Notes under the pieces: generated by a model
Database searches by the model: none
What the model was told of the DNA's origin: nothing
Seen by the model: the letters and a program-made list of their open reading frames with translations, nothing else
Translations under genes and position numbers: made by a program
Assembly (NCBI RefSeq): GCF_964204865.1
Contig: NC_135259.1
Coordinates: 9,486,001 to 9,550,000 of the forward strand
DNA: 64,000 nt
From: Styela clava
Lineage: Eukaryota
Direction of reading: 5' to 3'
Part shown: piece by piece, positions 1 through 64,000 of the stretch
Layout of the letters: each line of letters starts with the position of its first letter
How positions within the stretch are numbered: the stretch's first letter is position 1

Positions 1-2632
1 ACAAGTCGTGCTCTTTAATAAACCAGGTGTACGGTTAACAATTCTGCCCTAGGTAAATTGAAACAGCTAAGGTGGAATTCCGTTTATAGTACTGATACGA
101 CAACGAAACGTCTGTTCGGTTCGTGATGACAGTCAGATTTTAATGCTGTAGACAAAGACAGCTGAGTAAAGATTAGTCTATCGTTAATTGATGTTGGATA
201 AACATTGTGTCAAAACAGTCATGAAATCCACATCAACTTGATCACACATATTTGCAGAGACATTGGTCGCTATCGTGATAACTCAACCATGACTGCTCAT
301 AGAAAAATTTTTTTTATTGCAATACTGCAAATTCATCAGATTTTAAGGATGATATGAGTTATTCAAGATATCATCACAAACTTGCGCGGTGTTTGTGGAA
401 TGAAATATGCCGAATTTACGAAATAAAGTCTGGAAAAACAGTACATTGTCTTTAATAGAAGATTCAGTTCTGAAAATCATGAAATATATGAGTATTTTTA
501 CCAGCAGTTTGAAGCAGATTAATTAAATGAGTGAGATATTTTCTACCTATATCATTTGACAGCAAGTGAACAGGGAGCGGCTGACTGCTCACGAGAAAGT
601 ATCGGTAAGAGGTGCTAAGTAAACACTCATCAATTACGCTTTATCAACCGGTTATCGTACGCCATTGTTTGATGCGCAGTCGGCCAATATTGACTCAGCA
701 CTTCTCAGGCAGATTCGGAAGGGTTTCGATGAATAACGTTAGCTACTTCAGCCACTGGAAAGTGGCATATAGACTTCTGGAAATGACGCCAACACTCAAA
801 CGACGCGTCATGCCAAGGGTATATCTTTTGTGGCACCAATGGCCCTTGAGAAATAATCTCTTCCGACGTTTGTTTAGTTTTCCTAAAATATTATATTTTC
901 TCCGAGACAAAATCCGTTATACTGTTAAGTTAATAAGTGTAATGACCTCGCCTAAGCTTTTAACTAAACTTTGACCTTCAATAGATGACAACAACTGAGC
1001 GCAAATTATTCAAATATAAAAATAGATCCATTTTTGATAAAGACTGTCTGTCTAGATCTAGAATTATCCATTTGCCTGGGACCTACTCCACTAAGTAGTT
1101 TTAACTTTTTGGTATATCGGCATAATATTATACAGTTCGTTCCAAACTGACTACTCTCTTGAGTTTTTTTCTACAATAACCAGCAAAATCGATATATTTG
1201 CTTCTTTTATGGAAGAATTTGTTTATTTTTACTCACATATTGACGTCATTTTCCCAATATCATAAACGCTACGTGGAGAGCTAAGTATTTGGCATTAAAC
1301 AAACTACTTTATACTTGCCTCGTTTACAGACGAAAATCAAAACAAGAAATAGGGGCTGGAAGAACTAATTAAGTACTTGCGAAAAGGTCCCTCGCCACAC
1401 GCAAAAGCGCCCTAATTTTTAATCAACATACCGCCCAACCCCAACCTAGGATTACACCAGGTGCTCTTGCTGGGCAAGGTTATCTATCCTATTTGTCTGA
1501 AAGATAAAATCTCTAATTAATTTTTGAAAATCGTAAATTTGACTTGCTTTCCGAGAAGTTTAGATTGAACCCGGCCAGGTCGAACCCAAATCTTATTTCT
1601 TTCAATCCCTGTTATAATCAACTTCTGAGGAAACACTGTTAATCTGCTTTTACGGTGCGAGATATGTCCTTTCCAGCCCGAAACTAAATATAGATCTAGA
1701 TACAACCCCAGATTAGTCCGATTTAAAACTCCGCAGAAACAAGATTAATTATCTTTCTAAACTAAAAATCACGTTCTAGTATTTTTAGAAAAATACGATA
1801 TGTAAATAGCTAATACTCTTTGCAAGATGATTAATTTTATACATTTGTTTGTTTCTTTTCATCCAAGGTTCGACGATCTGTCCAGTTGATACCGTACAAA
1901 CTGATTTCTCTTTTAATATTCAAAGTCTTCAACTACAACAAGTCATGAAGGGATGAACAGTGAAATGCGCACTTTCAATGAGTTTCTCCTGAGTTCTTAC
2001 CCAGACATAATGCCCCATTGGCTTTATGGCGTAAACACTTTTTGGTAGATGGATATTCAACAGCTTTCATCTTCCTTGTGCTATATTTTATGGCCTTTTT
2101 TGCTATTTTGTAATATTAATTGCTAATATGCATGAACGTTTATAGGATTTTGTGAAAGCATATTTTGTGGTCAACACACCCCATATGTGAGGCAATTAAC
2201 AGATTATAATGGAAAGTGTATATTTTTAACCTTTCACGAGTGTTTGTCCGCAGACTTTTTTTGCCCGAAATTAAATAGTAGTGGTTGAACAACTGGGTAA
2301 AGAAGATGTGTTTATCATCAACCAATATGTTTATAACTGGACACGTTTTTTCGGACACAAAAATGAAAATAAGTAAATACAATCAAACCGACAGATAACA
2401 ATGATATACAAATCCGACAGTGATTCTAAAACTTCCAGATGTCCCGGTTTATTTGGCAACGAAGAGTCAAATGTTTGTTCAGCTATCCACCAAGGCTAGA
2501 ATGGAACATTGCATAGCTGAATATCTCCCGTAAATAGGTTATAGGCATACGTTAAACAGTGACATAAAGGTATAATATTTGTCGTACACGTAATCATGTG
2601 CATTTAAAAAGTACAAAACTAAAAAGGGTAAA

Positions 2633-2970
2633 AACTAGATAGCGATCGGAGATCGGCAAAATATCGATCTGTGGTTTCGATTCCTTCGCTCTGACTCAAT
2701 AGCGAAACCGCGTGTCCTATCACTAATTGATCAATAACTCGCTAATTATACGACATAATTCATCCAAATAGGCTTCTGGTCCGAGATATGATGAATGCAC
2801 ACGCAAAAATTGGAACAGATTCAACCTCGCTTTCGTAAATATCGCGTAACATACGAAAGTGTCTAACAGACAAACACCTATCGATATACTTACCGATCTC
2901 AAGATCGATAAGTAACAAACAAACAGAAAAATACCTATCAACATACTTACCAATCGAGATCGATAAGTAA
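2633..2970. mobile_element. Helentron/DINE-1-like non-autonomous element with duplicated terminal module
   Basis: Subterminal inverted repeat ATCGGCAAAATATCGAT (about 2652) versus ATCGATATACTTACCGAT (about 2880). Short hairpins CGATCGGAGATCG and CGATCTCAAGATCG. ACAG/ACAA microsatellite-like run and A-rich flanks. The last ~55 bp are tandemly duplicated (about 2865-2915 and 2922-2970). Confidence 0.5.
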
Positions 2971-5900
2971 TAAATTGAATTACATATAAGTCTCCAAAAG
3001 TACAAGACTGAAGACGCGTAAGACCAAACGTAAGGTAGTCGAATCAGGCATCGCCTAAGTAAGGTTTATAAAAATGCCCAAATTTTTATATCTGTATATT
3101 TGGGAATCGATATATATATATATATTATTCTATTACGTCAATATGTGGAAGCAATTAGAACGGCGCCGGCAGAAATATGCACAAAGTTACAGACGCTAAA
3201 GTTTTTTCATGTCAAGCACTGCGAAGTAAGACGGCTGAAAAATTCAATTAACTTCAAAAATTTGACAAGTCACAGACCATAGTAGATAGAATTAGGCCTC
3301 CTGTGTCCTGATTAACTCTAATCGATGCGCGTCTGATTTATAAAACAAGGAATAACTTTTTTTCCTTATACGCCGGCCGAACGCGAAAAGTGGTAAAGCA
3401 CAGCGTTGTCCGTTTTGGATGAAAAAATTGTTCGTCATTGTAAATGGAATATGAGCATGGAATATGCATCTTTATATCTAAATTTTCATGGTAATTTCTT
3501 TATATGTGCTTTTATATAAAAACAACCTCTGGGTTATTATCGTATAAAATCGTAGGACTGATTACTTTACTTTAGAAATATATGAAAAAGTTAAGCTTAT
3601 CAAGTTGCTTTTTTGATAATTGTTCCACTAACTTGCTCTAGTCACCTGTCTAGTATAGCGAATTGTCTATCGAAAAACGTTTTTGTCAGGGATCTATAAT
3701 AAATATAGGCATTTAAATTGAGACTTTAAGGTGTTGCATTTCTCAGAAGACAGCAACAGGCGTTAAAACGTGCTTTATCTTTGTATCATGTTACTCCAAA
3801 TTTCTCCTCGAAAATGATCTCAAATTACATAGGATTTGACACGAAAGTAACAAATTGTAGAGCTTTGTGGTTTTGGTTAGTCTGTTAATTTAATCCTTTA
3901 TTTCAATATTGCACCATTGTTTTGCTCGATCTATGTAGATTGTAGAGTAACAAATGCTTTTTAGAAAACAATAGAATGCACTTAGATACAGGCCATTTAT
4001 CAAAGTCAAAGCCAATGTTTGGTACATTTAGTATATGCTGTCTGCTTTGCAAGTAGGCTACCAATGGGCGGACGCATTGAGGTAACTTCCATTTTGGGGG
4101 TTCTCTAGCGCCGAATAGTTCAGATAATTAACCCACTCACAATACATTCCCCAGCGCAGAGTATTATCGTGTGGTAATATAAGTTGAAATTTCGTACTTA
4201 AATTGCTGGCCATCCCTAACTTCATAACACATACATCTAACTAACTCTATATCCAAAACATGCGTAGTATTTTAGGGCACTAGCTTGGATTAGCGCACAC
4301 ATGGACCATTGCTAATTCGCCACCAGCCGCGGATCGAGGTTGGACGTTGTTGCTGGTAATTTATTCTACAAGCTTTGATAAAATAGGTATAAAACATATA
4401 CAAGAACGGGTATTTAAATTTGTTATTACAGAGTACCCGAATTTTTAAATTTATGATATTTCTCAATTTTGAGGACTTATTATAATTATGTTTTAGTTTT
4501 CAACATTTTTTTTCTTTGTTGTGGCTGTAATCATCGCAGTCAACCACATGACATGTCCACTTATTGCAAATCCTTTTTTTGGTGTCTGCCATGAACTGAA
4601 ATTAAAACATAGATTCTGCTAAAATGACTTTAAATTCATCCAACTGCCGTCAGTCATGCATAAATCGTCGCATTGGACATTCGAATTTGAATTTTGTACG
4701 CCAATCTTATACGATAATTCAATTAAAGTAAACGAGACTACTAAATTGAATACGATTTTAAATTGCACGTACTAGGTAAGGTAAATATATGTTTCCTGCT
4801 ACCTTAATTTAGTAGGGAACCACATTAACTGTACAATGCACGACAGAAACTCGAGCAAATCACGGGTATACCAATGATTTGTTTTTTGTCTACCAAATTG
4901 TGCTGCAAGAAATATGCATTATTGTATTAAAATCCGAATAATCCTTGAAACATTAGTTTGCTAATTATCTTCTTCTGGTGAAAGCAAGCGAATTTAGTAT
5001 TAAATGGGTATTCGTGCACACAATTGCTCACATTCCCTAACGAATCAGGAAACTTACGACCCCGAATAATAAATTTCACGCCTATTTAATCCCCCGGACC
5101 GGATAACTTCACAATTAGCTGCGCTTGGTTAGTTTAATCGCAAGCACTTAAGCAGCTTTAATCTTTTTGAGCTGTACCGGACGAAAGAAGCTTAACGTGG
5201 CAAAACTAAAAAAACGGTTCACACAGCCAACAAGATACGAACCGGGATGTTGTAACAATACATAAGATATTTATGAATCTCCTTCTCTTAGACTGTTCAA
5301 AAGAGATTGCCAAATATCATTTGGACGTAAACAAGATCCAACTCAAGCGAGACGATGCGAGATAAATTAATTCTACATCTAAAGTTGGTTATATGTGCCT
5401 CCCAAAGAAGAAAATTTAATGCGTTATTTTCTCCGTTTGTAACAGCTTTGATAAAAATCCCATTAGTATTTTGTCAGTCCCTTCGTAATATTCTTAGTAT
5501 TAAATTTTCCTGTAATGATAACACATTCGCATTTTAGACACGCTGAACAACGTCGTGGACTCGCCTCGAACACGTTTTTCTTGTCATGTGGCTGCCTTTT
5601 ATTTATAGAGATGATGTGAGTACTTTGCAAAAACATATGCTCGACTTTATTAATTTCTATTTCACAATAGTTTTTTCATCTGACACAAAAGGTTATGAAA
5701 ACTAGTCACATTGTTTTAGCGTATTACAGCGTTTTAATTTACTTGTTCGTTTTTATAAATTGCTACCAACAGTCCAACACAGCCAATTTTCCGTGTGAAT
5801 AGGACAAGACATTCTGAAACGTCACATAACTGATGGCTAAATATCATAAAAAATATTATATAGAAAATTAGCATTTTAGAGTCTTAGCGTAGATTGAGGA

Positions 5901-8900
5901 TATATTGAAATAACCAAAACGGATGATATGTGTAGACGTGGAAAAGGCACAATTGGGACGAACAAAACACTAATATAGCCGGTTGCTTACTCTAAGATGC
6001 CAAAATTGTTGTTTCGGCTATCTTTTTTCAGAAGTCTGAACATTTGCCCCTTGTGATCTTCCACTCTAATACCATAAAAGCGAATCAGCTTCCCTGAAGG
6101 CAACTCCTAAACTTCTTTGTAAAAGCTTGTGCGTAGCAGAAATCTTGTCTCATCGGTAACTTGTGTGGGTACACTTTATAAGGAATAAGACAAATTTTGC
6201 ATGTCACAAAGATGTCGTGTTTCACTTTTTAAAACACTTATCCCACGTTTGTCCCTCGTGCACTACTAGTCTGAGTTAGGGTAGATATATATTATGGGAT
6301 AAATGATTAAAGTGAGCATATAGAGTTGGATTCGTGTTATATTCTTGGTTAGGATAGATGTATGATACTTTGGTGGCAGAAGGTTATTCATATACGGTGA
6401 GATTCGTTCAAGTGGGACACGACGCTTTTGAGATAACCCGGATTTTTAGCTATAATTGATACGAAATCGTTGACGTATTTTAAATTTTGCCTGAGTCGAG
6501 GGTCTGAGTCAGAGCATGATTTTGGAAGAAAACAGAAAATGCCTTGTAAACGGTAGGAGTCCTTTTCTCTGGCCTTGATTTATTACTGAAAAAATGACCT
6601 TGAAAAACAAGAAAATATTCCATTTCAGCTTCGAAATTGGAATTGCAAATATGACTTTATGACTTAGGATTATATTTGTAAATTTTCTTTTTTTTTTTAT
6701 TTGAAACAGGGTTGCCCAGAAGGGCTGGTATTGTAATATAAATTCAAAATTATTAATTTTTGCTTTGGTGGAAACCTTTCAGAAAACGCACCTTTTGATC
6801 AAGTTATAACCATGCTGGACATAACGTAACTTCCAACTCTCGAAATAGAATTTGACCGCAATCCGTCCAAGTCCATTAAACAGTTAAGTCATATATCATG
6901 ATTAAAATTCCTATGCACTCTTAGTTAACCTATAGGTTAGCAACTTTTCCCGTCTAACGGAACCGCCATCATTATTGCACTAAATAATTAGTACTGCAGC
7001 GGCGCGGCACACAGTTCATTATCGCTGTTAAACCGCCAAAAAATTTCGTCAGTGTTTTATTTGTTTGTTTGCGGTTGGACAACGAAAAAGTTGTAAAGCA
7101 CATGTTAAATTTCACAACATTTGCCAATAATATGAAAACGATACGGGGTATTGTACATAGTTGTAACATTTTGCCCACTCCAAATAACAAATTATATAGC
7201 GTGCTGATTTTGGGTATTCGAGCCGGTAACGTTTTTTTAAAACTCACTTCGTAATTTCGTCGGGGTCGTCAGATTATTAATATTGGAGGTGAAATCTAAG
7301 ATTGAATTTGAAAGGCTTTTAAAGGCTTTCACAAATTTTGCGCTACGCGGTCAGTATTCTAGGCTCAACGCGTGATTTTGAATCTGGAGACTACGGTCAT
7401 TCAGCTTCATACAAAGGCTCCATACAAATCAAATTACGTTTGAGAATACATTTTGGTTTTGTGAATGGTATTACTTCATCCAACCCTTCCTGTGATTAAA
7501 GTCACAGATCTGAAAGTATCAGTAAACAGGGAAGAGATAAATGTATTCTCCTGCGCATTAGATGAGATGCAAAATATACTTTAACAGTCCACGAAACATC
7601 ACGTTTTATTTTCCCATGTTAATTAAGTGAAAATATTTCTACGAAAATTGGGAACAGTTGTCTCGCCGTAAATTTAAAATCTATATGATAGCAAAAGATC
7701 GAATCTGGCCGTTGATATTCATTAATTTACTGTAAAAGCTTCCGAAAAGGCTAATTCGACCAATAACTATGCTTTTGCGCACTTATAAGCCACTAATTTG
7801 AAAATAGTGAGCGTGGGGTAAATCTATTATAAAGCCTTTTTTTGCTTAAATTTATCCAGGGTAAGCAAATTTGCGTATGCTTAAAGTGCTTTTACTGAAA
7901 ACAATAATTTGCTGCACTATTGTTTGCCTGTCTGATCACTGAGAGACACTTCTAAACAAAAAGTGGAACTTAGTGTTATCGGAACGTAAATTTAACGGTG
8001 TAAAGGAAGTATTTCTTGTATTTTGCCGTCAGTCTAAGCAACATAGCATTTTATGTGACATCCGTTCGCGCTGTTTGTTCTTTATTCTTCACTTAACATG
8101 AGAATTCACTACATTTAGTAACTGTAAATTGCAATTATTAATAGGTGAAATACTTATTCCTTCATAGATAATTGAATTGGTATAAGCTGAGCTGTTTGTA
8201 TATGCCACGTTATTTTTTTGGTTATAGACTTGTCTTACGATAAAAGCTATGTTGTCTATTCCAGTACAGGGATTTTGATTAATGACTTGCAATCGCCTAA
8301 CCACAAACCAGGTGCATGTGGTGTAAATCAGTGCTAAGAATATATATTATTTTAGTACGAAATTTACTTATTTTGAAACTGAAGTTGTTTTTTATATAAA
8401 TAAGCTAAGTTTTTATTTATTTGAGTTTCAACTGTTCGTATTTCTGTAAAGCTGTGTTTACTTTACTAATTAAAGAGTACAGATAAATTAGATGAAAATA
8501 AATAATTCGATAAGTGGAAAGGAGAACATTTCCTCAATGGATTTCAAAGATTTTGATCGTGTCATTAGGCTTGCAATTAACAAATAAAATGCTGAAAAAG
8601 TCGTGCATTTGTGGTCAGAAGTGATTAGTAGTCAGGATTTTAATTTGACAAATTCTCACCTGCAAGCGGATGGTAATTTGTATTTTCACCATAGAAACCT
8701 ATCAATTATTGCGTAAACTACTATTTTAATCTAGTTTCAGCTTAACGACAAACCTTCTAATCAAGGTAATCAATGTGCTGCATACAAAATCGTTGTCGCA
8801 AAATTGCTGGTATTACGGATATTGTTTGTATTATCATGCCGCTTGTGATTATGGAACGTGATGCAAAGTGTGTATAAGATTTACATGGCGACCAAACGTC

Positions 8901-10959
8901 AACTCCCAAATCGAGTGCGGCTTCATTCAAATTTTTGGACCTATTGTTTTTATAGTGGCTGGCTGGGAATGAGCTGAAAATTGACTAATTTCTATTGCGG
9001 TATGGAATCAAACATTTGAAATATATTTTTTTTTTTACGCTCGCCTAGTTGTTAACGCAGTTTGGTAATACTTTACACTCAATTCCTGGCGCACCGCCTA
9101 ATTCAGGACGTCGATAAAATTGTGTAGGCTATGATGTTACGAGGTAATTTCCGACTTCAAAATATTATAATGCTCGTGCCGTGCCTTTTACAAAACAAAG
9201 GCCTTAGAACAATTCAAAATCATAGCGGTGATTTTGAATTTTCTACCATTTCGGTGTGCAGTGATAATTTCGAATTATTTTACTTGAGTGGATGTTTGTG
9301 ACCTTAGATTTAAGTACGCTCCTATTCAAAATTCGATGTTTTGCCATTCTTCTGATGAAATAAATTTGCGTCATTTCGTTTTTATATTAACACCGTCGCC
9401 ACAGATTGCAATGATCCCGAATCAGTTCTAAAATATTTTATATCAGAAGAGGATTTCATACTTCCATCACTTCTGTTTTATTTAAAAGCAAACTATTGAT
9501 TTCAAAACATCTAACGATTTTTATATTGATCCGATTCCAATTTTTTTCAAATTGTAAAAGAAAACAAAATCGTCACGAAACAACCTTATGGATCGCTTTG
9601 CAAAATTGTTGTTCTTGCTTTTGAAGATGTTGCTGAGAACAAAGCGATTTTTTCCAATGAATCGAGCGATTTTAAATTTTCATTTCTTAAATTAAAGTAA
9701 ATATAAAGTTTTTACTTCGATTTAAGTTCAAGTGTTAACTGAGTCTCACATGGTCCGATATCCACCTCCAAAATTACAGATTTTATAATTCATGAAGATC
9801 TTTTTATGACAACGGGTATCTACATTCATATGACGTCTGGTACATTTTATTTTGATTTCCCTGGATTTTGCTGACATTGTGGTGGTACTTTGACTTTCGT
9901 GTGCATATATTTGAGCATACACTCTTGTTATTCTGCGAGATGTTTATTACTCACAACTGCCTCTTGTGGGTAAAAATTCTAGAAAATCGACTGTCGAATA
10001 GCGAACTAAATGCATCATCAAGATTTTCAATTTTAACGGATACAAACTAAATTAAAATTTCACAGACCTCCGATAATAGACCAAGAAAGCAATGCTTTGT
10101 TATTGTTTTTTCGTGCTAAACATACAACCTATGAAGTGGGTATTTCTACCATAAAAACATTCAAATGTCATGTTTTTGCTTTCAAGGGTGTTGAAACTTG
10201 TATATTTATGTAATTACGAATATTGGTAATTTTTGTGGCATTTGCAAAAATTTTACCAAAATCATGCTTCATTGCTCGAAGACTTTTAGCTAAGTTTTGT
10301 TAATTGAACCCAAACAGTTGCCATAAATTTTATTCATTATCCCTTTCCTTCGTCTAGCCATAGTTAGTCGTTGAGCGCTCAGAATCGGTTTAGTTTCATG
10401 ACAAGCAAATAGAAATTTAAAAAGATATTTTCTCAATTGTATATCAATCGGATTGATTATACTATGTGATAAAGATGCTAACGATAAATAATTACGCCAG
10501 GGTTTCAAATAAATAGTTGATCTGGCTTAAATTTTAAATTGTGTTAGGTCTTCAAACCACGGAACTGTTTACCTATCTTCTCTACAAAAGCTACTTGCGA
10601 ATTATGTGGAAACAATGAATTTTTATGCTACAACAATTTCAATTTCCTAACCTTGGATCTTGTAATTAGTTGTTTTTACAATTATTTTTTTATTAAAGTT
10701 TCCTATTTTCATTTTGCAATTTGGTGCTTTAGAAACATTGCAATCCCTAATTTATGAATTTTGACTGACATACATTGCAGATCAGCCGTGTTAGCCAACG
10801 TATACTTTGCCGACCCGTGACCTATGGTGGGCGGTGGCATACACGCGACAAAGTGACAACTGCGATCTTAATATTTATGAGAAGAGTAATTTTTTGTGTG
10901 ATATATTCGCCATGTTTCACAATGTGAATTCTAGCAAAATGGATGACTATGCTATAGCA

Positions 10960-11411
10960 CAGGGCTGTGTAAACTGCGGCCCACAAGAAAAAATTGTGCG
11001 GCCCGCGGAGAAGTACCAATTTTGAATGGTGTGGCCGCGAAACGAGATCTTAGTTCAGTTAATCTAGTATGTGCGAGCAATTCCCATCCCTTTGCGTCGC
11101 AAAGCCTATACCAGTGCCACTGTTATATCAGCTAAAGTAGCTAACAAAATTCTGTTGTAAAATGCACAATGTTATAAAAACGTGTTTCTCACTGAATTCG
11201 TTTAATGTCAGTGTGATAATAAATTTGAATAGAGGTTTTCTTTAGAAACTTATGCGTTTTGACCATTTCTGCAACGACCTCTAACAATTCCGTAAGATCA
11301 GTAACAAAGTGCGTTCAACTATAGAAACCCATCTTAAAAAAGGGCTGCGGTCCGCGGTTTCCCTTATTTACTTGTATCTGACCTTCCTGTAATAAAAGTT
11401 GCACACACTTG
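10960..11411. mobile_element. Non-autonomous hAT (Buster/Charlie-type) MITE, about 450 bp
   Basis: Imperfect TIRs CAGGGCTGTGTAAACT / AGTTGCACACACTTG, subterminal TGCGGCCC-type motifs, and 8-bp TSD CTATAGCA (10952-10959) / CTGTAGCA (11412-11419) with central TA. Confidence 0.8.
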
Positions 11412-12748
11412 CTGTAGCAGATTAAACATTCTTGCACATGTAAGATATTTTAGAGTAAAATATGGTACAATTGATCGGATAAATATTGTTTGATGTTTAC
11501 GTGGTTCATTTACATCATCCCTGCGAGACGCCATTTGCTGGGGCCTACTTTTTGATGATTTGTAATCATCCAGACGATTTTAAAACTCGGGGTATTTTGC
11601 TTTGTCCACAATATTTTGTCATCCGCTCTTGAAAAGGTATAACTAACTGTAACCGTTTTCTTTTTCTCTCCAAGTACTCATGAGACGCTATGAGCAAAAA
11701 ATAACGCGAGAAATAAATCACGGCATATAGGCGTGAGAAAACAATATATACCCCGAGACAAAATATGGTTCACTCGGAATAACCCATTTGAACTAGTTTT
11801 GATCAGCACCTTCATAAAAACTGCCAAAGGAAATGGATTTCACAGAGCAGAGTTCTGAAACTGTATCAAAAACATTTTCTTGGGCGTAATGTAGTTTCAT
11901 GTTTTCTTCGTTTTTATTTGCACTTCATTGGACATACTGATTCCGGAGTTTGAACTTAGTGCTGCTCAGAATTTGTTTTGAGTATTTTATCGTAGAAAAT
12001 AGATTCCCTAAAACAACCGAAAAACTGAAATCCACAATAACTTCAACAAATATCAATATTCATATTTATTTTATTTATCATCTAAATTACAAATTATTAA
12101 CACTTTTATGTGATAAACAAAATTCATCTTATTAAATATGATTTTATCGGCATTTGGAACATTTGCACAAAGCATTTGTAAACAAGCGAGGGTTAAGAGT
12201 TTTTTTACGCAACAAACGTCAAAATAACAAAAAAATCATTTATCAGATAAAATATCATCGCAAACATTTAAAAAAGGATAAAATGAGGCATCGGAATACA
12301 TGATTTCTTACTGTCGCTTGCCAAAATTAATTCATCATCTATTTTCATGTAAAAACGGGGAGGGGAGGAGCTAAAACGGAAAATTTCGTGAATACGTAAA
12401 CATGAATAAATTAATTATCAATAATCAATTAATTATCAATGTTGTGAATAACGTATGGAATGCATGCGTATACAAAATTCTCTTTTCCGGGGTCAGAGAA
12501 CACGATGAATTTTAATTCTTAAAAATATAAAATGGATTCTTTATGTGAACTCCTGCGTCCCATTCTTTGTTATTTCTTGTTTAGTACGTTGGATTCCAGA
12601 TCTTTCTTTCGTCGTTACTGTAATAGGATAAAATGGGTAATGTAGTTAAACATAGTTTTTGAATTTTAAAAGATACAGTGAGCAATATATATATATTTAT
12701 ATAAATGTTGAAATTTTTTGTTGGATACTACTCAGAAAATACATCAGC

Positions 12749-13118
12749 TCAAATTCTGAATGATCTTAAGAACAATTCCCTTCATTATAATTGTTCCAAT
12801 AAGGTTGCTATTTTTATACATTATGTATATTCAACGGCTCAACAATATAATATGCCCGATTTTTTATTGTTGATTTGTGTACGATGTGACACGTTTCATT
12901 CATCAGTTATTGGTGTAAATTTTCATTACCAGGCGTATATTTAATTCACTCCTAATTCAAATTAATTCAATTAATTTAATAAATCAATAATAAATTAATA
13001 GATTTTATTATAATAATAAATTAATTAATTTAATTCAAATTTTAAATGATCTTAAGAACAATTCCCTTTTCCATCATTGTTCCAATAAGGTTGCTATTTT
13101 GATACATTACGTATAGAT
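12749..13118. repeat. Direct repeat of ~80 bp flanking an AT-rich low-complexity spacer
   Basis: TCAAATT..AATGATCTTAAGAACAATTCCCTT..TTGTTCCAATAAGGTTGCTATTTT.ATACATTA.GTATA at about 12749-12830 and 13035-13118. Confidence 0.85.
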
Positions 13119-16100
13119 GTGTAACAACAGTGTTCATCAGCATACGGACCAAGATTCACAAATATAGTAACTACGTTTATTTTAAGTTAGCCCTCGATTG
13201 TAAAATACGTTATTTCAATTATCACCAAACCCCCTGTGTGGTAAAATGCTTCGCTAGCTGATATTATAAATTTTACATTCGAACGGAAAGAAAAATTTTT
13301 GCTCTGAAGTGGACGATAATTTCTACAATTTACTGTCGACCGCGATGCTCCACGCGGCGCTGTAATTTTGCGTTGAGGATTTTTTAATATCAGATATGAA
13401 AAAACTAATAATATTAAGGTTTATCTGTCACAGAGGAGTATGTATGTTTGTGCACGTTCCCATTGTTTGTAATAAGTGATATTCACTTTGTTTCTTTGTG
13501 TCGTTTACAATTAAATATCCGTACCTCATCATCTGAAACGTGGATGGAGACATGTCGGTATTTAATTAAATCGAACGATGAAAAGGTAATTCCGTTTTGG
13601 CTAAATTTTTATTCATGTTTATGTCATTTAATCTGTACGTCTATGGTCAAGTAAGAACGTTACCCTAGAAATGGTCAACAAATTTGCAATAAATAATTGT
13701 GCGAAACAGTTTTAAGTTGTGCCCTTTCGATGTATCTTATTTTGAATACTGCTTGGAAGTTCCAGTTCTTCTTTGTTGTATCGAGAAATAATACCGTGAA
13801 ATGGTGTTTGGGAGCTAATTTTAAATATTGAACCAACCTTTTTATCTAGTAAAACTAATTTTATGAGATATACCTATCGTATCAAAAGTCACAAGTTAAT
13901 TTATTTGACGTCGATTTAATAAATATTGTTTTGGCAAATTGTCGCAAGCACGTGCATGAACTTATTTCCCTTCTGACGAGTTTTGGTGGGATTAACGCAG
14001 TAACAGCGACTGAACAGTATTTGTCAACAGTTTTTAAACAATCAAATCATTCTTTTGTGAGCCACTAATCAGAACACAATGATACTTGAACGATTCAGTT
14101 TTTACGGTTTTCTATCCGGATTTTCGAATGTAATATACGGCTCCAAGAAATCTTTTGCCTTGTTAAACGGCTCCAACTATATTATACGAAAATTTACAGC
14201 TAATCACAATTCTTTATTTTTTCTATTTGTACAGCCAAAGAATCATGAGCGCAAAGAAGCCTGAGAAAATATAAGCTGAATATGATTTAAAGTATTCGTC
14301 ATAAAGTAAAGCGTAAAACAACAATGAGCATTTTTCAGTCAGCAAGCGCGTGAAGGAAGATGAAGCGATACATTGAGATTCGGCAAGACATGCTGTAATC
14401 AGGTAAAGATATTTATACGAAACGGATTTTTCAGATTTAAAAAGAATACGGTTTTGAATATATCAAGTTCAACGGATATCGTTGTGCTGTATCGATCGTA
14501 CGAGCATGAAAAATTGAGATAATTGATCTTGATAATCTGAAGCACATATTATGCTTGAGGTCACTGTCAGCAGATCCTTGATCAATATACACCTCCCACC
14601 CATATTCTTCGCTCGTTTGAACTGTTCATAGAAGTTAATGAGTTAGTTTGTAATGAGTTAGTTTGCATGTAAAATATCAGACAATTTAGAATCCACGTTA
14701 ACGTTGGTATTAATACAATTCTATTCAAAGAAGATTATTGACACCTTGTTTAAAAAGAAAACTTCAATTAAGATTGTAGTTAAAAAAAACTATCACTTAG
14801 AAATTATCTATGAAATCATAAACAAAAATGTCTAGGTGTACAAATGACTATCGATGATTTTAATTTAAAAAAATGAATGTTAGGAAGAATCGATTAATTA
14901 ATGAATTTTTTTAATAATGAATATTTATCTATACAACTAATCTAAAAGAATGGAAATATTATTAGTAATTTTCTGAATTTTAGAAATTAAATAGTAGATG
15001 AAATAATTAGTTTTATTCAAACGGTGAACAAAAATCGGTGACGGGAATGAAAACTCATTAGAACTATATAAAATGAATTCTGGAATCCTCAGATCCGTAT
15101 TGATTTCTCTGTCATTAAATATCACCCATAATTTTAATTTTTAGCATATTCTTTGTCACCCAACATGTGTTCTTGATTTTAGTAAAAGAAAACATGATTT
15201 TAACAAATTTTTTCCGAAGCGCCCATAACAAATTATCGTATCCTGAAAAGATATTCCATTCAAGTATGGTTATTGATATTGATTTGAATTATCCCAGTCT
15301 ACTTTATATATGGCCTATATTTACTTAAAGTTAACACGAACATGGCCTTCCATCATGTCTCGAATGTCTGGTATATCCCTTATTTAGGGAATCTACGACC
15401 TAATTTAATTTTACACGATTTCAATCGACGTTACCGCAATATCACAGAATATCGATCGCAGCCTAAAGTGCTATTTTTAAATTACATTGCGTCAAAAATA
15501 ATTTAATAACGCTATTTTTGGACAGGGATTTTGAATATAACTTTTCCGCCAATTTTACCATAACAAGTCAAACGTCGCGAGGCTCTACGTGACGGCGCCA
15601 TGCGGTTATTGTTATTCACCTTAAGGCAAGGTTCATGAATCAACGTATATCTTCTAGTTTTAAATATTTTAAAACTTGCATTTGAACTTTGTACAAACCC
15701 CTATTTATTACAAGTTTTGTAAAGACAATTAAAGGAGCAGTTATGAGCCCAAATGTTGGGTACTTCACTATATTTTACCTTTGGCTAGTTTGTCATTGGT
15801 TAAATATACTTCGAGATTATCAAGACATATTTATTTAATATCATTCGTTTTCTATCAAATAAAACTTGATGTTGCTATAGGTTCGAATGGGTATTTAATC
15901 TGCTTTTACCTTTGAAAAATTCTCTCAATCTAAATAATGAAACCGTGGCAGAACATAAATATTCTTTTAGTATAAGTAATGTTTTTGAATGAGAAAGGTA
16001 CAAATTGTACTGGATTTTTGCTATATTTATAAATTGAAAAGTTCTATTCCTAAAGTAAGGAGGGATCATGAACAATTTGGTATCCCAATTTTTCAAACTT

Positions 16101-16312
16101 ATTTAAAATTAATTTTCAAAAGCGATACTGAAATTTCCAGTATTGTTTTTGTTTGTGATCTAACATTCGGAAGATCAAATCCAGCACTTCGACAGTCTAC
16201 TCTTTATTGACCCCTAGCGGGTTCGAAAATACGAGATGATCCTTTTTTCGTTGCAACCATGGCGCCTCGTGATTGTGACAATATATAAGAAGAAGAAGAA
16301 GAAAATTCTTAC

Positions 16313-19300
16313 CATGCTGAAACTGGTTTTTCACCCGGCGGGCATGTTCTAGTAATTTCTTCGTATTCCAAGCCGCACTTATTTCCTCGAAGACGTTTCT
16401 GAATCAATCTTTCACCATAAGTATCTCCGTCGGCGGGAATTGTACAACAGGCACTCCAACCGCTCCAACCCCACTCGCAACACGGACCTACAAAACAAGG
16501 ATATTCTTAGTTGTTTCAGGTATATACATACGCAGTTATACAAGTAATATTCATAAAATATACAAGACTAATGAGCACTTTGAAAACCAATTATACCTGC
16601 GTCGCAGAATTCCGTATGGGTTGGTAGACCAAAACATAAACCTTCTCCTGGTTTTCCACCAATACATATTCTGGATCTCACCTACAAAAATAAATGAGAA
16701 ATGTTTGAACTTGCTTTCTTTTTTACATACAAAGTTGATATTGGATTGAGTAATGACAAACAAAAAAACGGAAGTTTCAATGAGTAATTCTGAGCTACGC
16801 TTAAATCCGGAGCATTAGCGTAAAAAATATAATATACATTCATCCTACATATAGTCATAAAAAGCTAATAGTCTCTCTACCTTGCAAATGTGTAAGGCTA
16901 CACCAACCTCCACTCGGGACTCGAAATACGTAACCGAAATACTTATCTTTGATAATTTATATTTCAATAATAATCAGAAAATCATATTAAAAATCTTTGT
17001 CAGAATATATTTAAAATTTCTAATCAACATTCCCTTCATGCGAATAGGGCGAAGAATCATTGAATGGAACAAAAAGGTTAATTTATTCTTCCAAGTTTGT
17101 TTTTAAATACATATGATTTAGCATTATTGATGTTAAAATAAATATAGTGTAACTAACCCTTTGTCCTTCACCACATGAAGCACTGCACGGTCCATAATTA
17201 GACCAACCGAACCAATAGGCACATGGTCTGGTATTGCATTTCACTTTTTCGAGCTCGCTTGGTTTGTTGCACGAATGGTCTCGCATTCTTGTCCTGGTAC
17301 CATCACCGCAAGTTGTGGTACATGGAGTCCATTGTGACCATTCGAGATAGTCACCTACAAAGTAATAATAAAAAATAAATTCATGCATTCTTCTTCAACT
17401 TGGCTTGGTTATCGTAAAGAATAGTAACTGCAACTGTCCTCAATAATATAAGCAATTTTCTAAACCTGTAAATGCTGGTTCAAACCGGCTGGAACGACGG
17501 TTTATAAATTACCAAGCCATTATTAAAATATTGATTGGAATGAAAGTCTGATAGCTCGCAATTGGGTAAGAATATATACTTTAATATACACGGCACTTAC
17601 CCTCAAATGTGTTACAGGGTTCGGCTACAACTTCGTCGGGTTCACCACAAGTATGTGAGCGAGATCTAACGTGAGTTCCTCCTCCACATGATGCTGTACA
17701 ACGTGTCCAATCTGTCCATGGTCCATATGTACCTCTGTGAGTGTTGCAAGGAACCACTTCCACTTCGGGATCAAGATCACAGTTATGTGTTCGGAATCTA
17801 ATATGCAAAATATTATGGAATAATAAATCATTGTTTAAAATGTTTTTATCTTGGGGCTAACAACACCATGTAAAGGACTTCGTAAAATTCGCACCTGGTT
17901 TGTTCACCACCTTTACAAGTTGCAGAGCATGGTGTAAAATCGCTCCAATCACTCCATTCGCCATTGCCCAAATTGCATTCTCGATTTTCCACACTATCTC
18001 CCAAACATCCAGCCATGCCAGCTTGTCCGTATTGACACTCTCGGGTACGAATTTGGATTCCGTTTTTACATGTTGCAGAACATCTACTCCATTCCGTCCA
18101 GCCTGACCACATTTCGCAATCTCTTTCATTGCAGGCCTATATCGAATATAAAAACATAGTGTTTGTTCAAACATGGAATAACAACACTTCATGAAGACAT
18201 ACAATCTGGTTTTCTAACATGGATGGTGTTGTGACTGTATTCTGTACTGTTAAGTTTATGTTAAGGTTAAGATAATCGAACAACGTGTACATGAATAAAT
18301 GCATACATATATGTTAATTTTTTTTTCTATATTAAGCGGTAATTCTCACAGAAATAGTTGTAATTGTTCAATTGTCATAGTCGCTAAAATATTGGTTTCA
18401 CAGTGTTTCAAACGAATAAATATGATGTTATGTGTGAGATCATACATGCAAAATGGACAATTCTCTTGCAATAAAGTGCAAAAATATATGAATAATATTT
18501 AATGTTCTGTGGACGTACCTGCGGTTCGTATTGATCATCAAGTCCGCAGGTGTGTGATCTTCTTCTAGTTCTAAGTCCACCACCACATGACTTCGAACAG
18601 GTTGTCCATTGATCCCAGACCGTCCAAGCACCACCAAATGTGTTGCAATCTCCTGTGTCGATTTGATCGTCGAGGCCGCACGAATGGCGTCGGGTCTGTA
18701 AGCGTTCATTTAACCAAAATTATAAATAGGAAGGGTACATAAAACTATCGCAGTAGTCACAACTACTTACCCTGGTATGAGTGCCTCCTCCGCACGTTCT
18801 AGTACATTGTGACCATACAGACCATGGTCCGTAGTCTCCTGGGTAAGTGTTGCATACATCCACTTCCGAATCATCCGGTTCACCACATGTATGACCCCGT
18901 GTTCTTGAACGATAACCCCCACCACAAGTTACGCTACAATCAGTCCATGATTCCCAGTTCGTCCAGTCGCCTGATTTGTAAAAATTATTGGTCATGTAGA
19001 TTAAACAAGTACTGAAATGCGTTATTACCTATTATTGGCTGGTATACTAAAGTAAATCGTAAACGTCGCTATATTTCAAATACATTTTGCTTCTAGCAAA
19101 CGCAACTGGTGGTTTGTGACATCTATTCCACATTCAATTATACTAATAATATTACATTTATATCTAGAGTTGGTCTGATTGTGATTCACTTCTAACCTTG
19201 TTGTGTATTACACACTTGTGTTTCTATTTCGTCGTCAAGTCCGCAAGTATGAGATCTGGTTCTCGTTTGGAATCCTCCTTTGCAGGTAGCCTAATAGAAA

Positions 19301-22300
19301 ACAACCGCATTAGCGATGGGAATTAATTTCAGTATATTTTCAGTTCGTTGGTGGTTTATTTGCATAACTTTGATGTGAGTAGTAATGACAACGTATAACA
19401 AATGACCAACAGGGAACTCATATGAGATAAAACGTTCTAAATTACACACCGAACATCTTGTCCATCGGGTCCATTCTGTCCATTGGCCCATTGATATGGT
19501 ACAGCTGTCAGTTTCTAATGCTTCTCCGTCACAACCAATCATTCCAACTTTACCGTTTCTACATTGCCGGCTTCGAATTCTTGTTCCTGTAAGCACAACA
19601 AGCAAGTTTCTCAAACCGAGATTACATTTGGCATTGCTCGCCGCGACCATATCTATATACATTATAATCCAATAGATTGTCATTGATTTCAAAGTTTTCT
19701 AAGATTTGTTTGAATTGAATTTTACAAAAATAATGAACAGAGTCAGTCATGTGCAAGATGTCATTTCTCCAATCCTCAAAATTTGAAACAGCTTAATGAA
19801 TGACATTCGTATTACACTTTTATTTGAACTTACAATATAAGCTTTGAAAATTACTTGGAAACTTTGTATAAAAATTGTGCAGAAGTTAGAGGTAGTTTTA
19901 ATGCACACTAACCTCTGAAACATGTAACAGAGCATCTTGCCCAAATTGACCACGGTTCCCATTCAGGACAAGGCTGAGTGGCGCACGGTGAAACATCTCT
20001 GTCAGGGTCGGGCAAACATGAGTGTTCTCTTTGTCTCAAAATAATAGCGCTTCCACAAGTTTTGGGACACGGACTCCATGGTGACCAGCTGTCGTATTCA
20101 CCATCTGGGTAAAAGTAAGAGTTTATGACGAGGTATGAAAAATAGTGCATATGTTTCATAAAATTTAAATTCTACGAAGTCAACATTCTGCTATAACTTC
20201 CCTTTTAATAATTAATAGTTGTATATAGCCACGATATTTCATTCGTTGAAAAACATTCTACACGAATGAAGAAGAATACGCACCTCCTGCATTACATTCG
20301 CGAATTTGAGTGTCAATTGGACGTCCTTGTGAACAAGTTGTAGCCCGAGTTCTGACCTGCTCTCCAGTAAAGCAGGTAGTACTGCACGATGACCAGGATG
20401 TCCATTCCAACAAAATGCAACATTGTTTAAGTCCACATGGTTCAGCCTACATTTAAAAACAAAAAATAATATTTATACAAGTTCAAAACAGAAAACACGT
20501 TGTTGAATTAGCATTATATATCGAATATTCCAATGAGCATTTTTTGTATTGGCTACAACAATAACTTTTGAAATATTTCTGGCTGATAAAAATTTTTCAA
20601 CAAACAATAAATATAATTTTCTAACTTGGATTGGGATATAAAACATTAACATTTAGTGAAACTGACCTCAACTTCGTTTTCAGCTCCACAAATTCCTGAC
20701 CGTCTTCGCGCTCTTGTTCCAGTACCGCATGTAACGGAGCAAGGCCCCCATAGTGACCACGGTCCATGGAAAGGTGGTTGTCCACAAATACGCGATTCAG
20801 TGTCGACAGGTTCGTCACAGTTATGGAATCTGTATCGCATTTGATCTCCTCCAAGACAAGTCTGAGAACATGGTCCCCAATCAGACCATTCCGAATAAGT
20901 TCCCCCACTACCACACACTCGTCTCTCGATTTGTGGGTTTAGGCCACAACTGTGAATCTGTTGTCTAATCTAGAAAATATGTCATTGCTATTATTACAGT
21001 GGGTGACACGAAAAAATAAGCGAATATGCTTCACGTAAGAAAAAAATTGATAACAATGGTTACATTCGTCAAGTATGATGGAAGCTGCATAGCATTGATG
21101 GGACGGTGAAGGTATTCGATAAATTAGTCTATTCACATTTTCAACACAATTTCAATAAACAACGCTCACTATGTCCACTTGATATTTCAATAATATAAGT
21201 TACCTGTTGACCAGTACAAGTGCTGCTACATTCGGTCCAATCAGACCATGAACTGTAACCGCCTGGCCCTCCACATTCACCAACTTCAATCTTATCTTGC
21301 ATTCCACAGGTATGCTTCGCTGTTCGAACTCGTTGACCACCCGGACATGTTCTTGAGCACCTGCTCCATTCTTCGAAAGGTAAGTAGGTTCCAGAATCTG
21401 TGTTGCATTCTCTGTGAGATTGTTCAAAATATCAATTGGTATGATGGCGCACAAAGAAAAGGCGACGTTTTGGAAAACTAAACCAAACATGTATGACATG
21501 ATATGAATGATTTTCTCAAAGTAACGTTTGGAATAACCTACTTTATAAGTCACTTATAACATTCAACAAAACGTTCCACAAACCTGACTTGAATTTCTGG
21601 ATCTTTGATTTCGCAAATGTGAAGTCGCCTTCTAAACTGGTTCCCGCCGCCGCAAGTGACGGTACATTGACTCCAGTCATCCCAACCACCGTACCCTGGA
21701 TCTTCGCCACAGAATCTTGTTTCGACCTTGTCTTGTGCTCCGCAACTGTGCGTTTGACTTCTTGCCTGTGACCCTCCTGGGCATGTTTTGGAACAGATTG
21801 ACCAATCACTCCACTGACTGTAAAACCCTGGCCCTTGGTTGCAGATCTGAACAACAAAAACGTAAAGATTACTATTTTATATAATAAAATTTAGTTTAAA
21901 TAAACCGAGTCTTGTCAGTCCTGTTGACCCTTATAGTGGAAGAAGTCGGGTAGAAAAAATAAATGAGAAATTGGGGACATAATTTACCTCGACATCAATC
22001 TCATCATCAATTTCAGGGCAAGTGTTCTTTCTTACTCTTCTTCTTCGTCCAGTCAGACAGGTGACATCACAAGTACTCCAGTCTGACCACTGTAAGAATA
22101 CACAGCATGGTCTTTCGTTGCATACTCGAATTTCTCGCTCTGTACCATCAGAATTTCCTGGCAAGGCGATAGCTGTATGCAAAAACAAATGATTTTATTA
22201 TTGAAACCGTTTTTTTTTTTTATTGGTTGTACTTATTTTCATATCATCAATAATTAAATGTTTAAGAAAAATTTAAAAATCACGATTATGCCCTCGGGAG

Positions 22301-25300
22301 AAATGTATTTGTAAACACAACGTAGGGAATTCTTGTAAAAACACTTGTTTGTCGGGGAATTGCTCGTTGCTTTCGACGTTGGGCTAATTATGCGCTTAGC
22401 ATTCAAATAACTTCCTGATTGGTGATCTAAGAATTCTAAGCTTTGATACTAATTGTGAACCATGTTCACATATGTCAGATATCACAGACAAATGTATCGT
22501 CGGATAACGACGCCTAACTTCTTCTGTAAAAATATAAGTCTCAACAATGGATATTATTATCTAATGCTATATTATTATGATACTTACGACAAGAATGCAC
22601 TCTGCTTCTGAATTGGGTACCGGTGTCACATTGCTTGGTGCAGTCGCTGTATCCAGACCATCTTCCCCAGCTACCAGGAGATCCACAAATTTCAGAGTCT
22701 TCCTGCAAGATTAAGCATGTTAGTATCGAATATATGGATAAATTGATATGTTGTTCAAATATAAAGTTGTTAAACTAAGCAATCACTAGCTATGTGTACT
22801 TACTTGTCTTTCGCTTGTACACACTTGGAACCTGAGACGAGTACGTTGACCGCCGATACAGGACTGACTGCAAGCTGACCAGAATCCCCAGTTAGTGTAT
22901 CCACCTGCAAAATAACAAAAATACTCAATAATTCCTTTACTGTGGACGTTAGTTATTGTCATCAATAACACACAGCTCCGTTGTTAATGTGAAACAGAAC
23001 CATGCCCCTGTACCGACTTGTATTGTACGTTAGTGTATTCATGTATTATAGCTGAGAGTTGGGTAAGCTATAGAGCGCATGCGACCAACCATATTAAAAG
23101 AATATGCTACTTTACGTGTCTTTGACACTAATGTCAATAAGCCGAAATCGCTTTGCTCTGAAAACTTTTAAACGTCACATTCGCTTGAAAACATCAAGAA
23201 CTAAAAGATGACTCTAATAGCATAGCAGCTACAGGATGGTGAGTAGTTTAAGATATTATTAATTCGATTAATTATTTTTAATTTATTAATTCAAGTATGT
23301 TGAACTTGTTGTACAAATTGGTACCCTTCTGTTATTAATACGAGCATGTGCCTTTTTTATTCGCCATTAAAAACCCATTCTATCTTCATTTAAAATTATA
23401 GATTAAGTGATGTTGGAAATAAAAAAATTCGAGCAGTGACCACAAATGAATGTACTCAATATGTTTAATAGATTCCGCACGAAAAACAACAATTGTGCAT
23501 TAAAGTTCCATTGTTTTGCGAGGAAATGTTGTAGCTTGCATGTCATTCAAACAATTCTTATATGACACGAAGTGAACCAATGAATCGTTTTGTCATTTTT
23601 TATTTTCGTTCTTGTTGTTACCCTATTAAAAAAATCGCGTTTTTTATTCATTACTAGACCAATTGCTTGGAAATTTTCAGTGGTTAAGTATTGTTTTTAC
23701 TTCAAACAATTTTGTGGGTTCTATGTGGTTCGTTTTTTTTGTGTGCGATAACGTCATCGAAATTAAAAAATTGCGCACCTTGTGTCTGTTTCGCGTTAGT
23801 GGTTATGATTAGTCGTTAAGACTGCGCTCTGGTAGACTGCTGTGGCAGATTGAATACCGTTCTACTTCGTTTTGACCTTTCTGTCTATATATATTAGCAT
23901 CGCTTTCTTATTTTGCTAGCAGCATAGGCGAGCATGTACATGAAGTTCTGTTATTTTTGACACTAATGCTTTTTTAAGTTTGATTACGCACAGTGATATC
24001 CATTCATCACAATGTGTTTTAGCTGCAGTATGAAAGGTTACCTATTTCTCCGCAATCTTCGATCTGTGTGTCCTGTTCGTTGGTACATGAATCGTATCTT
24101 ACTCTAACTCTGCTGCCACCAGGACAAGTAGAAGAACAACTAGACCAGGCCAACCATTCTCCCCATGTACCAGGAAATCCGCACGTCTCTGATTCAAATT
24201 CTTCAGCTTCGCATGTATGAATTCGTGATCTGGCTCTGGTACCACCCGGACAGCTCTTTGAGCATGGAGTCCAGTTAGACCTGAAAACATTATTCGGTAA
24301 AACAAATTGTTTTCAACAACCCAAGTAAGAAATGCTCGGCAATTCAAATTCCAATTTGTAGAATTCAATTGCGAATAGATTTCTGTTTTGAAATTCAACT
24401 TTAAACTCTTAAAATTTCCGAACAAGCGTTTCCAAGATATATACTTGCTATACCTTAATATTGTTATTATTGCTCACACCGTATAAATATGGATCGTTTG
24501 TTGAATTCTTTTAGTTGTTTATAAAAAAGTTTTTTGCCGCAATTAAAGGGACTATTTATTTCAAATTTTCATTACGTAAAGATGGTTGACGTCGCTATCG
24601 AGTCATTACTTTTATTATTTAAAATTTTCATTTTTTTTCAATTTGTCCCATAGATAGAACACTATATTTTACACATAATTTTGCTGTGTATCTTGATTAG
24701 AAGAAACTTTTTTTTCCCGTTACGTTGACTGCCTACGAATGACCTCCTCAAGTATGCGCACCAAGATGGCGCACAGCCTGAACTCAGGTTGTGTACCAGG
24801 TTAGGGTTCAGGTTGTGCGCCATCTTGGTGCGCATACTTCAGGAGTACCCATTTGAATTTTGCTCTCGTTTCAAAGACGCGCTTACTGTGTAAAGAAAAT
24901 AACGTACCATTCCAAGTACACGCCTGGCTGACCGCACTGACGTACATCAAACTCGTCATCTAACCCACATGAGTGACTTCGTCGGCGGGATTGAAATCCA
25001 CCAGGACAAGTTGTCGAGCAAGATTCCCAGTAAGACCAATCTCCGTAGTTTCCTGGACCTGTTTATGAATGAAAGAAAATAATATTGGTGAGTCCAGTAA
25101 ATCTTGTTTTTCAATCTTTTTGGGAATTTGTAACTATGTGAAGGGGTAAGATATTTGATGCTGGCGATGGGAGTACATCCAACATCTCCATGAATTGTAT
25201 TTCTTGGTCATCTTTCACTAATAAATTGTTTAATTATATCATTTTTAAGTTATTGCTTATTTATATATATTGCTTGTAATTTAAAAAAACTCCGTTAAGC

Positions 25301-28300
25301 GACCGTTCTGCACCGGTTCAGTGACTAATCACCTGTCCCGCAGTCTTATATTGTGATATGGCTTTTTTTAGATCAAGATTTTTTCCATTTTTTTTCTCTT
25401 CTTGAACGTACCTGCGTCGCATGGTTGTGCTTCTGTTTCGTCTGGTATTTCTGGACACACATCAGCTCGTGTACGTCTTTGGACACCCTTGAAGTAAAAC
25501 GTAAAGCGTTATATATATATGTTTAGGAAATATGGACAGAACAGCATAGAATTTGTCGCAAATGAAAGTAGAAACCATACCATATTGCATGTAACTGAAC
25601 AGGCCGACCAGATGCTCCATCCCAGTTTACCACAGCACGGTTGTTCATTACAAGCTCTGACTTCGATTTTGTCGTCCAATGCACATGTATGTATCTAAAA
25701 GTCAAAAACAATATCTTTATGAGTAAACTCAATCTACTTTTCAATAGGTCTTCACAACAACGTATCCTTTGATATAATGGGTTTACAGATTGGACTGGGC
25801 AAGAAAGACAATCATACGGAGATTCTGTTTCTACTACCACACGTCCGTGGCTTTGTTCTAAGCAAAGCTGAAAAAGAATTGTAATGTCACATAAGCAAGT
25901 AAGTCTAAATACCTGTTTCCTGGTTGAAAATCCCCCGTCACAGGACGCTGAACATGGCGTCCAATCAGACCACGCGCTGTAGGATCCATCTCCGATGTGA
26001 CATTCTCTAGAGGTCGAAGTAACACCAATACAACCTGTTGTGTAACATGTTAAAGTAATAAATTTCTGCTATACAGATATTAGTTTAATTTAAAGTTGTT
26101 GAAAATGATACGATCTATAAAAATTGTCTCGCCGGCACCACTTTAGATATTTTTTATTGGTATCAAATAACCTGCGTGGGTGACACTGGAAATTGGTAAT
26201 TTTACACTTTTATCAGCCAATTATGTCGACTCTACATCGTACCGCAAAAAGTTTACTAGTATTTTGAATTTGAAAACAACAAAAAAATACTCGTAATTTG
26301 TTTTTAAAAAGAACCTATTTTGGTAAATTTTCGACAGCAAAAACTTTTTTTTCAAAGTGTAATTGCACTTCGATATTTTTGGTGAAGAAAATTTTGCATA
26401 ATTGTTTTGTCGATTCTGTGCTATCAATTCAATATTACATGTTCTTAGATGATGCAGAAATGTTTTATAAGCACGTAAGAACTGCGTTGACAACCTAATT
26501 TAACGCTAAAACCACTTCCTAAACAATCAACGTTCTTTCATTTCATTGAACGAGAGAAATATCATCATCAGACTTGTATCGTTCTGTACCATCCTCGCAC
26601 TTTTTGTATTTATTTTTAGACTTGTTGTGATACGTCGCAATCACAGCACGTCAGTGATAGCATAATACGAAATTGGGAAATCATGTACTAACGTTGTAGC
26701 ATTTTTTTTTTAATATTATTCCTCAAAATATTTTCCATTTAGATTCATAAATTTTGAGATGATAAAAATCCGATTAATTTACCTGGTTCCCCCACGGATG
26801 CCGCATAGCAAACTCTCGTTCTAGTTTGTGATCCTTTACCACAACTTGTACTGCATTGACCATAGCCTGACCAGCCACTCCAGTAACCACACTGATTGCC
26901 AACAGGATTGGCACATTTTCTGTGCGAAACAAGTAAAAGAGAAATGGTAATAGATTACAATCTTTGGCCTAACTAAAAATCTTATCCTTAATATACAATG
27001 ATAAGATTTTGAAAATAATTGAAGACACAAAATTCGGCCCGCTTACTGGAATCAAAAATAATTTCAAACGTTTGTTGAATTTTTTATTATACTACTCGCT
27101 AATGCTACTTGATTTGAATAGTTATGAATTAGATATGTAATAAGGTGGGATTTCTATTTTTATACAGTTTTTTGTTTACAGCTATAAAAAAATCGATGAC
27201 ACTAACTCAACTTATGCGACTATCTTGACTGCTCATATTTCTATCGTAGACTGTTTTTGAAAATAAATACTGCAAAATTAAAAAAATAATTTGATATTAT
27301 TTATAATTTCTCACTTGTAATCAAAACAGTTTCCTTGACATGCACCTTCACCTGGAATACATCCATTACAACGACGCATTCTTCTTCTCACTCCCATTCC
27401 ACAATAGCCTTCGCAGGCACTCCAGCCACCCCATGGATACCATCCACAACCTGCACATGAAAATATACATTTCCGTCATTTAAGAAACCCATTATATATA
27501 AATATTCGAGTATATAGCGAATATGTTGGAATAAATTCATTCATACTGAAATACAAAGTGAAGAAATATTTCAAATCTATAATATTAATGATGACATATC
27601 AATTTTTGATAAAACAAACATTACCATTTAAATAATTTATCCTAAATATTTCTCTTCAAAATTTTCAGGATCCGATTTCATCGGTTATTGAATTTTTGAT
27701 TTTATCTCAATTGTTCACTACCCTGGTCGTGGATTCTCTTCACTTCTGAGTTAGTGATCTAGCTGTCATTTAGCGTTTTAATATAAAAAACATATTTTAC
27801 ATTATTCACGCCGCTTCTCATTAATAGCAATAAGAACGAATATTTGTTCTAAAAGGTGGAATATCTTGTAACAAACACTTACGGGGAGCTGTTGGTCTTG
27901 TGGTATAAATTTGTATCGAAGGTGTAGGCGTTGCAGATCTAAGCATAACTTCTTCTTGCGGTGTAAATTGTGAAATGACAATAATGAGTTCAAGTTGTTG
28001 TTCGTTTATGAGATTTGCCAAGAAATATTCTCTCGTCCGCTTGAAATTGTTTACTAAAGGCTTCAAAAATTCTTCAATTTCTAGTTCTTTTTTGGTTGGT
28101 GTTGGTGTTGGACGGGGTCGATACACTCTCGTTGGTTTCACGTATGGTTTAGGATTGTACGGCTTGGGTTTTGGTTTGTACGGCTGAGGCTTTGGATTGT
28201 ATGTTCTTGGCGTACGGGGGTTGGAATATACTCTTTTATCTCCCAGTAAATAAGTTCTGTCTGCAAAATGATATATTGTTTATTAATTGTTATTCATAAT

Positions 28301-29803
28301 AATTATGAAAATTGTAAATTGTGATGTGGTATCGAACAACGATTTAAAAACAGTCCGCATAGGAAGGGATCAAGGTTTCTCAATATTGCAAGAACAGGTT
28401 TAACTTATAATAGGATTATTTATGTATTCATACTATTTCTACCAGCAACTATTAAAATATTATCCGCAGTCTACATTCATATATCGTCATTGTAACTGCG
28501 TCATAATTTTCTTCAAATGACCGCGTAGACTTCAGAAAGTTGAATCATCGTATTTTAACTTATCATTTATTGTTCATTGAAGAATCCGAACAGAAGAAAG
28601 TTACCACAAAATCTTCGAAGCCTTTTTCCTGTGAACACGCAATTTAACCAATGGTCTACAATGGTCGTTATCCGATACATGGTCTTTCTCGACGAATCAT
28701 CATCCAACATAGCGGATAGGACTTCTTCTGCTTTTGATCTTGTGTATTGTTGCGTATTTCTTTTGAAGCATTTTGGCTTATCCTGTAACAAAGTCAAGTT
28801 TATCAAATATCTGTTCATATTGTTTATTTGAACTGAAACTTAACGCACGCTCTCAAGCTACAATTAAATTGCCAGACCATTCATACGTCAGTCATATACC
28901 TCTTTTTAACTAGAGCACATCTCTGTTTAATCTTTACTATAAATGTTTAAAAATACACGTGAATTTCATTCGTGGTTTATCAGTTTTATAAAAGATTCAG
29001 ATTACCTTCTCGCTTAATACTTACAATATTAGTGTCGTCGTAGCAGCAATTCTTTTTGTTACATCTTGCTTCAGTAATGTTCTTTTGTAAACATTTTTGT
29101 TGTTTTCGTTTTGGTACTCGACAGACCAAACCTGAAATATTGTAGTTTTTGCGTAATATTACTATCTTCTTATTGATGGCGAGAAGAATGCTTGCTTTAA
29201 ACCAAAGTTACACTGTTTTGATATTTATCTTTGTTTAACGGATCATTTTTTCACGATTTATTTGATTTACTACAACTTTGTATTGAAACTACTCAAATTG
29301 CATTAACATTTACTAGAGTGCATTTTTTTCTCACACTGAGTTTGGAGAAATTTAAAAAAAATGATAATAACACATTGTACGCCACCAACACCAGAAGTTT
29401 TTCATCTGTTGAAACTAAATGATATTGATGTATATATAGCTAATAAAGCAAATATGACCACGGGTGATTTCGTATATTAGCGATTTACAACTTTTATGTT
29501 CTGTTTCCTTGCGTAAAAATATTTACAACTTATATGATATTCTGAAGTTTCTAAATATATCTCGGTCATCCAATACGTAATTACTGAATTTTGAAATACT
29601 GTTCGATCAGAATTCATACTTGTCAATGTCGATGTCATTTGAATAACCGTTTCTTTGTCTAATCCCAAATTTCCAAAATTAGGCTCGGTATCTTCCTCTA
29701 CAACTTCTACATTTTCTTCAGTTTCTTCAAGTGAAAATACGTTGTCACAATGAACAATCCCGAGTGCACCAAGGCATAGCAGTGCCAGCAATATCTTTCT
29801 CAT
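16313..29803 (-). CDS. Large secreted protein: signal peptide + trefoil (P-type) domain + Tyr/Lys/Pro-rich segment + 28 thrombospondin type-1 repeats and 1 atypical terminal repeat (at least 1650 aa; final exon not resolved)
   Basis: GT-AG, phase-consistent exons: 29803-29527, 29131-29025, 28782-28605, 28260-27883, 27450-27315, 26919-26783, 26034-25913, 25694-25581, 25487-25412, 25058-24908, 24280-24042, 22904-22804, 22702-22588, 22172-21988, 21846-21584, 21411-21204, 20969-20667, 20446-20284, 20104-19913, 19586-19450, 19290-19197, 18970-18771, 18695-18519, 18136-17895, 17797-17601, 17354-17158, 16681-16597, 16487-16313 (4949 nt, ending at a phase-2 donor). Signal peptide MRKILLALLCLGALGIVHC. 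Trefoil CRVPKRKQQKCLQKNITEARCNKKNCCYDDTNIDKPKCF. Repeated WxxWxxCSxTCGGGxxxRxRxC units. Confidence 0.93.
24741..24849. mobile_element. Fold-back MITE of the same family in an intron of the TSR gene
   Basis: CTCCTCAAGTATGCGCACCAAGATGGCGCACAGCCTGAAC ... GTTCAGGTTGTGCGCCATCTTGGTGCGCATACTTCAGGAGTACC. Left terminus is eroded and no TSD is visible. Confidence 0.8.
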
Positions 29804-32800
29804 TGTTATGGTAGTATAGCGCCACAAGTATAGCTGAAATAAGAAAATATGATAGGCTATTGTTAAAGTTCAATTGTATTTAGTTCAGCAGAAACGTTAT
29901 AATACCCACTGTAAGTTGCTGATTAATTATAAGCACTGATTTTTATGCAACCTTTTTATTTAATTTATGTCGTTCGCTGTTACACGATGACGAGATAATG
30001 TTTAGGTTTAAGTATATATGTTGTCAATGAATATGAGTTTTTGTAACATGTAAGCTTTGATTCAATCTTCAAAAGAAAGAGCAAAATTCATTGGGTATTG
30101 CGTTGAGCTCATTTTTGTTTTCATAGCGGTTAGAGATCATACATTCAGAATCGGTCTAGTTAAATTCTTTTTTAGTTTAAAAAGCAAACTTTTATTATAT
30201 GAGACATTTTTCATATTATAGCAGAAATATATATATTAAATCACGTTCGTTTAATTTTGACGTAATCAATACAGAAGAGAATCTCCTCTGTGATGCGCAA
30301 TTCACCTCGGTTGCTAAACTAACGACTTTTATCTAACGCGAGATGTTTATTTGAGAATCTCACTCTGTATGTTGATTCTAAATGTCTGCATTTTAATTTA
30401 TCCATAACACCTAAAAAATATATTTGCCACCAACCCCAATTCATCAAATCAAGTGTCTGAGCTGCTGAGCAGATGTTTAACCACATTACTGCCAATTACT
30501 ACCATCTAAAAACAGACATTCATCTTATTCTAGCACTTTATACATTATTTCGCTCTTTACTAATTCTTTTTGAACGGAAGTACTCCACAGACGTATGCCT
30601 TAGACATGATTCTGGTCGTGATTTTCACGCCTATTTATCGCCAGAATTTAAGTAGCCCTCGACGAAAAAAGATTGATGAGAAAAAATAATATCGTTTCTA
30701 TCTATTCGTGATATACTGCATTCAACTTCATGGATTGGCCCGAGGCACGCTAAAACGTCAGAGGTATTTTATATGATTTTAACGATATGGTGGACAACAG
30801 AAACGGTACACACAACACTGTTCTCTTTTGCCTTGCAAAGAGTCGAATAATCATAGTCGGGGATCATGCTCTTCATTTCAGTTCAAACTGTCGAGAAAGG
30901 GGGCTGCTAAGAAAAATCATAATACGCCAAAAAATTCGAATGCCCGATGGTATAACGACGTATTGAATATTAATCACAATCATTGTATATTCAAAACTTT
31001 ATAGATATTTCTTCTGGAAATATTTGCTATTTTGTTAGGCCAGGAAAGATAGCACATACGGTTTTTGCCGATATAAAAAACTGTTGTAAAGTTTTATTCC
31101 ATATCTGTAATAAAACAACTTTGACAAACGTTATCAGATTTGACATGCTATTCAATATTTTTTGGTTTGATACAATATTAAATCGGGTTACAGGTTAAAA
31201 TTCAAAATATGTCAAATTGTACGAGCAACGCAAAAGTTTTTTTTTAGAAGGCAAATGGACGTTGTAACGTAAACAAACAACACACTCATTTATAAACAAC
31301 GTTGGTCAGGTATCGTCAAATGACACGCATTTGATTTAGTTCACCTTGCGTGGGATGTATAGACAAAATTTTGTTTTTGTCGTAATTTAACTTTTATTAA
31401 TGACTGCAAAATTCATGCTTACACAAAGTTTACATTTATGCCTAAACAGAAAGTGTTGACGAACTGTTACTTCTTGAACATTTTGATTAACTTTCATTAA
31501 CTTCTCTATTTTGTTTATCAGAAATTGCGATAACAATACTTAAATTTATTTTCTTCTTAGTAATAATAAATTCAGTTACCGATCTTTGTGTTTAGCTATC
31601 ATTTGATAAATAGACTTATAGTGAATGAGAGTTAATATGAAAACAATGGATCATGTTTAAATTATATCCTTACTTGCTCATAACTCCGTTAAAAATGAGT
31701 AAGTTTCCTGAAAAAATACGGGTCGAGCGGTTCTTAGTCATACTACGAAATATGCGAAACAATTGCTACAGCTTATCTGATAAACAATTTATAGTTCGTA
31801 CCACCCCGTACCGTTTTGGACAATCGACGGTTTTGTCAGCGTTTCGTCAGTAAAGCGTTTCCGTTCAGGGTTAAAATTATGTGAAATATTCTGATATTTT
31901 TGCTTTTATGTAATTTTATAATTGAAAATGAAAGGTATTTTAGTTTTTTGTGTTTCCCCAAAATAACAACTTTTACTTCATTATCTGTAGGAAATATCTT
32001 AAGAACATAAATAATATAATCCAAAAAATGAAGATTGAAACGTATCCAAATTCAAAATTTGTAGAACCCAAACATAGTTTTTTAAACAACGGAATTGTAA
32101 TTTTTTTAGTAGATTTTTCTCGAAGTTTTAAGTTTTTTCGCATTTCTAAACGAATTTATATTACATAAATAATAAAACCATGCTGATAGCACAACCTTGC
32201 CTGATACCATATCTTCTATACATGACTCGAAAAGTTCATTCACGTTAATTTCCTTTGTGGCATTTGTCGTGTAATTGATCGACGTACGCATTTTATTTAA
32301 ATATATTTTTACCCCACCCTCCCTCAAATTCAATATTGACATGGAACACTCATTATAAGTGAATGTCCCAAAGCTGCTTTCAAAAAGTTTTGAAAAAATT
32401 CCTATAATTAAATCAGGAAAGTCAAAATTAATGAAAAATCAATTTACGATGATTAATTGTTTCCTCTACCTGGTTTTTCTAAAACGAAAATTAATTAACT
32501 ATTCCTATATTTATTGTTGTTATCACGTTGGTGATATATGATCTGGATGATTATCTTCAATATTGAGGTTCTGTTCACCGACAACACAAATATGAAATAC
32601 TAAACGATTCCTTGTTCAAAGCTTCATCATGTTTGTTTTATTCGCGTCTTTGGAGTTAATTAATTTGATATACTTCACGAAATTTTATATCGTTTTTATG
32701 TTTAAAAAACCTACGATTTTAAAAATTTAAAGATTGATACACCGAATTTTTTTCTACAAACGTCTTTACATTTGATACTGATCACATTCTGTCGGGATAG

Positions 32801-35800
32801 TTTGATAAAGTTCTTTTGAAAAAAAAATATATCGATCTTTTGGATCTTTCTCTGTGTAGATTTTATAACCCAGTGATGCAAAGAACAATAAAGAGTTTGT
32901 CTGAGTGTAAAAATATTATTTTAATTTCTCGCGCTGGCTCAAACGTCATTTCTCAGAATACTATTGTACAGGAAAAATATTAAAAAAGCAGCACAAATTC
33001 TTTGTAACGGGGATGTCAAAACATTACATAATGATATAGCTGTCATACGTGGGCATTGTTGTTATTGACGCACTTGCAATCAGTCTGCAATAACTTTTGT
33101 TTACGCGTCGGGCTGCAGGAAAAATATTATGAAAGCTTTTAATGACAAAGTTCAATTAATTGTTTCGCAAATATCGTGAGCTTGAGGTGATCATTGCTTT
33201 GTTTGTCTTTATTTATGTCACGGGGATTTAAAAACAGCATTGACGATATAAACCGCCGCAAGAGCATACACCGCCACAGGAACTAGTCTTTAATAGTTTT
33301 ACTTCAAGTCGTTGTTCTATTCAAAGTATATCTAAATATTTAAACAAAAATGCACCCCCGGTGCACAATTAAAAGATAACATCTCATAATTCTGACTATC
33401 GCAAATTGCAAACAGTTACCACGATTTATAATTTGGAATTTATGATAATATTGCAATGTAAATCAAAAATGTATTACGAAATACATTTTTCTTGGGTATT
33501 TGTGATGGCTGCAATTTTCCTGCTTCTTAGCAATCTAGTCATGCATTGCTGCAAGCTTTTTAATAAATTCTATTAGGTTCTATGTTTGAAATAATTTATT
33601 GATTTTAATTTTACGGAATTATGTGAAGTAAAAATGAATAGAAAAATTATTAATGTAGAGGGTTATTTATTCAAATTTTACATACATTCAAATCATCGTT
33701 TCAAAATTGAGATAACATTTTTATATATATACATAATTGCTCCAGGATGTATCAAGTTGCATATTATTCCTGTTATGAAAGTTCTTAACATCCTTTAGAC
33801 CAAATATTGCTGAAGATAAGATTTCACAAGTATATACTGGCTATATAAATGTTAAACTTTCACCCTTAAATTAATTTCTTATATTGTTAATTCGTTTCTG
33901 CGAATCCTAATATTTTCTGTTTTAAATTAAAAAAACATTTATAATATATAAATAATTTGGTTTCGTAAGATTAGAATTTTTTTGAACACCCTCATAATAA
34001 CTTTCGCCTAATTCATCAGTTATTTGTACAATATAACAATTACGGAATTTTCACGAACGCGGTAACTTCCAAATTTAGAGAAAATTTCTCGTCGCCGGAC
34101 ACACGTGAACACTATTAACACTTAAAATCAATGATAATAAAATAATTACATAAATATAATTGCTTAATAAGTAGAAGTGCTTGACGTCACTTGTGTAAAT
34201 TTTAACACCTTTCTGTACAAACAATTCATTAACAAAAATTTCCTTGCGGCCTAATCGTATAATTATAAGGATATCCTTATAAGAAATGGATCCCCTGTTT
34301 CACATGTATTACCTATATAAAAGTAATATATCAAATTATATTTAATGAGCTGTAACTTGAGTAAGTCTTTGAGTTAAATTCTATTAAATGTAATTAGAAT
34401 TACGATTCTCGTTATATTCTTTCGTTTATAGTAATCCTATATATTACTACTATATGAAACATTTCAAAGAAATTCTATTATAAGAGTCAATTTAAAAAGA
34501 AAACGGTTTTTCATTTAACAGTGCATTTAACAAATAAGATTCAATTGTGTTTTTATTGCGCTACTCGCAGACGATTCATGTTTTGTCAACAGCAAACAGG
34601 AATTACAGCGAACGATATTCAACATCAAAAAAATTGAAAATGTACAAACATGTAATAGTGGGAAAGTATATACAAAAAAATATTTGTGGTAGAATATGAT
34701 AGATCCTTATAATGTTTTCAACGTTTTTTTATTGATAATTGAGTTAACCTAAGTACATAAACAATCCCACGGAATCATATCCAATATCGTATATGTAAAC
34801 ATGTTATGAAAAATATAACGTTGTCCGTGCAATACCTCTTTCGGTAGCTTTTTTCTAATTTTTTATGGCCGGTTTACGTAAAAATTACGTTGAAATTCAA
34901 TATCTTTTGATATTTCTTTGGTTACGAAAGAAGATTGTATTTATTATTGCGTTCTTAGATGTAGTACCATAAAAATTGATTGTTTTCTGCATGAAACAAC
35001 GAAATGTGTACATTAGGCTACATATTTGCACAATCTTAAAATAGTTAAACTTTGTTTATATCAATTGTCGTAACATTTATTTTCTCAAATTTCCATTTCA
35101 GTTCATTTTGGCCCAAATATATTAAACGGTAATTCTTATCTTTCCTATATCTATACCATAACTTAATGTATTTCGGTTTGATAAACGAAATATTTGCATT
35201 AAGCAAATTCACTTTTGAAATTCGTCAGAATGGATATTAATTTAAATACCAACAGGGAGATCTTATTATAGTATATAATGGTAAACATACTACCGGTATA
35301 TGTATATAAGTGCAAAGTCCTTCTCTTATGTTATATTGCGTTATCAGAAAAAACATTGATAACAAGAATAAAAAATTGCTATCAATTGTTAATAAATTCC
35401 AACATACCTGTTACAGCTTTGCTTCCGATTTTATGAAATCGTTGGCAGTGTCACGATGGTACGCAGCACAGGCTTTAAAACTTAAGAGAAATTTAGTTAT
35501 TATGCTAAATAACAAAACAAAAAAATTTAATATGAACATTGATTAGGAAATAAAAATTCGATTAGCGATCTCCTTGTTCTGGTTGCACGAACTTACGTCC
35601 ATTTTTGTCGTACAACAAGCTTTAAAAGCGTGCTATGCAATGACGCTGTATTCTTTTTACAAATAATTACTCATGAAAACTAATTTATATATATTTCAAC
35701 ATCTAGGAATCATTGATACGGTGCTGCAGCAAACAGTCCACGCATTTTTTGAACAATAATTGATCAAATTGTAGACTGGCTCTCTCTACGTATCTAAAAG

Positions 35801-38693
35801 ATTCAAAATAGGTTTATTATAATCGGATTAAACACGTAGAGTAAGATTTAGAAAGTGTTCGGTTTAATATATTGATGAATGAAACCTACAATTTGTTTAA
35901 GTGTGTGTTTCAAGTCAGTTTTTAGGGAGCATATGTCCAATATGAGGCTGCATTTTCCTTAACGTAAAAACTGGTAAAAGGAGAATTTATTTGCCTCATC
36001 TCTGTAAATAAGTTGGTTATTTGTCAACATTCCTTCTCTGCGCAGGATCCTTGCATGGAATATCTATCAATACACTTTACGATGATTTTATGGAATATTC
36101 TGAACTACTGGATCACAAAATCATTGGTTGGTCAGACCGTTGACTTTAGTAGTTTGCCAATTTATGATTCGAACCTTAACAATTCTCCCCTCCATCTTAC
36201 ATATTGAATTTTTTGAATATGGATATAAAGAGAAATCTTGAATCTTGAAATAAAATAAATTATAACTTCCAAAGTATTGTGTGAAATGAATAATTGAGTA
36301 AAAGCAATATTAATTGCTATATGAAAGTTTCAATCTAAAATCAAATTTTTCATTGGTCGGTTGGCTGGATATAATGTATATTTTCCCCTCAGGCGCGGTA
36401 TTTATGATCAAGTCCCAAAACAAACAAACGCGTCCAAGAGATTAAGTAATAATTTGATTTCTCTACTCCAAACTATCAACAAAATAATCTGACAAAACGT
36501 GATAAATTTGGACCTGGTACATCTGATCACGTAATGGTCGCGCCCATCAGTATAACTAAAATTGCCAACCTTTGAAACTGTGTAGTTTCGCAAGCGTTAA
36601 CTTACACGTTATCACCCGAACCTCGGATAACAATAAAATGGCTTATTATAGCCCATAGTCGTGTTTTAAATGCTGATCCCACAGATATCTAAATTTGACT
36701 CATCACCATTTTATTCAATTAGGTAATTTTTTTTAATCAAAATTTCCTACAATTTTCTTATAAACCAATGAAATTAACCAACGTTCAACCATATATTTCC
36801 TTAATAAATTACAAGGGATAGAATTACACTCAAAAGGCTCATAAAACACCCATGAATCTTATCGTACAAGCAATACACCTAATTTGACTTCCGAAGTCGA
36901 CTACTGATGATATGATTGCATCAAAATGAATCACGTTCAATTTATAGTCAATTTACAATTGTTTTTTGTATAGAATATGGAGAATGTCATTTGAGTGTGA
37001 TAATGAATTAGTGCCTTGGTACCGGTAGAATTATGTTACATCACCGATCCCGCGATCTGAGGTTGTTATTAGAGTGACGTCGGTGTACCAATTATGACAC
37101 TATATTTAGAAGGTAATCGCTGCGTTAGGAACTTTTAATCAGAAAACTTAGATCAACAGAGAATTAATTGATCGCTTTGTTTGTGATGGTTGACAATTTA
37201 CTTTTGTAACAGTAGTGTTAATTTCGGAAATAAAATCTGATAAATTTTGGTTCATTTTTGTTTGATTAATACCTTTTCAAAATGATATGGTTAGAGGTTT
37301 TGGCCTGATTATAATGACATCTCATCGGTTTACAATGTTTTTCACGTTATTCACTCAGCATGAAATTTCACCAAAATGTTAAACCTAATCCTGTATATGC
37401 GACACGTTAAATATTTCGTTAAAAGCCATCTATTCTAATTCCGGAAATTTTCAGCCTGTTTCAAAATCTCGCCTTTGGCAATTAATTAAAAAAAATAACG
37501 GTGTTGTGGTAACAAAAAACTCTTTAATTACAAAATGTGTTGATTTGAATGTGATCACTTGTTATTGAACAGTTTTATATATACATACTTCGATATTTGA
37601 ATACTATTCTTAGATATGTTCAACGAGAAATATTTTGTTGTTCTATTTCAATTTTATCAGATGGAAATTAAAAAATGATAACGCTATAGGAATGTGATTA
37701 TGTATGTAAGTCTCATTTTCTCAACACAGCATGGTATGATATCTACCTTAAATAAAAATCTTCACCCAATTGCTTATAATGAATTTGGTATTTTTTATCA
37801 TATCGTCGGATCACGTGATACTTTCAATAAAAAGTGAGTCTCAAATACTGATGGACGTAATGATCTCATAACAAACGTACAAATAAACGAAATATAAAGT
37901 TTGATTTGAATCCATCGTTATAAGTAACTAGCACATATAACTAGGCCAGTTCACATGCGAATAAAAATGCTTGTCACATTTTGGTGAAATAATTTGACAA
38001 AATATTTTCGCCCAACTACGGAGCAATTTGACCATTTTCGACGTAATAACACTCAAAATTGCCACCTGTGAGAAAGTCATGACAATGAACAATCGCTTCT
38101 GATCGACCCCCTAAACTACGTATATAAAAGTACCTTGTAATTTCGAAAGGTATTTTAAGAATATACCACAATTGTTAAACTTAAGTTATCAATTTACCAA
38201 AAGCAGAGTACTCATCAAACAAATTATGGTTTTTCCTGCATAATTTCTTAACCACACTGAGAAGATATAAGGAGCGTTTGAGATCTAATCTGACTAGATG
38301 AAATAGTCATAACGTTCCTTTTTTAGTTATTGTGTGACGTTAATCAGTTAACGGAGAATTTTCTCTTTCAAATCTTTAGTAATAATAATTATAATATGAA
38401 TACTACAACATAAATAGAATTCATGGCTTTAGTTTTACATTGCTATGTCGACGAAGGGTATACCCAAAAATATGTTTGCATTTTTTAAATAGTTGTAATT
38501 GCGTTCAGTTGGAATTTTTATATAGTATAAATCAATATGAAAGGACCTCAACTTGCACACTCTAATGCGCAAACAAATCACCTGCTTTAATCAGCAGTGG
38601 ATTTTTAAGGAAGTAAACAATAAATGTATGTCATGAAAGGAAATATTTGGTCTTACAAGCAATTCAAAGTATATACAGAGAGGTCGAAAAGTT

Positions 38694-38929
38694 GGTACTC
38701 CCGAAGTATGTGAACCAAGATGGCGGACACCGGAACGTAGTATGTGTAGCAGGTTAGGGCTAGGCCATAATTTCATGTACAAATACTACGGGAGTCACTT
38801 GGCTAGTCCCCGAACTCGTAAAAGAATTAAAATAAGGAAAATTGGGATAAAATTATGGCCTAACCCTAATCGGGTACACATACTACGTTCCGGTGTCCGC
38901 AATCTTGGTTCACATACTTCGGGAGTACC
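38694..38929. mobile_element. Fold-back MITE with GG termini and 8-bp TSD (Merlin-like)
   Basis: About 85-bp near-perfect TIRs starting GGTACTCCCGAAGTATGTGAACCAAGATGGCGGACACCGGAACGTAGTATGTGTA. TSD GAAAAGTT at 38686-38693 and 38930-38937. Confidence 0.9.
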
Positions 38930-41342
38930 GAAAAGTTTGCTTAGCTCATTTGTTTCTTCCCATCCGTTTGACGGTGTTGGTTTCAAATGTGTAAAATGTT
39001 CCTGTGGCTCCAGAATAGTTTTTATCAAGTTGATTGCTTTTGAGCGGTGTGTCAATATTTTATCAATCATCATTTTATACTCAATGATTATGGTCTGGGA
39101 AAACCCACATAACAAAAATTCAAGTTGTAAGATAATCCCTGATGATTGATGTTTCTCTAAATTTCTTATATCGCTGTCTGAAATCTCTTACTATAACCAG
39201 CAAATAAATGCTCGAATATCAAATATAAATTCAGCGGTTTCATGCACGAGATTAAAGGAAATAACCCAAGTAACTTATTATTATGTCTCTAACAATGTAA
39301 GTTTTGATTATTAAAGATGTTATCTACTCGAAATATGTGCATGGAGAAATTTGGGGTGTTGTGGTCAGGGTTATTGTTGCGTTTCTCATAATTCAAGAGA
39401 ATGTTATTCATCGATAACTTTTTATTTGAATTCAGTTTTACCGCGAGGAATTATATTCGGAAAGTTTATAAATGGATAAAATTGACCTAAAAATATATAA
39501 CATTTAATATGAAACACGTTTTAAATTGGCTAAAATAGTATTTTTGTTTAAATATGCCCAATCAACAGGCTAAATGGAGATTAATTGTTAAAGGGTTTTA
39601 TATAGAGTGATAGAAAAAAATTGAACAATTCGAAATTATATTTGTAAATTGTGAGGTTTATGCTTTTAGAAGGAAAAGTAGATATAATATCATTAGTAAC
39701 ATACAAAAACTGACGAGGCCCTGCGAAATTAAGGTACCGCCTAATGTAATAGGAAAACAAGCTTTGAAAGCAGTCATCAGTATCACCGAAAACTTTAAAA
39801 TCTCAAAGTTGTGTCAGTGTTTCATAATTTCTATTTTTATCACATGCCGTCGTTTTGTACGAATAATTGTTTAACACTTTGACCAGGGATTTGTAGACAT
39901 TTGATCTGCAAAATTAGATAAATCTGAAAATTGCAGGAAAATTAATACCCATGTAATCGGCACTGGTTATAAACCTTGGTTCAACTGGCATACTTTTTGG
40001 ACGCAAGGTCAAGGACATGGAAATATCTCATAAAAAATTGATAAATCAAACCTACGTTTTCAAGAAAACACTGCTTCCATTGCATTGATGAATATATTAG
40101 GCATAAATTCCAAAGTATACATAAGAACATGATGGAGTTAAAACAGTTACAAAAAGATAAAGTCATATAGTAATAAAACAAGCTAGTCACTACACATTGA
40201 AGTATAGCAAATACAGTATTTTTAGTATTTGCACTAATAATCTTGTTAACATATTTGCATTACAAAAAGCTTCTCAGACTTCTTAAGTATTCCTTCTGGC
40301 TAGAGAGGAGGTCAAAAGTATTGGCATATCTTTTTGTAAGTAACAGACCCGCCCGCTCATTTCGATTGTCAACTCACAATTAAACAGATAAATTGGTGAT
40401 AAAATTTTTCGTCTCAAACTCTCTTTAGACAAACGCTTTTAAAAGCCCAGTTTTATGTTTTCCACTAATCTGTTTCTCATAGTATGTTGAAAAAAAACTT
40501 ATGTAAGTAATTGTCAATTTGTAATTTTTTTTTTGTAAAAATCCTTGTTCGTTAGATATTATCTTGCTATATCCCAATTTTGCAATATATAGGTTTAAGT
40601 CCAAGACTTTCGTGCTGTATTTTGAACAAGAAGTAATATATGATCAATATAATTTATATAATACAGATAATTATTCAAATATGTGAGATCGATTTTTAAA
40701 AAGTTTAGAAAGTTAGAAATGGGGTGGAAGTTGTATTGTAAATCTAAAAACTTTTTAATTCATGAAACTAATATAAAAATTTCAATTTCCTGGCAATACA
40801 AATGCTTAGAGTAATGAAGTCAAACAAAAGTAATCAAAAATTGTCTCACAATCATAATGACATTCTAAGATGTTATCTCAAATATTGATGCATATTTACA
40901 GAAACCTCAAATCCGAGCTTTATAAGCTGTTGGTCGTAGGTGAACATTAAAAAAAAGTTCAATTCATGTTGAAATCATGCAATAGTGCAATGTAGAGTGT
41001 TAGCCGTGAAAGCAACAAGAAAAACAACGAGTAATGCAAAACAGATATAAATAAAATCGGCAATGCACAAGATATAGGTTGACTACAATTGCCAGACAAA
41101 GAAATGTAATAACAGAGAGCATATGCTCTCGAGACGGAAGTGTACTGATATTATGCAGATACTGGTGTACTTTTTACAAAAGTGATGTACTGCATTGGGA
41201 ACATATTACTCTATTTATTGTATTATCTATGTTTTATCCATTATTTATATTTTTCGCTCTTTTCGTCGGTATAAATGACTGATTCGTAGTATATAATCAT
41301 GATGATTCTCTGTGATCTAAATGGTATGTTAAAACATAGCAA

Positions 41343-44300
41343 TCACATTGTTTTTTCATTTTGTCCAGAGTCTTTACTTTCAATATTTGTCTGTTCGTTT
41401 TCAAGTTTTGTTTGCTCCTGTTCGGTTTGTTTAGTGTTTGGATGATTAACACTTTGCTTTGTCTTTGTTTCCTCTTTTTTATTTTTAGCTTTGGTTCCTG
41501 GGTCTCCGTTTCTAGCTTGCTTCATTTCTGTCGACTGCGGATTTTCACTCTCAGCTCCTCGGTGTTTCTTTGACTTTCTGTTTGGTGTGAAGCAGAATTG
41601 CAACAAAAATATTTAGTTATGAATAGTAAATTTGAAATCATATATATAATGATTTAATGAATTGTAAGAGTCTTTTAGGATTCGTTCGTTTTATTCTTAA
41701 ATATGTCAAAATGTTAATATGTCGTAGAGTCGACTTATTTATATAAACGTCAACAATCTATAGTTTGATTTTACTTCGTTCAATAAAAATGTTCAAAGCT
41801 TTGAAAATGAAAATGTTTACTTTCTTGTTGTCGGCGTTTGTTCATCATCATCTTTATGATACTTATGTGGTGTTGGTTGTCGTGAAGTCATCTTTCTTGC
41901 TCCTGGAGCTCCTTCGTTCCAGTCTACGTCTTCATCGCTATATTCCTCATCCACATATGGTGGAGATTCAGGCAAATAACCTAAGCAAATGTTCAAAATA
42001 GTAGATTACTGTCAGGAAATGAACAAAACGAAATCCTGAAAAGTACCTTCCACATCTTTCGAAGGCCAAACTATATCAAAGTGACTGGATACTACCATAC
42101 TCATTTGCAACAAAAAAGACATACCTGGTAAGAATATCTTGGCCCATTTTACTAAATCAATTCTCATTACCTAAACCAAGTGTAAAATACTGGAGAACAT
42201 GAAATTGATAATAGATTTTGATTCCATATTAGTTTTGAACAGAAATAACAATAACCAATGTAAAATATTGGCTTTTGTTGGAGCGTAGGGCTTGAAACTA
42301 TGGCATATTGTTTTCTTTTTTATGGTTGAAATTTCTTGTTGTGTTTTGTACAAACTATTTTTAAACTCTCTTACAGGGGATTGATTTATGACAGGGGTCA
42401 CCAACGCGTTGCCCGCGAGCACCAAGTCGCTCGCGAAGATCATATGAGTCGCCCGCCGGTCTGTTCCAAACTAAGCCTAATAACGGCTTTTAAAGGTAAG
42501 CTAGATCAACTAAATTTTGTCCTGCTATTTTAGTATAAATCACACTTATATGGGAACTAGAAATGACACTATATTAATATTTGTAACCATCAACCTTATT
42601 TTTGTTTGACCTCAGTAATGTGACGGGTCAATTTACGCTCTTCCAATTATGACATCACACCGATATCACTTTCCACGAACCCGCACTTTTTCTTGTCCGT
42701 TGGTTTCTGGAGCAGCAATAATACAATTATTGATTCCAAAGAAAAATGGCAGAAAAGCGATGAAAAACTCATCATTTTCACAATGAAATCATTTTTACCA
42801 CCATGAAAAAAGCCTGCGTGTGTCTCATTAGTGGAGCGATCGTAGCGACGGCAAAGCGGAGAGATATTTCACATCTTGTTACGCAATCTATCCACTGGTC
42901 AGCGCAGTACGGGCAGAAAAAGCTCGCGATTCAAATCATACAGCAATCCTATTTTACGAGACCATCGTTTGGTTCAACCTATCTTTGTGAATTAACATTT
43001 TTAACATAAACTCAGGATAGGATAGGGTTTACATATTTATCCCGGGGAGAAGATAGCCGATAAGACGACTCAACCATATGACGACCACGGCCTCTTGCCC
43101 AGTAACCAGTCCATGTCGGGTATGAGATTAGTTAGTTATTTGTTTGCGGATGCATGGACTTGATGGCGAATGAAGCCGTAATCGGCCAGCGGTTACGTGA
43201 ACCACCCTACGGCGTTGAGGAGTCTAACAATCCTTTAGTACATAACTATCCCCGCATGGAATTCTAACCTGCGAACCTAACGCTTAACACGATGGGCCAC
43301 AGCGCCGCGACTCACTCCCCCAGGAACAAACACGGAACACGCCTCACTGATGAAAATCTGCAAGACTTGCTCAGAGTTACAGTGTCAAGTTTCACGTCGG
43401 AGAACGATACTCTGCAACATTTGGTTGTATAACTGTTAAGTACATTTTATCTTAAACTTGCGCAGAGTGTTGAAAATCAATTTGAAAACACGTTGTGATA
43501 ATCGTTTGATTCCCTGAAGAATCCCAAAGTTTATTAGTGTCTCTACTTCACTAAATACCAGTAATTATACCAATAATTGAAGCTTAATCGGGCAACGGAC
43601 TTTTTCAGAAGTGTACATTGAACTGGTAGCCCGCAGCGTAATCTGTACTCAAAAAGTAGCCCTCGGCCTCGAAAAGGTTGGTGACCCTTGATTTATGACA
43701 TGCAAAATTGTTGCAGTCTCATCGCTTCAAATATTATTATCATGTTTACTTTTTTTTCTGGGGAGTTCGAAAATACAGACATAGGGGTGGTACGGCTACC
43801 ACCACCGTAGGTATAACTGTAACATGTTGGGGACCAGTTCATTTGAATCCATCTGCATGACGCAATTTTTTCAAATTAAAAAAAAAAATGGGGTTAGCTT
43901 CCCAGTCAAAGATTTCTTGGGACATTTGAATAATTTTATTTTGAATGAGAACTTTCTGTGAGATTCTCATGTCACCCTTGAATTTGAATGCGCCCGATAC
44001 CAGTAGAAGAGAGGGGTCATTATCAACAAAAGTTTGGACTGTCCAATAATGCTTTCCTGGCTGATATGCAAACAGCAGATTGCTGCTGAAAAAAACGCAT
44101 TGGCATTTCATCTTACTGAATGTTGTGTGATATACATTGCTCTCCACAACTGTCAAAACCGTAGCATGTTCGTTGCAACGAATGTTTATTTAGCCTTTTT
44201 TATCTTGATGAAAATCTTACTGAGTCACGCGACGATAAACATGTGTTAACATGATTCTTCTCTAGTATCATACTTAACTAGATCCATTTTATGATAAAAA

Positions 44301-47300
44301 TTAGACCGATTTAAATGTCTATCTAGAGATCTGAGTCATAAATCTCCCGATTATTAAAAATACCTAAACATTTCGTACCACTTTGCACTTGGTGCCCCAG
44401 TATTTTCTGGTATCTTTCGTTTTTGCCATTTTATGAAAAAATCATATACAAAAACTTTTATCTCGGTGTAATCTTTGTGTTGATTATATTTTATTTACCG
44501 CAACAAATTTAGGCAATGCGGTGTGTATTTATGCGATAAAATAAACGTTTGACGATACCTAAATTTGAATAAAATGGGATTTGTGAATTTTACATACAAC
44601 TCTATATTGCACACCTATATTTATTATTTTTATACTATTATTTTTAAAATATTATTTAATATTCTCGATTACAACAACTGGTCAAAAAGAGTACGGGCCA
44701 CTGTAACGCTTTTCGGATCATCAACCTGGTTAAATAATATTGTATTTTCAACACACACGTCCCACGTCGGAAGGCGATTCCCACAATTTTTTTTTATAAG
44801 TTTGTATATCACTAAATTCAAACCTCTTTTTTTCTAGATGTGGCTACTAGTGTTGTCAAGCTTATTTTTTGGGTTTAGTGGGCAACTGTTGACTCTGGCG
44901 ACAAATCGCTAAGCTGAAACAACTTAAACGAGTGTGATGGGAAAGGGGCATGAATGAAAAGCAAACGCATGTGTGTATATATGTGATAAAATGCTATGCA
45001 TTCAATTAATTAGTCTGTCGTATTGATCTAAATTAGACCTTTGTGCACAAAATTTCAATAAGACAATGTAACCACGTCTATTACTGACTTTATGGTTGAC
45101 TGGTAATTTGTTTTTGTTTTGGCATGACATGTCCGAAAAATTTATATATCCGACGTCTTCAGCTATTCTCACAATGTTACAGGGTATCTCAACGCATATC
45201 AATTTCGTTACAATATCGTTTTTAAAAATATCGATCATTCTAACTGCGAAAAGGGAATATTTTCATGTTTACCTCCTTCACCGCCTCCTGTAAGATCTTG
45301 TTCACAATCAGATTTCGTGTGTCGTCGATGATGACGACGACGTCTTCTATGATGTTCTGGAAAATTAGATTTTTAAGAATGGCTAGATATTTAAAGTGGA
45401 ATATTCTGGACATATTTCAATTTTTATGTTATCTGACTAAGATACTTTGGTATTTAAAATATGACCAAAGATAGATTCATATTAAACAAAAGGAAAGAGA
45501 AGAATTACGAGAACCATCTTCTGGATGTCTAAACTAAAACTAAAATTATTTAAATTGATGAATTGATTGCCGGATACTAAGTGTCCTATATTATATTTCT
45601 ACTATTTGCACCGCGCGAAATGCATTTAATGCGGGTGCTTGTGATGTATATAATAATTAAATATGTAAAAAAAATTAAGACCACCTACTTTCACTGTGTT
45701 GAGTGACCAATCATGGGTAAAATAAAATATGTAATGAGAGAAAGAATTTTATCCAATTAAAATAACCTTTTATTTCAAAACATATCTTTTTGGCTTCTAC
45801 TCTGTTTTCAAATATGACAGTCCAATTTGCGAAATTTATTTTTTTGTGCCAATCGAATTCACGATGAATCCCATTACACATGTTTAGTCTATTGATTTTA
45901 CTAGGACAGGAACAAATTTAATCCATGCTTAAGAATCAGTATATGAAAAAAAATTTCAGCTAATGGTTTCCACCAAGACTTTCATATCCATAATGAAATG
46001 ATAAAACTGTTGAAATTTTCCTGCCTACCGTATGGAGATGCGGCTTCGTGAGATTCAAAATATCCTGATTCGTGGATTGTTACATTTGGATCGCCTAAGC
46101 CAAGACCGGGGCTTGCAGGAAAATAAGGCCTAAAAGTAATATCGACGTTATCAAATAACGTAACAAGTTATATTTGACGAAGTTTTTATCTCGCCTATTG
46201 TTGTATCGTGGCCACGAAAACATCAATACAAGAAAGTGAAAGCGAAATTAACAGAGCTTTTTATTGAAAAAACTTTAGATAAAAATACACGATTTGGCGC
46301 ATTGCTTCATCATTTTCTACTTAGTATTTTTGGAGCGTTCTATCTAACAATATTGGGCGTCGTAAGTCCCACGCCCTCCATCTCCGCCGGTATGGGACAA
46401 TTAGGCAATGCTGAATAAAAGAAATTCGGGTCATCCGAAAGTAATACCTCGTTACGAGTTAGTTGCTGCTTGTATGAAGCCTAATTGAAATGAAGTTTTC
46501 AGAAACGCATCATAAAATATACTTTATTTTTAATCCAGTGCGTATAAAACTGGAAAATATACCAACATTTTCATCCTCGTTAGCTCCGCATAGTTATATG
46601 AAAATATGTATCATTTCTTTGTGTATTTTCTGTTATCGATGTTCTGATATTTAATTTGTATGCAGCTTAACTGTATTAGGTTTTTCTACTTATCATTCAC
46701 TCACTTATACATGGTATAAAATAACTCGGCAGCTTGTCTAGCTGGTAGCGCCATCACCGTCACGTGACCTGGCTCTTCATCACCCGGGGTTACTCTTGCC
46801 GATCGATGAAGATTATTTTTCCGTTCTCCCTGTATGATATATATAGGAAAGATTTTGTATCCACAACCTACATACCTACTAACGATAACCAACAAGCCAG
46901 TTCAAGGATGAGTCGCATTTAAACACAAAAACACAAATAGCCATAAGGTTTTAGAGCGGTGTTTCCCGCCTTTTCAGCCCACGACCCATTGTTAATGTCA
47001 CATACTTTATGGAGCCTATTAGGAAATATTCATGCAGAATAGTCGTAAAAGCACTTATACGCAAAAAGCAAAAATTAGGAATGTTGCTCGTTGAAATATT
47101 TCCGTCGTGAAAACCAATTTTGATTTAAAACTTTGATTTCTGTGAAACCCAATTTTGCTAGCAACGGACATTACAGTCGCGTTGATAGTTATTACAATAG
47201 CGTCGATATACTGTAGTATATTAGAAGATATTTTACTCTGTCTGTTCGTTTTTTGTAGCTATCCGACATTTGTGTTACGTGATTTTCAGCATATTGCCAC

Positions 47301-49165
47301 GTTCAAAAACCTGCACTTTTTTAAACACATTTTTCAGAATTTTGTTAGTATGATATAAATTCAGCCGGATAAATACATCGTTGACAGCATTATTCTTTTA
47401 TTATTTTTTTTAATTTTACTTCCAAATCATAAAAGCTATAAATTAAATTTGTCACAACCAACCAATCAACATAGGCTTGTGTTATTAATAAACACAAAAT
47501 TAAATATTTCAAAACCTTGGCTGTCATTTTGTCGAAGCATCCGATTGTTGTGAAGCAACTCACACATGTGATTACAGACGTTGCAACTTCAATGACGGAG
47601 AATCCGGCAAGAATACCAGCCACAATCAACTGAAAAGTAAATAATGAATAATAAATGAGTAATAAATGAATTTCATTTTGAATTTTCTGAGAGCTTTATA
47701 AATATAAATGAGTGGACATTCTATTAAGTCAATCGGATCTAGCTTAGCAATACCAATATTTGACATTTATTTTATTCCAATAAAATCGATCAATTCTTGT
47801 ATATCAACTCTTGAAAATGATGTTACCATATATTTTCTTCAACGAGGCCGATGTTTTTGTCAAAGTAACATGTTCTAAAAGAGTATTACTTTAATACAAA
47901 AGAGCGATGCTCGCATATAGGGACACGAAGTCCAAAACAAATCAAATAACCTCCGACTTTCGCGTAGCATAAGTTCGTAAAATCAAAACGGAAGACAGCC
48001 CTCACGCTATCATAAAACGTGTTACGATGAATAAATTAATAAAAAGTAATTAAATCCAGTAATTTAGGATAAAAGTGATATTTTCATAATAACAAGAGAA
48101 ACAAAAGAAATACTTGCAACAAGATGAACAACTACAACGTAATAACAAAATGACCAAACAATTGGAACAAACCATCTCACCCGTTTCGGAGTAGACTCGA
48201 TTGACGCCTCGATCGCGACCGCTAGTGACGAGAATGCGAACAGTGCCAGAGAACAGACAAGGCATAAAATCGAGATTGCAAAAAGCCATGAGATTGATGA
48301 ATATGTCTTCACTTTTGAAACTCTTATTTGAAAGATAGCAGCCAGCAAGTACTGTAATATGTAAGGATAATTTATACTGTAATGAGACTTTTATTGTATG
48401 AAAAACACGAATAATGTGAGGCAAGCATATAGCTCATTCAGTGCAAATTTATGCTACAACGAGGGGACTAACTGAAAATCTCAACTATGAAGGGCGCTCC
48501 GTTAGTATTCGTACCAAGATGACGCACAAACCTGATCAATCCTAACCTTGTACATACTATGTTCAGGTTGTGCGCCATCTTGGTACGAATAGTTCCGGAG
48601 CACCCTATGAAGTAATGAAAAATAGGAATGCACAATTGGCTTGCACCACCTTATTGAACAATGACATAGAACGTTTTTGCATTTCTACTTCGAGTGTTGA
48701 CAATGATTTGAATTGACTCAATTGAGTTACAAGTGCGAGACAATTTGAGTTTGACTTTTTTTAAATGAAAATTGGCAATACGTCCATGTAATACACTTGT
48801 GTTGTGTTGCTCTTTGTTGGACAAAAAACATTTTCTTTGAACATTCCTGTATTCTTAAATTTCTTTACACTTGCTCCGGACAAATTCCGTTAAATATTAA
48901 TTTAGCATATTCCACACCAAAATTTGTTTTAACTAAATTTGTATTAACTTACCGGGAGTGACCCCCAAAGTCCAATGCCCACAACTCCAAATACGGAATT
49001 ATCCCCTCCTTCAGTTGCTTGTGCTCTCAGCCATATTGAAACAGCTCCAAGTATGACAGAAGATGCCCAGCAACTCATATGACATACTGCAATCCAGGCT
49101 GCTGATCGTATTGCAGACTCATCTAGTAGTTGGTGGTCGTATTTTCTTCGTCGATTCTGAGGCAT
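41343..49165 (-). CDS. MS4A/CD20-like four-transmembrane protein with long charged C-terminal tail (about 400 aa)
   Basis: Exons 49165-48953, 48351-48181, 47629-47516, 46829-46705, 46129-46029, 45356-45273, 41980-41821, 41577-41343 sum to 1203 nt with compatible phases. Four hydrophobic segments. TM2 GIGLWGSLPYLLAAIFQI resembles the MS4A G-x-x-x-W-G motif, and TM4 LAGFSVIEVATSVITCVSC has the embedded Glu. The tail exons are less certain than the TM exons. Confidence 0.75.
42392..43690 (+). mobile_element. Internally deleted hAT (Buster/Charlie/SPIN-type) DNA transposon in an intron of the MS4A-like gene
   Basis: TIRs CAGGGGTCACCAAC / GTTGGTGACCCTTG. Perfect 8-bp TSD ATTTATGA (42384-42391, 43691-43698) with central TA. 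Transposase remnants: N-terminal MAEKR*KTHHFHNE..KKACVCLISGAIVATAKR, and C-terminal dimerisation motif FGSTYLCELTF...RNKHGTRLTDENLQDLLRVTVS. Confidence 0.92.
43016..43320 (-). mobile_element. tRNA-derived SINE nested in the hAT element
   Basis: Splits the transposase motif between CELTFLT and RNKHGTRLTDE. The minus-strand 5' end has A-box-like TGGCCCATCGTG and B-box-like GGTTAGAATTCC. The 3' end is a short (CTATC)n tail. Possible short CAGGA duplication at the junctions. Confidence 0.7.
48493..48604. mobile_element. Fold-back MITE of the same family (112 bp) in intron 1 of the MS4A-like gene
   Basis: GGCGCTCC..TATTCGTACCAAGATGACGCACAA / TTGTGCGCCATCTTGGTACGAATA..GGAGCACC. Perfect TSD CTATGAAG at 48485-48492 and 48605-48612. 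Confidence 0.88.
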
Positions 49166-50249
49166 TATTTTTGTAAATATTCTTATAATTTAAGCAATAC
49201 TTCACTCTGGTAATCTTGTTGTCATCTTCGTTTGTGTAAAAAGCCCGGGAATAAATTACCAAGCTATGCCACGTATAAAATGTCCATCCGAACGAAACCT
49301 ATGTAGTCTTTACTCAGTTTACCTTGTCGCTGCCAACTATTAAAAAGACTTCCGGCGCTCTTGAACTATCGCCGCATGGCCTACCCCTTGGCGTTTAAAA
49401 AACACACTCTTTTCATTGGAGACTTCGAACGATTTACGATATTGTGAACGAAGAATAGGAGGGGCAGTTGTATTGTTGCTACATGCTATAACACGAGAAA
49501 ACAATACGACTTCTCTTGTACGCACATATCAAGTTTCTTGAAACAAAGGCCCTTTTTGGTAAGATTTCAAAAAGCGTATTATGCGTAAGCACAAATTAGC
49601 AATCAAACTCGTATGTCATATGCTTATCGTGTTTGTTTGGCCAGCATAGGATAGAAATGGTAGAGTTTGATTTGATCGTTGAAGAAAATTGAAGTCCGCT
49701 GAATAATAATTATTTACTTTCCTAAGCTTTTGTTCTAGCGAATCTCTGTTTCAAGTAACGTCGCGAGTCCCTGTCTAAAATTGGTTTGATTTCTTATTGA
49801 TTAACAACAATTTGTGATTAACTAGTGATTGGAAGAAGTGATGTAGTAACCACAAATAGAACTCGCACTTGCAAATCTTAGCGCGGTTTATCTCAAAACG
49901 TCATTACCATGCTTTGCATCACACCCTCCAACATAACATCATTTACCTTTCCCTATATGGAATAATCACAAAAATACACGAGGACGGAAACGTAGTAATT
50001 TTAATCTGTTTAAAAAAAGTTTCATGTTTTCGAATGTTAACATTATAATTCAAAAGCAAAATTCATGGGACATTTAAGTTTTGAAAACACTTTCAAAAAT
50101 AAATGAATTGGATCACACTAAAATACATATCACTTGTCGAATCAATAAAATTTTTGTTGAACATACATACAAATAGCTGATTAGGTTATGAGCTTAGGTG
50201 GTACAATAAAAATACATTGGGGTACATAAAGCAGGATATTATAGACGAG

Positions 50250-50255
50250 TTTATT
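50250..50255 (-). promoter_or_regulatory. Candidate polyadenylation signal of the MGN annexin
   Basis: AATAAA on the minus strand about 50 nt after the stop codon. Confidence 0.35.
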
Positions 50256-50303
50256 GGCATTTCAAATGATGTAATTACTAGATATTTCAATGCTGGATTC
50301 ATT

Positions 50304-53300
50304 TTAATCTTCACGAATCAGAGATAGCAACATACGTCTGTAGTCTCCTTTGCATTCTTGAGAAATATCTGCCCACAAACCGTTGTCGAATTTTTCTCTG
50401 TAGGCATCTTTGACGTTTCCAAGATCGAACTGAGGCAAAAACAAATTATAGATATGCTGTACAGATAAAACATATCTAAAAACCATACTTAAGCAGTACT
50501 TTTTATTCAGAATACAAAACACCTCTGATACGAAAATTGTATCCTGAAAGAACGGTTAAAATGCATTATTTGGAAAGAGTGTTTCATTTACAATACAATT
50601 TTTAGGTGTTCAGTATATTTTATGTTGAAAATATGTTTGGTATTGCAATAATTGTTTGGCAATATAAATTGTAGGCATATCAGAATATGATGAACATTGG
50701 GCAGTGCACCTACGATTTTTCATTGCTCTGGGGAATACATGGATTTTACTGATTTATCATACTTTAGTTGGAGATGATTGTAATTTTCATTGCTCTGGGG
50801 AATATATGGATTTTACTGATTTATCATACTTTAGTTGGAGATGATTGTAATTATGTTGTCGTGATATGTTTGGGTGATGAACGATTAGCACTTAATATCA
50901 TAGTTGACGCTATTTCAAAATTGAAACTTTCTTCAGAAAACAAATGCTTCTTATCATTTCTGCGGCTGAATTACGATAACGTGTCGCGTCAATAATAGGG
51001 TGTGTCTGAGGAGAGTAAAGATATTACAAAATCGTACTCATTTGATCCAGAAATTAATGATTGATCTGAACTGTGGTGTAACGAAAATCAGACCACTTGG
51101 CGGTCACGAGAAAACCGTGTGATAGACGAACTGAAAGGGCTAGAGACCAACCGTTACAGGATATTTCGAGTCGGCAAGAATGACGTTTGATACCGGGCAA
51201 CGTAATATTTGCTTTTATTGTTGATTACACGTACAACGCCCTACCAGGTATGTTAAAGATAAAGTAGTAGGCTATTTTTAATTAATACACGTTCCTTCTT
51301 TGTTAATTTTTAACCAAAAATTTTATCGTCATAAAATCACACGTTTATCAAACGTTTGAAAATTTACCAATCCTCTATGATAAAGTATCGAAACCGGATA
51401 GAATGAGCTATATTTTTATTTACGGTTGGCTTCTGAACATATATTAAATACTGTCTGTTGTCTGTTTTCAGTTACGACTGTTATATACGTAGACATTGAA
51501 ATTTGCAATCTCATGAGTCAACCATGCAAATTTTTCGTTATGCAAAGTCTCATGATAATGAATACTTCTAGGCGTTGAGTTTGCTATGACTTATAATACT
51601 TCAATCACGCTTTAGCTTGCTATTTTGTTAAAAAATTTTGATTTAAGAAATATGCCACAATTTATATTGATAAAATATATTTTAAAAATAAAAGATGCGT
51701 AAGCTAACCTCAGATCTGACAACAATGAATCGAATCAGGGCATCGTCATCAGTTCCAACTCCACGCATGGCATCATGTAACTTCTGTGCGTAGTAACCAT
51801 GCACATCTTTGGTGATTGAGCAGATGGCAAGATATGCTTTTTGGAGGTTTCCTGAAGTTTCAGACTCAATTGCTTCTTCGATTGTATTTCCAGCAATCTG
51901 TATGTAAGGGTGCAAGAAATGTTTTTAATTTCTTGCTGGCAACGGCGATGCAAATTGTTATCTTTTGATGTAAATAATGCTACCTCTATAAATATATGTA
52001 TTGCGTGTGCAATATGTGTTGTTGCAATAACTGATTTGTAACAAAACATTAAACGAGTTGGCATTTGTATTGACCAAAAACAAGTCATGATAAAATAATA
52101 CAGATAAAATATTACTATCACAAGATTACCCGTGCAAAATTTATCATGGGAAACACCTCTTTTTTCATTCATGTTACAATTATGGAAACGGAATATTTAA
52201 TAGTTACAAACAAGAATTGTGACATCATAGAAAAATACTTACTACAGCATATTTGAGGAATACCAGTCTCAGTTGAAGATAATTTCTAAAAGCTAAGACT
52301 TTTGTGAATTCGTTTTCATCTGTACCGAACCACCTTCCTTCTCCAGCCTGAAATTAGATACCGTAAACATCAATACCCCATTGAAAAAGTTAAATATGCA
52401 TTTTCTTCTGAAAGTCACAACATATTTGTACTAACATCATAAATTGCCTGAGCATCGGCTTCGGCAGCGTCTTCGTCAATCTCCCAAGATTCGTCTCTCT
52501 CTGCAAGCAACATCATTGAAAGAAGAGTCTTGAAATCACCCGATGTTTCGTCTCTCACATCTTCCATCAAGCTTCTTTCGAATACAATAGCGTATGCTGC
52601 CTGTTCAACAGTATTGTGAGTACATTACAAAAGTGTTGCTACTGTCAGTCACAGGGATACGAGTGTACAGAAGACCTTACAACTGGTGTCATTATGAAAA
52701 AACTAGGAGGCATTTTATAGCACGCAAAATACAATACAAAAATAGACAGAAGAATGTCTATACTCGAAAGTAATACCCACGCAGATCACGCACGGATGTG
52801 TCCACCAACCGATACGCAAGAGATATCTCAGTTGTCTTATTTAGAAATAATAACATATAAAACGTTCCATGATGGGATGACAAAAATAAAAGCATGCTTC
52901 AAACGTCGAATAAAGAAAGTAGTACCTTGATTGCTTCAATTCTTTCATTGCTTTTTGTGCAAATAATTTCAATCAAGATTTCATCATCAGTTCCTGGCCC
53001 AACCATGGCTTTTCTTAATTGTCTAGCTTCGTAGACTGCAGGTGGCTGTTGAATAATAAACAAAACTATCACATTTCAGCAAAATTAAGAGATATATAAA
53101 GCAATTGTTCAGATTGCTACCAATATAATACCAGGGTTATTTAACCCGGCAGTCGATAGGTTTATATGTACATATTTTCGAGGACATGAATTGTGTTTTA
53201 GGCCACGACGATTCGAAAAAGCTTAACAGTCGTATTTACCACTAATTTTTTATCAGTCTGTTTGCTTTTCATCTTAAGTAAACTACCGTTAATAACAATA

Positions 53301-54288
53301 GCGGCAAAATATTACTCAATCAAACGACTCACGTCCATGACAGCCATGATACAATCCTCAAGGTCACCACGAAGTTCCCTCTTGAGATCTCGTAATAATT
53401 CGTCGCCGTATTCACCCTCATATTTTTCTTTCAGTATTTGCCGCTGAAGGGTGGACCTGCATCATAAGAGATTAAATATATATTCGTTGCATAATCTCTA
53501 TTTTTAAGGTGAAGTTTGAGTCTTATATTTTTTTAGGTTATACTGTTGACGACACAGAATTAGAAAACTGGAATAAAAACCAATTCTCTTCTAACCTATT
53601 TGCAAGAATTGCCATGATTTCATCTTCATCGGTTCCTCGTCCTGACATTGCATCTCTCAATGTTTCGCAATCTGCCTCTGGGCTAAAATCATCAACCGGA
53701 GTCACGGTGGGCTATAAAACAGATTCAAATGATGACAATATGTATTGTTCTTTTCTACATTCACTCGAGTCACAAAAACGTTTCGCCATACTTCGAAGTC
53801 TCATACACCTTTTTTATTACGCTCAGAAAATCAGTCTTCCGACTAGACAACATGATATATATTTAATTAGGAATCGGTGTACATTTGGCAAAAATCACTG
53901 AATTTTCTCGTGATTGTCATGAAATTTATAATATGAAATCGTCAAATAAAACCGGATAAACAATTCTTCTAATGAGCCAAATGTATAATCATTATTTCTG
54001 TATTTTTTTTTTTAAATATAAAGCAGTGTCAGATGGACAAATGCATAAATACATCAGGTATGGTTAGTACTTAACAGAAAATGAAACACTGAAAATACAA
54101 GAATGGAGTTCTTCATTTTATTTATTTTTCGACACCACTCAAAAAGTTTCCGTCTACTTCCCAATACTCGTACATATTAGAAGCAATTGCCCAATCATTT
54201 TTTTGGAATGTATGGTCAGGAAGTTAAGAAACAATAAAAGTAGAATAATTAATAATTCAAAGCTTACGCGCATTTCCATATTTCCCAT
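50304..54288 (-). CDS. Annexin (four annexin repeats), about 321 aa, MGN start as in annexin A13
   Basis: Exons 54288-54268 (MGNMEMR), 53711-53596, 53456-53333, 53045-52926, 52600-52436, 52347-52243, 51897-51709, 50429-50304; 966 nt. Ca2+-loop motifs MSGRGTDE..ELRGD, MVGPGTDD..ETSGD, GEGRWFGTDE..ETSGN, MRGVGTDD..LIRFIVVRSE..ECKGDYRRMLLSL. Confidence 0.95.
50716..50852. repeat. Tandem duplication, two near-identical copies of a ~67-bp unit, in the last annexin intron
   Basis: TTTCATTGCTCTGGGGAATAYATGGATTTTACTGATTTATCATACTTTAGTTGGAGATGATTGTAAT occurs twice head-to-tail. Confidence 0.9.
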
Positions 54289-55517
54289 CTTGATGTGTAG
54301 ATTCTTTTCTGCTTGATATTCGGATAAAAACTTGATGCACGAAGGTTGCTTCCTCTCCCGACGAATTTTCAGAGTAGTTTGCCAAATGGGACGAGCTAAT
54401 CAGCGTTGGTGATTTGTTCTTCAATTCACGATCGCTATACAAACAACATTTAGTTAATGATTTCCTCGGATGTCGAAAATCATCAATTTTGCGTGTATAA
54501 CGAATTCACACTCTCAAAAGAAAGCAGGTATTCAACTTGCTTTGTCCCATTTAAAACTGCCTTCCTGGTATTATGAATAGTCATAAGCACTGGATATAAT
54601 TCTGACAGAAACATACCTATGCATTTAATACATGTCTCAAACAAAAACTCACATCTACTTCATGAAAGATGCTTGCTTGTACAGTATATGAGATTGAATA
54701 TAGAATGTAGAGAATGGCAAGTTTAACCCACTCACATGGTGGCCTTTTATTGGAATGTTACCTAAATAATTTTTTTTCATCCAAACCCTTAATGAAAAAG
54801 TTGTTTATCTGCTATGTCAAATTAACCGGTATTCATAAGTGAACAGCACATAATATCTAAATAATATGTTGTTTTATATTGGAGTTTATATTTTAGAATT
54901 TTTGTATCTAACTAAATTAGTTAAATTAGTCAACTCTTATAGGAATTCGATACGAATCAGATAGCAGAAGCAATTTTTGTTTCAGTTGCATTGGAGGTGA
55001 GTCTAACTTTTGATTAGTTTATTTTTCAATAATCATTTCTTTAAAACACCTGAGGGTACATATATCCGTAATAATACAGCAGAACTGACATTAGCAATTG
55101 GTTTCACTGGCACTAACCTTCGTCTTACAATCCTGAAACCCAAGTGATTATCTAAATAAACAAAATACTCAAGTAAGTGCGCTCACTGAAGTAAAAACTG
55201 TTAGAATACTTTTAATAAGCATGTTTTGTTCTCAAGGTTGAGGGATTAGGGTTTTCGAATTGAATAGTACAAAATAGAGGCACTTAAGGCTTCAGCCCCT
55301 AAGTTTCAGTCTACCTTGCCTAATTACAAATTGGACCCTGTTCCTGCATATAGTGTTCTCGCCCTAACTGCACATCTACAACTAAAATTAGATCATGAAG
55401 CTTTCGTGCAACAAATGCGAAAAGAGTTGTGTAACATCCATATGATTTTATAACAGTTTTACTTTATAACTGAGGCACTATTATTTTTTTAGATTCTTTT
55501 ATATATACAGTTGCACC

Positions 55518-56584
55518 ATGGCGTTTAAGATTTGGATTCAATTGATATTTATTGCTTTTATCAATATGCACTGCAAAGCAGCATCATTGAAAATTAAGGT
55601 GAGATATTTTATATATTTAACCACTAAATACTGTCCGAACAACAAAGCAAAAAAAAAATACTGCAGATTCTATTATAAGCGCGGGAATAACTTTGTTACA
55701 CGAAAAGGTGGAAAAGGTGAAAGTATATATCAATCGGTTTTCAAACTTGCTTTTCTCAAACTTCATACGAAAACACCGCGAGTTTTCGAACTTAAGCAAC
55801 CAGTGACATAAAGCAATTAAAGGCTAACCCACGATAACGTATTCCATTGTAGATTGGTGATCCTTGTGGAAATCCGTATGGTTCTAGGAGATGGATCTAC
55901 AAAGATAACATATTTGGGTGTTATCAGTGTGATGCTAGATATTACTGGGATTCGTATAACAATAAATGTTCTGCTTGCACTGGTTCACTGACCAGTTGCC
56001 AGCAAAATGTGATGACAAATGCATGCAATCAACATGAAAGGTTCGTCTAATTTTTTTATTTAGCTTACATTCCGATAATCACTGATTTCCTACAAGCCTG
56101 AATCTCAAGTATTTATCTGAATAAACGAAGTAATCAATTACCTACCATATCATACATAAACCTTAAAGTTTGATGTAATGTCAACTAGAGCAGTATATAG
56201 AGATTCAATTATCTGATTCATCATTTGAGAAGTAAGAAATTTCTGAAACCATGAAAATTTTAGTTGTATTACCTTTATAGACTTTGTGAAAGCATGCCAC
56301 CCAGCGCAACGACGAGAAATGATTTAACGGATCAAGCAACGACCAATACTCCGTCGTTTTTTACCCTAATCAACACTGTAAAAACCAGTGTTAAACACAT
56401 CGAAAATACACATCAAAAAACTGGGATTTACATTATTATAGCAGTTCTAGCGTTACTTCTTCTTGTTATTATTGCTACTTTCATCAAAGTATACAAACAT
56501 CGCATATCACAACAAAGTAAAAATAATGGATCAGACAACGTGACTGATTCTGACGAGAGTTTGCTCGAAAACAGCCAAGTTTGA
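55518..56584 (+). CDS. Small type I membrane protein with Cys-rich ectodomain resembling a BCMA/TACI-type TNF-receptor CRD (190 aa)
   Basis: Exons 55518-55598 (signal peptide MAFKIWIQLIFIAFINMHCKA), 55853-56040, 56281-56584; 573 nt, GT-AG, in phase. Ectodomain GDPCGNPYGSRRWIYKDNIFGCYQCDARYYWDSYNNKCSACTGSLTSCQQNVMTNACNQHERLC, Thr-rich stalk, TM IYIIIAVLALLLLVIIATFI, basic stop-transfer KVYKHR, short tail ending SQV. The gene model is solid; the family assignment is inference. Confidence 0.8.
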
Positions 56585-56768
56585 AGGCATGATACCTGAT
56601 TTCAAATGATGTTTTTCTCTTAATGTTGTCTTATTATTAGCATTATTACCTGCCTATTTGTTAGTATGTCGGATATTTTTAAGTTTATATTTTAGGAATC
56701 AAAAAAGCGTAATTGTATTGATATTATGTATATATATTATGTTTTATCTCAATTATGAAATACTTGTT

Positions 56769-56774
56769 AATAAA
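56769..56774 (+). promoter_or_regulatory. Candidate polyadenylation signal of the TNFR-like gene
   Basis: AATAAA about 185 nt after the stop codon. The motif is common in AT-rich DNA. Confidence 0.4.
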
Positions 56775-58581
56775 TAAATGAGTGGTATTATTACTATTAT
56801 AAGCCATATATGCATCAATTGAACAATATATATATATACCATTACACCTCTCACATATATTTACGTGAAGTGGCACCATACTTACTGTATTTTTTGTTGA
56901 GTTTTATATGTTGCTTTTTTGTGAATTACGTAAAATATAAAAGAAAGAAGAGTAATATCACGTATAAACCCTGTAAGATTTTATTTTACCTCATTTTGGC
57001 CTCTGTGTCCATGTTGAGCATTGCTCTATTGTTTATATTCAACAATGTAGACTGTCAGAAAATTCGGCCCCACGGAGTTGTAAAAGATGATCCATGATAA
57101 TACGGTAATTGAACGAATTAAAAATTATTGGACGTGGCTAATGTGTAAATGAATATGAGTAATATCAGAATTCTACAATTTTTGCACGTAGAGGCAACGC
57201 CCATTTGAAGATTTCGAAACACAATTTTGAGATTCTCCTGCAATGTATTACAAACTCTATACTTTATGTATAATCAAGTGCGAGCCATTTACGATTTTGA
57301 CAAGGTCCATTTATAATTCCTACACGACAAAAAAATGATCTAACAGATTAATCAGTTACTATTTGCCAGCCCACACAATATTTACTAATACATTAGACGT
57401 TATGTTCGTTCGTGGAGTGGGTCGTTGAGATACAGACGCACTCTTGTTTACACGGGTGTTTGCGTGATTACATTGATAGGTAACTGAACTCTGCGGCAGT
57501 CAGTTATCAATGTAACGGCTATATCAGTGACGTATAGCAGGTGGCGTCTGGGTCCTGTTTTCTTATTCGATTCCTCGAATTCTTACCACAATTACACTAC
57601 ATGATATATGATCATAAAAATAATACTTGTATTGTAGAAGGATTCCGAGTTTCTTTGCGAAATACAATATATTTCATCATATTTTTGCATCCAGGAAAAC
57701 TTGAGATGACCATGACTTTTGGTATACAGTTGTTGCGATGGTGCAACAAAGAAGACCGCTGGCGAGCTTGATGCCCAACAAGTGCGCTGGACGACGAAGG
57801 AAAAGGCTAGTTTGAGCGCCAGTCATTTTCAATATCGTCACATCTGATACTCGAATGCCTCAAATTTTAGGTAGGGTGTGGAAACACATTCGAATCAGTG
57901 CTTATGGACTATATAACCATCCTCATATCGGATGCGACATGTTCGAAATATATGAAGTTATGGAGTTCTTATCTGTTCAATACACTCTCTTGAAATTGTC
58001 ATCACTTTACCAAATACATTGTGATTTATCTAGAAACCTCATTTTCCTCATTACAGATCCTTATAAGAACGATGAAAAACTTCATTATCAATTTTCTTTA
58101 TTATTGACATATAAGGCACTGTATTTTCTAATCAATATGTCTTTCACCAATAGTGATGATGCGTCACAAAATAAATAAGCACTCAAAAAATATTCCATCA
58201 AAAGATTAAACCCGAATCAGGTGAGATAAAGGATATATTCAAATTCAAATCAACATTAAGACATCATCCTATAACTAACGATTTTTTTATTTTTGCTGCT
58301 AATTAGTAGCATATCCAAATAAGTAAATGAACAATATTGTGTAACTAATCAGAATATCGACCCAGGATTTATATTATTAATTTAGGTATAAGAAAAAATG
58401 AATGATACTCAATATGTTTGAATATAACAAATTCGGGTATCGGATTTATGCTTTTGTAGAAATTATTGCAAATTTCAAAGTATTTTATAAAAGTTCCACG
58501 ATCAATAAATCGTGAATGTAATTTTTGGACGTCACAATTCTGGTTTAATAATGATGAATGTTCTTTCCGGCCAAATCATAT

Positions 58582-61500
58582 TTATGAAATCAGCTCTAGA
58601 AGCATTGCTCTGAAATCACCGCTTGTTTCTTTGGTAATTGCTTGCTCCAATGTTTTGTTGAATTTTTGATGATATTTCTCTTTGATGTTAACCATGTCAA
58701 CCTAAATAAATACGTTGGCAATGAGTATAATTGTGAAACAAATGAGTATTCAACTGAATCAGGAATCGGCTTGAATCCAAACTCATGTGCGCTGTATTTT
58801 TGTCGCACACCCGTTTCAATGTATAACAATGTATGGCTTCAAGTGATGTCAAATGGACATTCAAACCTTAAACAATTATGTCCGCTTTGGGCAACAAAAT
58901 AAATACAACAATCTAAATATTAAAGGGATAAGAAGCAATACTTCTAAATTGCAGAAAATATGAGTAAAATAAAATACCTGTCTCTGTATATAAATTTGAA
59001 TGTCTGGATAGGAAATCTTATTTAATCACTATTTTTTAAAGCAGACTCAAAGTTCCTATACTAAATTGATGTGAAATCAGATGAAAAATCAATGTTATAG
59101 GTCCTCTTGACTTAGTTGACTTGCACACGACATACCAATTTTGTATGGTTTACTAAATATAACCACACTAATAATTTACAAAACAAATTAATGTCTAACA
59201 CAACTGCTGGAGATCATCCAGTCCCATGAAGCATAATGTAAGTTACCACTTTGATCTGGACTCTAGAGAGAGACTTGATCTAAATATAATTTAGGCATGG
59301 CCATATAAAATGAAGTAATTGCAATAGTGTATCGATACGATCGGGGTCGACATAACAGTATTCAAGATAGATTTCTACCTACTGTGGTATGACACATACC
59401 TCAAGCCTAAGCACAATGTAACGTATCAAAGCATCTTCTTTTGTACCCATTCCCTTCATAGAAGCTTCCATTTTGTCAGCATAATATTCATGCACGCCTT
59501 TAGCAACAGATACAATTGTGGAATAAGCTTTCTGTAAGTCTCCTGAGGTTTCTGATTTGACAGCTTTTTCAAAGTCGTGCCCAGCAACCTATTGGTAAAT
59601 TAAACATGTTTTAGAAACATTTTTTGGCATATTTGGGAAAGCACCAGAACCACAGAGTTGTGATGGTCTGCATGAGAGACTCGGAATATTAATTTATTCT
59701 TATTTATAAATATGGTATTTTATATCTACAAATTGGCCTATTTGAAAACCATTTCAAAGGATCTCTTCTTACGTTTTTCTCCAGCTCATAGATGAGCACT
59801 GATTGATGTGACATAGTGTGATAATGTTTGTTACATTCAAAATATTTTTGTCGTTATAAACAGTCAAAACTATTAATGTTATTAATAACCTTTTCGTATT
59901 GTTTGAAAATTTCTCTCAACTGACAAAAGTTACGTTTGCACAAAATTTCAGTGAAAACATTTTCGTCCGTTCCACGTTTGCCCTCTCCAGCCTGAAAGAG
60001 AAAATGAAACGTCGTGTTAGGTATTACTTAGTGTTGAATTTTATGCGTTTTATTGGATTTTCTTTATTAAAAATCGATCTCATTTTATTGCGAGTTTCAT
60101 CTAGATGGAGGGCAACCTAGCTGAAGAAGCGGAGAATTCATGTCGAAAATGGAAAGGTAAAGACACGATTGCATGGTATTATTTAACCTTGCAGTGGCAG
60201 CGGAAGAACGAATTCGCAGTCTGAGTGAATTTACAAATAGTATCATTTTTTATATCTTACTTGAACATGTGACTGAATATTTTGCATACAAATTACATTC
60301 ATTTACTTATTTGTGTGCTTTCTTGAACAAATTTCTTCTTGATTAATCGTATCACAAGTAATTTGTACCTTGAATAAAGCTTTAGCTTCAACTTCTGCTT
60401 CTTCTTCGTCGACTTTATCAGAATCCGATCGTTCACATCGAAGAATCGTTAGAAGAACTTTCTGGAAATCTCCCGAAGTATCCCTGCGAACATCTTCGAT
60501 CAAGCTACGCTCAAATACGAGTTGATAGGCAGCCTGCCAGGAAACAAAATAATAGATCAAAGTTAGAGATCGTAGAACAGTAAATTTACACGCGATTGTC
60601 AGTGTCTGTGCATCGTTTTCCAACATTGTTGTTATTACATTCGTTGCCGTTATCTCGTTTAAATATACGGGACCCAATATTTTACCCCTAATTTTGCTGT
60701 TGTTTTTTATTTAACGGAATAACATTCGTTGCAATGATTAACGGAAATTATATTATCACTTGGCATTCGTGTCTATATATTCCAACCTCGCTCTCTTGTT
60801 TGTTTAACAAATTTTATATCACCAAGATTTGTGTGCGAAATTAAATTCCAGAATTACATTTTCACCTTCAATTTTTCAATTTCAGTATTATTCTTGGTGC
60901 AGACGACATCTACCAGTGCTGCTTCGTTTGTTCCCATCCCTTTTGTAGCTTTCTGTGCTTTTTTTGCCTCCATTACAGCAGGAAGCTGTTAAAACAATCA
61001 TTTTTAAATAATCATATTTAACTTCAACAGAATGAAAAAAAATATTACAGATGCATTGACTTCAGTATATTAGAACTATTTTTTTATGGTGTTCCACAAT
61101 TCTAAATGATGTTTCCTATTTTGTGGCCACAAAATACCAATTTGATCGAAGAAAGATGAGATAATGGCGAATCTAAGTTTTTGTAATTTTGTCTATGTAA
61201 ACGTGGGTTATGTGATATTGAATGTGAAAGAAAGTATGTTCAGAATAAACAGAAGTTGTTGAAAATATTGAAAGTATAAGTAATTGGAAATGGAAAAGAT
61301 GACCTTAAAGGGAATAAGATATTTGAATGAGAATAACACTTATTTATGGTCTTATACAAATAATTCGGCAGAAAAATATGAACCTGACTAAAATTTACAA
61401 GGGCTAGGGCCCAGTTCGTCCCCGACTCCCCAAATGGTGAAGAACCTGTATTGACAAATTCAGTAACAACAAATGTTTGTAACGGAGTATATTTTTGGGT

Positions 61501-62395
61501 CGTTTTTTGTTTTGTTATTATGTTAAAATACTGGGTCAATTATTTTAAATTTTCTTCAGTTGAGGTGGAAGTGTCTATTCTATTCAAATACATTTTTACC
61601 CCACAACTCTTGTATTTTTTAAACAATGAGCCACTATGTTGGCTTTCTGTCTCAAAGTGTTTAATTAATATCACTTGCGTTGAGGAAGCAATACAATGAC
61701 TTTTGTAATCAAACACAAAATAATGACTTACATCCATGCAAGCAAGAACTAGCTTCTCAAAATCTCCTCTTAATTCCTTCTGTAAAGTTTTGATTAATGG
61801 TTTTTTGTATTCTTCTTCGTATTTCTTTATGAGAATCTGTCGTTGAGCGGCAGATCTGCATAAATAAGCATTTTAATACTCTGTGAGTTAAAGCATCTTG
61901 ACAAGACAATGCTACCAGTAATTTCTGTGTCGACCACTTTTATGGTCGTCTATAGTCGGGTTTGCTTAAAATTAGTGATCGGTGACCTTAATATGTCACA
62001 TTTGCAACTAAATACCTTACCTCTTTGCTAAAACTTCTATCAAAGCCTTTTCGTTCGTACCCATACCCGCCATGGCCTTGTGAAGACGTCGGCAATCTTC
62101 GGCAGGATCGAAGTGATCCACAGGAACAACAGTTGGCTGGAAAATGTAACATATATATATATGCAGATTAAGGTTGTGTATAGATAGACTATTTATATAA
62201 TATGGGCATCGTACATAAAAATTATCGGAATGGAATCAATGAATGGGCTAAATTATGGGTATTTCATGCAGTTAGATCAAATTTCAAACTATAATTGAGT
62301 TTACTGCTATGGTATTGTACGAATTTGCGTGAGATAAAGGTAATAAGGTTGATTACGAGAGCATTTACCCTCACATGCCACACTTTGTTTACCAT
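58582..62395 (-). CDS. Annexin, tandem paralogue, about 318 aa
   Basis: Exons 62395-62375 (MVNKVWH), 62136-62021, 61855-61732, 60985-60866, 60533-60369, 59991-59890, 59588-59400, 58701-58582; 957 nt, same intron positions as the neighbouring annexin. Motifs MAGMGTNE..ELRGD, KGMGTNE..DTSGD, GEGKRGTDE..ETSGD, MKGMGTKE..ETSGDFRAMLLELIS*. The first exon is the least certain. Confidence 0.93.
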
Positions 62396-64000
62396 TCGAT
62401 ATCGCGCCCTTCGTTGTTTTATTTCAAATTTTGATTCAATAGATTGATCGATAATATGGGTCGTTTCTCCTATCTGAGATCATAAGATATCAGGGTTATT
62501 TCATGTGACAATACAATTTCATAATATAATTCTGGGAGACCTCCAGTACGTGCCTATGTGACCTTAGGTAAATATTACCGGATCGGAAACATTCCGAATT
62601 GATTTATATTACATTGTAAATGTCTATTCAGCAAATCAAATTACTTTGTATATAACCACATCATCAATTCCCATTTGATATTTTGAATTAATTATAATGC
62701 GGAAAAATATTAGACTAACCATTGCTCAAAAGTTGATCTACAATATACAATATCCAGCTTATTTTAACCCTCTGGAGCGGAATCATTGGTAATAATCAAC
62801 CATGGGCAATATTATCAAAGGATTTTGATTAAAACTATGGTTAACGAAAACGGCGCTGCCTTAAAATAGTTCAAGCAAAGTATAGGTCAAGAACCAAAAT
62901 ACTCAACTTTGCACACATACACCAATATTCATTATTCGGCAAATTAAATTTGTTACTTTTAAGGAGGTACATCTGTAAGAGCAGAATTCGGAAGTATTTT
63001 GCAATGACAATACGACATGGCTAGATATAACGTGTGCTTGTTAGTTCCGGGGTTGGAAATGGCATTACGGTGTAAAATGTATCAAAACCACAGCTTCGTT
63101 GGACTCTCTCTGACACTGGCCATCAAAAATCAAACGAATATGACGCAAATTCTAGTATTAATAAACACCTTAAACTATATACATTACCTTGTTTGTTGCC
63201 ATCTCGCTCGCTAAACTAGTTTGATTCCACGGTGAAGTATCTGAAGTCTGGTCTCAGTACCTTCGTTTAATTCCCGGTGGACAACTATGACGATATGGCT
63301 AACTACGGATGTAAATGTCTGGGTTACCAAGTCTGATCAACGTATGCGTAAATCATATAGGACGAGGATGACGCGTATGTCGAGTTAATTATTTTCTAAC
63401 TCTTGATTACCACTGATGCGTTAGGAAGAAGCAAGCTCACGCACGCGACTTTATTGCTCTCCGTCAATTTCTACCGGATCGTCCAGGAGCGTGTTTTTAT
63501 AGAAAGCATAATATTACATTTTCTACTCCTCCACGACATTCTGTTTCTAAATCGTGGTTTTTGATTTTTATCGCAGCATTATTACTGGACAATTATCCCA
63601 AAAATATCACATTGTAAATATTTGTATATATAAGCTATTTTTAACGTCCACAACCCACACGGAAGGCTTGAACTAATAAGCGTAGCAAAAGCAATCAAAA
63701 GTTGGCGCACTCAAATCATGTTTATGGCCTGCTGGAATAACATATTGAGCAAATGATAAAAACGTTTTTGATAAGCACCTAATAAAGGATCTAACATATT
63801 AAAATCAAGTCGGCGTGTGTTTGGTAAGAATAGGAAATATCAGAATTGGTATGTATAAATACCTTCTACATATTTTGTTATTTATTCACATTTTCTTTTC
63901 AAATTTTGCGTAGAGTGCTGATGGTTGGCATTTTTTTTAGCTAAGTAACCAAAATTTTGACAACTCTAAAGCAATATTTGTCTGTCTTCGTGAAATCAAT

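What the first reader, a model, noticed from the sequence alone, without database searches (positions are those of the whole stretch)
16313..29803. Trefoil + Tyr/Lys/Pro repeat + 29-TSR secreted giant: candidate adhesive or mucus-net scaffold
Seen: signal peptide, acidic N-terminus, a trefoil domain with exact C-x9-C-x9-C-x4-CC-x10-C spacing (split over two exons and invisible in the ORF track), a basic Y/K/P segment, then 28+1 TSRs. No protease, Ig or TM domain appears in the mapped part. Known: trefoil domains bind mucin glycans; WxxW is C-mannosylated; CxxS/TC in TSRs is O-fucosylated by POFUT2; long TSR arrays occur in invertebrate matrix and adhesive proteins. Automated pipelines would probably label it ADAMTS-, hemicentin- or SCO-spondin-like, which the architecture does not fit. 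Inference: a rod-like, glycan-binding, cross-linkable structural protein of tunic, feeding mucus or attachment glue.
Basis: partly seen in the sequence, partly recalled or inferred. Interest (0 to 1): 0.75.

Follow-up and report, generated by a model that had tools for sequence, protein, structure and literature searches.

The report
Secreted trefoil-headed 29-TSR matrix protein gene
This is a real, expressed sea-squirt gene for a long secreted protein with one sugar-binding trefoil module followed by 29 thrombospondin-type repeats; the domain mix is unusual, it has two neighbouring sister genes, and what it does in the animal is still unknown.

Summary
A minus-strand gene of 28 coding exons (ATG 29803, TAA 16311-16309, about 1,615 aa) encodes these parts in order:
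- a signal peptide and an acidic stretch;
- one Trefoil domain, with Pfam PF00088 at 29.4 bits on exon 2 alone;
- a basic Tyr/Lys/Pro segment;
- 28 TSRs plus one atypical C-terminal TSR.

Spliced contigs from four runs in three studies join exons 1-4 to the TSR exons. Both alternative 5' exons carry in-frame stops, so the signal peptide is N-terminal. No protease, Ig or TM part was found.

New findings:
- It is one of three tandem, same-strand paralogues on contig C13. All three have a trefoil exon and a collinear 29-TSR array, at 51-55% identity.
- The Tyr/Lys/Pro exon is unique to this copy.
- Twenty of the 29 TSRs are a short four-cysteine variant.
- None of 20 other trefoil loci sampled in the genome has TSRs within 5 kb.

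Cross-species orthology could not be tested properly, since the joined protein was not searched. One unnamed exon-sized relative at 77% identity exists.

Earlier scan notes list other "trefoil-like + TSP1" genes on other DNA of this genome. I did not check them. They name the organism Styela clava.

The parts
35408..35440 (-). 3' end of alternative non-coding first exon b. The donor GT is at 35407-35406. The exon runs further upstream: the X1 contig holds 842 nt before exon 1.
   Evidence: The X1 contig's loose end matches the window at 35411-35440. There is an in-frame TAA at 35413-35411, read.
30435..30541 (-). Alternative non-coding first exon a, at least 106 nt; its 5' limit is not known. 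The donor GT is at 30434-30433.
   Evidence: The X2 contig's loose end matches the window at 30436-30465. There is an in-frame TGA at 30443-30441, read.
29620..29833 (-). Exon 1: 30 nt of 5' UTR, ATG at 29803, signal peptide (29803-29747), acidic stretch (29746-29621).
   Evidence: Joint 29129/29618 seen in 4 of 4 runs. Translation, hydropathy, charge.
29025..29131 (-). Exon 2: trefoil domain, first five cysteines.
   Evidence: Pfam PF00088 at 29.4 bits, E 7.5e-7. Both flanking joints seen.
28605..28782 (-). Exon 3: sixth trefoil cysteine, then about 50 residues with two further cysteines and no family match.
   Evidence: No Pfam family. Weak similarity to the same exon of paralogues B and C (E 0.3, E 0.022).
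27883..28260 (-). Exon 4: basic Tyr/Lys/Pro segment (about 28258-28094, heptad repeat at 28146-28201), then a Pro/Thr linker, a roughly 45-residue non-repeat acidic stretch and a second Pro/Thr linker.
   Evidence: Only a self-match in the own genome. 0 hits among 1.84 billion representatives. No Pfam or PDB relative.
27315..27450 (-). Exon 5: TSR 1 (7 Cys).
26783..26919 (-). Exon 6: TSR 2, N-terminal part.
25913..26034 (-). Exon 7: end of TSR 2 and start of TSR 3.
25581..25694 (-). Exon 8: end of TSR 3 and start of TSR 4.
   Evidence: TSP_1 at 17.9 bits, below the cut-off.
25412..25487 (-). Exon 9: end of TSR 4.
   Evidence: No Pfam hit on its own.
24908..25058 (-). Exon 10: TSR 5 and the first residues of TSR 6.
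24042..24280 (-). Exon 11: TSR 6 and TSR 7.
22804..22904 (-). Exon 12: TSR 8.
   Evidence: The acceptor is transcript-backed: the loose end of X1/X2 equals window 22873-22902. The donor comes from my model. Pfam.
22588..22702 (-). Exon 13: TSR 9.
   Evidence: Model. TSP_1 at 17.1 bits, below the cut-off.
21988..22172 (-). Exon 14: TSR 10.
   Evidence: Model. Pfam.
21584..21846 (-). Exon 15: TSRs 11 and 12.
   Evidence: Model. Pfam gives 2 stretches.
21204..21411 (-). Exon 16: TSR 13 and the start of TSR 14.
   Evidence: Model. Pfam.
20667..20957 (-). Exon 17: end of TSR 14, then TSRs 15 and 16.
   Evidence: Model. Pfam gives 2 stretches. The best solved relative is properdin, E 7.3e-10. An unnamed relative at 77% identity, P0001, exists.
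20284..20446 (-). Exon 18: TSR 17.
   Evidence: Model. Pfam.
19913..20104 (-). Exon 19: TSR 18 and the start of TSR 19.
   Evidence: Model. Pfam.
19450..19586 (-). Exon 20: end of TSR 19 and start of TSR 20.
   Evidence: Model. No Pfam hit on its own. The motif was read by eye.
19197..19290 (-). Exon 21: end of TSR 20.
   Evidence: Model. No Pfam hit on its own.
18771..18970 (-). Exon 22: TSR 21 and the start of TSR 22.
   Evidence: Model. Pfam gives 2 stretches.
18519..18695 (-). Exon 23: end of TSR 22 and TSR 23.
   Evidence: Model. Pfam.
17895..18136 (-). Exon 24: TSR 24 and the start of TSR 25.
   Evidence: Model. Pfam gives 2 stretches.
17601..17797 (-). Exon 25: end of TSR 25 and TSR 26.
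   Evidence: Model. Pfam.
17158..17354 (-). Exon 26: TSR 27 and the start of TSR 28.
   Evidence: Model. Pfam gives 2 stretches.
16597..16681 (-). Exon 27: end of TSR 28.
   Evidence: Model. No Pfam hit on its own.
16309..16487 (-). Exon 28: atypical C-terminal TSR-like module (CC...W-x-W...CC) and stop codon TAA at 16311-16309. A donor-like TG|GTAAGA overlaps the stop.
   Evidence: No Pfam or PDB relative. Only three copies in the genome, genes A, B and C.
16203..16208 (-). AATAAA, 100 nt after the stop. A further ATTAAA lies at 15899.
   Evidence: The lengths of the X5 and X6 contigs fit an unspliced 3' UTR (my arithmetic).

Best explanation
The locus is one gene for a secreted, cysteine-rich, non-enzymatic extracellular protein of about 1,615 residues.

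Shown:
- It has a cleavable-looking leader, a short acidic stretch and one trefoil (P-type) domain.
- These are followed by an unassigned ~50-residue stretch, then a copy-specific exon with a basic Tyr/Lys/Pro heptad repeat and Pro/Thr linkers.
- An uninterrupted array of 29 thrombospondin type-1 repeats then runs to the C-terminus.
- It is transcribed and spliced as modelled, at least through exon 12.
- It belongs to a three-gene tandem family in which the trefoil head and all 29 TSR positions are kept one-to-one.

Inferred:
- The TSR array forms a long, stiff, disulfide-locked and probably C-mannosylated and O-fucosylated rod. It would be of the order of 100 nm by analogy with properdin; that figure is recalled, not computed.
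- The trefoil domain at one end acts as a lectin that docks the rod onto a glycan-rich material.
- The protein would then serve as a spacer or cross-linker in an extracellular gel or fibre of the animal, such as tunic matrix, secreted mucus or adhesive.
- The Tyr/Lys/Pro insert gives this paralogue an extra sticky or oxidatively cross-linkable patch.
- Which extracellular material it belongs to is not known.
For: - Gene structure and expression: 10 GT-AG introns are seen as joints in spliced contigs, each in 3 or 4 of 4 runs from 3 studies. One X2 contig joins exon 4 to exon 11 and one X6 contig joins exons 1-2-3. The exon 11 to exon 12 junction is backed.
- Start codon: in-frame stops lie in both alternative 5' exons.
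- Domains: Trefoil at 29.4 bits. TSP_1 in 19 of 24 TSR-region exons, 25 stretches in all. There are 34 W-x-x-W, 25 C-x-x-S/T-C and 38 R-x-R motifs. The best solved relatives of a two-TSR exon are properdin and thrombospondin-1.
- No TM segment and no other family was found.
- Family: paralogues B and C lie on the same strand 54 and 70 kb away. Their exon-by-exon matches are collinear at 50.8% and 55.3% identity. Their trefoil exons score 24.8 and 21.5 bits. The family-specific C-terminal module occurs only 3 times in the genome.
- Keeping exactly 29 positionally matched repeats at about 50% identity argues for a constraint on length and order, which fits a structural rod.
- Analogy: TSP1 modules are proposed to tie a phenol oxidase to the tunic matrix in Styela rustica (PMC9395347, passages read).
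Against: - No tissue, stage or protein-level data were available, so a matrix, mucus or glue role is not shown.
- Glycan binding by this trefoil domain and glycosylation of the TSRs are inferred from motifs only.
- The Tyr/Lys/Pro element is short and is missing from both paralogues. No relative of it was found anywhere, so it may be an incidental insertion.
- One proteomic study of ascidian feeding mucus reports no mucus-specific peptides (bioRxiv 10.1101/2025.01.21.634085, passages read). This speaks against a mucus-net scaffold, although that study searched Ciona and Ascidiacea databases.
- Tandem duplication followed by divergence is also typical of immune recognition genes.
- Exons 13-28 and the 3' end are not directly transcript-verified. 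All three paralogues have GT right after the last conserved Trp codon's TG, so a small extra 3' exon is not excluded.
Confidence: 0.5

Rival explanations
1. It is a soluble immune recognition or opsonin protein. The trefoil domain or the TSRs would bind microbial glycans or LPS, and the long TSR stalk would act like properdin as a platform for complement-type or clotting reactions in blood or on mucosal surfaces.
For: - The best solved relative of a TSR exon is properdin (E 7.3e-10).
- The gene sits in a tandem, diverged three-gene family, a pattern common in immune genes.
- The same genome holds many TSR mosaic genes, including a factor-B-type protease on a TSR stalk according to an earlier scan note (s1-815922, unchecked).
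- Expression differs strongly between samples: the share of words held ranges from 0.36 to 0.00 across RNA-type runs.
Against: - The number and order of the 29 repeats are kept one-to-one between paralogues, rather than varying as in many diversifying recognition families.
- No effector, collagen, C1q, CCP, MACPF or protease part is present.
- The properdin match is a generic TSR match, and thrombospondin-1, TRAP and F-spondin also match.
Confidence: 0.2
2. It is an egg-coat, follicle or fertilisation-related extracellular protein. The trefoil domain would play the part it has next to ZP modules in vertebrate ZP1/ZP4 (recalled), and the TSRs would mediate sperm-coat or coat-matrix adhesion.
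For: - Trefoil domains occur in zona pellucida proteins; a paper on fish ZP genes mentions both trefoil and thrombospondin terms (PMC12155184, search listing only).
- An earlier scan note lists a TSP1-trefoil-TSP1-EGF-ZP gene elsewhere in this genome (s1-810938, unchecked).
- Expression is sample-specific.
Against: - No ZP, EGF or CUB module was found on any exon.
- None of the 20 other trefoil loci sampled has TSRs nearby, so there is no sign of a shared trefoil-TSR-ZP lineage.
- There is no expression evidence either way.
Confidence: 0.08
3. It is a divergent SCO-spondin-, hemicentin- or ADAMTS-like developmental matrix protein, for example a Reissner-fibre-type or basement-membrane component, and the true gene is longer than modelled.
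For: - It has a long TSR array.
- A donor-like GT sits at the stop codon and is conserved in all three paralogues, which leaves room for unseen 3' exons.
- One X5 contig runs about 380 nt beyond my stop (my arithmetic).
Against: - No EMI, vWD, TIL, LDLa, CTCK, vWA, Ig, EGF, reprolysin, spacer or PLAC match was found on any exon.
- No TSR-like or conserved coding block lies downstream of the last exon, either in the window or in the paralogues.
- The X6 contig length fits my exon sum to within about 9 nt and ends at the microsatellite just after TAA (my arithmetic).
- AATAAA lies 100 nt after the stop.
Confidence: 0.05

Closest known systems
Byssal TSP-1 protein of the pearl oyster Pinctada fucata (PMC4597212, passage read)
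   Same: [quoted passage not shown] The oyster protein is a proven component of an extracellular holdfast fibre.
   Different: The oyster protein ends in a vWA domain and has no trefoil domain, and its low-complexity part is Gly/Ser-rich rather than Tyr/Lys/Pro-rich. It comes from a different phylum, so this is an analogy and not orthology. No sequence comparison was made here.
Properdin (complement factor P)
   Same: Both are made of TSRs only after the leader and are rod-like. Properdin is the best solved-structure match of a two-TSR exon (E 7.3e-10).
   Different: Properdin has 7 TSRs and no trefoil head. The alignment needs gaps because most repeats here are shorter. Its role is immune.
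Trefoil factor peptides (TFF1-3) and trefoil-bearing mosaic proteins such as ZP1/ZP4, frog integumentary mucins and GH31 glucosidases (recalled)
   Same: One P-type domain with the six-cysteine spacing and a CC-[FY]-D ... C-F signature. It scores over the Pfam cut-off.
   Different: TFF peptides are small and consist only of trefoil domains. None of the mosaic types that I recall joins a trefoil domain to a TSR array. No paper in the searchable library was found that describes such a fusion.
SCO-spondin, hemicentin, ADAMTS/ADAMTS-like/papilin
   Same: They are large secreted proteins with many TSRs.
   Different: None of their defining non-TSR modules is present on any exon.
Other tunicate TSP1 mosaics: Tuphoxin of Styela rustica and Halocynthia aurantium (PMC9395347) and Ciona KH.L96.43 (PMC10962819), passages read
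   Same: They are tunicate secreted proteins in which TSP1 repeats are joined to an unrelated head. In Tuphoxin the TSP1 part is proposed to bind the tunic matrix.
   Different: Those proteins carry a tyrosinase or a trypsin-like protease and few TSRs. This one has no enzyme part and has 29 TSRs.
Mussel foot protein-1 type Tyr/Lys/Pro repeats (recalled)
   Same: A similar amino-acid palette (Tyr, Lys, Pro, Thr), a short tandem peptide repeat and a high pI.
   Different: There are only about 2.7-4 heptads, against dozens of decapeptides. No evidence of DOPA was obtained. The repeat is not conserved in the paralogues.

Membership tests
Trefoil (P-type) domain, Pfam PF00088 | Profile score over the curated cut-off (21 bits). 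| tested here: met
   Exon 2 alone scores 29.4 bits, E 7.5e-7, covering profile positions 1-33 of 43. The genome-wide scan finds the same exon at 28.1 bits. Paralogues B and C score 24.8 and 21.5 bits.
Trefoil (P-type) domain, Pfam PF00088 | Six cysteines spaced C-x9/10-C-x9-C-x4-CC-x10-C. | tested here: met
   Read by eye from the separate translations of exons 2 and 3, across a junction seen in 3 of 4 runs. The joined domain was not submitted to any tool.
Trefoil (P-type) domain, Pfam PF00088 | Three-loop 1-5, 2-4, 3-6 disulfide fold and glycan binding. | not testable with these tools
There is no biochemical data.
TFF peptides (TFF1-3) | A small secreted peptide consisting only of one to a few trefoil domains. 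| tested here: not met
   The protein is about 1,615 residues with 29 TSRs.
TSR superfamily (TSP_1, Pfam PF00090) | Profile matches, and the W-x-x-W / C-S-x-T-C-G / R-x-R layer motifs. | tested here: met
   19 of 24 exons E5-E28 match at E <= 0.01, 25 stretches in all, and 17 exons are over the cut-off. There are 34 WxxW, 25 CxxS/TC and 38 RxR motifs.
TSR superfamily (TSP_1, Pfam PF00090) | Six conserved cysteines per repeat. | tested here: inconclusive
   By eye, 9 repeats have 6-7 Cys and 20 have only 4. Pfam mostly aligns only profile positions 1-26 of 49, and properdin aligns with gaps. This looks like a short variant, but the fold was not modelled.
SCO-spondin | EMI, vWD, TIL, LDL-receptor A and CTCK modules interspersed with TSRs. 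| tested here: not met
   No such Pfam match on any of the 28 exons.
Hemicentin | vWA domain, long Ig array, G2F, EGF and a fibulin-type C-terminus. | tested here: not met
   No such Pfam match on any exon.
ADAMTS / ADAMTS-like / papilin | Reprolysin and disintegrin domains, or at least a Cys-rich spacer and PLAC. The TSRs are of the ADAMTS subtype. | tested here: not met
   No such modules were found. PF19030 (TSP1_ADAMTS) scores below PF00090 on every exon and mostly under its own cut-off.
Properdin | About seven TSRs and nothing else. | tested here: not met
   29 TSRs plus a trefoil head.
Thrombospondins proper | Laminin-G N-domain, coiled coil, vWC, three TSRs, EGF, type 3 repeats and the C-terminal domain. 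| tested here: not met
   None was found on any exon.
Bivalve byssal TSP-1-type fibre protein | Signal peptide, low-complexity region, long TSR array, vWA domain, and presence in the holdfast. | tested here: inconclusive
   The first three features are met. There is no vWA domain. Localisation cannot be tested here.

The most novel reading that the evidence does not exclude
The three-gene family would be a tunicate-specific class of 'lectin-headed molecular rods'. A trefoil domain would dock onto a defined glycan of a secreted material, such as tunic cellulose or sulfated glycan matrix, or the endostyle's mucus net. A fixed-length 29-TSR shaft made mostly of a short four-cysteine TSR variant would set the mesh spacing or cross-link the material. 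In this reading, the paralogue studied here has gained a new exon that adds a mussel-glue-like, oxidatively cross-linkable Tyr/Lys/Pro patch, which would make it the adhesive or sclerotising member of the family.
Probability: 0.15. Interest if true: 0.7.

Novelty: new variant of a known kind. Interest (0 to 1): 0.4.

Why it matters
Long TSR arrays recur in marine holdfasts and matrices, and trefoil domains are the classic partners of mucins. A natural fusion of the two, kept in three paralogues with an invariant number of repeats, would be a compact model for how a lectin head and a rigid spacer organise an extracellular gel.

For sea squirts it is a concrete, highly expressed candidate for a component of tunic, mucus or glue, all materials whose protein parts are poorly known. 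Styela clava is also a fouling and invasive species, so its attachment materials have practical interest.

If the gene turns out to be one more blood or matrix TSR protein, the finding is ordinary. All its domains are known, and the genome is rich in TSR mosaics.

Tried and rejected
- Orthologue search with the copy-specific exon 4 against 1.84 billion representatives gave 0 hits at E <= 0.001. This shows no relative of that exon. It is weak evidence about the whole gene, because the self protein did not appear either.
- Word search with exon 17 examined 1 candidate and kept 1. This was P0001, a 131-aa ORF from an unnamed Logan contig, 77% identical, which is much closer than the paralogues (33-41% on that exon). 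Its source could not be traced.
- A search for a conserved exon downstream of the stop found nothing. I ran tblastn of all minus-strand open stretches of window 1-16600 against 5.4 kb below paralogue B, and blastn among the three downstream regions. Only the last exon itself and a low-complexity repeat matched.
- Three small exons proposed by my chaining script (22523-22461, 18241-18203, 16907-16881) were dropped by hand. An artificial split of exon 12 and the four exons the script proposed after 16313 were also dropped. All of these break the TSR pattern. The three internal ones have lengths that are multiples of three, so removing them keeps the frame.
- 'Trefoil + TSR is common in this genome' was rejected for the loci sampled. 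I looked at 20 loci chosen from the 77 trefoil matches, 10 kb each. A regex that finds 24, 22 and 24 TSRs in genes A, B and C found 0 TSR cores there. TSRs further than about 5 kb away would be missed, and the rest of the 77 matches were not sampled.
- Exon 4 compared with the short Pro/Thr linker exon of paralogue C showed no similarity (E 0.77).
- Rfam on the whole window gave 0 matches.
- The bacterial promoter/terminator scan is irrelevant to this eukaryotic gene and is not used.
- Papers: 10 searches found no paper that describes a trefoil-TSR fusion or this gene. One search was badly framed (any 2 of 5 terms) and returned nothing useful.
- The coral paper PMC3204972 lists trefoil and TSP proteins as separate transcripts (passages read).
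- Supplements were not asked for. The S1 File of PMC10962819 and the supplementary tables of PMC9395347 and PMC12992692 might hold relevant tunicate genes.
- Run depths were not used to rank expression, as the tool advises.
- The organism name comes from earlier scan notes only.

Full report
**What is there**

The finding lies on the minus strand of a window that the tools place at contig C13, 9,486,001-9,550,000, of a 377-Mb assembly. Earlier scan notes name the organism Styela clava. I did not verify that name.

Open stretches rich in Cys and Trp run from about 27,475 down to 16,312 on the minus strand. They occur nowhere else in the window on either strand.

**Transcript evidence**

One search for sequencing runs listed RNA-type runs that hold about a third of the sampled words of 26,700-29,850, which is the share expected for exons only.

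I laid the contigs of four such runs (X1 and X2 from one study, X5 and X6 from two others) on 23,900-29,890. This gave 11 joints.
- Ten are introns with GT..AG ends on the minus strand, each seen in 3 or 4 of the 4 runs.
- The eleventh (24,766/24,832, one run, 20 letters on the short side) lies in an intronic repeat and is not a gene intron.
- Single contigs join exon 4 through exon 11 (X2, 1,719 nt) and exons 1-2-3 (X6, 520 nt).
- The exon 3 to exon 4 joint is present in 4 of 4 runs.
- The letters that run on beyond exon 11 in X1 and X2 equal window 22,873-22,902, so the junction to exon 12 is also backed.

**Start of the protein**

Exon 1 has an acceptor at 29,835-29,834, and the contigs continue upstream with letters unlike the laid stretch. 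Those letters match the window at 30,436-30,465 (X2) and 35,411-35,440 (X1). These are two alternative first exons, each followed by a GT.

Read in the frame of the ATG at 29,803, each carries a stop two or three codons before its end: TGA at 30,443-30,441 and TAA at 35,413-35,411. The ATG at 29,803 is therefore the first possible start, and the hydrophobic leader is N-terminal.

**Gene model**

Exons 1-11 follow the joints. I chained exons 12-28 with a small script that uses splice-site weights learned from the 11 known exons, an open frame and an amino-acid log-odds score. I then cleaned the chain by hand.
- Three small in-frame exons that break the TSR pattern were removed.
- An artificial split of exon 12 was removed.
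- The weak exons proposed after the stop were removed.

All 27 introns of the final model are GT-AG and the frame is kept throughout. The coding length is about 4,848 nt, or about 1,615 residues.

Every search below was made exon by exon, and split codons are shown as x.

**Domains**

- Exon 1: a 19-residue leader, then 42 residues with 12 D/E and 1 K/R.
- Exon 2: Pfam Trefoil, 29.4 bits against a cut-off of 21.
  - Exon 2 holds five cysteines spaced x9, x9, x4 and CC.
  - Exon 3 begins with four residues and then the sixth cysteine followed by Phe, which gives x10.
- Rest of exon 3: about 50 residues with two more Cys, and no family match.
- Exon 4 (125 residues) has no Pfam match, no solved relative and no relative among 1.84 billion representatives. 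In the animal's own genome it matches only itself.
  - It starts with a 55-residue stretch of pI 10.7 (Y7, K7, P15, R7, T7).
  - That stretch contains a 21-nt repeat of 2.7 copies, i.e. a K-P-Y-x-P-K-P heptad.
  - Then come a Pro/Thr linker, a roughly 45-residue acidic non-repeat stretch and a second Pro/Thr linker.
- Exons 5-28 encode TSRs.
  - Pfam TSP_1 matches 19 of these 24 exons at E <= 0.01, 25 stretches in all, and 17 exons are over the cut-off.
  - The five exons without a match (9, 20, 21, 27, 28) hold only halves of repeats or the atypical last module.
- By eye there are 28 canonical cores plus a last module that begins CC-x-W-x-W and has a second CC.
- No other family reached its cut-off on any exon. 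No exon other than exon 1 has a membrane-span-like stretch.

**A short TSR variant**

By eye, 20 of the 29 repeats have only four cysteines and are about 44 residues long. Nine repeats (numbers 1, 2, 4, 10, 17, 19, 24, 28 and 29) have six or seven.

Pfam mostly aligns only the first half of its 49-position profile to the short ones. The best solved relative of a two-repeat exon, properdin (E 7.3e-10), aligns only with gaps in my sequence after the R-x-R strand.

**The 3' end**

The frame ends ...W-TAA at 16,311-16,309, with AATAAA 100 nt further on. The letters TG|GTAAGA at that spot also look like a good donor. Paralogues B and C likewise have GT right after the TG of the corresponding Trp codon. 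That leaves room for a small further exon.

Three observations argue against a further exon:
- No conserved block lies downstream in any pairwise comparison.
- The X6 contig runs about 3,035 nt past exon 11, while my exons 12 to the stop sum to 3,026 nt. The contig would therefore end about 9 nt after TAA, where a (TTC)n run starts.
- The X5 contig runs about 380 nt further, which fits use of the ATTAAA at 15,899.

The last two points are my arithmetic. I take the TAA as the most likely end, but this is not proven.

**Family**

The last exon's module occurs three times in the genome, all on C13 and on the same strand. The first TSR also has its two best non-self matches there.

I fetched that DNA and found two further genes:
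- B at about C13:9,441,150-9,448,735.
- C at about C13:9,422,270-9,432,960.

Each has a leader-like first exon. Each has a trefoil exon, at 24.8 and 21.5 bits. Each has a TSR array that matches my exons in order, at 50.8% identity over 1,369 aligned residues for B and 55.3% over 1,330 for C. A few best hits fall on neighbouring repeats: exons 21, 23-25 in B and exon 17 in C.

Exons 1, 3 and 4 have no match at E <= 1e-3 in either paralogue. Exon 3 shows weak likeness (E 0.3, E 0.022). Neither paralogue has exon 4; C has a short unrelated Pro/Thr exon in its place.

By eye, C also has 29 repeat cores in the same order. The 29-repeat array therefore predates the duplications and has kept its number and order while diverging to about half identity.

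Trefoil domains are common in this genome, with at least 77 matches. However, in 10-kb samples around 20 other trefoil loci my TSR regex found none, while it finds 24, 22 and 24 in genes A, B and C. Earlier scan notes mention other 'trefoil-like + TSP1' genes on other contigs. I did not locate or check them.

**Relatives elsewhere**

The tools at hand hold no other tunicate genome. The word search only sees proteins of similar length to the query, so the full-length predicted protein, if it is on record, could not be reached from single exons.

Exon 17 found one candidate: a 131-residue ORF from an unnamed 1,295-nt contig, 77% identical over 97% of the exon, with intron-like flanks. This is far closer than the paralogues and looks like the same exon of an orthologue in a related animal. 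Its source could not be traced.

**What it most likely does**

Shown: a secreted, non-enzymatic protein with no membrane anchor, consisting of a trefoil head and a 29-TSR tail, expressed in some samples and almost absent from others.

Inferred from what these domains do elsewhere (recalled):
- TSRs are elongated three-stranded modules stacked by Trp-Arg layers.
- They are often C-mannosylated at W-x-x-W and O-fucosylated at C-x-x-S/T-C. There are 34 and 25 such motifs here.
- Properdin's seven TSRs span roughly 25 nm, so 29 would give a rod of the order of 100 nm.
- Trefoil domains bind mucin-type glycans.

The simplest mechanism is a lectin head that anchors a fixed-length rod in a glycan-rich extracellular material. 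In this paralogue an added basic Tyr/Lys/Pro patch could stick to surfaces or be cross-linked by phenol oxidases.

Two papers make this plausible:
- In Styela rustica a phenol oxidase secreted into the tunic carries a TSP1 domain that the authors propose binds the tunic matrix, and they link its enzyme part to tunic hardening (PMC9395347, passages).

One preprint found no mucus-specific peptides in ascidian feeding mucus, which argues against a mucus-net role. No paper found describes this gene or this fusion. I put the structural-scaffold reading at about 0.5, an immune reading at 0.2, and the egg-coat and 'longer known matrix protein' readings below 0.1 each.

**Novelty and verdict**

All the parts are known domain types, and the genome is full of TSR mosaics, so this is not a new kind of system.

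The unusual features are these:
- the trefoil-TSR fusion itself;
- its conservation in three paralogues with an invariant 29 repeats;
- the dominance of a short four-cysteine TSR;
- the copy-specific orphan exon with a mussel-glue-like repeat.

I rate it a new variant of a known kind, with interest 0.4. Its functional reading is reasonable but untested.

Noticed in passing
window 24741-24855 (intron 10 of the gene): A palindromic repeat of about 110 nt with very many copies in the genome. The first look gave 874 candidates. The 40 scored copies are 93-97% identical, and each also matches its own reverse strand at about 80-85%. This looks like a young MITE family. It explains the huge contig depth at 24,700-24,899 in all four runs.
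   Followed up: partly
window 30435-30541 and 35408 upward: The gene has two alternative non-coding first exons, about 0.6 kb and about 5.6 kb upstream of exon 1. The distal one sits in a contig with 842 nt of upstream sequence whose structure I did not resolve.
   Followed up: partly
own genome, C13:9441150-9448735 and C13:9422270-9432960 (loci L001, L004, L006, L007): Two tandem paralogues lie on the same strand, each with a leader, a trefoil exon and a collinear 29-TSR array. Paralogue B has fewer introns; one open stretch of 157 aa holds three TSRs.
   Followed up: yes
own genome, C2:17.86-17.97 Mb: More than 60 TSR-like exon matches on one strand within about 110 kb. This is a far larger TSR array locus or cluster, unrelated to this gene's C-terminal module.
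   Followed up: no
window 16286-16303: A (TTC)n microsatellite lies directly after the stop codon, and one RNA contig appears to end there.
   Followed up: no
window about 51682-51915 and 60303-60677, minus strand: Open stretches that read like annexin repeats. These are neighbouring genes upstream of the TSR gene and were not analysed.
   Followed up: no
protein P0001 (unnamed Logan contig, 1,295 nt): An ORF 77% identical to exon 17, with intron-like flanks. It is probably the same exon of an orthologue in a related species. Its source could not be traced.
   Followed up: partly
runs X7-X9 ('organism B'): Runs under another species label hold 6-8% of the exact 31-letter words of 26,700-29,850. 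This could reflect a close relative, a mislabel or a shared repeat.
   Followed up: no

Follow-up and report, generated by a model that had tools for sequence, protein, structure and literature searches.

The described receptors closest to LOC144428071, a gene of the tunicate Styela clava, are BCMA (TNFRSF17; PF09257) and TACI (TNFRSF13B; PF09305), which have in common with its family a small ectodomain in one- and two-domain forms and a C-x12-C-x2-C hairpin with two aromatic residues and an Asp, together with four further cysteines in LOC144428071. For BCMA, TACI and BAFFR the cited passages of the source give a type III topology (PMC13586541), unlike LOC144428071 with its predicted signal peptide. 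Vertebrate Fn14 and Drosophila Grindelwald also share with it one cysteine-rich domain (CRD), a place in the membrane and a short tail: the cited part of one paper gives Fn14 as a type I protein with one CRD and a 28-residue TRAF-binding tail (PMC3920183), and the cited passages of another give Grindelwald as an invertebrate single-CRD receptor with a topology like that of BCMA, TACI and Fn14, of which these last three contact their ligand via a tip of the Asp-x-Leu (DxL) type, a motif that Grindelwald lacks although it binds TNF (PMC8024323). Grindelwald is thus a known invertebrate receptor with such a domain, and Fn14 a known type I protein with just one CRD.

As regards the ligands, the passages cited from PMC12843592, which deal with ligands and not with tunicate receptors, count 10 TNF genes in one Styela species and 13 in another, and place the tunicate TNF groups T2-T4 near the EDA/APRIL/BAFF clade. 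Two further sources add context on the ligand clades and on the TNF receptors of invertebrates, which are mostly EDAR-related (PMC7674686, PMC6001812). Domains of comparable form are also found in the GCC2/GCC3 (PF07699) and ELAPOR1 (PF23091) repeats, which share with the Styela family six cysteines, three serial loops and C-x2-C joints, and the first of which also shares the aromatic-aromatic-Asp hairpin.

The gene LOC144428071 and its locus

The window, that is, the whole stretch of 64,000 nucleotides that was analysed, contains LOC144428071 as three exons at 55518-56584 of the forward strand, whose spliced product is a 190-aa membrane protein identical to NCBI XP_077972862.1, an 'uncharacterized protein' of Styela clava. 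The preliminary description had called the gene hidden, and it is in fact missing from the ATG-based track of open reading frames, although it is annotated at NCBI under that accession. The splice sites are AG/GT, and the features are as follows:

55518..55598, + strand: exon 1, with the start codon and a predicted signal peptide (residues 1-27; hydrophobic N-terminus)
55853..56040, + strand: exon 2 (phases 0 and 2; dN/dS 0.09-0.20), cysteine-rich domain with C32, C50, C53, C66, C69, C76 and C85
55928..55969, + strand: C53-C66 hairpin with the YW-DSY tip, the sole part that matches BCMA (profile positions 25-49; strands in both AlphaFold2 models)
56281..56584, + strand: coding part of exon 3, with C92, Ser/Thr-rich stalk, transmembrane helix, 32-residue tail and stop
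56288..56422, + strand: Ser/Thr-rich stalk, residues 93-137, 33% S+T
56429..56485, + strand: transmembrane helix, residues 140-158 (Kyte-Doolittle mean 3.19)
56552..56566, + strand: tail motif DxxLL, an acidic dileucine that may serve in internalisation or sorting (motif match)
56769..56774, + strand: AATAAA, candidate polyadenylation signal (from the sequence)

The cysteine spacing of exon 2 is C-x17-C-x2-C-x12-C-x2-C-x6-C-x8-C, and after a further x6 the eighth cysteine, C92, lies in exon 3 at 56285-56287; the hairpin exon, with its cysteine pattern and the C...C pair that precedes it, reads as had been claimed. The N-terminus is hydrophobic (best 19-residue mean 1.56), and C-x-A/G is found at -3/-1 of the predicted cleavage site in all four close paralogs inspected; by this heuristic cleavage rule, used without SignalP, the signal peptide would be removed after about residue 21, in agreement with the earlier proposal of a signal peptide where BCMA and TACI have none. 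The Ser/Thr-rich stalk is probably O-glycosylated. LOC144428071 is confirmed as a real gene, and the features of its product predict a membrane protein of type I that carries a single small cysteine-rich domain.

Against three close paralogs, exon 2 gives dN/dS values of 0.09, 0.18 and 0.20, which are calculated over about 35 synonymous sites with a noisy dS and indicate that the domain is under purifying selection. Moreover, the hairpin is more than a product of chance, since even its looser motif occurs just 8 times in shuffled windows (n=200).

Both flanking genes are minus-strand annexins (PF00191 in 5/5 frames scanned), as the preliminary description had placed them. They belong to a tandem of minus-strand annexins at 50300-62240 of the window, in which the left neighbour is head-to-head with LOC144428071 and starts near 53790, and the right neighbour is tail-to-tail with it and ends near 58590.

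With respect to expression, a 207-nt contig of run X1, presumed to be RNA, spans 56614-56820 with one difference and was seen in one of the four runs compared; the coding exons are uncovered in the four presumed-RNA runs, which is no indication of silence, and no RNA dataset is listed as containing the gene. In the close paralogs, exon 2 and exon 3 are joined at GT..AG in contigs from three presumed-RNA runs of three studies. Elsewhere, the stalk and transmembrane exon of the two-domain gene has a duplicate downstream of P0010 (L012:1759-2450). RNA-type contigs with a depth of up to about 1200 map to this duplicate, although their origin is probably the two-domain gene itself.

A family of domains in Styela clava

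Genome searches and local profile scans give at least 11 copies of the domain in the genome, distributed as follows:

C13: LOC144428071, alone
C18, 12.987-13.022 Mb: seven copies
C1, 18.87-18.90 Mb: three copies
C18:12,986,848-12,988,732: P0005, within the C18 cluster, with signal peptide, no transmembrane helix and a strongly Lys/Arg-rich C-terminus
C18:13,021,671-13,021,817 (L014:1671-1817): copy of the C18 cluster without the first loop, whose frame begins at the hairpin (Y-R-S-R-K tip) and is followed by stalk and transmembrane exons
C1:18,865,000-18,900,000 (L016, L103, L104): second cluster, with the three C1 copies

The C18 cluster includes three close one-domain transmembrane genes, the two-domain transmembrane gene P0025, P0005, and the copy that apparently has no first loop. 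P0005 is a candidate secreted form bound to matrix or heparan sulfate; an R-spondin-like identity for it was dropped, as Pfam gave neither a furin-like nor a TSP1 match. In the C1 cluster, P0011 has an N-terminal domain of no known family, the cysteine domain, two FN3 repeats and a transmembrane helix, the gene at 18,886,624 has ten cysteines in its domain exon, a Ser/Thr stalk, a transmembrane helix and a short tail, and the domain frame of the copy at 18,898,387 ends early. The 795-aa NCBI model P0027 (XP_077972277.1; C1:18,865,253-18,880,174) seems to fuse P0011 with the 237-aa P0028, which presumably resembles a LINE ORF1, and is possibly a fused gene model.

Intron 1 and the upstream DNA of LOC144428071 are about 71% identical to those of the C18 genes, and because this DNA is held in common the gene may be regarded as a dispersed duplicate made at the DNA level. 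It might then be supposed that this copy is decaying, alone on C13 and away from the C18 cluster, or, given that zinc-ribbon families appear among the weak matches, that its protein is not secreted and has its CxxC pairs arranged as a zinc ribbon. Nevertheless, its frame and splice sites are intact, the dN/dS values of exon 2 are low, the signal-peptide exon is conserved, the product has a transmembrane helix, and the close paralogs yield spliced contigs in three runs; of all the explanations considered here this is the least probable, with a very small chance of being correct.

The single-exon search among 1.84 billion representatives, whose reach is limited for a domain of 60 residues, gave no credible relative outside Styela clava: its 8 matches at E <= 0.001 comprise five from Styela and three unrelated ones (a snail lectin and two unnamed repeat proteins). 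The family profile search, which is limited by its word matching, covers only longer proteins and has a similarly limited reach for such a domain, returned 8 of 333 candidates, all of them from Styela. Finally, neither a tunicate BCMA/TACI-like receptor nor the Styela family is described in the full texts searched. The family thus appears to be new, and Styela clava is the one species in which it has been found to date. In a tree of nine of its domains, one of the six inner branches is starred, and neither the root nor the ancestral cysteine set is given by it.

Six cysteines are invariant in the eight aligned family domains, with a spacing of 14-17, 2, 12, 2 and 14-15, compared with 10-12, 2, 13, 2 and 13-19 in the first seven PF07699 units listed for the Styela clava genome; from this comparison, the core of the family appears to be a ladder of three loops with C-x2-C joints, spaced like GCC2/GCC3. 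To this core the close group adds C76 and C92, both of which are absent in P0005, P0025 and P0011, and the fact that they are gained or lost together suggests that they pair with one another. For the four C-terminal cysteines of LOC144428071 this would be consistent with nested disulfides, as in the helical C-terminal module of the BCMA subfamily, in a part of the model where the pLDDT is below 50. One of the C1 paralogs has its second C-terminal pair elsewhere, with the last cysteine across the intron, and such a shift against both domain and intron suggests that such pairs were gained independently. In contrast to BCMA and TACI, most Styela paralogs are without a second C-terminal pair.

The tip of the hairpin is variable. 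It reads D-S-Y in three of the nine aligned copies, and NRR, STR, SRQ, SRK, SGL or SLE in the others; a tenth copy, omitted from the alignment as a near-duplicate, also has D-S-Y. The preliminary description had taken DSY for a DxL motif, a reading that must be withdrawn: D-S-Y is no DxL, and DxL occurs at the tip in none of the nine aligned copies.

The BCMA-type hairpin and the cysteine ladders

The hairpin proposed earlier, C-x4-Y[FW]D-x5-C-x2-C, is present, and BCMA and TACI are its first-ranked look-alikes in sequence, always below threshold. When the family profile is compared with the PDB, BCMA ranks first with an E of 0.005 (0.011 with a broader alignment), which is not significant, and the match spans about 25 of the 62 profile positions, that is, the hairpin and the following C-x2-C only. 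Furthermore, the two best BCMA rows carry another residue at their third position than the rest of the BCMA chains listed; the remaining, natural chains score 13.6-16.9 bits and are tied with unrelated zinc-binding proteins, a RanBP2 zinc finger with 17.0 and ribosomal eL37 with 16.7. The Pfam BCMA profile (PF09257) matches three of eight family members at 16-17 bits (best E 0.0064), for a cut-off of 27 bits, and the best match of a paralog, 17.0 bits, is limited to profile positions 1-18 of 37. The domain of LOC144428071 alone gives no BCMA match in Pfam or the PDB. A genome search with PF09257 brought up 8 matches below threshold, including a paralog at E 5.95, and the profile matched 4 of 14 bacterial controls as well; the TACI-CRD2 profile (PF09305) gave 3, among them the hairpin of the PF07699 repeat L041 (E 6.3), and no family member. 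The comparison with the BCMA and TACI CRD profiles that had been recommended at the outset thus gave no match at curated cut-offs.

In the ESM Atlas, the ten best family-labelled matches of the LOC144428071 domain all belong to the TACI/BCMA family or clan, with top values of 0.80-0.83, below the 0.9 level, and this is to be read as a lead only, since one third of shuffled proteins behave likewise; for the paralog, TACI (0.78) ties with the ELAPOR1/Ephrin_rec_like clusters (0.76-0.77).

The hairpin itself is shared more widely. Two PF07699 repeats of the same genome, L041 and L044, carry C-x4-YYD-x4,5-C-x2-C hairpins, in which a Tyr replaces the Trp, a looser form is found in the TNF receptor loci L071 and L072, and the family profile gives such PF07699 and TNF receptor hairpin domains 10-13 bits; the strict Y-[FW]-D hairpin is confined, among the loci examined, to the close group. 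As GCC2/GCC3 repeats and one ordinary TNF receptor of the same genome carry near-identical versions, the BCMA-type hairpin is not diagnostic of kinship with BCMA. The likeness to BCMA would therefore be that of one common hairpin, and a special kinship with, or membership of, the BCMA/TACI subfamily is not supported: LOC144428071 fails the tests of that subfamily that could be run. The Styela family also differs from BCMA and TACI in that it has no DxL tip, no TRAF motif, and an extra N-terminal loop that would be closed by a disulfide. However, the missing DxL would lower the case for membership of the subfamily more than that for a TNF-binding function, because Grindelwald binds TNF without it.

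The sequence matches with the ladder families are weak as well. Ephrin_rec_like (PF07699) matches three to four of the eight family domains at E 0.077-0.29, with a best score of 13.2 bits for a cut-off of 23.1; none of its 61 matches in the genome, nor any of the 8 of PF07562, falls at a family locus; and the hhalign probability of the family is 14-20% against the PF07699 units of the genome and 4% against NCD3G. TNFR_c6 matches no family member. The Styela family is without the GCC2/GCC3 signature G-T-Y/G-x-Y-Q (it is missing the Gly4 that alignment A4 shows as invariant), its first loop is longer, and its domains sit singly or in pairs on a mucin stalk, in contrast to the tandem repeats in large proteins that are usual for GCC2/GCC3.

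The structural comparison rests on the model of a six-cysteine paralog (AlphaFold2 pLDDT 70), the model of the LOC144428071 domain being poor (pLDDT 55, and below 50 at the C-terminal cysteines), although both consist of two tandem hairpins. For the LOC144428071 model, Foldseek gave no E below 1 and VIA-align nothing at Z >= 2. Whole-length alignments of the paralog model were obtained with the TAS1R CRD (Z 3.0, rmsd 3.0, 49 aligned), HVEM (Z 2.7, rmsd 4.8, 50 aligned), the cysteine-rich region of the insulin receptor (Z 2.7, rmsd 3.6, 42 aligned) and ELAPOR1 (Z 2.5, rmsd 3.4, 49 aligned), all of them tied, and the TNF receptors HVEM, RANK, CD27, OX40, 4-1BB and DR5, at Z 2.0-2.7, are tied with cysteine ladders that are not TNF receptors. 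All the matches of this model lie at Z 2-3 (15 of 48,161 chains in one comparison and 11 of 137 in another). Class C GPCR NCD3G (PF07562) and insulin-receptor furin-like domains thus occupy its top or near-top rows at a noise level of Z 2.7-3.0, and the Styela family differs from their proteins in being without Venus-flytrap, 7TM or L domains. BCMA, TACI, Fn14 and Grindelwald are absent among the rows listed for the paralog model, which does not exclude them.

In Foldseek, the same model gave no E under 0.6, its top row being Der f 23, an allergen of mites (E 0.63), and its third a chitotriosidase CBM14 (E 2.0); as CBM_14 also matches P0025 (E 0.41), the domain could be thought to bind carbohydrate of the chitin type, which would make the protein a tethered, mucin-like binder of matrix. 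These matches are, however, non-significant, with an rmsd of 4.5-4.8, no CBM14 chain is found among the rows listed at Z >= 2, and the C-x2-C joints clash with the cysteine spacing of CBM14, so that we consider this explanation very improbable.

In summary, the cysteine domain belongs, weakly and according to the models, to a broad class of TNFR-like cysteine-rich domains within which no family can be named. The furin-like and GCC2/GCC3 folds that the preliminary description had set against its own proposal do top or tie the structural lists, yet never above Z 3. Of that proposal, a divergent TNF-receptor-like gene with a single CRD, what stands is the predicted type I protein with one small TNFR-like CRD, and what is not supported is the kinship with the BCMA/TACI subfamily, for which the match is below every cut-off applied.

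Proposed capture, possible signalling and the TNF ligands

Three TRAF-binding patterns were sought in eight C-terminal regions of the family and found in none, and decoy receptors are likewise without a TRAF motif or death domain. The tails, of 6-40 residues (32 in LOC144428071), appear to leave no room for a death domain. A dileucine after acidic residues is kept in LOC144428071, P0003, P0010, P0026 and P0025, and in the exact form DxxLL, a candidate signal for internalisation or sorting, in one of eight, LOC144428071 alone. The missing TRAF motifs, the tails too short for a death domain and the dileucine that is kept favour a capture receptor that does not signal. The explanation that we prefer, to which we give slightly less than an even chance, is that the family comprises likely non-signalling receptors for capture and uptake, built on a TNFR-like ladder fold, with a partner that is more likely not a TNF. 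For the ectodomain the prediction is a ladder of hairpins closed by disulfides, of the general TNFR-like kind also represented by GCC2/GCC3, ELAPOR1 and class C GPCRs; its cysteines would pair serially (C32-C50, C53-C66 and C69-C85), C76-C92 being a later addition. The Ser/Thr stalk would keep the domain away from the membrane, the variable tip of the hairpin would determine the extracellular protein partner, and the acidic dileucine of the tail would drive the internalisation of the bound complex. P0005, the secreted paralog with a basic tail, could have an equivalent role while bound to the matrix. Several points weigh against this explanation: the hhalign probabilities of the ladder families are weak, the best E of Pfam BCMA is ahead of that of Ephrin_rec_like, BCMA comes first in the PDB and TACI/BCMA first in the ESM Atlas, true TNF receptors tie in the structural lists, the usable model is that of a paralog, the tree does not give the ancestral cysteine set, and the exact DxxLL is confined to one of eight proteins.

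A partner within the TNF family was also considered. In the genome the TNF domain matches at 9 places, spread over four contigs. One of them, P0012 (LOC120335757; C1:1,952,804-1,953,061, L027), is labelled 'uncharacterized' and is a TNF ligand of type II that carries basic furin-like sites, and whose closest solved relatives in the PDB are EDA, APRIL, BAFF and Eiger. The search for relatives of P0012 that could be aligned found none, and a co-fold of three copies of its TNF domain (209-359) with three of the LOC144428071 domain, carried out for this one ligand with neither alignment nor controls, scored 0.00 in both runs, which is no evidence either way. For the conventional receptors, TNFR_c6 gave 8 matches in the genome, 3 of them above the cut-off, and at least about four plausible loci. 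At C18:6,777,000-6,780,000 (L077, L087; minus strand) there is a conventional TNF receptor with several CRDs and a transmembrane exon, whose cysteine pattern we take to be TROY/XEDAR/EDAR-like.

With these elements, the family could be understood as single-domain receptors or decoys, in the manner of Fn14, Grindelwald or BCMA, whose ligand would be a tunicate TNF from the EDA/APRIL/BAFF class; in them, three hairpins would dock on the trimer and the dileucine tail would clear the ligand. The circumstances that speak for this are the following: (i) BCMA or TACI comes first in three kinds of sequence comparison; (ii) a small CRD with stalk, transmembrane helix and short tail resembles Fn14 as the cited part of its source presents it (PMC3920183), and Grindelwald, in the cited passages, binds TNF through a BCMA-like fold and has, as LOC144428071 has, 8 cysteines and no DxL (PMC8024323); (iii) a ligand like EDA, APRIL, BAFF or Eiger, P0012, exists in the genome, and the TNF genes given for Styela in the cited passages, 10 and 13 (PMC12843592), face at least about four conventional receptor loci; (iv) the family includes one-domain, two-domain and secreted forms, and one copy apparently without the N-terminal loop.

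On the other side, the scores with BCMA lie below the family cut-offs, concern the hairpin only and are tied with a zinc finger and eL37, the domain of LOC144428071 alone has no match, DxL is found in none of nine copies and TRAF motifs in none of eight tails, the conventional receptor at C18:6.78 Mb could serve the EDA-class ligand, and no relative was found outside Styela clava. Nor is the resemblance to the single-CRD receptors complete: the passages cited for Grindelwald describe an X2 hairpin and a helical C2 module, C-x3-C-x11-C-x3-C (PMC8024323), in place of the C-x6-C-x8-C-x6-C that follows two serial hairpins in LOC144428071; the tail of Fn14, according to the cited part of its source, recruits TRAFs (PMC3920183), in contrast to a family without TRAF motifs; and neither of the two is among the sequence or fold matches listed for the family. 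A TNF ligand as partner is thus the main rival, less likely than the preferred reading but a serious one, and within it the stricter version, in which the family would be a true sister of BCMA, TACI and BAFFR acting as receptors or decoys for ligands of the EDA/APRIL/BAFF class, holds less than half of what is granted to the whole.

Another alternative is that these proteins serve not to clear a ligand, but as co-receptors in signalling or adhesion, for example in the recognition of cells or of self, by way of an associated chain or a PDZ scaffold. LOC144428071 ends in S-Q-V, which fits the class I PDZ motif, the family has expanded in tandem with variable tips, and one member carries FN3 repeats. 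Even so, the PDZ-like end is not conserved (the paralogs end in SQA, SQS and KNTP), the transmembrane helix has no charged residue with which to recruit a partner chain, and the selection on the domain is purifying and not diversifying; this alternative is improbable, about half as credible as a TNF partner and a shade above the sister relationship with BCMA.

Stolidobranch sea squirts have many TNF ligands, as the counts for the two Styela species show (PMC12843592), but the profile search gave at least about four conventional receptor loci in this genome. The family therefore supplies definite candidates for receptors or decoys, which can be tested with the known ligand LOC120335757. Should they not bind TNF, the BCMA-type hairpin would be a generic module that cannot by itself identify a TNF receptor, and the family a modest novelty of this lineage. 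Should they bind TNF ligands, the origin of receptors of the BAFF/APRIL type would become testable outside vertebrates; and if the family were a true sister lineage of BCMA, TACI and BAFFR, this type of receptor would predate B cells, and the family would provide the receptors that are lacking for the 10-13 TNF ligands of Styela.
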